Below the pieces are notes generated by a model. It had not been told where the DNA came from and made no database searches. It was given only the letters and a program-made list of their open reading frames with translations. The position numbers and the translations under genes are program-made. A stretch of 19,720 bases of DNA. Source: a virus. The DNA lies in UHGV virus genome UHGV-0194792. The stretch is one strand, 5' to 3'. Of this stretch, positions 1 to 19,720 are shown in pieces. Within the stretch, counting starts at the first letter, position 1, and each line of letters starts with the position of its first letter.

Positions 1-246
1 CCGTCCTCTCTGGCGGGTTACGGTATCGCTGAAAACGAACAGATGCCGGATATCGCCGCTGATGCGAAAGCCATTGCATTTGGTAACTTCAAACGGGGTT
101 ACACCATCGTTGACCGTATCGGCACCCGCATTCTGCGTGACCCGTACACCAATAAACCGTTTGTCGGTTTTTATACCACCAAGCGCACCGGCGGGATGCT
201 GGTCGATTCGCAGGCCATCAAACTGCTGAAGATTGCAGCGGCGTAA
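1..246 (+). CDS. major capsid protein, C-terminal fragment (5' end lies outside the window)
   Basis: Frame 1 is open from position 1 to TAA at 244-246. The C-terminal sequence (AFGNFKRGYTIVDR...) resembles HK97-fold capsid C-termini as I recall them. Position directly upstream of head-tail joining genes fits. Confidence 0.55.
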   Translation, partial: PSSLAGYGIAENEQMPDIAADAKAIAFGNFKRGYTIVDRIGTRILRDPYTNKPFVGFYTTKRTGGMLVDSQAIKLLKIAAA

Positions 247-253
247 TCACTCA

Positions 254-273
254 GGGGCGTGGAACCGCGCCCC
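254..273 (+). terminator. possible stem-loop after the capsid gene (GGGGCG-N8-CGCCCC)
   Basis: 6-bp GC stem read directly, 254-259 pairing with 268-273. No clear T-run follows, so this may be an attenuator or RNA stability element rather than a terminator. Confidence 0.25.
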
Positions 274-295
274 CTGTTCTGACGGGTGAAGAATC

Positions 296-496
296 ATGAT
301 CCTGAAACAAGATCTGAAATGGTCACCGGACGGTATGCGTGTTGAGGTCATTCGGGCCGGTGAGTATGACGACGGGACGCTTCCTGCCCGGGTGCAGGAG
401 ATTGCACTTCAGGCCGGGTTAGCAGAGCGCGGAACCAGTGCAAAAAGCAGTAAAGCGACAAAAGAGAAAAAAGCCACGACCAGTAAAGAGGGCTGA
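296..496 (+). CDS. small hypothetical phage head-region protein (Lys/Ser/Thr-rich C-terminus)
   Basis: 66-aa ORF with a GGGTGAAG Shine-Dalgarno-like sequence upstream, co-directional and tightly packed between capsid and connector genes. Confidence 0.4.
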   Translation: MILKQDLKWSPDGMRVEVIRAGEYDDGTLPARVQEIALQAGLAERGTSAKSSKATKEKKATTSKEG

Positions 497-498
497 GT

Positions 499-822
499 AT
501 GCTTCTGACAATGGAAGAGATTAAAGCCCAACTCCGGCTGGATGAGGATTTCGATGCTGATGACCGCCATCTGCAACTGCTGGCCTGTGCGGCGCAAAAG
601 CGGACGGAAACGTATCTGAACCGGAAGCTCTATGCTCCGGATGAAACCATTCCGGACAGCGATCCGGACGGGCTGCAACTGCCGGATGATATTCGTCTGG
701 GGATGCTGATGCTTATCAGCCATTTTTACGAAAACCGCTCGTCGGTTACGGAAGTGGAGAAACTCGACATGCCGCAGAGTTTTGGCTGGCTTGTCGGCCC
801 GTACAGGTACTTTCCGCAATGA
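499..822 (+). CDS. head-tail connector/adaptor protein (gp6-like)
   Basis: 107-aa ORF with AGAGGG RBS 7 nt upstream. Size, position after capsid and acidic N-terminus fit gp6-like head-tail adaptors. Stop overlaps the next start. Confidence 0.5.
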   Translation: MLLTMEEIKAQLRLDEDFDADDRHLQLLACAAQKRTETYLNRKLYAPDETIPDSDPDGLQLPDDIRLGMLMLISHFYENRSSVTEVEKLDMPQSFGWLVGPYRYFPQ

Positions 823-1229
823 AAATTCGTCAGGCGCAGACCAGCGCAACCTACATTCTGCCGGACCCCGGCGAACTGAATAAACGCGTCCTGATTCGCC
901 AGCGGGTGGATATGCCCGCGGATAACTTTGGCGTGGAGCCTCAATACCCGGTTACGTTCCGGACATGGGCGAAGGTTATCCAGACCAGTGCCACCACCTG
1001 GCAGGAAACCGCGCAGACCGGGGACGCCATCACCCATTACATCACCATTCGTTACCGCCGGGGGATCACCGCTGATTATGAGGTGGTCTGCGGTGACAGT
1101 GTGTACCGGGTGAAACGTCAGCGCGATCTGAACGGGGCGCGGCGCTTTCTGCTGCTGGAGTGTACGGAGCTGGGCGAATGTAGGCAGAGTCACGGAGGCA
1201 ACAATGACGACTTCCTTTTTGCACGTTGA
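819..1229 (+). CDS. head closure / head-tail joining protein
   Basis: 136-aa ORF, translationally coupled to the connector (ATGA overlap at 819-822). Order and size are typical of head completion proteins. Confidence 0.45.
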   Translation: MKIRQAQTSATYILPDPGELNKRVLIRQRVDMPADNFGVEPQYPVTFRTWAKVIQTSATTWQETAQTGDAITHYITIRYRRGITADYEVVCGDSVYRVKRQRDLNGARRFLLLECTELGECRQSHGGNNDDFLFAR

Positions 1230-1710
1230 TTTTCAGCAGCCCGCGGAGATGCGCTTTAACCGCGCCCGTGTCAGGCGGGCGTTTGTCACGATTGGTCAGC
1301 GTCATATGCGTGATGCCCGTCGGCTGGTGATGCGCCGTGCGCGGTCGGCACCGGGTGAAAACCCCGGTTATCAGACCGGACGCCTGGCTCGTTCGATTGG
1401 TTACATGGTACCCAGAGCCAGTAAACATCGCCCTGGTTTTATGGCACGTATAGCCCCTAACCAGCGTAATGGAGAGGGAAACCGCCGTATCACCGGTGAT
1501 TTTTATCCGGCTTTTCTGTTCTATGGCGTGAGGCGAGGGGCAAAGCGTCGTCGCAGCCATCATCGTGGTGCATCCGGTGGCAGCGGCTGGCGACTGGCTC
1601 CACGTAATAACTTTATGGTGGAAACTCTTGAAAAGAACCGCAGCTGGACACGCTATTTTCTGGCGCGGGAATTGCGTAAATCACTGAAGCCGGAGCGACG
1701 ACACAGATGA
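1204..1710 (+). CDS. HK97 gp10-like neck/tail-completion protein
   Basis: 168-aa basic protein in the expected position between head-closure and tail genes. The start may be a downstream ATG (for example 1249). Confidence 0.45.
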   Translation: MTTSFLHVDFQQPAEMRFNRARVRRAFVTIGQRHMRDARRLVMRRARSAPGENPGYQTGRLARSIGYMVPRASKHRPGFMARIAPNQRNGEGNRRITGDFYPAFLFYGVRRGAKRRRSHHRGASGGSGWRLAPRNNFMVETLEKNRSWTRYFLARELRKSLKPERRHR

Positions 1711-2267
1711 AACTGACGCCTGTTATTGCTGCGCTGCGTGCCCGCTGCCCGTATTTTGAAAACCGGGTGGCAGGCGCGGCACAGTTCAAAAATCTGCCGG
1801 AGGTCGGAAAGCTGAGACTCCCGGCGGCGTATGTGGTACCGGGTGATGACTCTCCGGGAGAAAACAAAAGCCAGACCGACTACTGGCAGGAGCTGAAAGA
1901 GGGCTTCTCCGTGGTTGTCATACTGAGTAACGGGCGTGATGAGCGCGGTCAGTTTGCCTCGTATGATGTGGTGGACGATGTCCGGCAGATGCTCTTTAAG
2001 GCCCTGCTGGGCTGGAACCCGGAAGCGTGCGGTAACCCGATTACCTATGACGGCGGCACGCTGCTGGATCTGAATCGTCATGAGCTGATTTATCAGTTCG
2101 ATTTTTCGGTCATCAGCGAGCTGACCGAAGACGATACCCGCCAGCAGGATGAGCTGAACAGTCTGGATGAACTGCGAACGCTGGCGATTGATGTTGATTA
2201 TCTCGATCCCGGTAACGGGCCTGACGGCGATATCGAACATCACACCGAAATAACCCTTCCTTCCTGA
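1707..2267 (+). CDS. phage structural protein, possibly tail terminator/completion
   Basis: 186-aa ORF, ATGA overlap with the preceding gene, immediately upstream of the sheath gene. Confidence 0.4.
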   Translation: MKLTPVIAALRARCPYFENRVAGAAQFKNLPEVGKLRLPAAYVVPGDDSPGENKSQTDYWQELKEGFSVVVILSNGRDERGQFASYDVVDDVRQMLFKALLGWNPEACGNPITYDGGTLLDLNRHELIYQFDFSVISELTEDDTRQQDELNSLDELRTLAIDVDYLDPGNGPDGDIEHHTEITLPS

Positions 2268-2275
2268 GAATCTTC

Positions 2276-2446
2276 ATGTTTGTGAAACCTGTTAAAGGGC
2301 GGTCAGTGCCTGACCCTGCCCGCGGTGACCTTTTGCCCGCCGAAGGGCGAAATGTTGACGAGAACAACTACTGGCTGCGCCGTGAAGCAGCGGGTGATAT
2401 CCGGCGCGTGAATAAAAAGGTGAACACCGATGACGATAAGCTTTAA
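2276..2446 (+). CDS. small ORF (56 aa) preceding and overlapping the sheath gene start
   Basis: Hand-translated: ATG at 2276 to TAA at 2444-2446, overlapping the sheath start by 17 nt. Below the cutoff of the supplied ORF track. Confidence 0.25.
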   Translation: MFVKPVKGRSVPDPARGDLLPAEGRNVDENNYWLRREAAGDIRRVNKKVNTDDDKL

Positions 2447-3926
2447 CACCATTCCGTCGAATACGCTGGTTCCGCTGTTTTATGCGGAAATGGATAACTC
2501 GGCGGCGAATACTGCACAGGACAGCGGGGCATCGTTGCTGATTGGTCACGCCAATAACGGTGCAGAGATTGTTGCCAACAGTCTGGTGCTGATGCCGTCG
2601 GCAGACTATGCACGCCAGATTTGTGGTGCGGGAAGTCAGCTGGCGCGTATGGTCGAGGCTTATCGCCAGACCGACCCGTTTGGCGAGCTGTATGTGATTG
2701 CCGTTCCGGAAGCCACAGGCGCGGCGGCAACGGTTACGCTGACGGTGACCGGAGCAGCAACCGAAACCGGCACGGTGAATGTGTATGTGGGACGTACCCG
2801 CGTGCAGGCACCGGTGACCAACGGCGATAACGTCACGACGATTGCCAGCAGTATCCAGGATGCCATCAATGCCGTTCCGGCCCTGCCGTTTACGGCCTCA
2901 TCTTCGGCAGGCGTGGTCACACTGACCGCGCGTCATAAGGGGCTTTGCGGGAATGAAATTCCTGTCAGCCTCAATTACTACGGCTTTGGTGGGGGCGAAG
3001 TGCTGCCAGCGGGCGTACAGATTGCCGTGGCGACGGGTACCGCCGGAGCGGGCGCTCCGGTTCTCACCGGCGCGGTGGCTGCAATGGCGGATGAGCCGTT
3101 TGATTATATCGGCCTGCCGTTCAACGACACGGCCTCCGTTAACACGCTGGTGACCGAGATGAACGATACCAGCGGTCGCTGGAGCTATGCGCGTCAGCTG
3201 TATGGTCATGTGTATACGGCAAAGATCGGCACGCTGTCAGAACTGGTGACCGCAGGTGACCAGTTTAACCAGCAGCACATTACCCTGGCGGGGTACGAAA
3301 AAGAGACCCAGACGCCTGCCGACGAACTGGCGGCAAGCCGTACCGCCCGCGCAGCGGTGTTTATCCGCAACGATCCGGCACGTCCCACGCAGACCGGTGA
3401 GCTGGTGGGTATGCTGCCTGCGCCGAAGGGGAAACGGTTCACGATGACCGAGCAACAGACCCTGCTGTCTCATGGCGTGGCAACGGCGTATGTCGAAAGC
3501 GGGGTGCTGCGCATTCAGCGTGATGTCACCACGTACAGGAAAAATGCTTACGGGGTTGCGGATAACAGCTACCTCGACAGCGAGACGCTGCATACCAGTG
3601 CGTATGTACTGCGCAAACTGAAATCCGTCATTACCAGTAAGTACGGGCGTCACAAGCTTGCCAGCGACGGCACCCGCTTTGGTCCCGGTCAGGCGATTGT
3701 CACCCCGGCGGTGATCAAAGGGGAACTGCTGGCAACCTACCGTCAGCTTGAGCGTGCGGGGATCGTGGAAAACTACGAACTGTTTAAGCAGTACCTGGTT
3801 GTGGAGCGTGATGCCAGCGATCCGAACCGCCTGAACACGCTGTTCCCGCCTGACTATGTTAACCAGTTGCGTGTCTTTGCCGTGGTTAACCAGTTCCGTC
3901 TTCAGTATTCAGAGGAGTCCGCATAA
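2430..3926 (+). CDS. contractile tail sheath protein (Mu gpL-like)
   Basis: 498-aa ORF with AAGGTG RBS 8 nt upstream, followed directly by a ~118-aa tube gene (TAATG overlap). Size and order match Mu-type sheath genes. Confidence 0.8.
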   Translation: MTISFNTIPSNTLVPLFYAEMDNSAANTAQDSGASLLIGHANNGAEIVANSLVLMPSADYARQICGAGSQLARMVEAYRQTDPFGELYVIAVPEATGAAATVTLTVTGAATETGTVNVYVGRTRVQAPVTNGDNVTTIASSIQDAINAVPALPFTASSSAGVVTLTARHKGLCGNEIPVSLNYYGFGGGEVLPAGVQIAVATGTAGAGAPVLTGAVAAMADEPFDYIGLPFNDTASVNTLVTEMNDTSGRWSYARQLYGHVYTAKIGTLSELVTAGDQFNQQHITLAGYEKETQTPADELAASRTARAAVFIRNDPARPTQTGELVGMLPAPKGKRFTMTEQQTLLSHGVATAYVESGVLRIQRDVTTYRKNAYGVADNSYLDSETLHTSAYVLRKLKSVITSKYGRHKLASDGTRFGPGQAIVTPAVIKGELLATYRQLERAGIVENYELFKQYLVVERDASDPNRLNTLFPPDYVNQLRVFAVVNQFRLQYSEESA

Positions 3927-4282
3927 TGGCCCGTATCGGGGGAACCTGTTATTTCAAAATTGACGGTCAGCAGCTATCGCTGACCGGCGGCATTGAGGTG
4001 CCCATGAACAGGACGGTCAATGATGACATCATCGGCCTGGACGGTTCAGTGGACCGCAAGGAAACTCACCGTGCGCCTTATGTCAAAGGGACCTTCAAGG
4101 TGCCGAAGAATTTTCCGGTGAACAAAATCACCTCGTCTGATGAGATGACCATCACTGCCGAGCTGGCGAACGGTCAGGTCTATGTACTGTCGTCTGCCTG
4201 GCTGCACGGCGAAGCGAACCATAATGCCGAAGAAGGCACGGTTGATCTTGAGTTCCACGGTGAAGAAGGGGATTACCAGTGA
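3926..4282 (+). CDS. tail tube protein (Mu gpM-like)
   Basis: 118-aa ORF immediately after the sheath gene and translationally coupled to it. Confidence 0.75.
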   Translation: MARIGGTCYFKIDGQQLSLTGGIEVPMNRTVNDDIIGLDGSVDRKETHRAPYVKGTFKVPKNFPVNKITSSDEMTITAELANGQVYVLSSAWLHGEANHNAEEGTVDLEFHGEEGDYQ

Positions 4283-4548
4283 TTGAGCTTGAGTTAAAGA
4301 AACCGATTACTGCTCATGGCGAGACACTCTCCGTACTGGAGTTTGATGAGCCCACCGGGAAGGATGTCCGCGAGCTGGGGTATCCCTACCAGATGAATCA
4401 GGATGAGTCAGTCAGACTTCTGGCGCATGTGGTGTCGAAATACATTGTGCGGCTGGCGAAAGTGCCGCAAAGCTCTGTCGACCAGATGTCTCCGGCAGAC
4501 CTGAATGCAGCGGCGTGGCTTGTGGCTGGTTTTTTCCTCCAGGCCTGA
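4279..4548 (+). CDS. tail assembly chaperone (short, unshifted product)
   Basis: 89-aa ORF between the tube and tape measure genes. A T-rich slippery site lies near its 3' end. Confidence 0.6.
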   Translation: MIELELKKPITAHGETLSVLEFDEPTGKDVRELGYPYQMNQDESVRLLAHVVSKYIVRLAKVPQSSVDQMSPADLNAAAWLVAGFFLQA

Positions 4549-4697
4549 CGGCTGAATACCTCACTGATCGCTTCTTTGACTGCGCCAGCTACTGGCGCAT
4601 TAATCCTTTCGAATTGCTGAATATGCCGATCAGTGAAATTCCCTTACTGGTCAGTCAGGCAAACAGGATAGAGCAGGAGAAACGCACACATGGCTGA
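4515..4697 (+). CDS. -1 frame extension of the tail assembly chaperone (frameshift product)
   Basis: The -1 frame is open across the slippery run T-TTT-TTC (4530-4536) and ends overlapping the tape measure start, as in the lambda G/GT and P2 E/E' arrangement. Confidence 0.5.
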   Translation: MACGWFFPPGLTAEYLTDRFFDCASYWRINPFELLNMPISEIPLLVSQANRIEQEKRTHG

Positions 4698-6525
4698 ATT
4701 TGAGCTTAAGGCGTTGATCACCGGTGTCGACAGGCTTTCTCCCGCGCTGTCGAAAATGCAAAAGAAAATCCGGGGATTTAAACGCCAGGCGGAAGAAGCG
4801 TCACAGGGTGGGCTGGCGCTTGGTGGCGGACTGGCAGCGGGTCTGACGCTTTCCCTGAAATCTTATGCCGATCAGGAAAACGCCGCCACCGGGCTGAAAG
4901 TCGCCATGATGGATGCGAACGGCGAGGTTGGAAAGAGCTTTCAGGACATCAATAAACTAGCTATTGGCCTGGGTAACCAGCTACCCGGTACAACGGCTGA
5001 TTTCCAGAACATGATGCAGATGCTGGTGCGTCAGGGGATCCCGGCAGAAAACATTCTGGGTGGTGTGGGTAAAGCGACAGCTTATCTTGCGGTACAACTG
5101 AAAAAAACACCGGAAGCGGCTGCTGAGTTTGCTGCAAAGATGCAGGATGCTACCGGAACGGCGTCAGAAGACATGATGGGGCTGTTCGACACTATCCAGA
5201 AGGCGTTTTATCTGGGCGTTGACGATACCAACATGTTGTCCTTCTTCACTAAAACCAGTTCTGTTCTGAAGATGGTGAACAAGGACGGTCTTCAGGCTGC
5301 ACAGAGCCTTGCCCCCATCAGCGTCATGATGGATCAGATGGGGATGAACGGGGAGTCGGCAGGTAATGCCCTGCGAAAAGTTATCCAGTCCGGATTAAGC
5401 GTTAAGAAAATCAGGGACGTTAATAAAGTTATGGCCCGCCAGAAACTCGGGGTACAGCTCGATTTTACTGACGGCAAAGGAAGTTTTGGCGGTCTTGATA
5501 ACATGTTCAGGCAACTGGCAAAGCTGCGAAAACTGACCGACGTTAAGCGAACAGGTGTACTTAAGGCAATATTTGGTGATGATGCTGAAACCCTTCAGGT
5601 GGTCAATGCTCTGATCGATAAAGGAAAGGATGGTTACGATCAGATCCAGCAGAAGATGAATAAACAGGCCAGCCTGAATAAACGTGTTCAGGCCCAGCTT
5701 GGTACGCTGTCCAACCTGTGGGAGGCAATGACGGGGACCGCAACTAACGGCCTTGCGGCTATTGGCGGCGCATTTTCTGGTGACGCCAAAAATATCACGC
5801 AATGGCTGGGAGAGTTAGGGGAAAAATTCACGAAGTTTGCGGATGAAAATCCCCGGGTTATTCGCGGCGTCGTCGGGCTTGCTGCCGGTCTTGCGATTCT
5901 GAAACTGGGATTGATGGGCGTTGGCGGTGCCATCAGTATTGTCAGCAGGATCATGTCGATGACGCCGATTGGAATGATTGCGACGGCGATAGCCCTGGCT
6001 GCGGGATTAATTATCACTAACTGGGATGTTGTCGGACCTTATTTCAAGAAGCTCTGGGAAACCATTGGTCCTTATTTTGAGGCTGGCTGGGAACTTCTGA
6101 AGAAGGTTTTTGCCTGGTCGCCGCTGGGGATGGTAATCAATAACTGGGGACCGGTTGTTAAGTGGTTTCAGGATATGTGGGACAAGCTGAAGCCAATTAT
6201 TGAGTGGTTTACCGACAGTTCCGGTGACACGGTCGATGTCATTAACTCTGCGCAGTGGGGCGCGGGTGCTTATGATGCTTATGGGACGGGAATACCGGCA
6301 CGGGGATACACACCTTATCAGGCGGTAGATCCGGCTCAGTCAAACAACGCCTCCGATGCCACAGGCCCGAATCCCTTCATGATTAACAAAGCTTCTGCGC
6401 CAAAAGTTGATGGTGAGATCAAGGTCTCTTTTGTGAATTCGCCTCCGGGTATGCGGGTTATGGAAACGCGATCCAGCGGTTTTGATGTCAGCCATGATGT
6501 TGGCTATACGCGCTTTGGCAGGTAA
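4690..6525 (+). CDS. tail tape measure protein
   Basis: 611-aa ORF directly downstream of the chaperone pair, with a Gly/Ala-rich hydrophobic segment and a Trp-rich C-terminal region. GGAGAA RBS upstream. Confidence 0.8.
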   Translation: MAEFELKALITGVDRLSPALSKMQKKIRGFKRQAEEASQGGLALGGGLAAGLTLSLKSYADQENAATGLKVAMMDANGEVGKSFQDINKLAIGLGNQLPGTTADFQNMMQMLVRQGIPAENILGGVGKATAYLAVQLKKTPEAAAEFAAKMQDATGTASEDMMGLFDTIQKAFYLGVDDTNMLSFFTKTSSVLKMVNKDGLQAAQSLAPISVMMDQMGMNGESAGNALRKVIQSGLSVKKIRDVNKVMARQKLGVQLDFTDGKGSFGGLDNMFRQLAKLRKLTDVKRTGVLKAIFGDDAETLQVVNALIDKGKDGYDQIQQKMNKQASLNKRVQAQLGTLSNLWEAMTGTATNGLAAIGGAFSGDAKNITQWLGELGEKFTKFADENPRVIRGVVGLAAGLAILKLGLMGVGGAISIVSRIMSMTPIGMIATAIALAAGLIITNWDVVGPYFKKLWETIGPYFEAGWELLKKVFAWSPLGMVINNWGPVVKWFQDMWDKLKPIIEWFTDSSGDTVDVINSAQWGAGAYDAYGTGIPARGYTPYQAVDPAQSNNASDATGPNPFMINKASAPKVDGEIKVSFVNSPPGMRVMETRSSGFDVSHDVGYTRFGR

Positions 6526-6585
6526 TGAAAAATTAATCTGTTAATGAGTCCCACTCCGGTGGGATTTTTTATGTACGGAGTTTAT

Positions 6586-7914
6586 ATGACGTGGAAAGAC
6601 AGACTTCAGGACGCGTCATTTCGCGGTGTGCCGTTTAAGGTTGAAGAAGAAAGTGCGGGAACCGGTCGTCGTGTGGAAACGCACGAATACCCGAACCGCG
6701 ACAAACCCTATACCGAAGACCTGGGGAAAATCACTTTCCGCCCGTCCATCACAGCTTATGTGGTGGGAGATGACTGCTTTGACCAGCGCGATCGCCTGAT
6801 TGACGCGCTGAATAAACCCGGTCCCGGCACGCTTGTCCATCCGACTTACGGTGAGCTGAAAGTCTGTGTTGACGGGGAAGTTCGGGTCAGCACATCGAAG
6901 AGTGAAGGGCGTATTGTCCGCTTTGACCTGAAGTTTGTCGAAGCGGGAGAACTCTCTTACCCCACTTCAGGTGCGGCGACGGCGCAGACGCTGATGTCAT
7001 CCTGTTCTGCACTGGATGACTGCATCAGTGACAGCTTCAGTGGTTTCAGTATCGATGGCGTGGCAGATTTTGTGCAGAACGACGTCGTCGGTAATGCCAG
7101 CACAATGCTTGGGTATGTTTCTGATGCGATGAAAGTGGTGGATTCTGCCGTATCGGATGCCGCCAGGCTGTTGCAGGGGGATATCTCGGTACTTCTGCCG
7201 CCGCCATCGTCAGGCAAAAATTTCGTTGAGCAGGTGCAGAAAATGTGGCGTACCGGGAAACGCCTTTATGGTAACGCCAGCGACCTGGTCACCATGATCA
7301 AAACGCTTTCCGGTGTCAGCCTCGGCAGCGATCTGCAACCGCGCGGCGTCTGGAAAACGGACAGTAAAACCACCGCCACGGCGACGCAGCAGCGTAACGT
7401 GGTTGCCAGCACCCTTCGTACGGCCGCAATCAGCGAAGCGGCGTATGCCGTCACCCGATTGCCTGCGCCAACAACTTCCGCGGTGATGCAGAATGCCGCA
7501 GTGGGGCAGGCAACAACACCCGCGCAGAGCACTGGCTGGCCTTCCGTCACGCATCCGGCACTGAACAATGCACCGGCGGTGAAAAGCACGGTTGACCTGC
7601 CGACGTGGGAAGAACTGACTGACATTCGCGACACACTGAATACGGCAATTGATAAGGAGTTGTCCCGAACAACCAGTGATGCGCTGTTTCTGGCGCTGCG
7701 CCGGGTGAAAGCAGATCTGAATGCGGATATCAACACGCGCCTTGAACAGTCTGCACGGATCATTCAGCGCACGCCGGATGAGGTTTTACCCGCGCTGGTG
7801 CTGGCGGCGACCTGGTTTGATAACGCGGCGCGTGACGCGGACATTATCCGGCGTAATGCCATTACGCATCCCGGCTTTGTGCCGGTGATCCCTCTGAAGG
7901 TGCCAGTGCAATGA
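6586..7914 (+). CDS. DNA circulation protein (Mu gpN / gp43-like tail protein)
   Basis: The track ORF begins at 6544, but ATG at 6586 has a GGAG RBS 8 nt upstream and gives an N-terminus (MTWKDRLQDASFRGVPF) resembling Mu N-family proteins as I recall them. Position after the tape measure gene matches the Mu order. Confidence 0.65.
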   Translation: MTWKDRLQDASFRGVPFKVEEESAGTGRRVETHEYPNRDKPYTEDLGKITFRPSITAYVVGDDCFDQRDRLIDALNKPGPGTLVHPTYGELKVCVDGEVRVSTSKSEGRIVRFDLKFVEAGELSYPTSGAATAQTLMSSCSALDDCISDSFSGFSIDGVADFVQNDVVGNASTMLGYVSDAMKVVDSAVSDAARLLQGDISVLLPPPSSGKNFVEQVQKMWRTGKRLYGNASDLVTMIKTLSGVSLGSDLQPRGVWKTDSKTTATATQQRNVVASTLRTAAISEAAYAVTRLPAPTTSAVMQNAAVGQATTPAQSTGWPSVTHPALNNAPAVKSTVDLPTWEELTDIRDTLNTAIDKELSRTTSDALFLALRRVKADLNADINTRLEQSARIIQRTPDEVLPALVLAATWFDNAARDADIIRRNAITHPGFVPVIPLKVPVQ

Positions 7915-8990
7915 ACGATAACGTCACGCTACGGGTAAATGGCCGGGAGTGGAATGGCTGGACATCGGTGCGCATCGGTGCCGGTGTTGAACGACTGGCG
8001 CGGGATTTCAGTGTGGAGATCACCCGCCAGTGGCCGGGAGATGAGGGTATTACCACGCTTCAGTCGCGCATTAAAAACGGTTCAAAAGTGGAGGTGCTGA
8101 TTGGTGATGAGCTGGTGATCACCGGCTGGGTGGAGGCGACGCCCGTTCGTTACGATGCCCGTTCGGTCAGCACCGGTATTGCCGGACGTAGTCTTACCGC
8201 TGACCTGATTGACTGTGCAGCCGAACCGACACAGTTTAACGGACGATCGCTGGTACAGATTGCGCAGGCGCTTGCTGCGCCTTTCGGCATTGAGGTGGTG
8301 AACAGCGGTGCGCCGTCGGGTGTTATTCCTGATGTCCAGCCTGATCACGGTGAAACGGTGATTGAGGTGATCAACAAAATACTCGGTCAGCAGCAGGCGC
8401 TGGCTTACGACGACCCGCACGGCAGGCTGGTGATTGGTGGTATTGGCTCAACGCGGGCACATACCGCGCTGGTACTTGGGGAAAACATCCTTTCCTGCGA
8501 TACGGAGAAGAGTATCCGGGAGCGGTTTTCTGTTTACCAGGTGGCGGGGCAGCGTGCCGGAAACGACGATGATTTCGGTGAGGCCACCACCACCGCGCTG
8601 CGGGCCCGCACAGAGGACGCATTAATTGCCCGTTACCGTCCGATGTATATCAGGCAGACAGGGCAGGCTACGGGGGCAGGCTGTATTGCGCGTGCTGACT
8701 TTGAAGCCCGGCAACGGGCGGCGCGGACGGATGAAACCACCTATGTAGTGCAGGGCTGGCGACAGGGTAACGGTACGCTGTGGCAACCCAACCAGCGGGT
8801 GATTGTCTTTGATCCGGTCTGTGGTTTTGACAATACCGAACTGCTTGTTTCGGAAGTCACGTTTACTCAGGACCAGAACGGCACCCTGACGGAAATCCGT
8901 GTCGGCCCGCCTGATGCTTATCTGCCTGAACCTGAAGACCCCGGCGCGCGGAAAAAGAAAAAAGCCAGAGTACAGGAGGACCCGTTCTGA
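7911..8990 (+). CDS. baseplate hub protein (Mu gpP / gp44-like)
   Basis: 359-aa ORF with ATGA overlap and AAGGTG RBS. Gene order matches Mu N-P. Confidence 0.65.
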   Translation: MNDNVTLRVNGREWNGWTSVRIGAGVERLARDFSVEITRQWPGDEGITTLQSRIKNGSKVEVLIGDELVITGWVEATPVRYDARSVSTGIAGRSLTADLIDCAAEPTQFNGRSLVQIAQALAAPFGIEVVNSGAPSGVIPDVQPDHGETVIEVINKILGQQQALAYDDPHGRLVIGGIGSTRAHTALVLGENILSCDTEKSIRERFSVYQVAGQRAGNDDDFGEATTTALRARTEDALIARYRPMYIRQTGQATGAGCIARADFEARQRAARTDETTYVVQGWRQGNGTLWQPNQRVIVFDPVCGFDNTELLVSEVTFTQDQNGTLTEIRVGPPDAYLPEPEDPGARKKKKARVQEDPF

Positions 8991-9538
8991 TGAGGACGAT
9001 TGAAGCCATGCAGCGACAACTTCTCGGCCTGATTGGGCGGGCAGTGGTGAAAAGCATCAGTGCCGCCACGAAATGTCAGACCGTGGATGTGTCCCTGATT
9101 GCCGGTGAACCCAAAGCCGGGGTTGAACATCTTGAACCCTACGGTTTTACCGCAAGGGCAAACAGCGGTGCGGAAGCGGTGGTGTTGTTTCCGGATGGCG
9201 ACCGTTCTCATGCGGTGGTTGTTACGGTGTCGGACCGGCGCTACCGCATGAAAGGGCTGCAGACGGGGGAGGTGGCTGTCTATGACGATCAGGGGCAGTC
9301 TGTGACGCTGACCCGGGAGGGGATCGTGGTGGACGGTGCAGGTAAAACGATCACGTTTCGCAATGCGCCCAGAGCACGTTTTGAAATGGACCTGGAAGTG
9401 ACCGGACAGGTGAAAGACCTGTGCGACTCCGGCGGCACCACCATGTCAGCGATGCGGCTTGCCTATAACGGCCATCGTCACAGAGAGAACGGTCAGGGCA
9501 GTAACACCGACAAACCGGATAAAGCGATGGAGGCATGA
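8990..9538 (+). CDS. baseplate spike / assembly protein V (Mu gp45-like)
   Basis: 182-aa ORF with AGGAGG RBS. Size and position fit gpV-type spikes. Confidence 0.65.
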   Translation: MRTIEAMQRQLLGLIGRAVVKSISAATKCQTVDVSLIAGEPKAGVEHLEPYGFTARANSGAEAVVLFPDGDRSHAVVVTVSDRRYRMKGLQTGEVAVYDDQGQSVTLTREGIVVDGAGKTITFRNAPRARFEMDLEVTGQVKDLCDSGGTTMSAMRLAYNGHRHRENGQGSNTDKPDKAMEA

Positions 9539-9963
9539 TGGAACTGTGGCTGACGGTGAACGGTAAACGCACCTGCGCCAGCGCACCGCTGGATCCGCTG
9601 ACCCGCGCCGTGGTGATTTCCCTGTTCACCTGGCGGCGGGCGGAGCCTGATGACAATGCCGACGTCCCGATGGGATGGTGGGGGGATACCTGGCCTGCGG
9701 TACAGAATGACCGTTACGGCTCCCGGCTGTGGCTGCTTCAGCGCGGCAAACTGACCAATCAGCTGGTGCAGACGGTAAGGGGGTATATCCGCGAATGCCT
9801 GCAATGGATGATTGATGACGGTGTGGTGTCCCGTATTGATCTGGATATCCGCCGCACCGGGATTAATGAACTGGGTAACAGTATCACTCTCTGGCGTCGT
9901 GACGGACCGGTAATGATTTCTTTTGATGATCTGTGGAGTGCGATAACGCATGGCGGACAGTGA
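9535..9963 (+). CDS. gp46-like baseplate protein
   Basis: 142-aa ORF with GGAGG RBS and ATGATG start, in the Mu gp46 position. Confidence 0.6.
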   Translation: MMELWLTVNGKRTCASAPLDPLTRAVVISLFTWRRAEPDDNADVPMGWWGDTWPAVQNDRYGSRLWLLQRGKLTNQLVQTVRGYIRECLQWMIDDGVVSRIDLDIRRTGINELGNSITLWRRDGPVMISFDDLWSAITHGGQ

Positions 9964-11008
9964 ATTTCAGCGCCCGACGCTGGCAGAAAATATCAGTATG
10001 CTCCGTAACGATTTATTCGCCAGGCTGGACGTCAGCGACACGCTCCGGCGCATGGATGAAGACGTGCGGGCAAAGGTGTATGCGGCGGCGCTGCATACGG
10101 TTTACGGTTACATCGATTATCTGGCAATGAACATGCTGCCTGACCTGTGCGATGAGTCCTGGCTGGCGCGACATGCTGCGATGAAACGGTGTCCGCGCAA
10201 GGGGGCCACGGCTGCCAGCGGGTATATGCGCTGGGAAGGTGTCAGCGATGGCCTGAAGGTGACCGCCGGGAGTGTTATTCAGCGCGATGACCTGGTTCAG
10301 TACACGGCAACTGCCGATGCAACCAGCTCCGGTGGTGTCCTGCGCGTGCCGATCGCCTGCTCAAGTGCAGGCGCGGTCGGTAACGCTGACGACGGTACGT
10401 CATTAATCCTGGTCACGCCGGTGAATGGTCTGCCGTCTTCCGGCGTGGCAGACACTCTGACAGGTGGATTTGATACTGAAGAGCTGGAAACGTGGCGCGC
10501 CCGCGTCATTGAGCGGTATTACTGGACGCCTCAGGGCGGGGCTGACGGGGACTATGTTGTCTGGGCTAAAGAAGTGCCAGGCATTACCCGTGCATGGACA
10601 TACCGCCACTGGATGGGAACGGGGACTGTCGGTGTGATGATTGCCAGCAGTGACCTGATTAATCCCATTCCGGAAGAATCAACGGAAACGGCGGCAAGAC
10701 AACACATTGAGCCACTGGCCCCGGTGGCAGGCTCTGATTTGTATGTATTCAGGCCGGTGGCGCATAAAGTGGATTTTCATATCCGCGTGACGCCGGACAC
10801 ACCGGAAATACGGGCTGCCATCACCGCCGAGTTGCGTTCGTTCCTGCTGCGTGATGGTTATCCGCAGGGAGAACTGAAGGTGTCGCGTATCAGTGAGGCG
10901 ATTTCCGGTGCGAACGGGGAATACAGCCATCAGTTGCTTGCACCGGCGGACAATATCTCCATTGCAAAAAATGAACTGGCGGTACTGGGGACGATTTCAT
11001 GGACGTGA
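9950..11008 (+). CDS. baseplate J-like protein (Mu gp47-like)
   Basis: 352-aa ORF, coupled to its neighbours, in the baseplate J position. Confidence 0.7.
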
Positions 11009-11583
11009 CAAACGATGATTACATCCATCTGTTGTCGGCACTGTTGCCTCCCGGTCCGGCGTGGTCAGCCAGCGATCCGGCGATTGCCGGTGCGGCACCG
11101 TCATTAACTCGCGTTCATCAGCGTGCGGATGCCCTGATGCGGGAGCTGGATCCGCGCACCACCACCGAACTGATAAATCGCTGGGAGCGTCTGTGCGGCC
11201 TGCCGGATGAATGTATTCCCGCAGGGACACAGACCCTTCGCCAGCGTCAGCAACGACTGGATGCGAAGGTTAACCTAGCGGGCGGCATCAATGAGGATTT
11301 TTACCTTGCACAGCTTGCTGCCCTGGGCAGACCAGACGCCACCATCACGCGATACGACAAAAGCACGTTCACCTGCTCATCGGTCTGTACTGACGCGGTG
11401 AATGCGCCGGAATGGCGGTATTACTGGCAGGTCAACATGCCAGCCGCCACCAACACCACCTGGATGACATGTGGCGACCCCTGCGATTCCGCACTGCGTA
11501 TCTGGGGGGACACCGTTGTCGAATGTGTGCTTAACAAACTCTGCCCGTCGCATACCTACGTAATTTTTAAATATCCGGAGTAA
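10999..11583 (+). CDS. Mu gp48-like tail protein (DUF2313-type)
   Basis: 194-aa ORF between the baseplate J-like gene and the tail fibre gene, the slot gp48 occupies in Mu. Confidence 0.6.
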
Positions 11584-11586
11584 TCC

Positions 11587-12357
11587 ATGCATCGTATAGA
11601 CACGAAAACCGCGCAGAAGGATAAGTTCGGCGCGGGTAAGAACGGTTTTACCCGTGGTAACCCCCAGACCGGCACGCCTGCCACCGATCTGGATGATGAC
11701 TACTTTGACATGTTGCAGGAAGAGCTTTGTGGCGTGGTGGAGGCATCCGGTGCCAGCCTGGAGAAGGGGAGGCACGACCAGCTGCTTACCGCGCTTCGTG
11801 CGCTGCTGTTAAGCCGCAAGAATCCGTTTGGCGATATCAAATCGGATGGCACCGTGAAAACAGCTCTCGAAAACCTTGGTTTGGGAGAAGGCTCTGCATT
11901 ACCTGTTGGTGTGCCTGTTCCATGGCCTTCAGCCACACCGCCAACAGGCTGGCTGAAATGCAACGGTGCGGCTTTTTCTGCTGAAGAATACCCGGAACTG
12001 GCAAAGGCTTATCCGACAAATAAATTGCCTGATTTACGTGGTGAGTTTATTCGTGGCTGGGATGACGGGCGCGGTATTGATGCAGGACGTGTTTTATTGA
12101 GCATTCAGACAGGGATGCTGGAAAAACACCGCCATATTGTTGTTGCCAATGATGGTTACGACACAAAAGATGAATGGGAACTGGCTACGATTTTCAAAAA
12201 GACATACACACAAGGACGGGGACTTGATGCCGCAAATACAGGAGGGAGTCTGATCCCATCACCGACACTTCATTCACGAGGGAGTATCGGTAATACTGGC
12301 GGGAGGGAAACCCGTCCACGAAATATTGCATTTAACTATATCGTGAGGGCTGCATAA
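11587..12357 (+). CDS. tail fibre protein: constant N-terminus fused to the currently expressed variable C-terminal cassette
   Basis: 256-aa ORF with GGAG RBS. The C-terminal part carries an [12 protein letters not shown] collar-like motif. A hix/gix-like crossover site lies inside the gene at 11864-11889, so codons after about 11877 belong to the invertible segment. Confidence 0.8.
11864..11889. other. invertase crossover site, left (hix/gix-like, 12-2-12: CTCTCGAAAACC TT GGTTTGGGAGAA)
   Basis: Imperfect palindrome with an AAACC-NN-GGTTT core resembling hixL/gix as I recall them. 15 bp (11876-11890) are a perfect inverted repeat of 13731-13745. Confidence 0.7.
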
Positions 12358-12959
12358 TGGATAACGCCGTATTAAATAGCGAGCTTATTGCCACGAAGGC
12401 GGGGAATATTACCGTCTATAACTATGATGGTAAAACTCGGGAATATATTTCTACTTCAAATGAATATCTTGCCATTGGTGTCGGTATCCCTGCATATTCC
12501 TGTCTGGATGAACCTGGTATACATAAGGCGGGTTATGCTATCTGCCGTTCGATGGATTTAAACTCATGGGAATATGTGCCAGACCATCGCGGTGAAATCG
12601 TCTATAACACCGAAACGGGAGACGCCAAAGAAATCACAGCTCCGGGTGATTATCCTGAAAATACAACCACTATCGCCCCGTTAACGCCATTCGATAAATG
12701 GGATGGTAAGAAATGGGTGACCGATACTGAGGCACAGCATAGCGCCGCAGTAGACGCGGCAGAAGCACAGCGTCAGTCACTGATTGATACTGCAATGGCT
12801 TCCATCAGTCTGATTCAACTGAAATTGCAGGCCGGGCGGAAGCTGACGCAGGCAGAAACCACCCGACTTAACGCTGTGCTGGATTACATTGACGCGGTGA
12901 CGGCAACAGATACGAGCACCGCGCCGGATGTCATCTGGCCTGAACTGCCGGAGGCGTAG
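12357..12959 (+). CDS. tail fibre assembly protein (active orientation)
   Basis: 200-aa ORF coupled to the fibre gene (stop/start overlap at 12357) with GAGGG RBS. Its C-terminus resembles that of the opposite-strand assembly gene. Confidence 0.7.
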   Translation: MDNAVLNSELIATKAGNITVYNYDGKTREYISTSNEYLAIGVGIPAYSCLDEPGIHKAGYAICRSMDLNSWEYVPDHRGEIVYNTETGDAKEITAPGDYPENTTTIAPLTPFDKWDGKKWVTDTEAQHSAAVDAAEAQRQSLIDTAMASISLIQLKLQAGRKLTQAETTRLNAVLDYIDAVTATDTSTAPDVIWPELPEA

Positions 12960-13371
12960 GCCATTCAATATCTGGCGCACCGGAAGTATCGACCAGTTCC
13001 AGTGCGTCCAGGTAATCCAGCCACAAATTATATTGCGCCAGTTCGTCACCTTTCAGACGACCAATAGCCGCTTTACCAGGCCATTGTTTACTGTTCATAT
13101 AATCGTTGGCCTGATTAATCAATTGCTGCTTCTCCAGTTCGGCTGCAGCAATTTGTTCCTCATGTGTTGGTGGTGGAATTTCGGACCATGCAGGAAAACC
13201 ATTTTCTCCAGCGATACGGATTTTTCCTTTCGGCGGTAATCCGGAAAACTCAATATACACTTGCTCATCAACTTCAACAGCATCATCTGGCCATGAGTCA
13301 GCTTGAGTGTAATCCTCTTTCATCTCCAGCGGATAGAAAGAGTTTGTAGTCGCGGAATATATGTAATTCAT
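12931..13371 (-). CDS. tail fibre assembly protein (alternative, silent orientation)
   Basis: 146-aa minus-strand ORF with GGAGTG RBS. Its C-terminus (LDYLDALELVDTSGAPDIEWP) parallels that of the + strand assembly protein (LDYIDAVTATDTSTAPDVIWP). It lies 22 nt downstream of the alternative fibre cassette. Confidence 0.7.
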   Translation of the reverse strand: MNYIYSATTNSFYPLEMKEDYTQADSWPDDAVEVDEQVYIEFSGLPPKGKIRIAGENGFPAWSEIPPPTHEEQIAAAELEKQQLINQANDYMNSKQWPGKAAIGRLKGDELAQYNLWLDYLDALELVDTSGAPDIEWPTPPAVQAR

Positions 13372-13392
13372 TTTTCACTCCATATAGCTAAA

Positions 13393-13745
13393 TTAACAGC
13401 CTAACGCTAAAAATGAAGCGCCGAGGCCAGGAGTACTGGCTCTGGATATAAATTTAACCGGGTCGGGACTAAAACCTGCACAGGCAATATAACCAACAGC
13501 CCCGCTATCTGGTGTATAGTCTTGTGAGACCAAAACACGCAGACATCTGTTTGGAAATGCAATTGGGAAATGGGTTACTACATCCTGTGCAATGCCTGGA
13601 GCGCCGATTGAGCCCCACTGAAGAATAAAACCTGATGGTAATTTTTGATATCCAGTACCTGAAACAGAAAGCGTGAAGCTACCCATATCAGGTATCTGAT
13701 TCGCCCCTGTCCCTACATTCCTTTTAGCCGCTTCTCCCAAACCAA
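13393..13745 (-). CDS. promoterless alternative tail-fibre C-terminal cassette
   Basis: The minus-strand frame is continuous with the crossover site: after inversion, ...ENL of the constant part joins [13 protein letters not shown]... in frame. Contains an ILQWGS motif typical of fibre tips. The 13 codons upstream of the site in the track ORF are not expected to be translated. Confidence 0.65.
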
Positions 13746-13757
13746 CGTTTATGAAAA
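13732..13757. other. invertase crossover site, right (hix/gix-like: TTCTCCCAAACC AA CGTTTATGAAAA)
   Basis: Inverted copy of the left site with the same central dinucleotide on the opposite strand. Lies about 55 bp upstream of the invertase start. Confidence 0.7.
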
Positions 13758-13811
13758 TGCAGAAATAACGAGCAAATGGCATCATTCCTGCTTTTGTCAG
13801 GGGGATCTACC

Positions 13812-14366
13812 ATGCTTATTGGCTATGTACGCGTATCAACAAATGACCAGAACACAGATCTACAACGTAATGCGCTGAACTGTGCAGGATGCGAGCTGAT
13901 TTTTGAAGACAAGATAAGCGGCACAAAGTCCGAAAGGCCGGGACTGAAAAAACTGCTCAGGACATTATCGGCAGGTGACACTCTGGTTGTCTGGAAGCTG
14001 GATCGGCTGGGGCGTAGTATGCGGCATCTTGTCGTGTTGGTGGAGGAGTTGCGCGAACGAGGCATCAACTTTCGTAGTCTGACGGATTCAATTGATACCA
14101 GCACACCAATGGGGCGTTTTTTCTTTCATGTGATGGGTGCCCTGGCTGAAATGGAGCGTGAACTGATTGTTGAACGAACAAAAGCTGGACTGGAAGCTGC
14201 TCGCGCACAGGGACGAATTGGTGGACGTCGTCCCAAACTTACACCAGAACAATGGGCGCAGGCCGGACGATTAATTGCAGCAGGAATTCCTCGCCAGAAG
14301 GTGGCGATCATCTATGATGTTGGTGTATCGACACTGTATAAGAAGTTTCCGGTCGGAGATAAATGA
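13812..14366 (+). CDS. serine DNA invertase (Gin/Pin/Hin/Cin family)
   Basis: The N-terminus MLIGYVRVSTNDQNTDLQRNAL with catalytic Ser in VRVST, and blocks such as GDTLVVWKLDRLGRSM and MGRFFFHVMGALAEMERELI, match my recollection of Gin/Pin. ATG at 13812 with a GGGGGA RBS is preferred over the track start at 13776. A C-terminal helix-turn-helix region is present. Confidence 0.9.
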   Translation: MLIGYVRVSTNDQNTDLQRNALNCAGCELIFEDKISGTKSERPGLKKLLRTLSAGDTLVVWKLDRLGRSMRHLVVLVEELRERGINFRSLTDSIDTSTPMGRFFFHVMGALAEMERELIVERTKAGLEAARAQGRIGGRRPKLTPEQWAQAGRLIAAGIPRQKVAIIYDVGVSTLYKKFPVGDK

Positions 14367-14541
14367 AACCGCAGGCTCGTCGTATGCAAGAAAGTGCTGC
14401 GGCTGGCTGGCCAGCTTCTGATAGTGCGAATATTGAATGATTTCCAGCCGTTATCGATTTTACATATTTTTGTATGAGAGGATTTTTACCTCCTCCCACC
14501 TATCCTCCATGACTTTACGCCACTGTCTCTAGGGCTGCTAT

Positions 14542-14556
14542 GTGCCAGAAGCGGAC
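14542..14556 (+). repeat. direct repeat copy 1 (GTGCCAGAAGCGGAC; extended imperfect match about 14531-14570)
   Basis: 15-bp perfect core read directly. The second copy is at 15595-15609. The two copies bracket the HEPN-like gene. Confidence 0.6.
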
Positions 14557-14604
14557 TTCATTAGATTCTTTGTTTTTTGTGTTAATATACTTACAATCCC
14601 ATCA

Positions 14605-15420
14605 TCAACTAACAACCCAATCATCAGATAATATATCACTGATATTGAAAATATAGGTATGGTTATTTTTACCATCTGAAATGACGATTTTTTTTAAGTT
14701 GAATCTTTCTGATATGATATGCGTTGCAAATTGTGGGATTATTAAAAACAAAGCCTCTACCTTACTGATTAATTCAATGTTGACTTTAGGTCTGAAGTTT
14801 GCATCATGAACCACTTTGTGCCTAATGTAAAATGCTTCCTCTATGAGGGCTCTCCAGTCTGGAAATATATTTTCTATCGATAAATCTTGGGAAATTTGGC
14901 CACTCAGACCGCAAGGAGATATATTAGTTGTACATATGTAGTTTAAAAAACTCTCACCCCACATGCCATTATATGCTTCTTCAAGGTCGTTTAAGTTTTG
15001 AAAGTTAAAGCTTTTACTCAATAACTCTGATAGATTTATCTCAGTGTTTATATTGATAGATGTTTCTGTTCTCATTTTAGATAGTAGTGTTGTAATTCTA
15101 GATTCATCAACTGAATGCACGAAAACAAAAACGTCTCTAAAATATGTTTCCCAGCAACTGATTAGAAATACAAAATATTGTCGATATGCTGTTTTATAAA
15201 TATCTATTTTCTTATCTTTCGTTGAAATAAGTGAATGCATAAGTCGACAATTTTCTGCAAAATTTAGTAGGAAAGACATTGAGAAGTCTTCTATAGCTCC
15301 TCTTGATTCGCGAAGAGATAGCAATTCATCAATAATTTTTTTATTGATTTTCCTAATCTTTTTCAATTGCATGCCTCGTTTTTGCTTAAGTAAAGTTGAT
15401 TTTGGAGTTTCGTCAATCAT
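14605..15420 (-). CDS. hypothetical protein with R-x4-H (HEPN-like) motif; possible Abi-type effector
   Basis: 271-aa ORF in a visibly AT-rich segment, rich in Lys/Ile/Asn. Motif RHKVVH at about residue 205 fits the HEPN signature R-[NHQ]-x3-H. The start is uncertain: 15420 has a weak RBS, and an alternative ATG is at 15372. Confidence 0.5.
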   Translation of the reverse strand: MIDETPKSTLLKQKRGMQLKKIRKINKKIIDELLSLRESRGAIEDFSMSFLLNFAENCRLMHSLISTKDKKIDIYKTAYRQYFVFLISCWETYFRDVFVFVHSVDESRITTLLSKMRTETSININTEINLSELLSKSFNFQNLNDLEEAYNGMWGESFLNYICTTNISPCGLSGQISQDLSIENIFPDWRALIEEAFYIRHKVVHDANFRPKVNIELISKVEALFLIIPQFATHIISERFNLKKIVISDGKNNHTYIFNISDILSDDWVVS

Positions 15421-15594
15421 GTTATCTTATTAGATTTAAAGATAAAGTAACTTTTTGCATAAGCTTTGCGACAAAGATAGCTTTAATGAAAGGCCTTATA
15501 GAGCTACTTGGCCATAAAAATTTTTACGATGAATTCGAATTCAGCGTCCGCTCCTCGCTTAAAGCTGTCCTTGGGCCTAACCTACGATAGCTTC

Positions 15595-15609
15595 GTGCCA
15601 GAAGCGGAC
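15595..15609 (+). repeat. direct repeat copy 2 (GTGCCAGAAGCGGAC)
   Basis: Identical 15-mer to 14542-14556. Flanking bases are partly conserved (GCTnnGTGCCAGAAGCGGAC...TAnGAT). Confidence 0.6.
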
Positions 15610-15896
15610 ATTACTAAGATAGTAACGTATCAAACGGTGGGACAAGTCATGCCAAGTGCGGAAGTGGCTAACAACCATCTGTGTTGTTTAACGGGGAACA
15701 GGTCATTCCATTGACCCGATCATTTATGTTGCGCTGACGCTTAGGTGATAAAAAGCCGCCTATGCCCGTCTATCTTTGGGGATCCGCAATGAAGTTGATT
15801 GTGAGGTTATTAGGCTGGGTCTTCTCATTTATAAGTTGTTGAAGTAGCAACGAATTATCGAGCGATTTATCCCGATTAAATGTCTCACTATTACTC

Positions 15897-17021
15897 TTAA
15901 TCGGTAAATTCATAGTTTGGCCGCATTGAGAAACGCCACAGAGGCAGGCCTCCCCCTTTGTAATCATCAGGGATGGTTACCGTGAAAAGTCTGACATTCT
16001 GCCGGGTGTCAACTGACCTGATCTGGCTGTCGTGTACAGTCTGCTCGTTAAAGGCCGACGTGACCAGCGAACTCAGCGTACCTATAAAGTCGAAACCCTG
16101 TCTTTTGTAATTTTCGTCGTCTTCCGGGGAAAATGTGTATCGGATGCTCTCAAGCTGACCATCAGTGAATATTGCCTCCGATCCGGGGCAGAGCCACTCT
16201 CCGTAGCGCATCAGATGAAACGCCGTGTTCATTTCAAATTTATCCGTTACTTGTCTGTCATTGCAGTAAATTTTAATCTCGCCAATTGTAAAATGGGCGA
16301 TGCCTTCGGGACTAACTGAAACTTCTTTGGTCCGGTCGGGGATAAGCTCAAAAACCAGATCGGGTTCTGTTGCTATCGATAGGTCGCCCAGCAGGTACAT
16401 CTCACTTTTTGCGAGCGCCGAGGCCTGCGTCAAGGTATGTTCACGCTCTAGCTCCTTCATTGAGGAGCGTGCAACCAGCGCCCACCGGCGCAGCATCCTG
16501 ATGTAGATGGCATAATAAACTGGAATACCATGGAGCTCACCGTACTTTTCAACCTTATCACTGTACGATTTCTTCAGGCGATAATCGTCAGCCACGTCAT
16601 CCGCGTTAAAGTTTTTTACTTCCACAAAGATCTGACGGCGATCCTTCAGTATAATGCGATAGTCAGGTGCCACCAGATCGGGATCGGCTGACATCAAGTC
16701 TCCGGCGTCTTCCTGTTTAAGAAACTGGCAGTGGTTCAGTGCGGCGCAAACGTGTTTAAATAGGTTTTCTATTCTTTTCCCGTTCAGCAGAATTGGATTC
16801 TGATGGGAAGCGATTAATGACGTGGTGACCTTTTGTATAAAGTCATCCTGGTGCTCGGGGTTTTTAATATCGTAATTATAGATCTGGCCCAACGAGGAAA
16901 AAAGCTCAAAGGCTTCAAATCGTTCGGGATTCCTCTTGATTCTTTCCATTAATGACTCCGCAGCTAATAAATACAACGAAATGAGATCACTTGTTTCTCT
17001 GAAGTTACCTGAAAACTGCAT
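15897..17021 (-). CDS. hypothetical protein with PD-(D/E)xK nuclease-like motif
   Basis: 374-aa ORF. The segment APDYRIILKDRRQIFVEVK carries PD followed 13 residues later by E-V-K, as in restriction-endonuclease-fold active sites. It lies 70 bp downstream of and co-directional with the FRG-like gene. Confidence 0.5.
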   Translation of the reverse strand: MQFSGNFRETSDLISLYLLAAESLMERIKRNPERFEAFELFSSLGQIYNYDIKNPEHQDDFIQKVTTSLIASHQNPILLNGKRIENLFKHVCAALNHCQFLKQEDAGDLMSADPDLVAPDYRIILKDRRQIFVEVKNFNADDVADDYRLKKSYSDKVEKYGELHGIPVYYAIYIRMLRRWALVARSSMKELEREHTLTQASALAKSEMYLLGDLSIATEPDLVFELIPDRTKEVSVSPEGIAHFTIGEIKIYCNDRQVTDKFEMNTAFHLMRYGEWLCPGSEAIFTDGQLESIRYTFSPEDDENYKRQGFDFIGTLSSLVTSAFNEQTVHDSQIRSVDTRQNVRLFTVTIPDDYKGGGLPLWRFSMRPNYEFTD

Positions 17022-17090
17022 TCTGCACGGCGATTAAAGCGGCTATGGGCCCACGCTGGCACACAGGCGTGCCGTGCGACTAAAGCGCTA

Positions 17091-18461
17091 TCAGATTCGT
17101 CCATCGTATAGTTTTGCAATTTCCGTAGCAGCCTTCTCAATGCCGGGGTACACCGTGCTTTCGTTAATGCCAAGGCGGCTCAGTTGCTGCATCAGATGCT
17201 CTTTGTTTCTAATAACAAGCTTTTTGATGTTCAGCGTACTGAGTCCCGTTTCCGGTAGGTCTACGTTTTCACCAAAGAGCAGGAAAGCGCCTGATTGGGA
17301 CGAAATACGTGCGTTACTGAGCCGACCTTTGACCACAACAATTTTACTTAGGTGGACCGGATCGATGATGCTTTTGAAATAGGACTTTTCATCGCGGATC
17401 AGGTGTAGTAGTTGTCCGCACTCTTCAGATTCGTTAAACGCCGGAATGGTGAGATTAGTTTTCAGGCTGCTTTTGAAACGAGAGGGAAGACGGGAAAGAT
17501 TGGCTATGCAACTTACGGTATCCGAGTCGAAAAACTTAATTTCACTTTTGGGCGTCGTCAGAATAATGACGTTCCCGTCAATTTCATGATTATTTTCATC
17601 GTGCTTGATTTTAGAGCAGGCAAAATATAGTGCGATCAAGGGGTTTGTTGATACATCAAGCAGGCGTGTGGGTAGGCCATAGTGTTGCATGCGCACGAGT
17701 TTATCTAGCATATACCGATCGTCTTTGAACTCGGCGGGCTGCACGGTCAGCAGCTCTGTTATCATGTCCGATTCGTGATGGCGGTAGCGATAGTTACCCT
17801 GAGTATCCTTGCGGAACAGTGAGGGTTCCAGTTGGTAGTTGATGTCCGAGTGACCGCGGTAAAATACCTCTTCATCGTTTCCCTGTGTATGATCGAGTAT
17901 CACCTGCAAGTACTGATTGATATTCGCAATGATCTCTAGTTCTTCATTATTCTCCGGTGCTTCCGCACTCGCTGCTGCGGGCTCAACATTAGAATAGCCT
18001 TCAAGGCCTAAAACACGCAGAATCTCATTTACGGAAATCTCTTTGACCGCCCAGAACGTTCTGTTTAGTCCGAAACTGCCCAGCTCCAGCTCACTTACGT
18101 ACTCTTTATCGCTGGTTAAAGGCTTGTAGCCGATATCACTGGTAATCTCATAATCAAACGCTAAAACTTTTTCTCTGTTATACACGGACGTACTTATCTT
18201 GCTGATTTTTCCTAAGCGGATGTGGCTGAAATAACCTATTTTTTCATTATCTTCATCGAATTCAATTTCCGGCTCGGACATAAATACAACGGGCAGTTCC
18301 TGAAGAAAATGATAGGTTTTTTCAGTCAGGGGAAGCAATCTGCTTCTAAGAGACTCTGGCGTGGATTCGAAGAGTCGCGACACAGGGAAAGAGTCATTGC
18401 CACTGGGTTCAGAAAAAAAAGTGTAGTATTTGGGGGTTCCGACAACGATAAGATTCAGCAT
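17091..18461 (-). CDS. FRG-domain-like protein with N- and C-terminal extensions
   Basis: 456-aa ORF with GAGGA RBS 8 nt upstream. Central blocks FYRGHSDINYQLEPSLFR and QHYGLPTRLLDVSTNPLIALYFA match my recollection of the Pfam FRG-domain signature. About 185 residues precede the domain. Confidence 0.55.
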   Translation of the reverse strand: MLNLIVVGTPKYYTFFSEPSGNDSFPVSRLFESTPESLRSRLLPLTEKTYHFLQELPVVFMSEPEIEFDEDNEKIGYFSHIRLGKISKISTSVYNREKVLAFDYEITSDIGYKPLTSDKEYVSELELGSFGLNRTFWAVKEISVNEILRVLGLEGYSNVEPAAASAEAPENNEELEIIANINQYLQVILDHTQGNDEEVFYRGHSDINYQLEPSLFRKDTQGNYRYRHHESDMITELLTVQPAEFKDDRYMLDKLVRMQHYGLPTRLLDVSTNPLIALYFACSKIKHDENNHEIDGNVIILTTPKSEIKFFDSDTVSCIANLSRLPSRFKSSLKTNLTIPAFNESEECGQLLHLIRDEKSYFKSIIDPVHLSKIVVVKGRLSNARISSQSGAFLLFGENVDLPETGLSTLNIKKLVIRNKEHLMQQLSRLGINESTVYPGIEKAATEIAKLYDGRI

Positions 18462-19000
18462 ACTTGCGATCCTCGCATAAGTTAAGTTTCTCTCTCATCA
18501 TGCCAGACTTGATAATTATTTAAACATCAGCGCTGCTATTTATATTTCACACCTTTTTGAGCCGAAACGACACTGCCATCGGTAAGCCCGGATGATACAT
18601 TCTGAAAATTCATCAGAAAAATTTACATCACGCTTTACTCCTGACGTATATCAGCACTAACGTGCCATTGCGCACGCGCTAGCTATTTAGTAGCGCGTTT
18701 CGGCGAAAAGAGATTCGGTAGTCAATGACTATATTTCGCTCATAACAGACATTCACTACAGTTGTGGCAGAAAGGTATGCATGCTGGGTGTGGGGAAGTC
18801 GTGAAAGAAAAGAAGACTGCAGTGCCGTTTGTCGTTACGTTTATCTTCATTGGCTATGCAAGTCGTAATACAAGGTGGGACAAAACTGAGACATATAAGG
18901 CCTCGCAATGGCTTGCAAGGCTTTACATGTTTTGATGTGGTGGGACGTGTGAGCGCAGTGTTGATGGGGTAATGCTTTGAATTAGAAGCGGATTCTTATA

Positions 19001-19046
19001 ATTCGTAATGCGAAGGTCGTAGGTTCGACTCCTATTATCGGCACCA
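19001..19046 (+). other. thrW: prophage attachment-site repeat (attR): 3' 46 nt of a tRNA-Thr gene, including T-arm and CCA end
   Basis: ATTCGTAATGCGAAGGTCGTAGGTTCGACTCCTATTATCGGCACCA matches the 3' part of E. coli tRNA-Thr (CGU) as I recall it, with a canonical GGTTCGACTCC T-arm. No matching 5' half is present upstream, so this is a partial copy and not a gene. Confidence 0.65.
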
Positions 19047-19643
19047 TTTAAATCAATAAGTTATCTCACATTTAAGTAAACTACGTTCTCCTCTTGTGCC
19101 TTTGATTTTGCTCGCGTGCGCGGTGAAATGCCTGACTGAAAGGTGAGCATATCGACGAACCATTTCGAGAGTTTCCCATCTGCTCATTTTTAAGTGCAAG
19201 CAGGAAAACACCGGACTAAACCAATCAGCTGTTCGAAAATGGCAAGCGGATTAATATGCCATGGCGGGGCAGCTTTGAGCCGCACGCATGGGGTGTGGCA
19301 AGCCTGATGGATTTTGCTGTGCCTGTGGTGGCGTGTTTGCTGGTTTGGCTGTTGGTTAAACGCGAAAGTCATAATGCCAGGGGAATACCGCAGGGTGTTC
19401 AGGTTTTGCATAAAAAAGCCCACCATTAAGGTGGGCAAAAGGAATGATTTATATTCTCTGAGAGAAACATTACATTTCTCCTTGTCACTTCTAACATAAA
19501 AATATGGAGAAATAATGGAGCTTATATTAATTGGCGATTAGGTAACCATGTGGTTATACAAAACAATACAGTTCTTTACATTTGCCTTGTTTTATGAATA
19601 CTCCTGAAGAGGTGTACAACATAATTAAACAAACAGGGTAAAT

Positions 19644-19720
19644 ATGAATATATTTGAACAAACTCCACCGAACCGCAGACGTTATGGTCTTGCTGCATTC
19701 ATTGGGCTGATTGCTGGCGT
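19644..19720 (+). CDS. yagU: chromosomal flank: N-terminus of a YagU-like inner membrane protein (3' end outside window)
   Basis: [25 protein letters not shown] matches my recollection of the E. coli YagU N-terminus. AGGG RBS upstream. The partial ORF runs off the window end. Confidence 0.45.

Follow-up and report, generated by a model that had tools for sequence, protein, structure and literature searches.

A Pin-type tail-fibre inversion switch of the e14 family in an apparently complete prophage

Background

Does the tail-fibre locus of the virus genome UHGV-0194792 carry an inversion switch that operates in nature, and to which of the known systems does it belong? We analysed a stretch of 19,720 nucleotides of this genome (the window, in whose coordinates all positions are given), where a tail-fibre gene is followed by a second variable tail-fibre end on the opposite strand and then by an invertase gene. 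Invertase-driven tail-fibre switching, as in the G segment of Mu, the C segment of P1 and the P segment of e14, has been textbook knowledge since the 1980s. A sequence-only reading of the window had proposed a switch resembling the G segment, with two unrelated receptor-binding cassettes between its crossover sites. The analysis below indicates that the locus is very probably a Fis/enhancer-dependent serine-invertase switch of the Hin/Gin/Cin/Pin family, and specifically the Pin/P-segment system of e14-type prophages.

Crossover sites and invertible segment

The left crossover site (pixL-type, 11864-11889, plus strand) reads CTCTCGAAAACC TT GGTTTGGGAGAA, with the central TT at 11876-11877. The right site (pixR-type, 13732-13757, minus strand) reads TTTTCATAAACG TT GGTTTGGGAGAA as its reverse complement, the centre being AA on the plus strand at 13744-13745, that is, TT on the minus strand. 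The two sites share a perfect inverted repeat of 15 nt (11876-11890 against 13731-13745) that extends to 20 nt at 95% identity; the 19.7-kb window has exactly two copies of the 15-mer, and about 0.007 such repeat pairs would be expected by chance in 3.8 kb. Within each 26-mer, one half-site agrees with the other at 9 of 12 positions (left) or 8 of 12 positions (right), and both are therefore imperfect palindromes, as the sequence-only reading had described them together with the perfect repeat and the common central dinucleotide.

For comparison, family sites were taken from the Mu record, the P1 record and a Salmonella contig, the hixL used in the alignment being verified beside a hin gene in Salmonella. 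Aligned in register with gix, cix and hix, the window sites show identities at 17-20 of the 26 positions. Across the aligned family sites, half-site positions 8, 10 and 11 are invariant, positions 2, 4, 9 and 12 agree in 11 of the 12 half-sites, and the half-site consensus TTnTCnnAAACC is retained in the window. The suggestion that the sites are of hix/gix type is upheld by this alignment, in which they do fit the consensus. Searching the window for a third site, with the 15-mer at up to 3 mismatches and with the core AAACCNNGGTTT at up to 1 mismatch, returned no further site, the additional matches at 2986 and 1359 being at chance level. We therefore rejected a multi-site shufflon or multiple-inversion system, such as Min of p15B or the multi-site P2-like modules, because only two sites exist.

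Between the centres of the two sites lies an invertible segment of 1868 bp (11877-13744), with 1840 bp between the arms of the 15-nt repeat. The left site falls inside the tail-fibre gene (11587-12357, plus strand), whose present fusion of a constant N-terminus and a Collar-type variable C-terminus encodes 256 aa. The constant part of about 97 codons (11587-11876, plus strand) is located outside the segment and is 96-98% identical to residues 1-105 of K-12 StfP and of the O157 homologue, after which the alleles diverge. The left site had been placed at the junction of constant and variable parts, and two comparisons converge on this position: the identity to K-12 StfP (96%, residues 1-105) ends there, and homology to P2-like phages starts at 11865. 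The right site was correctly located upstream of the invertase, its end lying 54 bp before the invertase ATG at 13812. Inversion in silico generates an unbroken ORF of 213 aa, which runs from the constant N-terminus through ...ALENLGLGE into the minus-strand cassette. The reading frames thus match, as had been predicted for a fusion of the N-terminus to this cassette, and one genome with the inverted form has this 213-aa protein in its annotation.

Tail-fibre cassettes and assembly proteins

The present C-terminus contains a Collar domain (Pfam PF07484, E 1.8e-15) that includes the LPDLRG motif, and the variable part matches the tip of T4 gp37 (2XGF, E 1.6e-17) and T4 gp12. It is followed by the gene for a tail-fibre assembly protein of TfaE type (200 aa, 12357-12959, plus strand; Pfam Caudo_TAP, E 3.9e-33), for which a sequence search detected no relative among solved structures. 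The alternative C-terminus, encoded on the minus strand (13393-13785), has a gp53-like tip (Pfam Gp53-like_C, PF21882, E 4.3e-15) with LQWG inside the domain, and shows weak matches to AP22 gp53 (4MTM) and to R-type pyocin fibres. The cassette proper spans 13393-13743, and its ORF crosses the right site and extends to a local ATG at 13785. The assembly protein of this second cassette (146 aa, 12931-13371, minus strand; Caudo_TAP, E 1.5e-37) is encoded convergently with the TfaE-type gene, with an overlap of 29 bp. BLAST of one variable end against the other gave no match. The earlier description of two ends that differ in kind, a collar-like one with LPDLRG in current use and a QWG-type tip as the alternative, each with an assembly protein of its own, agrees with these domain and structure assignments.

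Invertase and presumed enhancer

Outside the segment, at 13812-14366 on the plus strand, we identified a Pin-type serine DNA invertase of 184 aa (Pfam Resolvase and HTH_7). It is 97.8% identical to PinE (180/184, four substitutions), 83.2% to Cin, 79.3% to Gin and about 66% to Hin (121/184), is collinear with Gin, Cin and Hin, and matches the Gin structure 3UJ3 over residues 1-181 (E 3.7e-94). The catalytic serine is conserved (Ser9, aligned with Ser10 of Hin). Also kept are Q150, R153 and L154, the equivalents of Hin Gln151, Arg154 and Leu155 (Q151/R154/L155), which were named as Fis-contact residues by McLean et al. 2013 (PMC3798978). The RefSeq annotation at the locus reads pinE, tfaE and ymfQ.

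The presumed recombinational enhancer is found within the invertase gene (13830-13901, plus strand), at the position homologous to the annotated P1 enhancer (cin nt 19-90). It holds two Fis-like 15-mers (13834-13848 and 13882-13896) whose centres are 48 bp apart, the nearer of them 96.5 bp from the centre of the right site. Centred on nt 30 and 78 of the gene, these 15-mers keep their positions in pinE, gin, cin and hin; coding requirements also constrain this stretch. Five invertase genes retain the enhancer homologue and the 48-bp Fis-like spacing, and the window gene agrees with K-12 pinE at every one of its first 120 nt. Motif and position together suggest that this stretch is an enhancer with two putative Fis sites. 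In the interval from the right site to the ATG, a simple scan detected no sigma-70-like promoter that could serve the invertase. Across 13300-14700, two promoter-like sites were found against 2.5 expected, with no candidate for pin or for the minus-strand ORF, and the same scan returned no terminators.

Relation to e14 and to other inversion systems

The closest known counterpart is the e14 prophage of K-12, compared here by means of the K-12 record. Both 26-mers of the window are identical to the K-12 sites (e14 L001, 4779-4804 on the left and 6606-6631 on the right), and within them lies the inverted repeat TTGGTTTGGGAGAAGG that Kirigo et al. 2025 (PMC12529663) gave for e14. The gene order ymfQ-stf-tfa-tfa'-stf'-pin is common to both prophages, as are the cassette types, a Collar tip with a 200-aa TfaE and a gp53-like tip with a shorter Tfa. 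The term G-segment-like therefore holds in so far as this is a Gin-family switch, but the identical crossover sites and the 97.8% identical invertase place it more precisely in the e14 Pin system. The cassettes themselves are less similar: identity to K-12 e14 is 61% for the Collar tip, 88.5% for TfaE and 27% for the gp53-like tip (the StfP C-terminus), while the second chaperone is 61% identical to K-12 TfaP over 102 aa, and the window has no nucleotide match to K-12 stfP-tfaP. With alleles so diverged, the segment is an allelic variant of the P segment and not the K-12 segment itself. It measures 1868 bp against 1827 bp in e14 (centre to centre), and its orientation in the window is opposite to that of the MG1655 reference. 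The surrounding prophage, a remnant in K-12, is apparently complete here, with an HK97-type head and a Mu-type contractile tail.

The Gin system of Mu shares the general layout, with the constant part of the S gene outside, two convergent tip-plus-chaperone cassettes inside, and the invertase just past the right site with the enhancer, presumed in the window, in its 5' coding part. The Mu gix site aligns in register with those of the window at 17-18 of 26 positions, and the neighbouring baseplate genes of the window, gp48 and baseplate J, are of Mu type. The G segment differs in its length of about 3 kb, a longer constant part, a 34-bp repeat, a central dinucleotide TC (TT in the window) and other tips. 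In P1, cixL and cixR match the window sites at 19-20 of 26 positions with the TT core in common; the P1 record annotates the cix crossover between the two central bases, and the window sites align in register with cixL and cixR. The enhancer annotated at cin nt 19-90 corresponds to 13830-13901, whereas the C segment is 4.2 kb long and cin is positioned on the other side, its 3' end overlapped by cixL. The hixL site of Salmonella enterica agrees with the window sites at 20 of 26 positions, including the TT/AA core, and Hin likewise has Fis-like motifs 48 bp apart at homologous positions, in an enhancer about 100 bp from the nearer site (PMC3798978). Unlike the window, the Hin system inverts a promoter for flagellin genes and swaps no coding cassettes. 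P2-like modules (for example KC618326, E. coli O157:H43 T22) are 81-90% identical to the window at the nucleotide level from the left site (11865) through the cassettes into the invertase gene, and share the inner half-site GGTTTGGGAGAA, which encodes the GLGE junction in both. They differ in their constant part, a long P2 H-type fibre with about 350 aa before the junction, and in their outer half-sites, TTCTCGCATACC.

Orientation of the segment in public genomes

The sequence-only reading would have been contradicted by a segment found in a single orientation. In public genomes we found both. Three complete E. coli genomes match the form inverted in silico at 100% identity over 3501 bp (BLAST), two match the form of the window at 100% identity, and records with this cassette pair number 77 in one orientation and 70 in the other. 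The near-clonal O157:H7 strains 113 and 119 show no mismatch over 6429 bp once one of them is inverted in silico at the central dinucleotide, while without this inversion every difference falls between the sites. The breakpoints are resolvable to the identical 15-bp core, not to the TT itself. On this comparative evidence, the segment inverts and is evidently active in nature. Inversion of the e14 P segment has been demonstrated experimentally in K-12 cultures (PMC4272514; PMC12529663).

Proposed mechanism and alternative explanations

In the mechanism proposed here, Pin dimers would bind the two 26-bp sites and host Fis the two sites 48 bp apart in the enhancer at the 5' end of pin, and the three DNA segments would assemble into an invertasome on supercoiled DNA. 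Ser9 of every Pin subunit would then cleave at the central TT with a 2-bp stagger, one pair of subunits would turn by 180 degrees, and the ends would be rejoined. This would flip the 1868-bp segment while the tail-fibre gene retains its promoter and first ~97 codons, producing either the Collar-type tip with the TfaE-type chaperone, the state of the window, or the gp53-like tip with the 146-aa chaperone. One lysogen population would thus yield phage of two different receptor specificities. We infer that the local Pin, not a related invertase elsewhere in the genome, is the catalyst, that inversion depends on Fis and that it affects host range.

The orientations in public records could in principle have arisen by RecA-dependent recombination at the short repeats or as assembly artefacts. 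The breakpoints map no finer than the shared 15-bp core, and an assembler reduces a mixed population to one orientation. A repeat of 15-20 bp is, however, shorter than is usually required for efficient RecA recombination, and these repeats are bona fide invertase sites beside an intact invertase. Moreover, near parity (77 against 70 records) and differences among near-clonal isolates require frequent switching, and a mixed culture that gave ambiguous assemblies would itself be evidence of it. We hold this explanation to be very unlikely indeed. Pin-type modules are often repeated within E. coli genomes (median 2, up to 10 matching places; three in ECONIH1), and PinQ and PinR have been reported to invert the e14 P segment in trans, with PinQ dominant (PMC12529663). 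The adjacent gene need therefore not be the only or main catalyst. That it is redundant or inactive, the segment being flipped in trans by other chromosomal Pin-family invertases, is nevertheless improbable, since the gene is full length, encodes the catalytic serine, keeps the Fis-contact residues and differs from PinE by just four substitutions.

A further question is whom the switch serves. In e14, inversion is reported to create StfE2, a leader joined to a gp53-like C-terminal domain, which blocks T2 adsorption (Kirigo et al. 2025, PMC12529663). The ORF at 13393-13785 has the same architecture, with a leader resembling that of K-12 and the gp53-like_C domain at residues 48-130, and the orientation of the window is the equivalent of the inverted state in K-12. 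It could be made as a free protein that masks outer-membrane receptors and blocks the adsorption of other phages, the switch serving chiefly the lysogen. Against this, the gp53-like domain is just 27% identical to that of K-12 StfP, which makes a shared receptor specificity unlikely; promoter-like sites around the ORF are no more frequent than expected by chance; the conservation of the leader could be explained by its overlap with the crossover site and with the region upstream of pin; and the silent ORF, as annotated in the P2-like relative, does not continue across the site. Since the prophage looks complete, the classical host-range role is also available. We regard a switch chiefly for the lysogen as unlikely, and give slightly less credence still to the reading that the 'silent' cassette, with a 17-aa leader before the gp53-like domain, is produced as a free receptor-shielding protein in the window orientation. 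A benefit to the lysogen is compatible with the same inversion mechanism, to which it would add without replacing it. If such a shielding protein is made, one switch would govern both the host range of the phage and the defence of its host, an effect lately claimed for StfE2 of K-12 e14.

Implications and flanking genes

The type of switch is already known: the locus is an e14 Pin system whose two cassettes have diverged, and the prophage around it is apparently intact. As a discovery it carries little weight, RefSeq already naming the locus pinE. Its value is practical, in that an apparently intact member of the e14 family may still form particles, in contrast to the K-12 remnant, and such a phage would allow the study of both the host-range effects of the Pin switch and the claimed host protection by the pin-proximal ORF. 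Loci of this kind also repeatedly give rise to apparent structural differences among otherwise identical E. coli genomes.

The slot after pin, occupied by mcrA in K-12 e14, contains an FRG-domain gene and two genes of unknown function in the window. An NCBIfam search with these three cargo proteins, the invertase and the tail-fibre protein returned nothing above the cut-off. In a PADLOC search with the three cargo proteins and the invertase, the FRG protein alone gave a match, to the family PDC-S15.

An e14-type Pin switch in an E. coli prophage

The window is a prophage of E. coli, and its tail-fibre region is the already known Pin switch of e14, the prophage remnant of E. coli K-12 (MG1655); the first description of this switch dates from 1985 (Plasterk and van de Putte, as cited in PMC4272514). 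Over the stretch searched (11000-14500), ECONIH1 and B2 are 100% identical to the window, and by the ECONIH1 annotation the phage looks complete, with lysis genes, terminase, portal, HK97-type protease and capsid followed by a Mu-type contractile tail and baseplate. The YmfQ gene (Mu gp48-like, 10999-11583) lies before the tail-fibre region, where we detected a 256-aa tail fibre with a C-terminal Collar domain (11587-12357, plus strand), a 200-aa tail-fibre assembly protein (12357-12959, plus), a 146-aa assembly protein (12931-13371, minus), an ORF with a gp53-like domain at its C-terminus (13393-13785, minus) and a 184-aa serine recombinase that has a Resolvase and an HTH_7 domain (13812-14366, plus). 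The gene order in MG1655 e14 is ymfQ, stfP, tfaP, tfaE, stfE and pinE. Between its invertase, PinE, and that of the window there are 4 substitutions in 184 residues, the two genes do not differ in their first 120 nt, and RefSeq names the window locus pinE. The window invertase is 83% identical to Cin of P1, 79% to Gin of Mu (crystal structure 3UJ3 matched, E 3.7e-94) and about 66% to Hin of Salmonella. Different alleles in the cassettes and a more complete surrounding prophage are what set the window apart from K-12.

Crossover sites

The two sites are 26-bp imperfect palindromes centred on TT. The left site (11864-11889) reads CTCTCGAAAACC TT GGTTTGGGAGAA and the reverse complement of the right site (13732-13757) reads TTTTCATAAACG TT GGTTTGGGAGAA, with 9/12 and 8/12 half-site matches, respectively. 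The inverted repeat is perfect over 15 nt (11876-11890 and 13731-13745) and present exactly twice in the window, the chance expectation for such pairs being about 0.007 per 3.8 kb; a search with the core AAACCNNGGTTT found no third site in the window. The two 26-mers, with their repeat and identical central dinucleotide, are as the sequence-only reading had described them. Both 26-mers are identical to those of K-12 e14, and the sites of both prophages contain the repeat TTGGTTTGGGAGAAGG given by Kirigo et al. 2025 for the P segment, the invertible segment of e14 (PMC12529663).

That reading had also assigned the sites to the hix/gix type, and the alignment bears it out. Comparison sites were taken from annotated records, except hixL, whose sequence was located as an exact match in Salmonella enterica subsp. 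diarizonae, ~70 bp upstream of a hin gene. The P1 sites cixL (CAATCCTAAACC TT GGTTTAAGAGAA) and cixR (TTATCCAATACC TT GGTTTAAGAGAA), where the P1 annotation puts the crossover in the middle of the central dinucleotide, the Mu site gix (TTATCCAAAACC TC GGTTTACAGGAA, at the annotated G-segment boundaries) and hixL are in register with the window sites, with 17-20 of 26 positions identical and a half-site consensus of TTnTCnnAAACC.

Both orientations in public genomes

In-silico inversion of 11877-13744 brings the 97 constant codons and the minus-strand cassette into one reading frame, in agreement with the matching reading frames proposed earlier, and the 213-aa product is also annotated in strain WP4-S18-ESBL-09. 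The inverted form, with exchange at the central dinucleotide, is found at 100% identity over 3501 bp in the complete genomes of WP4-S18-ESBL-09, 4973 and TOE3, and ECONIH1 and B2 match the window orientation. Among records covering at least 80% of the query, this cassette pair is in the window orientation in 77 and in the opposite one in 70. Of 5426 genomes queried with the junctions only, 514 have the constant part fused to the Collar end and 382 have it fused to the gp53-like end. Both orientations of the proposed switch, and not one alone, are present in public genomes.

In a set of near-clonal O157:H7 cattle isolates, a version with 94% identity sits in either orientation at one and the same place in the chromosome. 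After in-silico inversion, strains 113 and 119 are free of mismatches over 6429 bp; left uninverted, they differ only between the sites. The crossover can be placed only to within the 15-bp common core, at the edge of which lies the central TT. Sequencing and PCR (PMC4272514) and qPCR (PMC12529663) have shown that the e14 segment inverts in clonal cultures of K-12. RecA-dependent recombination or an assembly artefact is very unlikely as the origin of the two forms.

The two cassettes

The variable ends had been called different in kind, which is justified because BLAST found no match between them and their structural relatives differ: these are the T4 gp37 tip (2XGF, E 1.6e-17) and T4 gp12 for the Collar end and, as weak matches, AP22 gp53 (4MTM) and R-type pyocin fibres for the gp53-like end. 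The two chaperones have only their C-terminal ~70 residues in common (37.5% identity). Identity to the K-12 counterparts is 61% for the Collar end (stfE cassette), 88.5% for the 200-aa assembly protein (TfaE), 27% for the gp53-like end (StfP C-terminus) and 61% for the chaperone of that end (TfaP); the P segment has therefore kept its domain architecture, with different alleles. The convergent assembly-protein genes overlap by 29 bp (12931-12959). On either side lies an 18-nt inverted repeat (89%; 12878-12895 and 13004-13021), which reflects a C-terminal motif common to both proteins (LDYIDA and LDYLDA) and is a possible substrate for cassette exchange.

Mechanism of inversion

Classical invertasome-mediated inversion, by which the tail fibre would exchange its tip together with its chaperone, is the best-supported mechanism. 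The Cin enhancer is annotated in P1 at cin nt 19-90, and the homologous stretch of the window (13830-13901), which is also coding, is at the sequence level a putative Fis enhancer. It contains two 15-mers that fit a degenerate Fis pattern, TATCAACAAATGACC (13834-13848) and GTGCAGGATGCGAGC (13882-13896), 48 bp apart centre to centre and with the nearer centre 96.5 bp from that of the right site; Fis-like motifs occur at the same two positions in pinE, gin, cin and hin. The Hin enhancer is described as a pair of Fis sites some 100 bp away from hix, and Fis is contacted by Hin Gln151, Arg154 and Leu155 (PMC3798978), to which Q150, R153 and L154 of the window invertase are equivalent.

The pin-proximal ORF (13393-13785) extends across the right crossover site as far as an ATG of its own, and the resulting leader peptide resembles the start of K-12 stfE. 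Its architecture is that of StfE2, the K-12 e14 inversion product reported in 2025 as a blocker of T2 adsorption (PMC12529663). By analogy this short ORF might serve host defence, but a scan of 13300-14700 found no promoter for it above chance, and we consider such a role rather unlikely. The 3.5-kb module is matched in 3636 of 5426 complete E. coli genomes, at a median of 2 and a maximum of 10 places per genome and in some cases on plasmids; a genome therefore often has several Pin-type invertases, each of which could act on the sites of the others. Catalysis in trans by other Pin-family invertases of the same genome seems quite improbable here, and either alternative would add to the invertasome mechanism rather than replace it.

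Module exchange and neighbouring genes

In P2-like phages (e.g. KC618326), nucleotide homology starts at 11865, at the left site. It spans the cassettes and reaches into the invertase gene, with 81-90% identity (2500-4992 of the phage locus L011) and the same GLGE junction peptide. The module is a mosaic unit common to different myophage tail types, and the whole switch appears to be exchangeable between Mu-type-tail and P2-type phages.

The stretch from the invertase to the end of the prophage holds three cargo genes (14605-18461, minus strand): one for a 271-aa protein with a sub-threshold HEPN RiboL-PSP match, a 374-aa ORF for which no family match was found, and one for a 456-aa FRG-domain protein matching the PADLOC candidate defence family PDC-S15 (E 8e-99). 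The same slot is occupied by mcrA in K-12 e14 and by a LEM-3-like GIY-YIG gene in O157 strains, and looks like a variable defence-gene slot. At the right edge of the prophage, just before yagU, the ECONIH1 annotation has a frameshifted and N-terminally truncated integrase fragment (about 19061-19215, minus), which may be left over from a different element in that attachment region.

Follow-up and report, generated by a model that had tools for sequence, protein, structure and literature searches.

The window, by which we mean the whole 19,720-nucleotide stretch of viral DNA analysed here, includes a tail-fibre module that closes with the serine invertase gene pinE (13812-14366, plus strand), which RefSeq annotates in the ECONIH1 region of 100% identity and which we regard as context, not cargo. 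The invertible fibre segment is flanked by an inverted repeat (11871-11890 and 13731-13750). Between the end of pinE at 14366 and the start of attR at 19001 lie three cargo genes, g3, g2 and g1, all on the minus strand, as a preliminary description of this DNA had indicated. The attR site (19001-19048, plus strand) exactly repeats the last 48 nt at the 3' end of the tRNA-Thr gene thrW, and thrW adjoins the prophage integrase at the opposite end of the prophage. The AT-richness of this island, formerly judged by eye, is evident in the computed GC contents of 42.7% for the island and 54.8% for the structural genes, and none of the three products proved to be a structural, lysis or integration protein. 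The non-coding stretch from the FRG gene (g3) to attR (18462-19000) contains no open reading frame with homologues and presumably includes the FRG gene promoter. A promoter and terminator scan yielded no more sites than shuffled sequence, an Rfam scan of 14200-19720 at E<=1 gave zero matches, an NCBIfam search returned no useful match, and a PHROGs search matched g3 only.

A survey of 5426 complete E. coli genomes found the trio in only 28, consistent with the earlier view that the genes are non-core cargo in a moron slot. The copies are always at least 99% identical in nucleotide sequence and share the same gene order. They occupy three prophage contexts (the myovirus-type prophage of the window at thrW, a lambdoid prophage at bioA-ybhB, and a lambdoid prophage at thrW/yagU), and phage PhiR11_1 also carries the trio in unchanged order; the literature searched on PhiR11 held nothing relevant. 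Such constant company might be taken to mean that all three genes form one three-component defence system, but because the copies are all at least 99% identical they amount to a single module of recent origin and give no independent evidence of co-occurrence.

The middle gene, g2 (15897-16949, minus strand), encodes a 350-residue protein and starts at an ATG (16949) that has a GGAG ribosome-binding site 7 nt in front of it. A Hjc/RecU-like PD-(D/E)xK nuclease domain (residues ~50-165) is followed by an uncharacterised conserved C-terminal domain (~170-350); all 37 sequences compared share the catalytic-motif residues E80, P95-D96 and E110-V-K112, and the predicted structure contains a restriction-endonuclease-like alpha-beta-beta-beta-alpha-beta core. 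A search of PDB sequences with the g2 profile found no meaningful match. The protein is 99.7% identical to WP_001703029.1 (the annotation carried by loci L027 and L028), and its N-terminal 74 residues are identical to those printed in the DefensePredictor supplement. Judged by sequence, g2 is the same protein as DS-31 ('RED7', WP_001703029.1), with no material difference, and DS-31, a single-gene PD-(D/E)xK system, has the same neighbours on its ECOR source contig. DS-31 comes from DefensePredictor (Science 2026, PMC13092281), where WP_001703029.1, cloned as a single gene together with the promoter region native to it, is marked as defensive in E. coli (Tables S6 and S7). Its log10 protection was 6.3 against Bas19, 5.7 against Bas25, 3.8 against Bas21 and 4.3 against Bas69, although the effect on Bas19, Bas21 and Bas25 calls for caution, since DS-19 and DS-38 likewise strongly block these phages (PMC13092281). 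The main text gives no mechanism for DS-31 (PMC13092281); expressed alone, DS-31 blocks several phages, and we suggest that it does so by cutting phage DNA, with the C-terminal domain perhaps supplying target or trigger recognition.

The relationship between g2 and the FRG gene is more intricate. Wherever g2 is at least 82% identical, an FRG gene lies directly upstream on the same strand with a spacing of ~130-145 nt, the informative loci being the window and L020, L021, L022, L033, L034, L035, L038 and L039. These linked loci include prophages and CP4-like islands in different genera, FRG identity among them falls to 73%, and the FRG-g2 intergenic region is alignable in all of them. Both the fixed arrangement and the alignable spacer would suit a cooperating two-gene system confined to one clade, with the HEPN gene (g1) an unrelated neighbour; the FRG protein might sense or prime while the nuclease executes, or the two might form mutually tuned layers. 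We nevertheless consider such cooperation rather unlikely, since DS-31 protects alone (PMC13092281), and the more distant g2 homologues (no more than 67% identical, ~15 loci) never have FRG or HEPN neighbours. FRG genes without a partner are also present in two phages, the P2-like P22H1 and Tritos, and beside Hachiman in E. coli islands; intact FRG alleles without g2 are nested in the tree among the g2-linked alleles, and in Pectobacterium g2 is retained beside an IS-truncated FRG remnant. The FRG family is moreover far larger: 2735 of its proteins reach E<=1e-10 among 8000 scored candidates, versus 43 for g2. Just 3' of the FRG stop codon the sequence and an alignment of nine loci reveal a hairpin (17058-17073, minus strand) that is preserved by compensatory changes in relatives, possibly serving as a terminator or stabiliser between g3 and g2, and the conserved hairpin together with the separate ribosome-binding site of g2 likewise argues against a two-gene system. 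Within one enterobacterial clade FRG and DS-31 move as a joint cassette, yet either is also retained without its partner.

The FRG gene itself, g3 (17091-18461, minus strand), encodes a 456-residue protein with a beta-rich N-terminal domain (residues 1 to ~155) containing the motif RTHWAVK, an FRG domain (198-289) and a conserved C-terminal extension to residue 452. In the profile and PADLOC searches proposed in the preliminary description this protein matches Pfam FRG (PF08867) with 79.2 bits (E=4.7e-22; cut-off 25), its residues 171-452 match PADLOC PDC-S15 with 328.7 bits (E=8e-99), and the match to phrog_4962 is full-length. By profile match g3 belongs to PDC-S15, which is a candidate class and which the literature searched mentions only in two genome surveys; no relevant paper emerged from literature searches pairing FRG with either defence or EVE. 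The best PDC-S15 models begin at residue ~171 and therefore leave uncovered the N-terminal domain, which is the hallmark of the 450-residue subfamily to which g3 belongs. Residues R202-G-H204, S214, R217, Q259-H260 and S388-Q389 are invariant in the family.

In the predicted model the N-terminal domain of g3 has a fold that is weakly PUA/EVE/YTH-like, with PUA-superfamily readers as its best structural matches. A Foldseek search of the g3 model against the PDB found nothing significant, neither the g3 profile nor the N-terminal domain had a meaningful match among PDB sequences, and residues 1-170 matched nothing in Pfam at E<=10, so that the domain has no PUA sequence-profile membership. Other proteins carry this domain joined to TIR domains of several kinds, TIR being an established NADase fold. 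Examples are P0250, P0257, P0262 and P0267, in which it is joined to a TIR domain matching the PADLOC classes PDC-S35, PDC-S66 or bSEFIR, and R29, E32, E63, G84, R134, T135, W137 and K140 are invariant between g3 and the TIR proteins. Where those candidates have TIR as their effector, g3 has FRG, a domain of only predicted activity. The occurrence of this domain on TIR proteins therefore suggests a sensor joined to a NAD-consuming effector. The N-terminal PUA/EVE/YTH-like domain would then control an FRG effector, with a putative ADP-ribosyltransferase (ART) fold, that uses up NAD+ or attaches ADP-ribose to a target. We advance only tentatively the bolder proposal that g3 is an autonomous anti-phage protein of a new mechanistic type, in which a PUA-like sensor, perhaps on recognising a modified base or a nucleic-acid feature of the phage, activates the FRG effector with its putative ART fold, which then depletes NAD+ or ADP-ribosylates nucleic acid, and that it is kept beside DS-31 in a two-layer cassette. 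If true, a function would thereby be assigned for the first time to the widespread FRG domain.

The third gene, g1 (14605-15420, minus strand), is annotated as encoding 271 residues, the start shared by the family being M17 (15372), which gives 255 residues, and its product is a RiboL-PSP-type HEPN protein and predicted RNase. Its match to Pfam PF18735 (26.4 bits, E=7.8e-6) falls below the gathering cut-off of 28.4; its homologues form 71 clusters, mostly with a precomputed PF18735 match. The R-x4-H motif R184-HKVV-H189 and residues D190, N192 and R194 (255-residue numbering) are invariant in 32 g1-family sequences, and the three signatures originally recognised by inspection (FRG-like, PD-(D/E)xK and R-x4-H) are all upheld. 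The family profile had no match among PDB sequences. Across eight genomic contexts the HEPN family has no conserved partner gene; six of these contexts are prophage hotspots or defence islands, ThsB lies beside the homologue in only two, and an HTH_3 gene lies upstream in one locus only. One HEPN homologue is placed between housekeeping genes.

Several assignments of g1 to known systems were considered and rejected. Thoeris came into question because HEPN homologues adjoin ThsB genes, but it requires ThsB and ThsA, and the island contains no TIR, SIR2, Macro or SLOG domain. A NAD-processing partner was entertained in view of such neighbours in three of the first contexts, but four further contexts contained no neighbouring TIR, deoxyribosyltransferase or FRG enzyme. 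A toxin-antitoxin module is discounted by the lack of a conserved small partner beside g1, g2 or g3 across contexts, and the validated HEPN systems DS-29 and DS-38 are unrelated to g1 in sequence. The abortive-infection protein HepS of Gifsy-1 (Nature 2026, PMC13043305) exemplifies a solo HEPN protein that is able both to sense and to kill (PMC13043305). Like HepS, g1 is encoded by a prophage, keeps its R-x4-H motif intact and stands alone, lacking any partner or antitoxin gene, but the two belong to different HEPN families; there is no sequence match, and the motif lies at residues 100-105 in HepS and at ~184-189 of 255 in g1, so g1 is not a HepS homologue. Also comparable are PD-T4-2B and the AbiD-AbiF-like RiboL-PSP HEPN proteins, the similarity to PD-T4-2B spanning only ~15% of the protein. 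By analogy, g1 may be a stand-alone HEPN RNase from the RiboL-PSP/AbiD-F-like branch that is kept inactive until infection and would then cleave RNA and cause abortive infection in the manner of HepS.

The HEPN gene constitutes a separate 1.05-kb insert flanked by a direct repeat, D1, that a repeat search located at 14537-14563 (the pin-proximal copy and right-hand boundary of the HEPN cassette) and at 15590-15616 (the left-hand boundary), with an exact 15-nt core, GTGCCAGAAGCGGAC, at 14542-14556. Two copies of D1 are present in every trio locus and one in loci without the HEPN gene, and in a Kluyvera FRG+DS-31 locus homology to the window ends exactly at 15590. The linker that closes the tail-fibre/pin module (14367-14541; ~190 nt) is conserved across many prophages, with matches in 399 of the 5426 E. 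coli genomes; the majority of these matches stop at query position ~190, corresponding to window 14556, and homology in other genomes breaks off within the repeat core 14542-14556, with variable cargo beyond. In related prophages the same slot contains SMODS+SLATT, another HEPN protein, GIY-YIG or Hachiman, a variability that the preliminary description had proposed to look for. These boundaries bear directly on the three-component reading. Eight FRG+g2 loci (FRG identity 73-98%) lack the HEPN gene, and it is bracketed by a repeat that marks module junctions elsewhere, has a GC content of 31% versus 45-48% for the other two genes, and has homologues with other neighbours, and DS-31 works alone (PMC13092281). 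With separable genes, differing composition, and gaps of 141 nt (g3-g2) and 476 nt (g2-g1), the single system envisaged in the preliminary description is not sustained, and we regard it as highly improbable.

The most probable account is that the 4.6 kb is a small defence island of three autonomous, separately acquired single-gene modules, situated in the variable region close to attR of a temperate E. coli prophage integrated at thrW, with the HEPN gene having joined FRG+DS-31 later, between two copies of the 15-27-nt boundary repeat. The observations behind it are the gene content, separability, folds, insertion boundaries and the DS-31 phenotype (from PMC13092281). The suspicion of a defence locus thus holds insofar as the variable slot contains defence cargo, but not as one undescribed three-gene system, since g2 is the validated DS-31, g3 falls in PDC-S15, and the g1 gene was already among the predicted defence genes of the DefensePredictor paper (PMC13092281). 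The biochemical activities of the modules, their triggers, and a defence role for g1 and for g3 we infer. Either or both of g1 and g3 could instead be selfish addiction or toxin-like genes, or serve the prophage life cycle or host physiology, given that the literature searched offered no phenotype for them, that PDC-S15 is a candidate class, and that a HEPN homologue is flanked by housekeeping genes. We think this improbable, since both families recur in the P2 old/tin and Z/fun hotspots and beside Hachiman, Thoeris, Gabija, MmeI and Shedu, the DefensePredictor log-odds for g1 is 10.35, the predicted catalytic residues of both proteins are invariant, and the FRG N-terminal domain is common to TIR proteins matching PADLOC candidates.

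Read as three stacked modules, the locus illustrates how a temperate phage may assemble its defence repertoire, with single-gene modules accumulating at a conserved boundary beside att and moving as blocks between unrelated prophages. One module, DS-31, is validated, and g1 and g3 are strong candidates. The FRG protein is a useful new lead, belonging to a large family present in classic hotspots, and the N-terminal domain common to g3 and TIR proteins provides a concrete sensor/NAD-effector model. The linker and its 15-nt core could help to locate cargo slots in other prophages.

Two comparisons with known systems provide a wider context. The best structural matches of the g3 N-terminal domain are the PUA-superfamily reader domains of modification-dependent (type IV) restriction enzymes (EVE-HNH VcaM4I, McrB N-domains and MspJI), and in these enzymes a reader is followed by an effector, as in the architecture proposed for g3. 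The position of the island recalls e14 pin-mcrA and the P2 old/tin and Z/fun loci, in which variable defence genes likewise lie between a tail-fibre or invertase module and att, and the P2 hotspots house homologues of g3 and g1. The slot described here differs from those of e14 and P2 in that it is bounded by a conserved ~190-nt linker ending in a 15-nt core, and in that the same core also flanks the HEPN cassette.

The island (14367-19000) belongs to a complete temperate E. coli prophage, annotated in the record of ECONIH1, which, with two other genomes, is 100% identical to the window from 14367 to 19720, the flank to the right of the island included. According to that annotation, the head is of HK97 type and the tail is contractile and Mu/SfV-like, the tail-fibre segment is Pin-invertible and accompanied by pinE, and on the left the integrase adjoins tRNA-Thr thrW. 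A 20-nt inverted repeat (95% complementary, 11871-11890 and 13731-13750) surrounds the alternative tail-fibre/Tfa genes beside pinE and probably represents the crossover sites of this host-range segment. Sequence comparison shows that 19001-19048 is an exact copy of the 3'-terminal 48 nt of thrW and is therefore attR; ARAGORN reports no whole tRNA in the window. Past attR, ECONIH1 carries a degenerate, frameshifted integrase fragment (19061-19215) followed by yagU. The DNA immediately after attR again resembles thrW-downstream sequence before entering that fragment; 19049-19215 is a relic of an older element integrated at the same tRNA, and two elements thus formerly lay there in tandem.

The preliminary description of an AT-rich island with three genes on the opposite strand is borne out. 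GC content is 0.427, compared with 0.548 in the structural part, and lies below that of every structural window of equal length (minimum 0.522). All three open reading frames are on the minus strand: a solo RiboL-PSP-type HEPN gene (14605-15420), the PD-(D/E)xK nuclease gene DS-31 (15897-17021) and an FRG-domain gene (17091-18461). They differ in composition (GC 0.311, 0.476 and 0.452, respectively) and are separated by gaps of 476 nt and 141 nt. Family alignment places the true start of DS-31 at 16949, giving 350 aa with a GGAG 7 nt upstream, and that of the HEPN gene probably at 15372.

A linker of about 190 nt after pinE (14367-14556) is found in 399 of 5426 E. coli genomes, behind the pin or Tfa genes of various prophages. 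The cargo beyond it varies from genome to genome, and includes SMODS plus SLATT, a 310-aa HEPN protein, DUF3800 and others, a protein of 1083 aa, and GIY-YIG with FRG and Hachiman. Comparing the same slot across related prophages, as had been proposed, thus reveals variable cargo in which the three genes are not core. Most linker matches stop at 14556, within the exact 15-nt core, GTGCCAGAAGCGGAC, of a 27-nt direct repeat (14537-14563 and 15590-15616) that brackets the HEPN gene. The core appears to serve cargo exchange as a recombination site or module boundary, because homology to other prophages ends there. Two copies are present in every locus carrying all three genes and one in loci lacking the HEPN gene, and the homology of a Kluyvera FRG and DS-31 locus to the window ends exactly at 15590. 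No recombinase is present within the 1.05-kb HEPN cassette.

The HEPN gene product matches Pfam RiboL-PSP-HEPN just below threshold (E=7.8e-6). The domain is present in most of its 71 homologue clusters, and the R-x4-H motif noted previously proves invariant in the family alignment, together with the D, N and R that come after it. A review of HEPN proteins regards the RiboL-PSP branch as a distant relative of AbiD/AbiF that probably targets mRNA. The protein is WP_021572745.1 (5323-6138 on the ECOR contig encoding DS-31), which has a DefensePredictor log-odds of 10.35 and is absent from the tested list (PMC13092281). Six of eight contexts of the family are prophage hotspots or defence islands, among them the P2 Z/fun slot, Thoeris, Gabija with MmeI, and Shedu with NACHT, and no partner gene is common to all eight. 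In Proteus (locus L015, 6001-8296) and the unrelated Parashewanella (L014, 5012-7433), homologues of 55-58% identity directly precede ThsB-type TIR genes, and in an Enterobacter P2 prophage (L013) a homologue adjoins a deoxyribosyltransferase-like gene; since four further contexts lack such neighbours, these adjacencies may be mere defence-island clustering. Some genomes (L028 and L029, 6934-7815) have the gene annotated with 293 aa instead of 271 aa, and there the nucleotide match is one base short (815 nt versus 816 nt), pointing to a C-terminus that is frameshifted in those alleles.

The PD-(D/E)xK motif of the middle gene was correctly recognized, but the gene is not undescribed. Its product is 99.7% identical to WP_001703029.1, an accession that two E. 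coli loci with all three genes carry in their annotation. This 350-aa protein (ECOR contig 6615-7667, working name RED7) was scored defensive and named DS-31, with residues 56-182 assigned to PD-(D/E)xK/RecU and log10 protection of 6.3 against Bas19, 5.7 against Bas25, 3.8 against Bas21 and 4.3 against Bas69 (DefensePredictor, Science 2026, PMC13092281 and supplement). The FRG gene, 141 nt away, falls outside the DS-31 unit because that study applied a 30-bp rule. No more than a few kilobases from DS-31 homologues in three unrelated elements are umuDC-like genes (Peptidase_S24 and IMS polymerase; L021 9943-11205, L006 6064-7766, L009 3249-4945), probably shared mobile-element cargo rather than a functional link.

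The HEPN and DS-31 genes are present in 28 of the 5426 complete E. coli genomes, always with the FRG gene and always at 99% nucleotide identity or more; the trio is thus one recent module and gives no independent signal of co-occurrence. Its carriers are phage PhiR11_1 and prophages of three contexts: the myovirus-type one of the window, integrated at thrW, and lambdoid ones at bioA-ybhB and thrW/yagU. In every case the fibre module lies on one side of it and the att end on the other. More distant comparisons split the trio into separable genes, which argues against a single three-gene system: eight loci (FRG identity 73-98%) have FRG and DS-31 without HEPN, all of the approximately 15 loci with DS-31 homologues of 67% identity or less lack FRG (including Morganella, Aeromonas, Serratia, Dickeya, Dehalococcoidia and metagenome contigs), and FRG occurs alone in phages.

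FRG and DS-31 are more closely associated. Among loci with DS-31 at 82% identity or more for which the sequence extends upstream, FRG stands about 130-145 nt ahead of it in nine lineages, with FRG identity as low as 73%; in the sole exception, Pectobacterium, the last FRG codons remain beside DS-31, adjoining an IS. A hairpin, GGCAC-N6-GTGCC (17058-17073), lies 17 nt past the FRG stop codon; in an alignment of nine loci, compensatory changes such as GGCAAAC/GTTTGCC and GGCATAC/GTATGCC maintain it in relatives, and it may be a terminator or RNA-stabilising element between the genes. E. coli FRG alleles of 76-80% nucleotide identity occur without DS-31, two of them adjoining Hachiman, and because DS-31-less alleles are nested among linked ones in the FRG tree, DS-31 was lost at least twice with FRG intact. 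Cooperation of the two proteins appears unlikely, and we read the pair as a long-lived two-gene cassette with autonomous parts.

The island is therefore a genuine prophage defence cargo region of stacked separable modules, and the proposal of a candidate undescribed anti-phage locus stands as to defence cargo but not as to novelty, DS-31 being validated, FRG/PDC-S15 a catalogued candidate and the solo HEPN already predicted. Its interest lies in the boundary sequence and in a sensor-effector model for the 456-aa FRG protein, its chief new lead. The suggested FRG-like domain is confirmed by Pfam FRG (E=4.7e-22, residues 198-289) and PADLOC PDC-S15 (E=8.4e-99, residues 171-452), and a phrog_4962 match spans the full length. 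Phage Tritos and P2-like phage P22H1, the latter in its old/tin slot, carry full-length relatives by themselves; the literature searched contained no experimental test of any FRG protein. In PhiR11_1 (L005, 734-1962) the island is 99.6% identical apart from an IS2 copy immediately ahead of the FRG gene, and this copy may alter FRG expression. Foldseek with the AF2 model (pLDDT 84) lists some PUA-superfamily-type folds, none significant, and no sequence-profile support was found, so that a PUA-like N-domain is proposed only tentatively. An exhaustive phmmer search of 1.84 billion representatives, queried with residues 1-170, recovers only 36 clusters, which beyond FRG proteins comprise 284-320-aa proteins fusing this N-domain to four kinds of TIR (CAP12/PycTIR-like, ThsB-like, bSEFIR and CBASS-effector-like), with R29, E32, E63, G84, R134, T135, W137 and K140 invariant throughout. 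A domain exchanged between FRG and TIR effectors would be a sensor-like module, and this exchange would place FRG, by position, as an NAD-consuming effector, consistent with the prediction that Frg is an ART/NADase (PMC9503650).

Follow-up and report, generated by a model that had tools for sequence, protein, structure and literature searches.

A first-pass annotation of the 19,720-nucleotide stretch of viral DNA analysed here (genome UHGV-0194792; the window) reported a perfect 15-bp direct repeat on either side of one HEPN-like gene and read it as the borders of a cassette. This raises the question of whether the two copies were made by the arrival of that gene or belong to something more general that delimits exchangeable DNA. 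Defence 'hotspots' at prophage ends and in islands turn over fast, and what delimits and exchanges their cargo is largely unexplained.

The repeat pair and the two units of the window

The + strand carries exact copies of the repeat, GTGCCAGAAGCGGAC, at 14542-14556 and 15595-15609, as had been reported, and no third copy was found within the whole window with two mismatches allowed. A chance origin is ruled out (0.01 matches expected; at least two copies in 0 of 200 dinucleotide shuffles). The partial conservation claimed for the flanks also holds, with 14537-14563 and 15590-15616 aligning without gaps over 27 nt at 81% identity. This likeness is a likeness to the consensus of a palindrome family, GCTTTGTGCCAGAAGCGGACRTTGCTA; each copy is at least as near to that consensus as to the other copy. 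The 15-mers are the best-kept halves (loop and 3' arm) of two copies of this palindrome. A weak third 'copy' of 20 nt (18973-18992), which adjoins a tRNA-like att fragment, was rejected as it falls below the threshold of the covariance model.

The window represents the right end of an e14-like prophage, in which two units lie between the pinE backbone and attR (Table 1). In lambdoid prophages the backbone segment that precedes them likewise accompanies the A-B-C module, on the downstream side of tfa, with homology that starts at 14366 or 14397. Copy 1 consists of a degenerate 5' arm, GGCTGCT (14533-14539), the loop ATGTGCCAGA and an intact 3' arm, AGCGGAC (14550-14556); a homologous site is found in all of the pinE-type loci (L003-L007), the sequences of which diverge after it. 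In copy 2 the 5' arm has decayed to GATAGCT, and the intact loop and 3' arm constitute the second 15-mer. Both copies are decayed and may be relics rather than active sites.

Gene A is the sole real gene between the 15-mers, in agreement with the first-pass annotation, which nevertheless overlooked the decayed class 2 palindrome that closes unit 1 on the right. This palindrome is the first half of an inter-unit doublet with a class 2 to class 1 spacing of 40 nt start-to-start (39-42 nt in the family), and in the predicted fold of 15540-15660 the outer arms of this doublet (15546-15552 and 15603-15609) pair together. A better-kept class 2 copy, TTCCGCT-CTTCGCTCAT-AGCTGTC, is found at position 1136 of a metagenome contig (L305). 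Unit 2 closes on the right with a class 2 remnant, AATGACTATATTTCGCTCATAACAGACATT (18724-18753), in which direct reading shows 22 of 30 positions to agree with the class 2 consensus; the class 1 remnant TTGTGGCAGAAAGGTA (18762-18777) follows it. The class 1 copies sit 3' of genes A and B, on the sense strand of those genes. Gene A, a 'hypothetical protein' in RefSeq, scores just below the cut-off for Pfam PF18735 (26.4 against 28.4 bits), and its homologues have precomputed PF18735 matches. No integrase or transposase lies between the 15-mers, where the HEPN-like gene stands alone, and near the array RefSeq gives only pinE (a serine invertase) and an integrase fragment beyond attR as recombinase-type genes.

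Table 1. Features of the two units and of the adjoining backbone (window coordinates).
Feature	Position	Strand	Evidence
Backbone or 'linker', non-coding DNA from the pinE stop to the first palindrome	14366-14529	+	~90% identity, ~960 E. coli genomes
Copy 1 of the class 1 palindrome; opens the cargo array on the left	14530-14562	+	Covariance model R1, 37.2 bits, E 1e-7
Gene A, RiboL-PSP HEPN-like, 271 aa; sole gene of unit 1	14605-15420	-	GC ~30%
Decayed class 2 palindrome, GTCCGCT-CCTCGCTTAA-AGCTGTC; right end of unit 1	15546-15569	+	Regular-expression hairpin finder in L306
Copy 2 of the class 1 palindrome; opens unit 2 on the left	15583-15615	+	Covariance model R1, 23.1 bits, E 7e-4
Sub-terminal boxes ACGGTGGGACAAGTCA (15634-15649), GCTAACA (15667-15673) and ACGGGGAACAGGTCA (15691-15705)	15634-15705	+	Match to RTTGCTAACA-N~20-ACGGGGAGCAGGTCA
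Gene B, unit 2 (15897-18461)	15897-17021	-	No family match; RefSeq, 350 aa
Gene C, FRG domain, unit 2 (15897-18461)	17091-18461	-	Pfam FRG, E 4.7e-22; PADLOC PDC-S15, E 8e-99
Decayed terminal doublet; right end of unit 2	18724-18777	+	Below covariance-model threshold

The palindrome family and its arrangement

Class 1 of the family is a palindrome of ~27 nt, AAYGTCCGCT-TTGTGCCAGA-AGCGGACRTT; class 2 is a sister palindrome with the same stem and the loop TTTCGCTCAT. The 32-mer consensus folds to a strong hairpin (-11.2 kcal/mol, z -5.8) and intact doublets fold as two hairpins (z -3.2 to -6.7). The window copies alone fold, as DNA, no better than shuffles (z -0.16 and -1.11); the earlier description of the repeat as 'not an obvious hairpin' is therefore accurate for these two copies but not for the family. 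In the model alignment 86.7% of cells pair, compared with 39-50% in slid controls. Covariation is modest: among 723 family members the stem deviations are mostly one-sided and unpaired (154 of 250), and 16 of 22 double-sided changes keep the pair by a leave-one-pair-out count. This count was used in place of a loop-anchored one, which was dropped because chance 8-mer matches contaminate it. A MAFFT alignment of the full flanks of 59 contexts was uninformative because the core alone aligns, and was replaced by an anchored analysis.

The 32-nt consensus query matched 5,275 places, 199 of them on plasmids, in 3,723 of 5,426 complete E. coli genomes, with 1-6 matching places per genome (median 1). 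In the E. coli loci that were examined the palindromes lie in prophage, island and plasmid cargo regions, and one of the consensus matches falls between relB and flxA of the Qin prophage of K-12. The search for the 15-mer in other genomes that the first-pass annotation had proposed showed it to be widespread, with different cargo between class 1 copies and class 2: the exact 15-mer, within a hairpin context of its own, occurs in over 120 viral loci and over 120 genomic loci. Exact motifs served to seed the IMG/VR and GTDB samples, the counts from which hold among the matches listed; about two thirds of the IMG/VR 15-mer matches listed have hairpin context. Covariance model R1 found further copies in the cargo regions of related loci. 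The palindromes are extragenic, with only three of 163 unique copies in an ORF of at least 120 aa although the six-frame coverage by such ORFs is 69% of bases (p = 2e-77).

An intrinsic terminator and a known RNA family were both considered as identities for the palindrome and rejected, as there is no T-tract or terminator-like site in 14200-16000 and no Rfam match at E up to 1 in 13500-19720. Promoter predictions in the window region were not above those in shuffles, and a tRNA scan of the window returned no tRNA. Literature searches by sequence and by concept found no relevant description of the palindrome or of the cassette arrangement.

The palindromes separate accessory-gene units, mostly of anti-phage defence, at the ends of temperate phages, in tRNA islands and on plasmids of Enterobacterales. 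In the fetched loci the order is class 1, 0.5-3 kb of cargo, class 2 (class 1 to class 2 intervals of 565-3102 nt; n = 30), and all 53 pairs of adjacent classified palindromes are co-oriented on the same strand. Neighbouring units are joined by doublets, nine of ten class 2 to class 1 intervals being 39-42 nt start-to-start. The 51 distinct units hold one to three genes each, mostly of low GC content; in the enterobacterial units, about as many genes point one way as the other with respect to the palindromes. The cargo includes retron RT, ThsB, DarTG, PD-T7-1/5, PDC-S35, GmrSD and several HEPN families; the border palindrome would offer a sequence handle for the automatic segmentation of cargo arrays, and it may help to find new defence genes because many units are without a known family. 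Some units bear longer terminal inverted repeats. In a subset of loci the motif RTTGCTAACA-N~20-ACGGGGAGCAGGTCA recurs after class 1 palindromes, and its reverse complement precedes class 2 palindromes. No recurrent recombinase or transposase was found in or beside the units: Pfam and PADLOC searches of 59 cargo proteins gave a single IS110 transposase, and none of the 51 units contains Y1_Tnp or TnpB.

The same stem and loop are found far from these elements. In 46 soil alphaproteobacterial loci there are 268 copies in 353 kb, or 0.76 per kb, a density that holds among the matches listed as the loci were picked for containing a copy. Here the palindromes, which include class 3/class 1 doublets, flank ordinary genes, mostly ABC_sub_bind, with a class 1 hairpin directly 3' of the ABC_sub_bind genes. 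The arrangement is therefore not specific to mobile cassettes. A transposase among the flanked alphaproteobacterial ORFs was considered and rejected, as these are ordinary genes, and no Y1 transposase was present among the 59 cargo proteins and 40 flanked ORFs. An exact 24-nt element recurs across phyla. Its presence in both E. coli mobile elements and soil alphaproteobacterial chromosomes is unexpected for a repeat of the REP type, families of which are normally species-specific, and needs explanation; the identity hints at a dedicated partner protein, for which simple short-homology recombination does not account.

Mosaic junctions and their explanation

Downstream of pinE, ~960 E. coli genomes share conserved DNA that reaches the end of copy 1 (query positions 257-269), beyond which the cargo differs; six different cargo sets follow copy 1 on the pinE backbone. 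Among the matches listed, nine pairs of IMG/VR contigs with a common left flank of a class 1 palindrome diverge 0-6 nt after the 15-mer and three pairs with a common right flank diverge 3-7 nt before it. One locus (L117) joins the left side of L018 to the right side of L013. For class 2, again among the matches listed, divergence begins 0-2 nt past the 16-mer in five of seven pairs with a common left flank, and 2-10 nt ahead of it in all eight with a common right flank. Contig L305 carries genes B and C without gene A, with other cargo in its place, and its homology to the window (15547-18750) extends from palindrome to palindrome, position 18750 being within the class 2 remnant.

Taken together, the pinE loci, the IMG/VR pairs and L305 bear out the claim that the repeats mark cassette borders and recombination joins. 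The limits of the proposed cassette need correction: its right limit is the class 2 palindrome, and copy 2 opens the next unit. An empty site with a single copy, which the first-pass annotation had proposed to look for in related prophages, was not found: a construct of the left flank, the 15-mer and the right flank of copy 2 gave no junction-spanning match in 5,426 E. coli genomes, and the right flank of copy 2 is present in 28 of these, all with gene A. K-12 e14 has no palindrome between pinE and mcrA. If gene A were excised, the circle junction would read TAGCTTC-GTGCCAGAAGCGGAC-TTCATTAG; if it were deleted between the repeats, the junction would read CTGCTAT-GTGCCAGAAGCGGAC-ATTACTAAG.

The reading that we prefer, and consider about equally likely to be right or wrong, is of a REP/BIME-like extragenic palindrome that would act as a portable crossover point between cargo units, because the same ~25-30 bp recurs at the unit borders of many unrelated elements. 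Recombination inside one palindrome, or a double crossover in two, would replace a unit and keep the architecture, and phage- or host-encoded homologous recombination on the short conserved homology would be the most economical agent. Sequence comparison establishes the family, its arrangement, the extragenic location and the match with mosaic junctions; from it we infer this mechanism and the cause of palindrome conservation. The conservation could possibly be maintained by a RAYT-type enzyme, a binding protein or a structural role in RNA or DNA. Against the REP reading, an E. coli genome has far fewer matching places than REP elements have copies, no RAYT is linked, and the identity of the 24-nt element across phyla would not be expected. 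An identical A-B-C array is found in one e14-like prophage and in three lambdoid contexts, having moved between the two kinds of phage along with the 145-175 nt that precede copy 1, and therefore the palindrome is not the sole crossover point. Pin was also considered as the agent; its known sites are the 26-bp pix/gix sites at the invertible segment, and from the lambdoid carriers of A-B-C, which have no adjoining pin gene, we infer that it is not.

An event private to gene A, whether a target-site duplication or attL/attR pair from its insertion or a chance repeat, would account for an exact direct repeat on both sides of a single low-GC gene, but it is scarcely credible: the family-wide distribution already refutes it, the pair being two members of a family with thousands of copies rather than a product of the insertion. 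The flanks resemble the family consensus rather than each other, and no mobility gene lies between the copies. The repeat is not intrinsic to gene A either, as homologues with 53-87% identity occur without palindromes in six other contexts, including P2-like prophages, an AT-rich island and Tn3-type contexts; for a repeat intrinsic to the gene, this is the outcome that the first-pass annotation had itself named as a refutation. An element with a function other than recombination is unlikely but more plausible than this. The palindrome, present with each cargo unit, would be a hairpin that stabilizes or processes RNA 3' ends, would insulate transcription or would bind a host protein such as gyrase, with mosaic junctions as a by-product of its conservation. 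REP elements stabilize upstream mRNA and bind gyrase and IHF, and the extragenic position, the REP-like abundance in Alphaproteobacteria 3' of ABC_sub_bind genes and the class 1 copies 3' of genes A and B in the window on the sense strand are all consistent with such a role. However, genes in either orientation argue against an RNA-level role tied to gene polarity, no T-tract, terminator-like site or Rfam match supports one, and the window copies have decayed while the genes are intact.

A dedicated site-specific or transposition system is a stronger competitor, although we regard it as rather improbable. Here the palindromes would be sites of a HUH transposase of the RAYT or IS200-IS605 type, or of a tyrosine recombinase with an 11-8-11 core, and the two loop or spacer classes would be heterospecific ends, a natural analogue of recombinase-mediated cassette exchange. 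The strict polarity and class order in all 53 pairs, the narrow doublet spacing, junctions inside the palindrome in both classes and the longer terminal inverted repeats of some units point in this direction, as does the layout AATGTCCGCTT-TGTGCCAG-AAGCGGACATT, which resembles tyrosine-recombinase core sites. The exact 24-nt element across phyla would be expected if a conserved protein reads it. The window copies keep only the core and right arm, as do the sfx sites of Rci (PMC4176322), but the sfx right arm matches at few positions. The cargo proteins include no recurrent recombinase or transposase, and near the array the only candidates are the integrase fragment and pinE, the known sites of which are different; the same arrangement surrounds ordinary alphaproteobacterial chromosomal genes, and the 5,426 E. 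coli genomes gave no evidence of an empty site, deletion junction or circle. Somewhat more doubtful still is the full form of this proposal, in which class 1 and class 2 would be heterospecific sites of one trans-acting enzyme (HUH/RAYT-like or tyrosine recombinase), forming a natural cassette-exchange system that moves defence and accessory genes among Enterobacterales phages, islands and plasmids, with the same enzyme family acting across phyla. Should such an enzyme exist, it would provide a new natural cassette-exchange tool. A palindrome that marks borders and junctions would also make the way in which unrelated mobile elements swap cassettes open to experiment.

Comparison with known systems

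The repeats do not behave as a target-site duplication or attL/attR pair, the 15-mer being found in hundreds of viral and genomic loci with no mobility gene between the window copies. Integron cassettes and attC sites (including CALIN) are similar in that structured imperfect palindromes divide arrays of one- or two-gene units, often of defence; part of the first site is backbone sequence (compare attI), and exchange breakpoints fall in the sites. However, the palindrome is conserved in sequence, whereas attC is conserved in structure only, and it has no R''/R' (RYYYAAC/GTTRRRY) organization, no IntI and genes in either orientation with their own expression signals. The palindrome is typically followed by GTTGCTA or ATTGCTA, which does not satisfy the RRR of the attC R' box, so that it does not qualify as an attC site, and the annotation of the surrounding 38 kb includes no integron integrase.

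Like the ends of IS200/IS605 elements and PATEs, two different but related sub-terminal hairpins on the same strand bound each unit, and the units are non-autonomous, without a transposase. They differ from these in that neither a Y1 transposase nor TnpB was found within or close to the units examined, in that no conserved cleavage tetranucleotide could be found, and in being tandem with fixed spacing. PeSL (promoter-early stem-loop) repeats, reportedly described by Arbiol, Comeau and Krisch, are said to flank single ORFs in hyperplastic regions of T4-type phages and are thought to drive modular shuffling via repeat recombination. Both systems place short conserved stem-loop-bearing repeats around cargo. 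PeSL combines an early promoter with a terminator-like stem-loop in lytic T4-like phages, whereas the palindromes have no consistent promoter or T-tract, fall into two loop classes and occur in temperate phages, islands and plasmids.

In a comparison with tyrosine-recombinase core sites the 11-8-11 geometry is compatible, the arms do not resemble those of dif, and the analysis identified no cognate recombinase. In the sfx sites of the Rci shufflon of IncI plasmids the core is GTGCCAA, and the right arm is conserved while the left arm varies (PMC4176322). The palindromes likewise have a conserved 7-bp core (GTGCCAG or GTGCCAA), with the right arm conserved and the left arm poorly so. The right arms are nevertheless unrelated (TCCGGTACGTGG in sfx, AAGCGGACATTG in the palindrome; 5 of 12 positions match), and sfx sites are inverted within the 3' segments of a gene and support inversion only; there is no rci gene here.

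The closest likeness is to REP, BIME and REPIN elements. These too are imperfect palindromes of ~25-30 nt, strictly extragenic, that occur as singlets and closely spaced doublets between genes, as in the class 2/class 1 doublets, and REPs are known to serve as recombination join-points. The palindrome is very abundant in the sampled alphaproteobacterial loci, chosen for a copy. Its sequence is unrelated to classical E. coli REP, no GTAG-type tetranucleotide (the REP-type 5' GT[AG]G) is evident in the consensus, and the E. coli loci examined place the copies within the cargo regions of prophages, islands and plasmids, not scattered through the core genome. In contrast to REP families, which are normally species-specific, the palindrome shares its stem and loop across phyla and sets two loop classes in a fixed order around each unit.

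Prophage setting of the repeat pair

Identical to DNA of E. coli ECONIH1, the window covers an e14-like prophage from its late region to its right end; the prophage has a Mu-type tail and carries ymfR, ymfQ and tfaE. The invertase gene pinE adjoins an invertible tail-fibre segment, which is ordinary for e14/Mu/P1-type phages, and is followed by three minus-strand cargo genes, A, B and C. Gene A scores 26.4 bits against the RiboL-PSP HEPN family, slightly under the Pfam cut-off of 28.4, and its homologues have precomputed PF18735 hits. Gene B (350-374 aa) is without a Pfam family match and its PADLOC match is negligible; gene C encodes an FRG domain and is a match to the PADLOC candidate system PDC-S15 (E 8e-99). 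Gene B accompanies this gene C in every locus seen and is possibly the partner gene of a candidate defence system. Past the cargo lie a tRNA-like att fragment, an integrase pseudogene and then yagU. The fragment resembles the 3' portion of a tRNA, running from anticodon loop to CCA, and is similar to thrW; ARAGORN called no tRNA in the window, and the fragment is probably an attR duplicate marking the prophage end.

The first-pass annotation described exact 15-bp direct repeats with partly conserved flanks, enclosing gene A alone, and each of these observations was borne out. The 15-mer GTGCCAGAAGCGGAC occurs on the plus strand at 14542-14556 (copy 1) and 15595-15609 (copy 2), with no further copy in the window when up to two mismatches are allowed. 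By chance 0.01 matches would be expected, and two copies arose in 0 of 200 dinucleotide shuffles. Ungapped likeness around the copies reaches 27 nt at 81%, and the single gene between them lies in a region of ~30% GC.

A dispersed palindrome family

IMG/VR was scanned with the exact 15-mer. About two thirds of the matches listed have the wider context ...GTCCGCTTT-GTGCCAG-AAGCGGAC-RTT..., a palindrome (class 1) of which the 15-mer is the loop and 3' arm; by anchored information content, only ~27 nt are common to all family members. Since the 15-mer belongs to a large family, a private duplication or att pair at this locus is excluded. A 32-nt consensus query matched 5,275 places (199 on plasmids) in 3,723 of 5,426 complete E. 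coli genomes, for example between relB and flxA of the K-12 Qin prophage, and in a tRNA island where a YeeP-like GTPase gene lies on one side and variable cargo on the other. The Qin class 1 palindrome (L128 3999-4031) is overlapped by the K-12 'gene' ydfV, possibly an ORF called in error across a non-coding element; another palindrome, whose loop is a variant, follows flxA (L128 4987-5022), and the pair encloses ydfV-flxA and adjoins relBE-hokD. A literature search of incomplete coverage found no description of this element.

The family consensus has a strong fold (-11.2 kcal/mol, z -5.8); owing to decay of their 5' arms, the window copies fold poorly (z -0.16 and -1.11). A covariance model trained on 53 instances recovered, in the window, the two known copies and no others; in related loci it found additional copies directly 3' of cargo genes. 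Pairing is kept in 86.7% of cells, compared with 39-50% in slid controls, and two-sided changes occur at five of nine pairs, a level matched by 13 of 500 shuffles. The 723 family members with a single deviating pair include 228 one-sided and 22 two-sided changes, 16 of the latter still paired. These sequence comparisons lend modest support to a constraint on the complementarity of the arms, which either a hairpin or a symmetric protein site would produce.

Cargo units and mosaic junctions

A sister palindrome (class 2) has the class 1 stem and the loop TTTCGCTCAT. In architecture counts made with a simple stem finder on the loci collected up to then, all 53 adjacent classified palindromes were co-oriented. 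Intervals from class 1 to class 2 (n = 30) span 565-3102 nt with cargo inside, and nine of ten intervals from class 2 to class 1 measure 39-42 nt. Cargo units therefore run class 1 - genes - class 2, and doublets join tandem units; arrays exist, such as five sites within 3 kb in L029. The palindromes are extragenic: three of 163 fall inside ORFs of at least 120 aa, which make up 69% of bases (p = 2e-77).

The 51 distinct units hold 1-3 genes each, in either orientation and mostly of low GC, and no recombinase recurs among their cargo. This includes a type IV retron RT with its 2TM partner, ThsB, DarTG, PD-T7-1, PD-T7-5, PDC-S35, GmrSD and three HEPN families, together with metabolic and transport genes. 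An IMG/VR unit (L170 1120-5957) holds an IS110-family transposase (DEDD_Tnp_IS110); IS110/IS1111 elements target REP or attC hairpins, and the L170 copy may be no cargo gene but an IS that inserted at the palindrome. The boxes after copy 2 match a motif, RTTGCTAACA-N~20-ACGGGGAGCAGGTCA, that other loci also have 3' of their class 1 palindromes, and whose reverse complement lies ahead of class 2 palindromes (L138, L143, L174); some units thus have ~70-bp terminal inverted repeats.

Features of the right end of the prophage, in window coordinates
Feature	Position	Remarks
Invertible tail-fibre segment	12928-13776	adjoins pinE; divergent tail-fibre C-terminal and assembly genes on minus strand
Invertase pinE	13812-14366	
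Class 1 palindrome, copy 1	14530-14562	then gene A
Gene A	14605-15420	minus strand
Decayed class 2 palindrome	15546-15569	GTCCGCT-CCTCGCTTAA-AGCTGTC; then 16-nt spacer
Class 1 palindrome, copy 2	15583-15615	then genes B and C
Boxes after copy 2	15634-15705	ACGGTGGGACAAGTCA and GCTAACA-N17-ACGGGGAACAGGTCA; also 18864-18883
Gene B	15897-17021	minus strand
Decayed terminal class 2 palindrome	18724-18753	22/30 consensus matches
Class 1 remnant	18762-18777	after terminal class 2; att fragment next
att fragment	19002-19046	TTCGTAATGCGAAGGTCGTAGGTTCGACTCCTATTATCGGCACCA
Integrase pseudogene	~19061-19215	then yagU

From the order of palindromes in the window, the repeats are the left ends of two successive units. 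The earlier proposal of a cassette boundary open to exchange holds in that homology breaks at the palindromes, although the copies are not two ends of one gene A cassette, each opening its own unit. In ~960 E. coli genomes the DNA after pinE keeps ~90% conservation until copy 1 ends (query positions 257-269), and past that point gives way to unrelated cargo (hypothetical proteins, an ATP-dependent nuclease, DUF4365, a 4-fold beta-flower protein). Among 59 unique IMG/VR contexts, nine pairs sharing a left flank part 0-6 nt past the 15-mer and three sharing a right flank part 3-7 nt ahead of it; L117 combines the left side of L018 with the right side of L013. Class 2 palindromes behave in the same way. 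The metagenome contig L305 has B-C, with A absent and different cargo upstream, and it is homologous to the window between 15547, among the first bases of the class 2 palindrome, and 18750, within the terminal one. Its gene B has a ~92-nt deletion relative to the window (16222-16312). Judged by these sequence breakpoints, the palindromes are mosaic junctions.

The identical A-B-C array with both repeats also occurs in phage PhiR11_1 and, at two chromosomal sites, in lambdoid prophages, where it occupies the right end; it has moved between phage types along with 145-175 nt left of copy 1. K-12 e14 has no palindrome downstream of pinE. The suggested single-copy empty site, or a deletion junction, was not found in 5,426 genomes; the right flank is present in 28, all with gene A. 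Relatives of gene A lacking the repeats, which the first-pass annotation would have counted against its reading, do exist: no palindromes accompany homologues in P2-like prophages, an AT-rich island or Tn3-type contexts. Those in P2-like prophages (53-56% identity; L134 6001-6780, L135 6001-6783) are solitary antisense genes with tail gene S on one side and baseplate gene V on the other, the position of P2 orf30, and show that gene A behaves as an independent moron in a further phage hotspot. Homologues of 78-87% identity lie in the AT-rich island or adjoin Tn3-type inverted repeats. The latter repeats, GGGGTCTGATGCTCAGTGGAACGAAAACTCAC, adjoin homologues of 81-87% identity (L309 1-80, L307 3250-3330), which suggests carriage by a Tn3-type transposon; ThsB_TIR and TIR genes also adjoin the L307 homologue.

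Proposed agents of exchange and comparison with known elements

GTDB species representatives were scanned with an exact 21-base pattern (chance expectation below one). Hosts among the matches listed include many Enterobacterales, soil Alphaproteobacteria (Pseudolabrys, Xanthobacteraceae, Methyloceanibacter), Acidobacteriota, Nitrosomonadaceae and others; distant phyla share one 24-nt element. The 46 alphaproteobacterial loci from these matches contain 268 same-stem palindromes (GTCCGCT/AGCGGAC; 0.76 per kb) with three loops, GTGCCA, GGGTCA and ACCCCC. They flank ordinary chromosomal genes, with ABC_sub_bind in 12 of 40 flanked ORFs and no transposase among these 40. The soil copies are in MAGs (within L185-L304, e.g. 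L212 6912-6996, L259, L277), where they often flank paralogous ABC_sub_bind (PF04392) genes.

In Enterobacterales, the palindromes punctuate the accessory-gene arrays of mobile elements and would act as a portable crossover point. Short-homology recombination at these conserved sequences is the most likely agent, a reading we hold with about as much doubt as confidence. That a dedicated enzyme recognises the two classes as heterospecific sites is somewhat unlikely; it is nevertheless a serious rival because of the strict polarity of the palindromes, the fixed doublet spacing and the cross-phylum identity of the element. A purely regulatory or structural role, with recombination incidental, is possible and rather improbable.

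The family is best filed as REP/BIME-like, and the alphaproteobacterial palindromes behave like REP elements in their density and their position beside ordinary genes. The core GTGCCA[A/G] and conserved right arm recall the sfx sites of Rci, although the arms of those sites are unlike the ones described here (PMC4176322).

Follow-up and report, generated by a model that had tools for sequence, protein, structure and literature searches.

A candidate solo HEPN defense ribonuclease in a swappable cargo slot behind the pinE invertase of Escherichia coli prophages

What is the role of an isolated, AT-rich gene that lies among the cargo of a prophage and encodes the RHKVVH motif expected of a HEPN RNase? 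The question is raised by the 19,720-nt virus genome UHGV-0194792, the whole of which is called the window here. An earlier note, made from the letters of the sequence, had pointed to an open reading frame (ORF) of 271 aa with this motif, to its deviating composition, and to direct repeats on either side of it, and had proposed an independently acquired, possibly Abi-like effector gene. The underlying observation is confirmed throughout, since the ORF, the motif, the composition, and the repeats all check out. Overall, the gene is best rated as a candidate member of an established kind, i.e., the solo HEPN abortive-infection proteins carried on prophages.

The HEPN gene and its protein family

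The gene is real and encodes a predicted RNA-cutting HEPN protein. As the longest ORF, it occupies positions 14605 to 15420 on the minus strand, begins with ATG, and comprises 271 aa. The start is probably located 17 to 19 codons downstream of this ATG, because relatives begin at the equivalent of MKKIRK and the CDS of phage PhiR11_1 has a length of 762 nt; the candidates are positions 15372 (ATG, M17) and 15366 (TTG, L19), which would give proteins of 255 and 253 aa, respectively. The GC content of the ORF is 0.314 (GC3, 0.277) and that of the stretch between the repeats (positions 14557 to 15594) is 0.321, whereas the values are 0.497 in pin, 0.468 and 0.452 in the two cargo genes farther downstream, and 0.555 in the tail module; the AT richness noticed earlier thus corresponds to 31% GC versus 45 to 47% in the adjacent genes and 55.5% in the tail module. 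The cassette contains 174 nt of untranslated upstream sequence, and a weak two-copy 19-nt repeat, the sole tandem repeat found, lies at the stop codon. A consensus scan for promoters and terminators gave no excess over shuffled sequences, no upstream promoter on the HEPN strand, and no terminator.

By sequence, close homologues place the protein in a family that was already defined in 2013 and is held in Pfam as PF18735 (HEPN_RiboL-PSP). The window protein itself scores 26.4 bits (E = 7.8e-6), which is 2 bits under the curated gathering threshold of 28.4 bits. Matches to PF18735 were obtained for 26 of the 30 aligned relatives (E < 0.01) and, in a rescan of ten relatives, for nine, six of which clearly exceed the threshold with 33.9 to 39.2 bits; it is through close homologues (53 to 56% identity) that membership extends to the window protein. 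A search of 5.8 billion proteins detected 71 relatives, among others in Proteus, Enterobacter, Cronobacter, Thalassomonas, Parashewanella, Tolumonas, Sulfuricurvum, and Bacteroidetes, and a family profile retrieved 451 cluster representatives (E ≤ 0.001) among 1.84 billion. Nearly all representatives have a length of 250 to 280 aa, and the family is accordingly small and uniform.

The predicted catalytic Rx4H motif RHKVVH spans residues R200 to H205 (positions 14806 to 14823, minus strand), and the acidic Ex3[KR] motif of HEPN helix 2 is represented in the alignment by ETYFRD, residues E91 to D96 (positions 15133 to 15150, minus strand). In the alignment of 30 sequences, R200, H201, H205, D206, N208, and R210 are invariant, and so are E91, T92, R95, and D96; the motifs RH[KR]xxH and ETFFRD are retained even in relatives with 27 to 31% identity. 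An alignment-based AlphaFold model of good confidence (pLDDT, 83.7; pTM, 0.84) comprises a helix bearing ETYFRD (residues 72 to 104), an insert (105 to 188), a helix that ends at RHKVVH (189 to 205), as had been predicted for this motif, and, after a loop, a further helix (215 to 240). This layout fits the description of catalytic HEPN domains, in which helix 2 carries Ex3[KR], helix 3 ends in an Rx4-6H whose R is followed by a polar residue, and the connection from helix 2 to helix 3 often contains an insert (PMC3710099). The predicted fold is supportive of a HEPN assignment and not decisive on its own, but the case from profile match, motif geometry, and fold together is strong.

The best structural matches of the protein include the HEPN toxins of HEPN/MNT modules (5yep, 7ae2, and 8xdj). 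PDB sequence searches with the single sequence and the family profile gave chance-level matches only, including one to T4 beta-glucosyltransferase (E = 0.02) that is regarded as spurious, and a Foldseek search against the PDB and BFVD returned nothing significant. A PHROGs scan of the protein gave no match and an NCBIfam scan nothing useful; with the exception of weak Tad2-like matches, no second Pfam domain was detected in the protein or its relatives. The surmised HEPN affiliation is supported by profile PF18735 and by the predicted fold, and the Abi-like effector role is still a prediction; the protein lacks an Abi_2 match in Pfam, and PADLOC v2.0.0 contains no family that matches it (E ≤ 10) or three of its relatives (E ≤ 0.1). 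In a literature search, no paper was found in which this HEPN family had been tested experimentally.

With the bacterial family PF18735 as described by Anantharaman et al. in 2013 (PMC3710099), the window protein shares the Rx4H motif with an H after the R and the Ex3R in helix 2, and most of its relatives are direct members of the profile. The features after which the family was named, fusion to an endoribonuclease L-PSP domain and an operon with ParB, were not seen here; however, only part of the membership has them, and the PF18735 profile does not demand them. The subfamily investigated here is characterized by compact stand-alone proteins of 250 to 280 aa with their own C-terminal beta-hairpin and a DILxxDW tail. 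In a review, PF18735 is listed under PD-T4-2, PD-T4-5, PD-T7-3, and ApeA (PMC10952713).

The cargo slot and its carriers

The region behind pinE is a swappable cargo slot that holds different, largely defense-type genes in E. coli prophages. In the window, a Mu-type contractile-tail and baseplate module is followed by an invertible tail-fiber segment with the pinE-type serine DNA invertase (Resolvase and HTH_7 domains; positions 13776 to 14366, plus strand), which forms the upstream edge of the slot, then by the cargo, an integrase remnant, and the chromosomal gene yagU. The conserved left flank lies directly 3' of pinE (positions 14367 to 14556, plus strand), and the conserved right flank (approximately positions 18720 to 19100, plus strand) precedes the integrase remnant. 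About 395 of 5,426 complete E. coli genomes match the window only over the 157 to 190 nt directly after pin, and their homology ends at positions 14555 to 14562, i.e., at the end of the first repeat copy. Within the same flanks, other genomes harbor SMODS plus SLATT genes, an HNH, AAA, and FRG combination, an S1 peptidase, a RES NAD+ phosphorylase, or DUF6602, and at the e14/icd site a hypothetical gene plus DUF3800. The backbones of the slot likewise vary, from Mu-type-tail prophages to e14-like elements and lambda-like phages.

The cargo of the window consists of three minus-strand genes, namely, the HEPN gene, a 374-aa ORF (positions 15897 to 17021; approximately 350 aa in relatives) that represents independent cargo with no family assignment, and a gene for a 456-aa FRG-domain protein (positions 17091 to 18461), which corresponds to the PADLOC single-gene defense candidate PDC-S15 (E = 8e-99). 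Positions 14400 to 15760 have a 100% identical counterpart in several strains of E. coli, including ECONIH1. The cargo block is also present in an isolated lambda-like phage, PhiR11_1, which has positions 14397 to 18491 at 99.4% identity and, after an IS2 insertion, positions 18485 to 18867 at 96.4%, located between its tail-fiber genes and the att end. The listed host of PhiR11_1 is K-12 MG1655, and that of its sister record PhiR11_1_star is ECOR13. Relatives of the HEPN gene take up similar cargo positions in a P2-like prophage of Enterobacter kobei between gpS and gpV, near a cI-type repressor (locus L142), and in a prophage between AimR and integrase (locus L143), and others lie in defense islands.

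The exchange of largely defense-type genes within conserved flanks is known from the P2/P4 hotspots (PMC13586616) and from mcrA in e14 of K-12, and, as in other temperate-phage cargo slots, one cargo block can occur in unrelated phage backbones. In contrast to the P2/P4 hotspots, the slot described here is located after pin in Mu-type-tail prophages, e14-like elements, and lambda-like phages, and its peculiarity is a specific palindromic element of about 80 nt that separates the cassettes. Despite the equivalent placement of mcrA behind pinE, K-12 e14 itself was not accepted as directly homologous to the slot, because it lacks the conserved flanks.

A search for a dedicated partner of the HEPN gene in about 30 genomic contexts of its relatives revealed no universally conserved neighbor. 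A gene for an MNT (minimal nucleotidyltransferase) antitoxin is absent from the window and from these contexts, a ParB-family neighbor was not found in the HEPN contexts examined, and Rfam has no match between positions 13700 and 19720; the reported lack of an adjacent antitoxin ORF holds in that no antitoxin-like ORF was found. The 374-aa gene and the HEPN cassette each occur in 28 E. coli genomes and are adjacent in the genomes listed. The 374-aa gene was nevertheless rejected as a partner: it is missing from every other HEPN context, and its own relatives are found without a HEPN gene in an island of Pectobacterium and in a terminal position of a Morganella prophage. We attribute the co-occurrence to recent shared descent and not to a functional link, because the relatives of each gene occur without the other. 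The FRG gene was also dismissed as a partner, since it occurs alone elsewhere, e.g., beside Hachiman and in a small integrative element. The proposal of an independently acquired single-gene module is supported by the coincidence of the GC trough with the repeat boundaries, by the lack of a conserved neighbor, and by the presence of the 374-aa gene elsewhere without the HEPN gene.

An autonomous defense ribonuclease and the alternatives

Single-protein HEPN defenses have been worked out only recently, e.g., HepS, an anticodon nuclease with a tail-tip trigger, and Tha, and every new solo-HEPN family tested so far has had a different trigger and RNA target. HepS of the Salmonella prophage Gifsy-1 is a proven single-gene HEPN abortive-infection protein, which forms a latent tetramer and is switched on by the siphovirus tail-tip protein J (PMC13043305). 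The window protein resembles HepS as a single HEPN protein with a canonical Rx4H motif, encoded in a temperate-phage cargo position with no partner gene. However, no sequence relationship was detected, the motif is located at R100 to H105 in HepS and at R200 to H205 here, and the HepS gene is inserted between replication and antirepressor genes, whereas the window gene follows the tail-fiber/pin module. A second precedent is the plasmid-borne PD-T4-5 of E. coli, a proven AbiF/D-like single-gene HEPN abortive-infection protein (Vassallo et al. 2022, PMC9519451). PD-T4-5 and the lactococcal AbiF/AbiD proteins (Abi_2) are single-gene, HEPN-type determinants of an abortive-infection phenotype on mobile elements, and the RiboL-PSP family has been described as a distant relative of AbiF/AbiD, although an Abi_2 domain is not recognizable in the window protein.

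On this background, we favor, with a probability of roughly 0.6, a stand-alone HEPN RNase that is expressed from the prophage, remains latent, and confers abortive-infection-type defense upon activation by infection. The gene would be cargo gained by horizontal transfer, placed in the variable slot that separates the pin invertase from the attachment-site arm, and the lysogen would produce its protein in an oligomeric, latent form, as with other solo HEPN defense proteins. Infection by another phage would switch the protein on, and in its activated form it might cleave RNA (tRNA, mRNA, or rRNA) through the Rx4H mechanism, which needs no metal, and thereby halt phage production. The points against autonomous defense are the blank PADLOC and PHROGs scans, the sub-threshold Pfam score, and the consensus scan, in which neither a promoter nor a terminator was found. 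Since PhiR11_1 plates on K-12 and carries the HEPN gene, the proposed function is directly testable.

The most serious alternative, albeit a doubtful one, is a signal-gated effector, which would be activated by a nucleotide from a TIR (Thoeris-type) or CD-NTase enzyme that is bound partly via a Tad2-like C-terminal segment; the solitary prophage copy may then rely on, or listen in on, a signal that originates elsewhere in the cell. In six independent lineages, HEPN relatives have a TIR gene as an immediate neighbor, encoded on the same strand and separated by 9 to 125 nt. The arrangements comprise HEPN, ThsB_TIR, and ThsA_Macro in Proteus; TIR, HEPN, and ThsB_TIR in Parashewanella; ThsB_TIR, TIR-SLOG, MazG_C, UDG-like, and HEPN on marine contigs; TIR-SLOG, HEPN, and ThsB_TIR at locus L163; a TIR-SIR2 fusion beside the HEPN relative at L160; and a TIR gene beside a HEPN relative of only 26% identity at L177. 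A pair of CBASS genes adjoins HEPN relatives at L146 to L148, and TIR_2 is the commonest family among 61 newly sampled neighbor proteins. The TIR adjacency suggests that some family members are not autonomous. However, defense genes cluster anyway and the adjacency counts are raw counts, not set against a background rate, and in most HEPN contexts, among them the window, PhiR11_1, and the P2-like prophage, neither a TIR nor a CD-NTase gene lies in the vicinity.

The second line of evidence for such gating comes from the C terminus. The family tail PYIF-x3-DIL-x2-DW-x-V, i.e., the last 14 to 33 residues or so, matches the C terminus of Tad2 (DUF2829) and is represented in the window protein by SDILSDDWVVS (residues 261 to 271; positions 14608 to 14640, minus strand). 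PF11195 matches seven of the 30 relatives, with a best score of 23 bits (model positions 41 to 72 of 73) at a cut-off of 25, and shows no match in the window protein itself. A profile of the tail retrieved the Tad2 structures 8v3e and 9eib from the PDB (E = 0.0014) and, more weakly, AcrIIA7 and SPO1 Gp34.65. With Tad2 (PF11195; 8v3e, 9eib, and 8sme) and AcrIIA7, the tail shares the C-terminal pattern S-x-x-D-I-L-A-x-D-W-x-I-V-E and the succession of strand, short helix, and strand, but the small Tad2 fold is otherwise absent here, and Tad2 is a phage sponge without a nuclease domain. Within the beta6-alpha4-beta7 segment of Tad2, strand beta6 and the C-terminal helix alpha4 next to it line the gcADPR pocket (bioRxiv 10.1101/2023.11.15.567273), and the HEPN tail appears to correspond to this pocket-lining segment. 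On the other hand, the match is limited to about 14 to 33 residues with sub-threshold Pfam scores, there is no counterpart to the N-terminal half of the Tad2 pocket, and SLOG or Macro domains, i.e., ThsA-type sensors, were not found in the HEPN protein. Signal gating is therefore kept as a rival, because TIR-free contexts are in the majority, the similarity to Tad2 is short, and the adjacency counts are raw.

In its general form, this alternative would make the HEPN family an effector class of Thoeris-like immunity, with an RNase gated by a TIR-made nucleotide via a Tad2-related C-terminal module, which we likewise regard as unlikely. If it were true, solitary prophage copies would act in trans on signals from the host's own systems. 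The recurrence of TIR genes and the Tad2-like tail hint that a sponge fold and an effector sensor are connected, and, together with the junction element described below, this association could matter more than the HEPN gene itself.

An addiction function is less probable still, i.e., a HEPN toxin of a toxin-antitoxin module that stabilizes the prophage, with an unrecognized antitoxin in the form of a small RNA, a short ORF, or an overlapping one. The presence of HEPN/MNT toxins among the best structural matches, the untranslated 174 nt upstream, and the weak 19-nt tandem repeat at the stop codon would be compatible with a toxin. However, neither MNT nor any other conserved partner ORF was present in any of the roughly 30 contexts, and the locus lacks both Rfam matches (positions 13700 to 19720) and a ToxI-like repeat array. 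Compared with the HEPN/MNT toxins (SO_3166, PDB 5yep; 7ae2), the window gene has no MNT antitoxin and is about twice as long, its product exceeding the size of a minimal HEPN toxin by extra modules, namely, the large insert between helices 2 and 3 and the C-terminal extension. A service to the phage itself, either as a counter-defense sponge via the Tad2-like tail or as a lytic RNase for superinfection or host takeover, is highly improbable: an isolated phage carries the gene and the C-terminal motif is common to the anti-defense proteins Tad2 and AcrIIA7, but relatives reside in chromosomal defense islands and in apparent operons with TIR immune genes, the invariant catalytic HEPN residues would be needless for a sponge, and a b-region-type cargo slot would be typical of lysogen-expressed genes.

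A palindromic element at the cassette junctions

The direct repeats do bracket the HEPN gene. The 15-mer GTGCCAGAAGCGGAC is present in exact form and in the same orientation at positions 14542 to 14556 and 15595 to 15609 and nowhere else in the window, over 27 nt the two copies are still 81% identical, and none of 200 shuffled sequences contained two matches. The repeats are not, however, the insertion scars of this gene but dispersed copies of a junction element that bounds many cassettes. A full palindromic copy of about 80 nt (positions 15538 to 15618, plus strand; nhmmer E = 9.5e-18) separates the HEPN cassette from the next cargo gene, and a half copy, which corresponds to the 3' hairpin half (positions 14519 to 14565, plus strand; nhmmer E = 1e-6), forms the last bases of the left flank. 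The consensus consists of GTCCGCTCCTCGCTCACAGCGGACCTT, about 18 variable nucleotides, and GTCCGCTTTGTGCCAGAAGCGGAC-RTT, and it provides two hairpins that share a 7-bp stem, the second being approximately the reverse complement of the first; the full copy has a DNA folding energy of -11.7 kcal/mol (z = -2.3). The element has no Rfam match, and a literature search found no paper containing its sequence.

Further copies are located at cassette junctions of other slots (L002, L003, L004, L133, L134, and L136), in inverted orientation at the inner edge of the right flank (L004, L134, and L135), and on both sides of the FRG cassette beside Hachiman (L137). In about 28 kb of variable DNA, roughly 11 credible copies with ≤3 mismatches in the 15-nt core compare with approximately 0.7 expected by chance. 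A BLAST search of the 81-nt element against E. coli genomes (28-Gb database) is uninformative with respect to copy number, as diverged short copies miss the E-value limit. That the repeats might be att sites or target-site duplications belonging to the HEPN cassette was rejected, since unrelated cassettes have the same motif at their borders, as do ordinary accessory genes in other Enterobacterales. Recombination sites of Pin/Gin were likewise discarded; the junction repeats are not known to resemble the gix/hix consensus of these sites.

Homology between the phage backbones ends exactly at the junction element, which thus might serve as a crossover point for cassette exchange. It is a concrete candidate for how defense cassettes swap, a mechanism that is left open in the P2/P4 hotspot study (PMC13586616). 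The same element also borders genes for LysE, GNAT, TetR, AraC, and aldo-keto reductase proteins in other Enterobacterales, i.e., Leclercia, Klebsiella, Pectobacterium, Kosakonia, Phytobacter, and Citrobacter, and on account of this proximity to ordinary accessory genes it resembles a dispersed REP-like palindrome that is not specific to defense.

Neighbors and C-terminal tail of the HEPN family

TIR-domain genes directly adjoin relatives of the HEPN protein in six independent lineages (L006, L144, L149/L156, L159/L160, L163, and L177); among these neighbors are ThsB_TIR, TIR-SLOG, and ThsA_Macro as well as a fusion of TIR and SIR2. A further lineage (L146-L148) has a CBASS pair of CD-NTase and Cap15 as the neighbor. 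The arrangement of the HEPN relatives with these TIR and CBASS genes looks operon-like, because the genes lie on the same strand and are separated by short gaps.

The family carries a C-terminal tail, S-x-x-DIL-x-x-DW-x-V (window 14608-14640, residues 261 to 271), which is also found in the relatives P0007, P0009, P0014, P0020, and P0028. The tail matches the C-terminal motif of Tad2 and AcrIIA7 (DUF2829), both of which are phage antidefense proteins, with an E value of 0.0014 against PDB entries 8v3e and 9eib; all matches of the tail to PF11195 among the HEPN relatives were under the cutoff. A weak tandem repeat of 19 nt, ACTAACAACCCAATCATCA, spans the HEPN stop codon in two copies (14589-14626) and bears no resemblance to a ToxI-type antitoxin array.

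Companion genes and the cargo block shared with a lambda-like phage

Both further cargo genes are located on the minus strand. The 374-aa open reading frame (ORF) (15897-17021; about 350 aa in its relatives) received no assignment in Pfam, NCBIfam, or PHROG. It contains a PD...E-V-K-like stretch, APDYRII...FVEVKNF, which suggests a putative PD-(D/E)xK nuclease. Its 43 relatives stem for the most part from Enterobacterales, and one of them occupies the cargo position after the tail fiber in a Morganella prophage. The 456-aa FRG-domain protein (17091-18461) matched PDC-S15, a single-gene defense candidate of PADLOC, with an E value of 8e-99, as well as phrog_4962. Diverged copies of the FRG gene (76 to 79% DNA identity and 41% protein identity) are present in other E. 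coli strains, either in the same slot or adjoining Hachiman.

The three-gene cargo block as a whole (14397-18867) matches, with 99.4% identity, positions 42949-48758 of the isolated lambda-like phage PhiR11_1 (PV340547.1; L132), whose backbone is otherwise unrelated to that of the Mu-type-tail prophage in the window. An IS2 element is inserted in PhiR11_1 just past the FRG gene. Moreover, a 136-nt stretch past the right flank of the window (19230-19361) shows 84% identity to positions 42779-42914 of the phage, i.e., immediately upstream of the left flank, and may represent the remnant of an earlier rearrangement.

Tail-fiber segment and palindromic junction element

The segment at 12357-14366 carries two opposed pairs of genes for tail-fiber C termini and assembly, including Caudo_TAP (12357-12959, plus strand), a second Caudo_TAP copy (12931-13371, minus strand), and a gp53-like C terminus (13393-13785, minus strand). 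Together with the accompanying pinE-type serine invertase, this invertible segment constitutes a Mu/P1/e14-type switch of host range.

The junctions of the slot cassettes are occupied by a palindromic element of about 80 nt with a double hairpin (15538-15618 and 14519-14565) and the consensus GTCCGCTCCTCGCTCACAGCGGACCTT, about 18 variable nt, and GTCCGCTTTGTGCCAGAAGCGGAC-RTT. Neither Rfam nor a literature search for its sequence returned a match. Further copies are found at loci L002-L004, L133-L137, and L021-L087, and the element flanks ordinary accessory genes in other Enterobacterales. Homology between different phage backbones ends exactly at the element, a candidate crossover point that may serve cassette swapping. 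A short tyrosine recombinase gene or remnant ends directly beside a copy of the motif in Phytobacter (L062, 4378-5094) and in one E. coli slot (L002, 7216-8386). Beyond it follow several cassettes, e.g., for CdiI immunity and a Sel1 protein, with the motif between them, a layout of recombinase and motif-separated cassettes that faintly resembles an integron array.

Follow-up and report, generated by a model that had tools for sequence, protein, structure and literature searches.

A candidate single-gene defence nuclease of the PD-(D/E)xK type in the cargo slot of an SfV-like Escherichia coli prophage

The Hjc/Hje and RecU resolvases (Pfam Hjc, PF01870; PDB 2wcw, 1gef, 1hh1, 1ob8 and 1y1o) are products of core recombination genes, and Hjc is a single domain of 120–140 residues. 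An Hjc-like PD-(D/E)xK domain, of the NOV_C (DUF3883) type, has also been described as an anti-phage effector in HmaA of Halomonas (PMC11232893), a protein of more than 1,100 residues in which a Snf2 helicase is followed by a C-terminal nuclease. PD-(D/E)xK nucleases in defence hotspots are a familiar theme. FRG proteins are placed in the ADP-ribosyltransferase superfamily and are proposed to be NADases or signal-generating enzymes, with an NAD-related role (PMC9503650); their part in immunity is only predicted, and they are catalogued by PADLOC as the candidate single-gene system PDC-S15. Here we describe a prophage gene, adjacent to an FRG gene, whose product joins an Hjc/RecU-type nuclease domain to a second domain specific to its family.

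The window, a stretch of 19,720 nucleotides of the virus genome UHGV-0194792, consists of the right end of an SfV/SfI/SfII-like (e14-like) E. coli prophage together with its late region. It is 100% identical to a record of E. coli strain ECONIH1, beside yagU, and its tail genes are 97–98% identical to those of the Shigella phages SfII, SfI and SfV. The tail-fibre genes and the pin invertase are followed by three minus-strand genes, for a HEPN-like protein, the nuclease and the FRG protein; beyond the FRG gene come a frameshifted integrase remnant and then yagU. The region between the pin invertase and the attachment site is the variable slot of this SfV/e14-like prophage, and in related Sf phages the equivalent slot is occupied by the O-antigen genes gtrABC. 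The genes of the slot are the following.

13776-14366, plus strand: pin invertase, after the tail-fibre genes
14605..15420, minus strand: third member of the E. coli cassette, encoding a HEPN-like protein of 271 aa with an RHKVVH motif; its match to HEPN_RiboL-PSP (E 7.8e-6) falls short of the gathering score
15897..16949, minus strand: nuclease coding sequence, 350 aa plus stop, identical to WP_024176454.1; the start is that called by PGAP, and homologues start at the same Met
16950..17090, minus strand: spacer of 141 bp from the FRG stop to the nuclease start, with a short GC hairpin that has no T-run
17091..18461, minus strand: FRG-domain gene, 456 aa, PADLOC candidate single-gene system PDC-S15 (Pfam FRG, E 4.7e-22)

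The E. coli cassette also occurs in the unrelated lambdoid phage PhiR11_1. The HEPN-like gene, with a GC content of 30–34%, is shared only with that phage; its GC content is low and its origin separate. A search of Rfam with positions 14300–19720, including the gap of 476 bp on the 3' side of the nuclease gene, gave no match. According to the annotation of the identical record, the replication module of the same prophage already contains a RusA resolvase. The nuclease is therefore cargo and not the phage's own resolvase.

The open reading frame reported in an earlier note at 15897–17021 on the minus strand, containing the segment PDYRIILKDRRQIFVEVK, is present as claimed. Its 5' end requires correction. 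In every relative the protein starts at the Met numbered 25 in the 374-aa reading frame; homologues cover only 94% of the 374-aa query. Two features near this Met bear on the choice of start.

16956..16959, minus strand: ribosome-binding site GGAG, invariant in the orthologue alignment and placed 6 nt upstream of the ATG at 16949
16950..17021, minus strand: 5' extension of the maximal reading frame, with no Shine-Dalgarno sequence before the ATG at 17021

The ATG at 16949 and its ribosome-binding site are kept in four lineages (E. coli, Kluyvera, Serratia and a metagenome contig). The Serratia and ENA orthologous loci lack the ATG at 17021. Judged from these sequences, the extension is probably not translated. 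With the start placed at 16949, the protein has 350 residues, the catalytic pair is E110/K112 (E134/K136 in the 374-aa frame) in place of the approximate E139/K141 given earlier, and the distance from the FRG stop to the nuclease start is 141 bp and not 70 bp. On the minus strand of this spacer, no sigma-70-like or other promoter-like site and no terminator-like site was scored.

The corrected protein is divided into a nuclease domain and a C-terminal domain, placed as follows.

16470..16796, minus strand: PD-(D/E)xK core, residues 52–160, made of the GKRxE helix, three strands, a helix and a strand
16614..16667, minus strand: catalytic segment P95-D96 ... E110-V111-K112 (PDYRIILKDRRQIFVEVK), conserved across the family
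15900..16457, minus strand: family-specific C-terminal alpha/beta domain, residues 165–350, with G188, D189, E239, W252, S293 and T304 near-invariant

The motif string alone is weak evidence for a nuclease, because PD-x(8-25)-[DE]xK is found in 14% of composition-matched shuffles of the protein and a second, non-conserved instance occurs at residue 204. This second PD...ExK-like string was rejected as a chance match: D205 is conserved at 79%, but the [DE]xK part is not conserved. The restriction-endonuclease-like fold proposed in the earlier note is confirmed, together with an intact active site, by conservation across the family and by the predicted structure. In 169 homologues with a median identity of 31%, D96 is conserved at 100% and both E110 and K112 at 99%, with similar values for G57, F64, E80, D81, Y136 and W156. 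The near-invariant active site consists of E61 in the first helix, D96, E110 and K112, accompanied by the invariant pair E80-D81. In the AlphaFold2 model (pLDDT 91, pTM 0.87), residues 8–71 form three helices, the last of which has a GKRxE motif resembling that in the first catalytic helix of Hjc. The core strands and helix follow at residues 74–160, and the catalytic residues lie on strands 97–101 and 106–114. The model has the alpha-beta-beta-beta-alpha-beta core of the PD-(D/E)xK superfamily, with the conserved Asp on strand 2 and the conserved (D/E)xK on strand 3. A Foldseek search against viral predicted structures (BFVD) returned Hjc/RecU resolvases, which match the nuclease domain only; this likeness may reflect just the minimal nuclease core and not junction specificity. 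Going by the modelled fold and its residues, the protein is very probably an active nuclease.

The C-terminal region, described earlier as 230 uncharacterised residues, comprises about 186 (165–350). It is present in every family member, in fixed fusion to the N-terminal nuclease. G188, D189, W252 and S293 are conserved at 98–99% in the 169 homologues, E239 at 92% and T304 at 93%. In the structural model this half appears as a well-predicted domain without a detectable structural relative. No modified-base reader domain (SRA, EVE/PUA, YTH or winged helix) was recognised in the protein, nor was SAVED, CARF or another known nucleotide-sensor domain.

The family is large and widely spread. A search of 5.8 billion proteins gave 43 clusters of full-length relatives, and an exhaustive profile search of 1.84 billion representatives gave 1,181 clusters (50% identity) at E <= 1e-3, with 536 at E <= 1e-30. 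Nearly all members from the profile search are 335–375 aa long and align end to end; in the longer ones, P0128 and P0140 among them, no fused domain could be recognised. When a single genome of each species was scanned, 58 loci were found, in Proteobacteria, Acidobacteria, Gemmatimonadetes, Planctomycetes, Verrucomicrobia, Firmicutes and others. Copies of at least 90% identity are present in Escherichia, Klebsiella, Enterobacter, Morganella, Proteus, Providencia and Kluyvera. Within E. coli the distribution is patchy and on mobile elements (28 carriers among 5,426 complete genomes). Only two of 50,697 phage records contain the nuclease, both of them PhiR11_1, and eight of ten IMG/VR matches fall in segments whose first base is also that of the viral contig. 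As for phage phenotypes, the reported phage sensitivity of ECOR13 was considered as evidence and dropped, since the records do not show the cassette to be native to that strain.

No family model of Pfam, NCBIfam, PHROGs or PADLOC matches the nuclease, and the family profile finds nothing among PDB sequences even at E 10. When 40 relatives were scanned singly, only sub-threshold matches to NOV_C, Hjc and PDDEXK_10 appeared. Matches to PADLOC-DB 2.0 were at chance level (PDC-S05, E 0.013; PDC-M37A, E 0.007, in one of the 40 relatives). Public names are all 'hypothetical protein', except for one UniRef entry called 'Restriction endonuclease'. Our search of the literature, which included the topics FRG/PDC-S15, Hjc in anti-phage defence and PhiR11_1, found no publication on this family.

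The cognate methyltransferase that stands beside the nuclease in a Type II restriction-modification system is missing here. The 100%-identical E. coli record has none annotated in the part that matches the window, and none was found among 20 tightly linked neighbours of family members scanned singly; among 107 immediate neighbours, too, no methyltransferase family ranks in the 25 commonest Pfam families. The same prophage does carry two orphan DNA methyltransferases outside the window, 25–30 kb upstream, one of them an N6-adenine enzyme, in the early and lysis-proximal regions. These are ordinary orphan phage methylases with no family-level tie to the nuclease. The statement in the earlier note that this is not a classical restriction-modification pair therefore holds, both in the window and across the family loci, where no neighbour is conserved.

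We asked what surrounds the gene elsewhere. Clustering of reading frames within 5 kb on either side of 60 loci gave no family common to more than four loci, and so no conserved partner; the same loci have no conserved small downstream reading frame that could be an antitoxin, nor did the clustering bring out a methyltransferase. A conserved neighbour of any kind is absent from the 58 species loci and about 16 further loci. The 107 immediate neighbours, annotated with Pfam and PADLOC, are a mixed set with a mobile-element and defence flavour: GajA/OLD-type ATPases, UvrD helicases, AbiEii, GmrSD_N, TIR and mad3, together with FRG, T5orf172, IS110 transposases and resolvases. Known defence models are matched by only about a tenth of them. 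The tightly linked neighbours on the same strand all differ (T5orf172, ScpB, HNH, DUF4365, DUF2971, SnoaL-like, a GTPase, or unrecognisable). Some loci look like housekeeping regions, such as those of two alphaproteobacteria in which the nuclease follows scpB. Other copies occupy varied mobile settings: in Pectobacterium an integrative conjugative element, in Raoultella the place immediately behind GajA/GajB-like genes, in Serratia a defence island with TerB, BrxC-D and helicase genes, in Serratia quinivorans a conjugative element, where TraC and TraU flank the gene, and in Morganella a prophage, where it adjoins the tail-fibre genes. The DNA becomes homologous to the Pectobacterium and Raoultella copies only 25–38 bp upstream of the start codon, and this short shared flank indicates that the gene moves as a single-gene unit. 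The genomic profile is that of an accessory, horizontally mobile and self-sufficient gene.

The recurrent neighbour in Enterobacterales is FRG. The FRG protein of the window matches PDC-S15 with E 8e-99 over residues 171–452, and phrog_4962 covers its full length. Both genes are present in all 28 E. coli carriers, where the whole cassette is kept at 99% identity or more. The order FRG-then-nuclease is retained in E. coli, Kluyvera, Serratia and two metagenome contigs, in five different flanking contexts, and the two genes diverge in parallel (FRG 75–98%, nuclease 78–97%). Another FRG lineage, 40% identical, stands back to back with a nuclease relative of 69% identity, and a third, 25% identical, stands tail to tail with one of 41% identity; two of the three FRG-lineage associations are thus on opposite strands. 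This recurrent adjacency to three FRG lineages suggests that the nuclease may not always act alone. FRG also adjoins the nuclease in four of the eight homologue clusters whose contigs were looked up, and in two IMG/VR copies of the E. coli cassette. Among the species loci it does so in two of 58, Kluyvera and Aliidiomarina, and is absent from the other 56. In all, about 60 of the more distant loci have no FRG. It is likewise absent beside the close homologues of Pectobacterium (83% identity) and Raoultella (82%), at the Morganella and Serratia quinivorans loci, and in the eight IMG/VR loci other than the copies of the E. coli cassette. Conversely, full-length FRG without the nuclease is found in 18 E. 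coli genomes (76–80% DNA identity), in the P2-like phage P22H1 and in phage Tritos. The two genes are co-inherited within the clade that has both, but do not co-occur consistently across the family. In our reading the association exceeds chance but is facultative, and the two genes do not make up a fixed system; they may travel together, act as synergistic modules or be optional partners. Of the two-gene operon suggested earlier, with the nuclease as effector, the shared direction, the co-divergence, the 28 of 28 E. coli carriers and the spacer with no scored promoter or terminator stand. Because each gene is also found alone, an obligate system with the nuclease as 'the effector' is not shown.

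Based on these observations, we consider the protein most likely to be an autonomous, methyltransferase-independent DNA endonuclease carried as prophage cargo and protecting the lysogen against other phages or mobile DNA, a reading to which we give about even chances as a whole. Taken separately, its independence of FRG is fairly likely, and a role in defence, argued only from guilt by association, is somewhat more probable than the full reading. A system in which FRG senses infection and activates the nuclease, either by contacting it directly or by way of an NAD-derived small molecule that the C-terminal domain binds, seems unlikely to us. It would account for the unbroken pairing in E. coli, for the conserved order and co-divergence down to 65–78% identity between different flanks, for the independent lineages (40% and 25% identity) that adjoin family members, and for the 141-bp spacer with no scored promoter or terminator, and it would suit the NAD-related role proposed for FRG (PMC9503650). 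It fits poorly with the nuclease genes that have no FRG (Pectobacterium, Raoultella, 56 of 58 species loci and eight IMG/VR loci), with the solitary FRG genes of the 18 E. coli genomes, P22H1 and Tritos, with the single-gene listing in PADLOC and with the opposite strands in two of three associations; a GAF/PAS resemblance was below significance. More speculative still, and quite improbable, is an elaboration in which the Enterobacterales FRG and nuclease form a new signalling immune pair: FRG would make an NAD-derived signal, the C-terminal domain would be its receptor and the Hjc-like cutter would be switched on, while stand-alone members would sense other cues through the same domain.

Two other readings keep the nuclease on its own. 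A Type IV, modification-dependent enzyme, whose C-terminal domain would read a modified base (T-even-type or foreign methylation) while the N-terminal domain cuts nearby, is a specific form of the autonomous-nuclease model. The solitary nuclease without a methyltransferase, the fixed order of nuclease and second domain and the GmrSD-type genes among the neighbours agree with it, and mcrA, which encodes a Type IV enzyme, occupies the corresponding place after pinE in the K-12 prophage e14. Since no similarity to a reader fold was detected, however, we think this specific form rather improbable. A selfish gene, either a free-standing homing-type endonuclease or a nuclease for element maintenance or recombination, would owe its spread to the cleavage of empty sites or the resolution of element DNA and bring the host no benefit. 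The single-gene unit with very short shared flanks in many unrelated contexts, and the insertions tight behind housekeeping genes such as scpB, are what such a gene might leave. Against it, the gene is rare in sequenced phages (the two PhiR11_1 records among 50,697), is not found within introns or inteins, and occupies cargo slots and defence islands and not sites between conserved essential phage genes; the prophage, moreover, already encodes RusA. We regard selfish spread as very unlikely.

For the autonomous endonuclease, we propose the following mechanism. The N-terminal Hjc/RecU-type domain would cut DNA in a metal-dependent manner through D96, E110 and K112 and, by analogy with Hjc and RecU, would probably work as a dimer. 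The C-terminal domain may stand in for what a methyltransferase supplies in restriction-modification systems; we infer such a targeting or restraining role from its obligatory presence, its own cluster of conserved polar residues and the lack of a partner gene. It might recognise a feature of foreign DNA, such as a modification or a branched replication or recombination intermediate, or it might keep the nuclease inactive in the absence of an infection cue. The outcome would be either direct cutting of invading DNA, in a Type IV-like or structure-specific manner, or death of the infected cell. In this prophage the nuclease gene is probably read through from the FRG promoter, yet its product would work without FRG.

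The interest lies less in the catalytic half than in the family as a whole. More than 1,000 clusters at 50% identity, in many bacterial phyla, share a fixed two-domain design that no Pfam, NCBIfam, PHROGs or PADLOC model covers, and half of the protein appears to be a domain without a detectable structural relative that has near-invariant polar residues of its own. Also less ordinary is the adjacency to FRG proteins, repeated and not constant. The nuclease is a testable candidate for a new single-gene defence system. Were it to protect alone, a widespread system would be added, and how a nuclease with neither methylase nor ATPase tells self from non-self would become a concrete question; were it to need FRG, it would be the first defined partner of that protein. 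The locus also indicates that the gtr slot of SfV-like prophages, used for O-antigen conversion, doubles as a slot for what is probably defence cargo.

Compared with known systems, the protein is nearest to Hjc/Hje and RecU, at an identity of only 7–14%. The protein of the window does not match PF01870, and three of 40 relatives do so marginally (E >= 0.042). Whereas Hjc is one small domain, the nuclease here has three extra N-terminal helices and a C-terminal domain of 186 residues, and its gene is accessory, borne by mobile elements and not part of the core recombination set. With a sequence model that is not matched, and with a different architecture and biology, the protein falls outside the Hjc family. 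Unlike HmaA, it lacks an ATPase or helicase and carries the nuclease at its N-terminal end; the NOV_C matches of four of 40 relatives are marginal and below threshold (E >= 0.035). The FRG neighbour is a clear member of PDC-S15 and often travels with the nuclease in Enterobacterales, but the definition of that system comprises one gene only, and the nuclease lies outside its model set. By sequence, the nuclease is outside every defence system catalogued in PADLOC 2.0. The signal-activated nuclease effectors Cap4, NucC and Card1/Can are characterised by SAVED, CARF or another known nucleotide-sensor domain, and none was recognised in the protein here; if FRG and nuclease were a signalling pair, the logic would be comparable to that of Thoeris and CBASS, built from entirely different parts. 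PvuRts1I and AbaSI are alike in having an N-terminal nuclease followed by a second domain and in being solitary, without a methyltransferase, although their C-terminal domain is a reader to which no similarity was detected. McrA, in the e14 slot, offers the same likeness of a solitary nuclease without a methyltransferase, and like the protein described here it is carried in the cargo slot of a prophage.

Two further lineages of FRG protein adjoin members of the nuclease family, which points to repeated, independent association of FRG and nuclease genes:

1432–2856 of locus L075, minus strand: FRG protein, 40% identical to the window FRG protein
9236–10447 of the Aliidiomarina locus L010, minus strand: FRG protein, 25% identical to the window FRG protein

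In both loci the FRG gene and the nuclease family member lie on opposite strands. The window FRG protein (17091–18461, minus strand) is covered over its full length by phrog_4962. The PDC-S15 models span only residues 171–452, and residues 1–170 therefore form an N-terminal domain outside those models. Full-length homologues of the FRG protein also occur solo, in 18 E. coli genomes and in two phages, Tritos and the P2-like P22H1. Strain ECCHD184 of E. coli has a solo FRG gene (protein identity 78%) at a distance of about 4 kb from a pinE gene. The interval holds a capsid-gene remnant and a GIY-YIG gene of the LEM-3-like type, with a DEAD/DEAH helicase gene to the other side. In this strain, pinE appears to have other nuclease-type cargo in its vicinity.

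The nuclease family also includes a 519-residue member, P0128, with an N-terminal extension of 188 residues. Because D96 and K112 of the active site (numbering of the window nuclease) are replaced by Ser and Ile, P0128 may be a catalytically dead, repurposed member. In a Raoultella locus (L066, 2088–7053), a GajA-like gene (AAA_15/AAA_21/OLD-TOPRIM) and a GajB-like gene (UvrD) precede the nuclease gene in the same orientation and are separated from it by 104 bp. A few other nuclease loci also have OLD/GajA-type neighbors.

Two features lie downstream of the nuclease gene in the window:

15421–15896: 476-bp gap following the nuclease gene
14605–15420, minus strand: HEPN-like gene, 271 residues, GC content only 30–34%

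Rfam gave no match in the gap, and the 100%-identical record has no gene annotated there. Homology to the Kluyvera locus runs past the nuclease coding sequence and about 300 bp into the gap, to 15590. The 271-residue protein weakly matches HEPN_RiboL-PSP (E = 7.8e-6, below threshold) and carries RHKVVH, an Rx4H motif, at residue 200, suggesting that it is possibly a HEPN RNase. Only E. coli and phage PhiR11_1 have this gene together with the FRG-nuclease pair; in Kluyvera and Serratia the pair lacks it.

Outside the window, the same prophage (L074) carries two orphan DNA methyltransferases, one N6-adenine and one of unspecified type, in its early and lysis-proximal regions:

5624–6277 of L074: orphan DNA methyltransferase
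10903–11955 of L074: orphan DNA methyltransferase

The methyltransferase absence described in the earlier note therefore holds for the window and not for the whole element. The window integrase is annotated as a remnant, and the prophage may have lost the ability to excise. This remnant and an invertible segment elsewhere in the window are located as follows:

19061–19215, minus strand: integrase remnant by yagU, annotated as frameshifted and N-terminally truncated
12931–14366: invertible tail-fiber segment, fiber genes inverted and adjoining the pinE invertase
12931–13371, minus strand: tail-fiber assembly gene, inverted orientation
13393–13785, minus strand: gp53-like fiber-tip gene, inverted orientation
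13776–14366, plus strand: pinE invertase

The segment at 12931–14366 resembles the host-range switches of e14 and of the Mu type.

Follow-up and report, generated by a model that had tools for sequence, protein, structure and literature searches.

The FRG domain (Pfam PF08867) is widespread; it is regarded as an ART-type (ADP-ribosyltransferase) immune effector by prediction and as a defence candidate by listing. Frg was placed in the ART superfamily computationally by Aravind's group (PMC9503650) and has been predicted to be a NADase or an antiviral effector (PMC9503650; bioRxiv 10.1101/2024.07.30.605764). The second described family of close relatives is PDC-S15. PDC families are candidates that were put forward from genes lying inside BREX, DISARM or type I RM systems (bioRxiv 10.1101/2024.01.29.577857); PDC-S15 is such a candidate family, and membership in it says nothing about mechanism. 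The 456-aa FRG protein described here is a direct sequence member of both families and, as a single-gene protein whose relatives lie in defence islands and mobile elements, agrees with them in setting. The best PDC-S15 models (286-300 positions) cover aa 171-452 only, whereas the FRG protein adds a 155-aa N-terminal domain (the N-domain) that is described by neither Pfam nor these models.

An earlier note on this DNA, made from the sequence alone, had stated that the FRG domain has no established biochemical function. This still stands with regard to experiments, none having been found in the literature on the 456-aa protein or on any FRG protein, but it leaves out the computational ART assignment. 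The Frg-ART prediction reportedly originates from Burroughs and Aravind in 2020 (J Bacteriol). Pfam FRG, PDC-S15 and the predicted ART link are already known. Apparently added here are the definition of the N-domain, the prediction that it folds like PUA domains and the finding that TIR effectors have it too.

Three further groups of systems invite comparison. The ART toxins and enzymes (diphtheria toxin, TreX, RES/ParT, Tpt1/KptA and AcrF11) have no detectable sequence similarity to the FRG protein. RES-Xre, DarTG and Rhs toxins have an adjacent antitoxin or immunity gene, whereas the FRG protein has none: across 79 loci with FRG relatives there was no conserved small neighbour gene up- or downstream that could be a cognate antitoxin of the RES-Xre, DarTG or ParST kind, and searches of Pfam and PADLOC gave no match to toxin-antitoxin families. 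The second group is that of the modification-dependent (type IV) restriction enzymes with PUA-like readers, namely the VcaM4I/TspA15I EVE-HNH enzymes, archaeal McrB and PD-T4-3. Their layout is the one predicted for the FRG protein: a PUA-like domain comes first, and a linker joins it to the effector at the C-terminus. EcoKMcrA occupies the corresponding prophage slot in E. coli K-12, and the FRG gene is likewise stand-alone. Type IV enzymes use an HNH, GIY-YIG or PD-(D/E)xK effector, whereas the FRG protein has an ART-like FRG module instead; no HNH, PD-(D/E)xK or GIY-YIG nuclease domain was found in it, and the adjacent PD-(D/E)xK-like gene is no conserved partner. The N-domain differs further in having no sequence similarity to the EVE or YTH families and in being acidic. 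The third group is that of the bacterial TIR NADases (CAP12/Pycsar-type and TIR_2). Sister proteins carry the same N-domain with a TIR replacing FRG, which by analogy points to an equivalent logic of a sensor plus an NAD-consuming effector, although FRG and TIR have unrelated folds. CBASS/Pycsar TIR effectors are switched on by the cyclic nucleotide of a neighbouring cyclase, whereas the FRG loci have no conserved cyclase neighbour; among 148 immediate neighbours there was no cyclase and no other shared family.

An FRG gene near the right attachment site of an e14-family prophage

The window, that is, the whole stretch of 19,720 nucleotides that was analysed, matches E. coli ECONIH1 (NZ_CP009859) with 100% identity. 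It contains the late region and the right end of an e14-family prophage whose head is of the HK97 type and whose contractile tail is Mu-like; the Pin invertase is encoded as well. The invertase gene pinE (13776-14366) is followed by three minus-strand genes and then by the attachment site. At 19001-19046 on the plus strand, 46 nt repeat the 3' end of thrW (tRNA-Thr), with 100% identity to nt 31-76 of K-12 thrW; they are the attachment-site core that marks the right prophage end. ARAGORN found no complete tRNA, and the fragment came from direct comparison with thrW. Beyond the attachment site are an integrase fragment and then yagU.

The FRG gene has the pinE invertase on one side and the thrW attachment site on the other. 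The type IV restriction gene mcrA takes the place after pinE in prophage e14 of K-12, so that, if a defence role is confirmed, the end of e14-family prophages would be a slot for interchangeable defence genes, mcrA in K-12 and the FRG gene here. The region is rare in E. coli, being present in 28 of 5426 complete genomes. A 99.6%-identical copy is carried by phage PhiR11_1, which was deposited with E. coli K-12 MG1655 named as host; a literature search on the phage name PhiR11 returned nothing relevant.

The gene is complete and occupies 17091-18461 on the minus strand; its open reading frame runs from an ATG start to a TGA stop and translates into 456 aa. Its RefSeq counterpart in ECONIH1 is WP_023150042.1, and the gene is annotated there as 'FRG domain-containing protein'. 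A plus-strand reading of 17091-18461 was ruled out by many stop codons. The ribosome-binding site and the roughly 500 bp of non-coding upstream DNA that the earlier note had described were both recovered. A Shine-Dalgarno-like GAGGA, read from the sequence at 18470-18474 on the minus strand, lies 8 nt before the ATG, and the leader that separates the gene from the end of the prophage (18462-19000, minus strand) measures 539 bp, with every open reading frame fully inside it being 57 aa or shorter. This leader presumably holds the promoter of the FRG gene. The promoter scan gave 9 sites against 9.6 +/- 3.2 in shuffled sequence and hence no excess, and over 14300-19200 the counts of promoter and terminator sites were not above those of shuffled sequence.

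Domain architecture and predicted folds

The protein consists of two parts joined by a linker, as seen in an alignment of 34 full-length relatives. The C-terminal part, the FRG module (aa 176-456; 17094-17936, minus strand), forms one conserved unit with an ART-like predicted fold and with matches to Pfam and PDC-S15. The earlier note had proposed an FRG-domain-like protein from two sequence blocks, FYRGHSDINYQLEPSLFR (aa 200-217) and QHYGLPTRLLDVSTNPLIALYFA (aa 259-281). Both are present in the translation, and the profile search bore out the assignment: PF08867 matched aa 198-289 (nt 17595-17870) with an E-value of 4.7e-22 and 79.2 bits against a cut-off of 25, a strength far beyond chance. 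Fourteen PDC-S15 models of PADLOC matched as well, the best two (E 8.4e-99 and 1.7e-98) covering aa 171-452 in one piece. Because these models span aa 171-452 as one unit, what had been described as a separate C-terminal region of no recognisable family is part of the FRG module.

Conservation within the module is extensive. About 70 positions are invariant across the 34 relatives, which reach down to 43% identity. They include the motif F200-Y201-R202-G203 together with H204, S214, R217, Q259, H260, R266 and D269, and further downstream N383, R385, S388 and Q389. From this conservation and from the predicted strand positions, R202/H204, S214 and Q389 are our guesses for the putative ART catalytic residues, the triads of the superfamily being H-Y-[EDQ] or R-S-E. 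No invariant glutamate is found where ARTs usually have one, and Q389 is the guess for that position.

The N-terminal part is a domain in its own right. The earlier note had left the first 185 or so residues as a region of no recognisable family; with respect to sequence matches this remains correct, but the alignment of the 34 full-length relatives reveals a discrete conserved block, the N-domain (aa 1-155; 17997-18461, minus strand), a predicted PUA-like beta-barrel and a probable sensor or regulatory module. It is followed by an acidic, alanine/proline-rich and variable linker (aa 156-175; 17937-17996, minus strand), which is 18-32 aa long among the 34 relatives, falls in poorly conserved alignment columns and has a pLDDT of 60-75 in the full-length model. 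The N-domain is itself acidic (median net charge -5, pI 5.2), which is unusual for a nucleic-acid-binding domain. Its invariant residues R29, E32, F60, E63, R134, W137 and K140 could line a pocket.

Profile searches placed neither part in a family of solved structure. A Pfam search with 14 diverse N-domains at E<=10 gave chance-level matches only, and the same 14 copies showed no sequence-profile membership in the EVE, YTH or ASCH families. An N-domain HMM run against all PDB sequences gave chance-level matches only, none at E<0.5; a profile HMM of the whole family had no match among PDB sequences, and neither the N-domain nor the FRG module was linked to a solved structure by sequence-profile searches. 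NCBIfam had no match for any of the three cargo proteins.

Structure prediction gave confident models. The AF2 model of the full-length protein had a pLDDT of 81 and a pTM of 0.71, and that of the N-domain alone a pLDDT of 92.9 and a pTM of 0.88. In the model the N-domain adopts a predicted PUA-like pseudobarrel fold. It resembled the YTH domain of Mmi1 and the reader domain of the 5hmC-dependent nuclease VcaM4I (scores of 7.3 each), the EVE protein PH1033 (7.2), THYN1 bound to 5mC DNA (6.6), ASCH (6.0) and archaeal McrB N-domains (4.7-4.8). Matches to ADP-ribosyltransferases were obtained only with the FRG part included in the query and comprised the Rhs toxin TreX (7.0), diphtheria toxin (6.4), Tpt1 (6.0), AcrF11 (5.8), heat-labile enterotoxin (5.4), PARP15 (5.4) and RES toxins (about 5). 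This predicted ART-like resemblance of the FRG module agrees with the published placement of Frg. Foldseek returned nothing significant, with weak matches in the same fold classes.

An N-domain shared with TIR effectors

The N-domain alone was searched against 1.84 billion representative proteins. Only 36 matches were obtained (E 1e-6 to 4e-4), in all of which it is N-terminal, and FRG was found in 8 of the 25 matches that were scanned. Four complete proteins carry a TIR in FRG's place. In P0179 and P0196 the N-domain is followed by a CAP12/Pycsar-type TIR (E 8e-34 and 5e-33), and in P0186 and P0191 by TIR_2 (E 5e-22 and 3e-20). A profile search seeded with the TIR-linked N-domains added P0206, P0242, P0277 and P0217, in which a SEFIR/TIR follows the N-domain; since this search returned only proteins of at most 256 aa, many of them truncated, it gives no unbiased count of fusion partners. 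One of the SEFIR/TIR fusions comes from Paraburkholderia, where an integrative conjugative element encodes it. The Abi_C label that P0297 bore as a precomputed annotation could not be reproduced and is not relied on.

R29, E32, F60, E63, G84, R134, W137 and K140 are invariant with either effector attached and therefore serve the N-domain's own function. As the N-domain is fused to TIR elsewhere, it would be an exchangeable sensing or regulatory unit mounted on effectors that consume NAD. One N-terminal module on alternative effectors is a classic mark of a sensor-effector defence protein. TIR is a known NAD+-cleaving immune domain, and by analogy the swap supports a role of FRG as an NAD+-consuming effector.

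We consider it probable, if by a small measure, that the FRG gene is stand-alone mobile cargo of the prophage and encodes an anti-phage protein of the abortive-infection type, in which a sensor N-domain is combined with an NAD+-using FRG effector. Our confidence in the architecture and the stand-alone status of the protein is high. The PUA-like barrel would act as sensor or regulator, binding a phage-derived ligand such as a modified nucleotide, a nucleic acid or possibly a phage protein; alternatively, it may keep the enzyme inactive until infection. Confidence in the ligand sensed is low. Across the flexible linker, the FRG module would be a divergent ART-fold effector that uses NAD+, either destroying it as an NADase or ADP-ribosylating nucleic acid or protein, and we attach moderate to low confidence to this chemistry. 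Phage replication would be stopped, or the infected cell killed. The defence role as such, to which we assign moderate confidence, is supported by the patchy spread of the gene, the presence of its relatives in mobile elements and defence islands and the N-domain shared with TIR proteins. If confirmed, it would extend the single-protein bacterial immune systems by a new effector chemistry and a new sensor domain, and the locus is a native E. coli example of FRG with a clear two-domain architecture.

In a bolder and only tentative form of the proposal, the N-domain would be a new PUA-like sensor that recognises a phage-specific ligand directly and, once it has bound the ligand, activates the NAD+-consuming effector to which it is joined, be it FRG as here or TIR as elsewhere. 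The ligand may then be a nucleotide or nucleic acid that bears a modification, or a small molecule derived from a nucleotide. Were this true, single-protein abortive-infection systems would gain a new family, and FRG would obtain its first function, that of a new kind of immune effector acting as an NADase or by ADP-ribosylation.

The predicted fold of the N-domain also lends itself to a type IV restriction-like explanation, in which targeting depends on modification. The PUA-like domain would recognise the DNA or RNA of the phage by a base modification such as 5hmC, glucosyl-5hmC or 6mA, and the FRG module would ADP-ribosylate the nucleic acid in the manner of DarT or Tpt1, with no depletion of NAD+. 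Precedent comes from the VcaM4I-group enzymes, which restrict 5hmC-containing phage (PMC6765204). The many invariant Arg and His residues of the FRG module and the presence of mcrA in the corresponding e14 slot point the same way. The acidic character of the N-domain and its lack of sequence similarity to the EVE, YTH and ASCH families argue against it, as do the TIR-bearing sister proteins, the characterised roles of bacterial TIR domains being NAD+ cleavage or signalling and not nucleic-acid modification. On this evidence we consider direct modification-dependent targeting unlikely. It is a more specific version of the sensor-effector explanation.

Neighbouring genes and genomic settings of FRG relatives

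Downstream of the FRG gene lies a gene for a 350-aa PD-(D/E)xK-like protein (15897-16949, minus strand), which is context outside the FRG unit. Its start was set by its relatives and RefSeq, both of which begin at 16949; the 374-aa alternative given by the longest open reading frame (to 17021) was rejected on the same grounds. The protein had no match in Pfam, NCBIfam or PHROG. P95-D96 and E110-V111-K112 are invariant in 28 relatives, and with this PD...EVK motif 'nuclease-like' is a fair label. The third cargo gene encodes 271 aa, is 476 bp away and has a much lower G+C content (0.30-0.34 vs 0.43-0.49); neither Kluyvera nor phage PhiR11_1 has it.

The earlier note had described the FRG gene as the first gene of a cargo operon and its layout as one that would suit a sensor or regulator partner for the nuclease-like gene. 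As to the operon, the 350-aa gene does come next in the same orientation, 141 bp further on and with no intervening terminator-like site, but the distance and the different G+C content of the third gene speak against its inclusion. The proposed partnership amounts to a two-gene system, in which the FRG protein would sense or regulate, the 350-aa protein would be the nuclease effector and the two would work only together. Beyond the shared strand and the invariant PD...EVK motif of the neighbour, this explanation draws on the recurrence of the pair. Besides the strain of the window and Kluyvera (L002), FRG and 350-aa genes are paired in 12 further loci (L087, L089-L096, L099, L173 and L174), which belong to an E. 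coli phage, to Serratia, to metagenomes and to viral contigs; the surroundings differ, both proteins are similarly diverged (~77-100% identity), and across pairs the gap is 98-141 bp with no terminator-like site.

Outside this lineage the association dissolves. The 350-aa neighbour is missing at 79 of the 80 species-level loci with full-length FRG relatives, the exception being Kluyvera (98% identical). Conversely, distant relatives (<=50% identity) of the 350-aa protein are encoded at 81 loci, 50 of which have at least 1.5 kb of upstream sequence; none of the 81 has an FRG gene, nor do they share another conserved partner. Where the 350-aa family was located in metagenomes and viral contigs, FRG adjoins its gene only at about 76% identity or more to the protein of the window (tblastn). 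Even in the close lineage each gene occurs alone: the FRG gene in Klebsiella (L088) and Pantoea (L003), and the 350-aa gene in Pectobacterium (L082/L083; 80% identical, on a mobile element) and Morganella (L084; at a prophage end). The FRG protein, moreover, has an effector-type domain of its own, in a position that TIR takes in the sister proteins. An obligate two-gene system is improbable in the face of these counts, and the claim of a regulatory partnership was not upheld. The conserved-operon idea was rejected by neighbour clustering at 79 FRG loci and at the 81 loci of the 350-aa family. The two genes are best seen, from their distribution, as probably independent single-gene modules that have been neighbours since recently and travel together in one enterobacterial lineage; their recurring adjacency in E. 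coli, Kluyvera and Serratia may leave room for cooperation within it.

Relatives of the FRG protein are numerous. In total 2750 protein clusters match it at E<=0.001, and the 120 of these that were listed are mostly full-length (~99-100% coverage) and extend down to 43% identity; full-length relatives as a whole reach down to 36-45% identity. Relatives are encoded at no fewer than 579 species loci, mostly in Proteobacteria. The phage protein family phrog_4962 matches aa 1-453, that is, end to end.

No neighbour family was common to more than 6 of the 79 FRG loci in neighbour clustering, and the idea that the N-domain is an effector-associated domain pairing with a copy on a neighbouring NTPase was rejected, as there is no conserved neighbour at these loci. 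Many of the neighbours are ordinary genes.

Some of the settings are those of defence genes. In Klebsiella (L088) the FRG relative, 78% identical, adjoins Hachiman, and in Serratia (L091) it lies inside an island with BrxC/D-like and helicase genes. Other immediate neighbours include integrases, IetS, LmuB and DNA methylases. By its own terms the earlier note would have been refuted if FRG homologs never lay with nuclease genes or defence islands; relatives were found both in such islands and in prophage cargo slots.

The distribution bears also on the possibility that the protein has no part in defence and acts instead in some prophage-related or housekeeping task such as RNA end processing, regulation or lysogenic conversion, or that the ART resemblance is misleading and the protein non-catalytic. 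Ordinary genes being frequent at the 79 loci would fit such a role, as would the promoter scan that was no better than shuffled sequence, the lack of a significant Foldseek match or an NCBIfam family, and a literature in which we found no experiment showing activity. The spread over phages, integrative elements and defence islands, patchy as it is within E. coli (28 of 5426 genomes), speaks against it. The N-domain common to TIR effectors and the independent computational assignment to the ART superfamily tell against it as well, and the roughly 70 invariant FRG-module residues in the 34 relatives fit an enzyme. We give a non-defence role little probability and retain the sensor-effector reading.

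Phage genomes provide two further settings. In the P2-like phage P2_2H1 the FRG relative is encoded at the right genome end, where it follows the replication genes but is read from the other strand. We take this site to correspond to the old/tin defence hotspot of phage P2. In phage Tritos the FRG relative is likewise an opposite-strand insert.

Two cargo genes beside the FRG gene

The PD-(D/E)xK-like neighbour of the FRG gene encodes a 350-aa protein and occupies 15897-16949 on the minus strand. The longest open reading frame extends to 17021, but the resulting 374-aa call places the start 24 codons too far upstream compared with relatives and the RefSeq annotation. A nuclease-like PD...EVK motif is invariant in the family, and the protein gave no Pfam, NCBIfam or PHROG match and no significant PADLOC match. 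Members of the family occur as a stand-alone gene at prophage ends and in mobile elements, and no conserved neighbour was found across 81 loci. The family may itself be a single-gene defence candidate that has not been described before.

The third cargo gene (14605-15420, minus strand; 271 aa) is separated from the 350-aa gene by 476 bp and has a G+C content of 0.30-0.34, compared with 0.43-0.49 for its neighbours. The Kluyvera locus lacks this gene, and phage PhiR11_1 carries a different one in its place; the 271-aa gene looks like a separate acquisition. Because its product contains an R-x4-H motif (RHKVVH) and weakly matches HEPN_RiboL-PSP (E 7.8e-6, slightly under the Pfam cut-off), it is possibly an RNase-type defence gene.

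The FRG gene in PhiR11_1 and further fusions of its N-terminal domain

PhiR11_1 is a temperate phage with E. coli K-12 MG1655 as its listed host, and its FRG gene is 99.6% identical to that of the window. An IS2 element (734-1962 of PV340547.1) lies directly upstream and replaces the native leader, which might change expression of the gene.

In two proteins recovered by the N-domain searches, P0195 and P0295, the N-terminal domain of the FRG protein is joined to a C-terminal domain of ∼150 aa that begins with 'MMPF...D' and has no Pfam match. This domain resembles Rossmann domains of the nucleoside 2-deoxyribosyltransferase-like or TIR-like kind and may be another alternative effector attached to the N-terminal domain. 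The N-domain profile search, run with a 146-aa query, returned exclusively proteins of 256 aa or shorter and missed its own seed proteins (284-320 aa). Candidate selection therefore seems to be limited by protein length, so that domain censuses with short queries are biased.

The invertible tail-fibre segment and the thrW site

A 20-nt inverted repeat with 95% complementarity (11871-11890 and 13731-13750) encloses ∼1.9 kb adjoining pinE. The tail-fibre gene has its 3' portion within this stretch, which also carries tail-fibre and assembly genes in the opposite orientation. It is an invertible host-range segment, the repeats being the Pin crossover sites.

Positions 19001-19211 hold a 46-nt 3' fragment of thrW and, after it, a 155-nt piece of an integrase pseudogene, with yagU next. 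This looks like what is left of an older element that had integrated at thrW, with the present prophage lying next to it; in K-12 the thrW site is occupied by CP4-6.

Follow-up and report, generated by a model that had tools for sequence, protein, structure and literature searches.

A 46-nt 3′ fragment of thrW at the right end of an SfV-like prophage in Escherichia coli ECONIH1

Why should the 3′ part of a tRNA gene lie near one end of a stretch of phage DNA? The window analysed here, i.e., the whole 19,720-nt stretch, contains a 46-mer, ATTCGTAATGCGAAGGTCGTAGGTTCGACTCCTATTATCGGCACCA, that occurs in it only once, on the plus strand at positions 19001–19046, without any mismatch. An earlier note, made from the sequence alone, had taken these nucleotides to be the 3′ portion of a tRNA-Thr gene and had interpreted them as the duplicate (attR) that remains when a phage integrates into such a gene. 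The tRNA assignment proved exact: the 46 nt are a perfect copy of nucleotides 31–76 of the 76-nt tRNA-Thr(CGT) gene thrW that ARAGORN calls in the same genome. The 3′ strand of the anticodon stem, the T arm, the 3′ strand of the acceptor stem and the CCA end were correctly listed in that note; the list was incomplete, because a fragment starting at tRNA position 31 also includes the whole anticodon loop with its CGT anticodon and the variable loop. Upstream, the sequence had been said not to form the 5′ half of a tRNA, and indeed the 5′-terminal 30 nt of thrW were not found anywhere in the window even when three mismatches were permitted. The complete cloverleaf of a functional tRNA gene is accordingly not formed, as the 5′ acceptor strand, the D arm and the 5′ strand of the anticodon stem are missing. 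In agreement with the prediction that no complete tRNA would be found at this site, ARAGORN detected no tRNA or tmRNA gene in the whole window. An Rfam search of positions 18700–19300 at E ≤ 1, aimed at partial tRNAs, and an Rfam search of the whole window at gathering threshold yielded no match, and RefSeq/PGAP carries no annotation at the position of the fragment.

The window as a whole is 100% identical to positions 316272–335991 of E. coli ECONIH1 (NZ_CP009859.1), and it is in this genome that the counterpart of the fragment is found. The intact tRNA-Thr gene that had been expected, together with an integrase, at the other end of the element is present about 41 kb upstream: ARAGORN identifies a complete thrW, tRNA-Thr(cgt) of 76 nt, directly downstream of proA, at positions 4255–4330 of the ECONIH1 locus L001. 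The last 46 nt of this gene (L001 4285–4330) and the fragment (L001 45273–45318, corresponding to window 19001–19046) form an exact direct repeat with a spacing of 40,988 bp, by which distance the intact gene lies upstream of the fragment, and these are the only two copies within the 50-kb locus. According to RefSeq, a gene for a tyrosine recombinase, located on the strand opposite to thrW, stops 14 nt past the tRNA and is followed by a gene for an HTH (Xis-like) protein. The recombinase shares 384 of 387 residues (99%) with the integrase Int of phage SfI and 348 of 387 (90%) with that of P22. Behind these two genes, RefSeq annotates a complete complement of lambdoid genes for early functions, lysis, an HK97-type head and a Mu-like tail, and this series continues into the window, where positions 1–19000 (plus strand) make up the right arm of the prophage, with the end of a capsid gene, a Mu-like contractile tail and baseplate, a Pin-invertible tail-fibre segment and a cargo cassette of three genes. 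From position 1 to approximately 12074, the window is 98% identical to SfII, SfI and SfV. The 40,988-bp SfV-like prophage, which combines a Mu-like tail with a P22-type Int/Xis module, is probably intact.

The earlier note had proposed comparison with an uninfected strain as a means of defining the empty site, and such strains exist. The attB site was rebuilt in silico by joining the proA-thrW side to the sequence past position 19046, and the resulting 600 nt were searched for in complete E. coli genomes. They were retrieved at 100% identity from many genomes, and 83 genomes matched at a coverage of at least 80%. In the sister strain MS6198, the gene order at the empty site is proB-proA-thrW-(integrase relic)-yagU-ykgJ-ecpE, with a single thrW, and both 3-kb flanks are 100% identical to those in ECONIH1. 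As attB is intact in MS6198 and the flanks are identical, the 41-kb segment represents a clean insertion into thrW.

A further line of evidence comes from free phages. For this purpose attP was reconstructed by attaching the int side of attL to window positions 18447–19046, and the product served as the query against phage genomes. The rebuilt sequence is contiguous in SfIV, SfI, SfV and SfII at 98–99% identity, beginning at window position 18875, crossing the core and extending into int, and it is likewise contiguous in P22 at 79% identity. Positions 18875–19000 (plus strand) therefore constitute the phage P arm on the inner side of attR, as they continue without a break into core and int in P22 and the Sf phages. 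In the SfI record, an ‘attP core’ of 46 bp is marked at a distance of 14 nt from the stop codon of int; it agrees base for base with the 46 nt of the window, and alignment shows the same 46 nt in the attP sequence of P22. For SfIV, a 46-bp attP identical to those of SfI and SfV, its presence at both prophage ends and integration at thrW have been reported (PMC3851460), and tandem integration of SfI and SfX at thrW has also been documented (PMC3306764). On either side of the rebuilt attP core, within approximately 170 nt, the hexanucleotide TGGGAC occurs in four co-oriented copies (expected number, 0.23 per 600 nt), two of which fall inside the window, at 18876 and 18941. We infer that these motifs are candidate arm-type binding sites for Int.

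How precisely can the right end of the prophage be placed? Identity between attL and attR is uninterrupted over 48 nt (19001–19048, plus strand), bounded by mismatches at 19000 on the left and 19049 on the right; this is the interval in which strand exchange would have taken place. When the single mismatch at 19049 is accepted, the repeat measures 63 nt (19001–19063), and the 17-nt extension containing it (19047–19063, plus strand) reaches as far as stop codons on both sides, that of int at attL and that of an int relic at attR. Base 19049 is A in attL, beside the new int, and T in both attR and attB. The difference, at +3 after the CCA, segregates as expected, with the phage-type base next to int and the host-type base at attR and attB, and it places the crossover to the left of 19049. 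The boundary was also seen in other strains. Prophages in strains B2 and TOE3 match the window with 99.9–100% identity over 87–98% of its length. ECONIH1, B2 and TOE3 are identical through 19047–19048 and then proceed into three different right flanks: the integrase relic in ECONIH1, a K-12-type sequence leading to yagP-paoDCBA-yagU in B2, and a P4-like satellite in TOE3. Since one and the same prophage is followed by three flanks that diverge at 19047–19048, its end is placed independently at the CCA. The right end of the 40,988-bp SfV-like prophage is thereby fixed at window positions 19046–19048. In TOE3, the satellite (L003 25210–31047) begins straight after the att core and contains an IS3-disrupted integrase gene, gapS4a/gapS4b, psu and an ogr/delta-like gene; this arrangement is a tandem occupancy of thrW.

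The direct repeat, the intact tRNA gene with its neighbouring integrase gene, the empty site, the contiguous attP of free phages and the loss of similarity after 19047–19048 in different strains establish that a prophage ends here. All defining features of a thrW attachment site of the P22/SfV family that lend themselves to in silico examination are present, and the 46-nt fragment is almost certainly the ordinary, already described attR of an SfV/P22-type temperate phage residing in E. coli thrW. The interpretation as an attR duplicate arising from integration into a tRNA gene is thus upheld by the direct repeat, the attB site and the contiguous attP in the Sf phages. The underlying process is best understood as site-specific recombination of the lambda type, in which Int together with host factors would pair attP with thrW. 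The phage attP carries a copy of the 3′-terminal 46 nt of thrW, and strands would be exchanged within the shared 48 nt. At attL, the 5′ 30 nt of thrW are then host DNA and the 3′ part, beside int, comes from the phage, while the original 3′ part of the host gene has been carried 41 kb away and now forms the right end, with the phage P arm on one side and the former host flank on the other. As the 3′ end contributed by attP is identical, thrW remains functional at attL. No observation speaks against this reading. Catalysis by Int is deduced from sequence comparison, which confines the exchange to some point within the 48 nt of identity.

The DNA immediately right of the core deserves particular attention, as it could suggest a different origin of the fragment. 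Positions 19061–19215 (minus strand) are occupied by a 45-codon pseudogene relic of an integrase C-terminus, which RefSeq lists as ‘integrase, frameshifted, missing N-terminus’. When translated, the relic (..WETLEMVRRYAHL..) shares 17 of 29 residues with the C-terminus of the prophage Int and aligns with the EMVRRYAHL stretch of Int. The stop codon of the relic is 14 nt away from the CCA, the same offset as that of the live int gene at attL. From this int-like offset and the match to the Int C-terminus it follows that the resident attB was already the left-hand scar of an older element integrated at thrW before the present prophage arrived; the relic stems from that element and belongs to the flank of the resident attB. 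One could therefore argue that the fragment is an attL-type junction of this older, degraded element, with the relic 14 nt downstream, and not the attR of the SfV-like prophage. The identical offset of relic and live int would fit such a proposal, as would the nature of thrW as a layered hotspot that harbours a P4-like satellite in TOE3 and the vat island in Nissle 1917. We nevertheless consider it very improbable and reject it as an alternative, because in the empty-site strain MS6198 the relic, which is unchanged there, adjoins a complete thrW. It is only the insertion of the 41-kb prophage that parts the 3′ 46 nt of thrW from the 5′ 30 nt; the older element explains the history of the flank and offers no alternative for the 46-nt fragment.

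Even less credible is the notion of a decayed tRNA pseudogene, i.e., the remnant of a second, formerly complete tRNA-Thr gene whose 5′ half disappeared through mutation or deletion without involvement of a phage. Such a relic would be in line with the absence of any predicted tRNA at the fragment and of any RefSeq annotation there. Against it stand the 46 nt themselves, which do not carry a single mutation relative to thrW, the left breakpoint, which is the same as in the attP sites of free phages, the 126 nt to its left, which are phage P arm and in the Sf phages form one continuous stretch with int, and the single thrW at the empty site. The match to attP in free phages rules out decay of a tRNA gene. 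Chance similarity or an assembly artefact can be dismissed altogether, as none of 200 shuffled controls matched the 46-mer with three mismatches permitted, which rules out chance, and as the junction of P arm and core (window 18870–19046) is found with at least 80% coverage in 1211 of 5426 complete, independent E. coli genomes (about 22%). Among the matches listed, none of those of full length has a RefSeq annotation under the attR junction.

With the fragment assigned to the attR of the SfV-like prophage, the sequence to its right is host DNA relative to that prophage, as the earlier note had stated, and the YagU-like gene mentioned there is present: the start of the host gene yagU, identical in MS6198, covers positions 19645–19720 (plus strand; RefSeq) and is cut by the end of the window. 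The description of this flank simply as chromosome needs amendment, in that it starts with the integrase relic of the older element and does not contain yagP-pao. In ECONIH1, the remainder of the older element is absent before yagU, as is yagP-paoABCD, which precedes yagU in K-12 and B2. Nissle 1917 has the same junction between relic and yagU, situated to the right of a vat gene and an IS1 pseudogene. The approximately 265 nt between the relic and the upstream region of yagU (19216–19480) have no counterpart at this place in K-12 or B2, where yagP-paoABCD is found instead. A strong hairpin resembling a terminator lies within these nucleotides at 19418–19436 (minus strand), and in Nissle 1917 an ORF for a hypothetical protein of 45 aa is annotated over part of it. 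In ECONIH1, thrW has served for integration more than once and, as a complete attB, remains available to additional tandem insertions.

A comparison with known systems reveals how conventional this attachment site is. SfI, SfII, SfIV and SfV integrate at thrW with an identical 46-bp core, a P arm of 98–99% identity and an Int of 99% identity; as in the present prophage, int is located at attL, a slot for cargo genes lies next to attR on the prophage side, and the Mu-like tail module is 98% identical. These phages differ in that their host is Shigella flexneri, in which they cause serotype conversion, whereas the prophage studied here resides in E. coli, and in that their cargo slot carries gtrABC and not a three-gene cassette for FRG, HEPN-like and unknown proteins. 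The host flank also differs: in the Shigella phages it is yaiC (PMC3306764), here it is the int relic followed by yagU. The Salmonella phage P22 has the same 46 nt of thrW in its attP, an Int of 90% identity and the same order of gtr/cargo, attP, int and xis; its arms, however, are only about 79% identical, and of the 46 nt, no more than 23 bp are annotated as core in its record. The virion genes of P22 are not known to be related to the Mu-like tail genes of the present prophage. CP4-6, a cryptic prophage of E. coli K-12, resembles our case in that it is inserted at thrW and ends on its right, upstream of yagU, in the same 3′ fragment of this gene, which K-12 databases call ptwF. CP4-6 is distinguished by a repeat of 49 nt, by being a defective 34-kb island with intF adjoining the fragment, and by the presence of yagP-paoABCD between fragment and yagU. 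The attR at thrW is thus nothing new, as the 46-bp thrW core of SfI, SfIV, SfV and P22 has already been published. The practical value of its identification lies in annotation, because RefSeq/PGAP leaves the fragment unannotated.

Just inside the P arm, the right arm of the prophage holds a cargo slot (approximately 14397–18867, between pin and the P arm), the place occupied by gtrABC in SfI, SfII, SfV and P22. Here, it is filled by a cassette of three genes, all on the minus strand (14605–15420, 15897–16949 and 17091–18461), whose products are a HEPN RiboL-PSP-like protein (Pfam match below cutoff), a protein of 350 aa without matches and an FRG-domain protein. The latter corresponds to the PADLOC candidate PDC-S15 (E = 8e-99). 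Sequence searches of the three proteins against Pfam, PADLOC, PHROGs and PDB returned nothing beyond FRG/PDC-S15 and the sub-threshold HEPN match, and nothing specific on FRG-domain defence was found in the literature. The same cassette is present, with 99.1% identity, in PhiR11_1, an unrelated lambdoid phage. The slot is probably a hotspot for defence or moron genes; that it serves specifically for the exchange of uncharacterised anti-phage defence cassettes is a more tentative proposition, to which we would give rather less than even credence. Related prophages covering 73–76% of the window have RES, SIR2, TrlF, HEPN or aminotransferase proteins among their annotated products, whose genes may lie in this slot.

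On the other side of the slot, pin (13776–14366) belongs to a Pin/Gin-type invertible tail-fibre segment. This segment is bounded by 20-nt inverted repeats at 11871–11890 and 13731–13750 that are 95% complementary. In the same prophage in TOE3, the tail-fibre segment is present in the opposite orientation, and this inversion indicates that the Pin/Gin-type switch is active.
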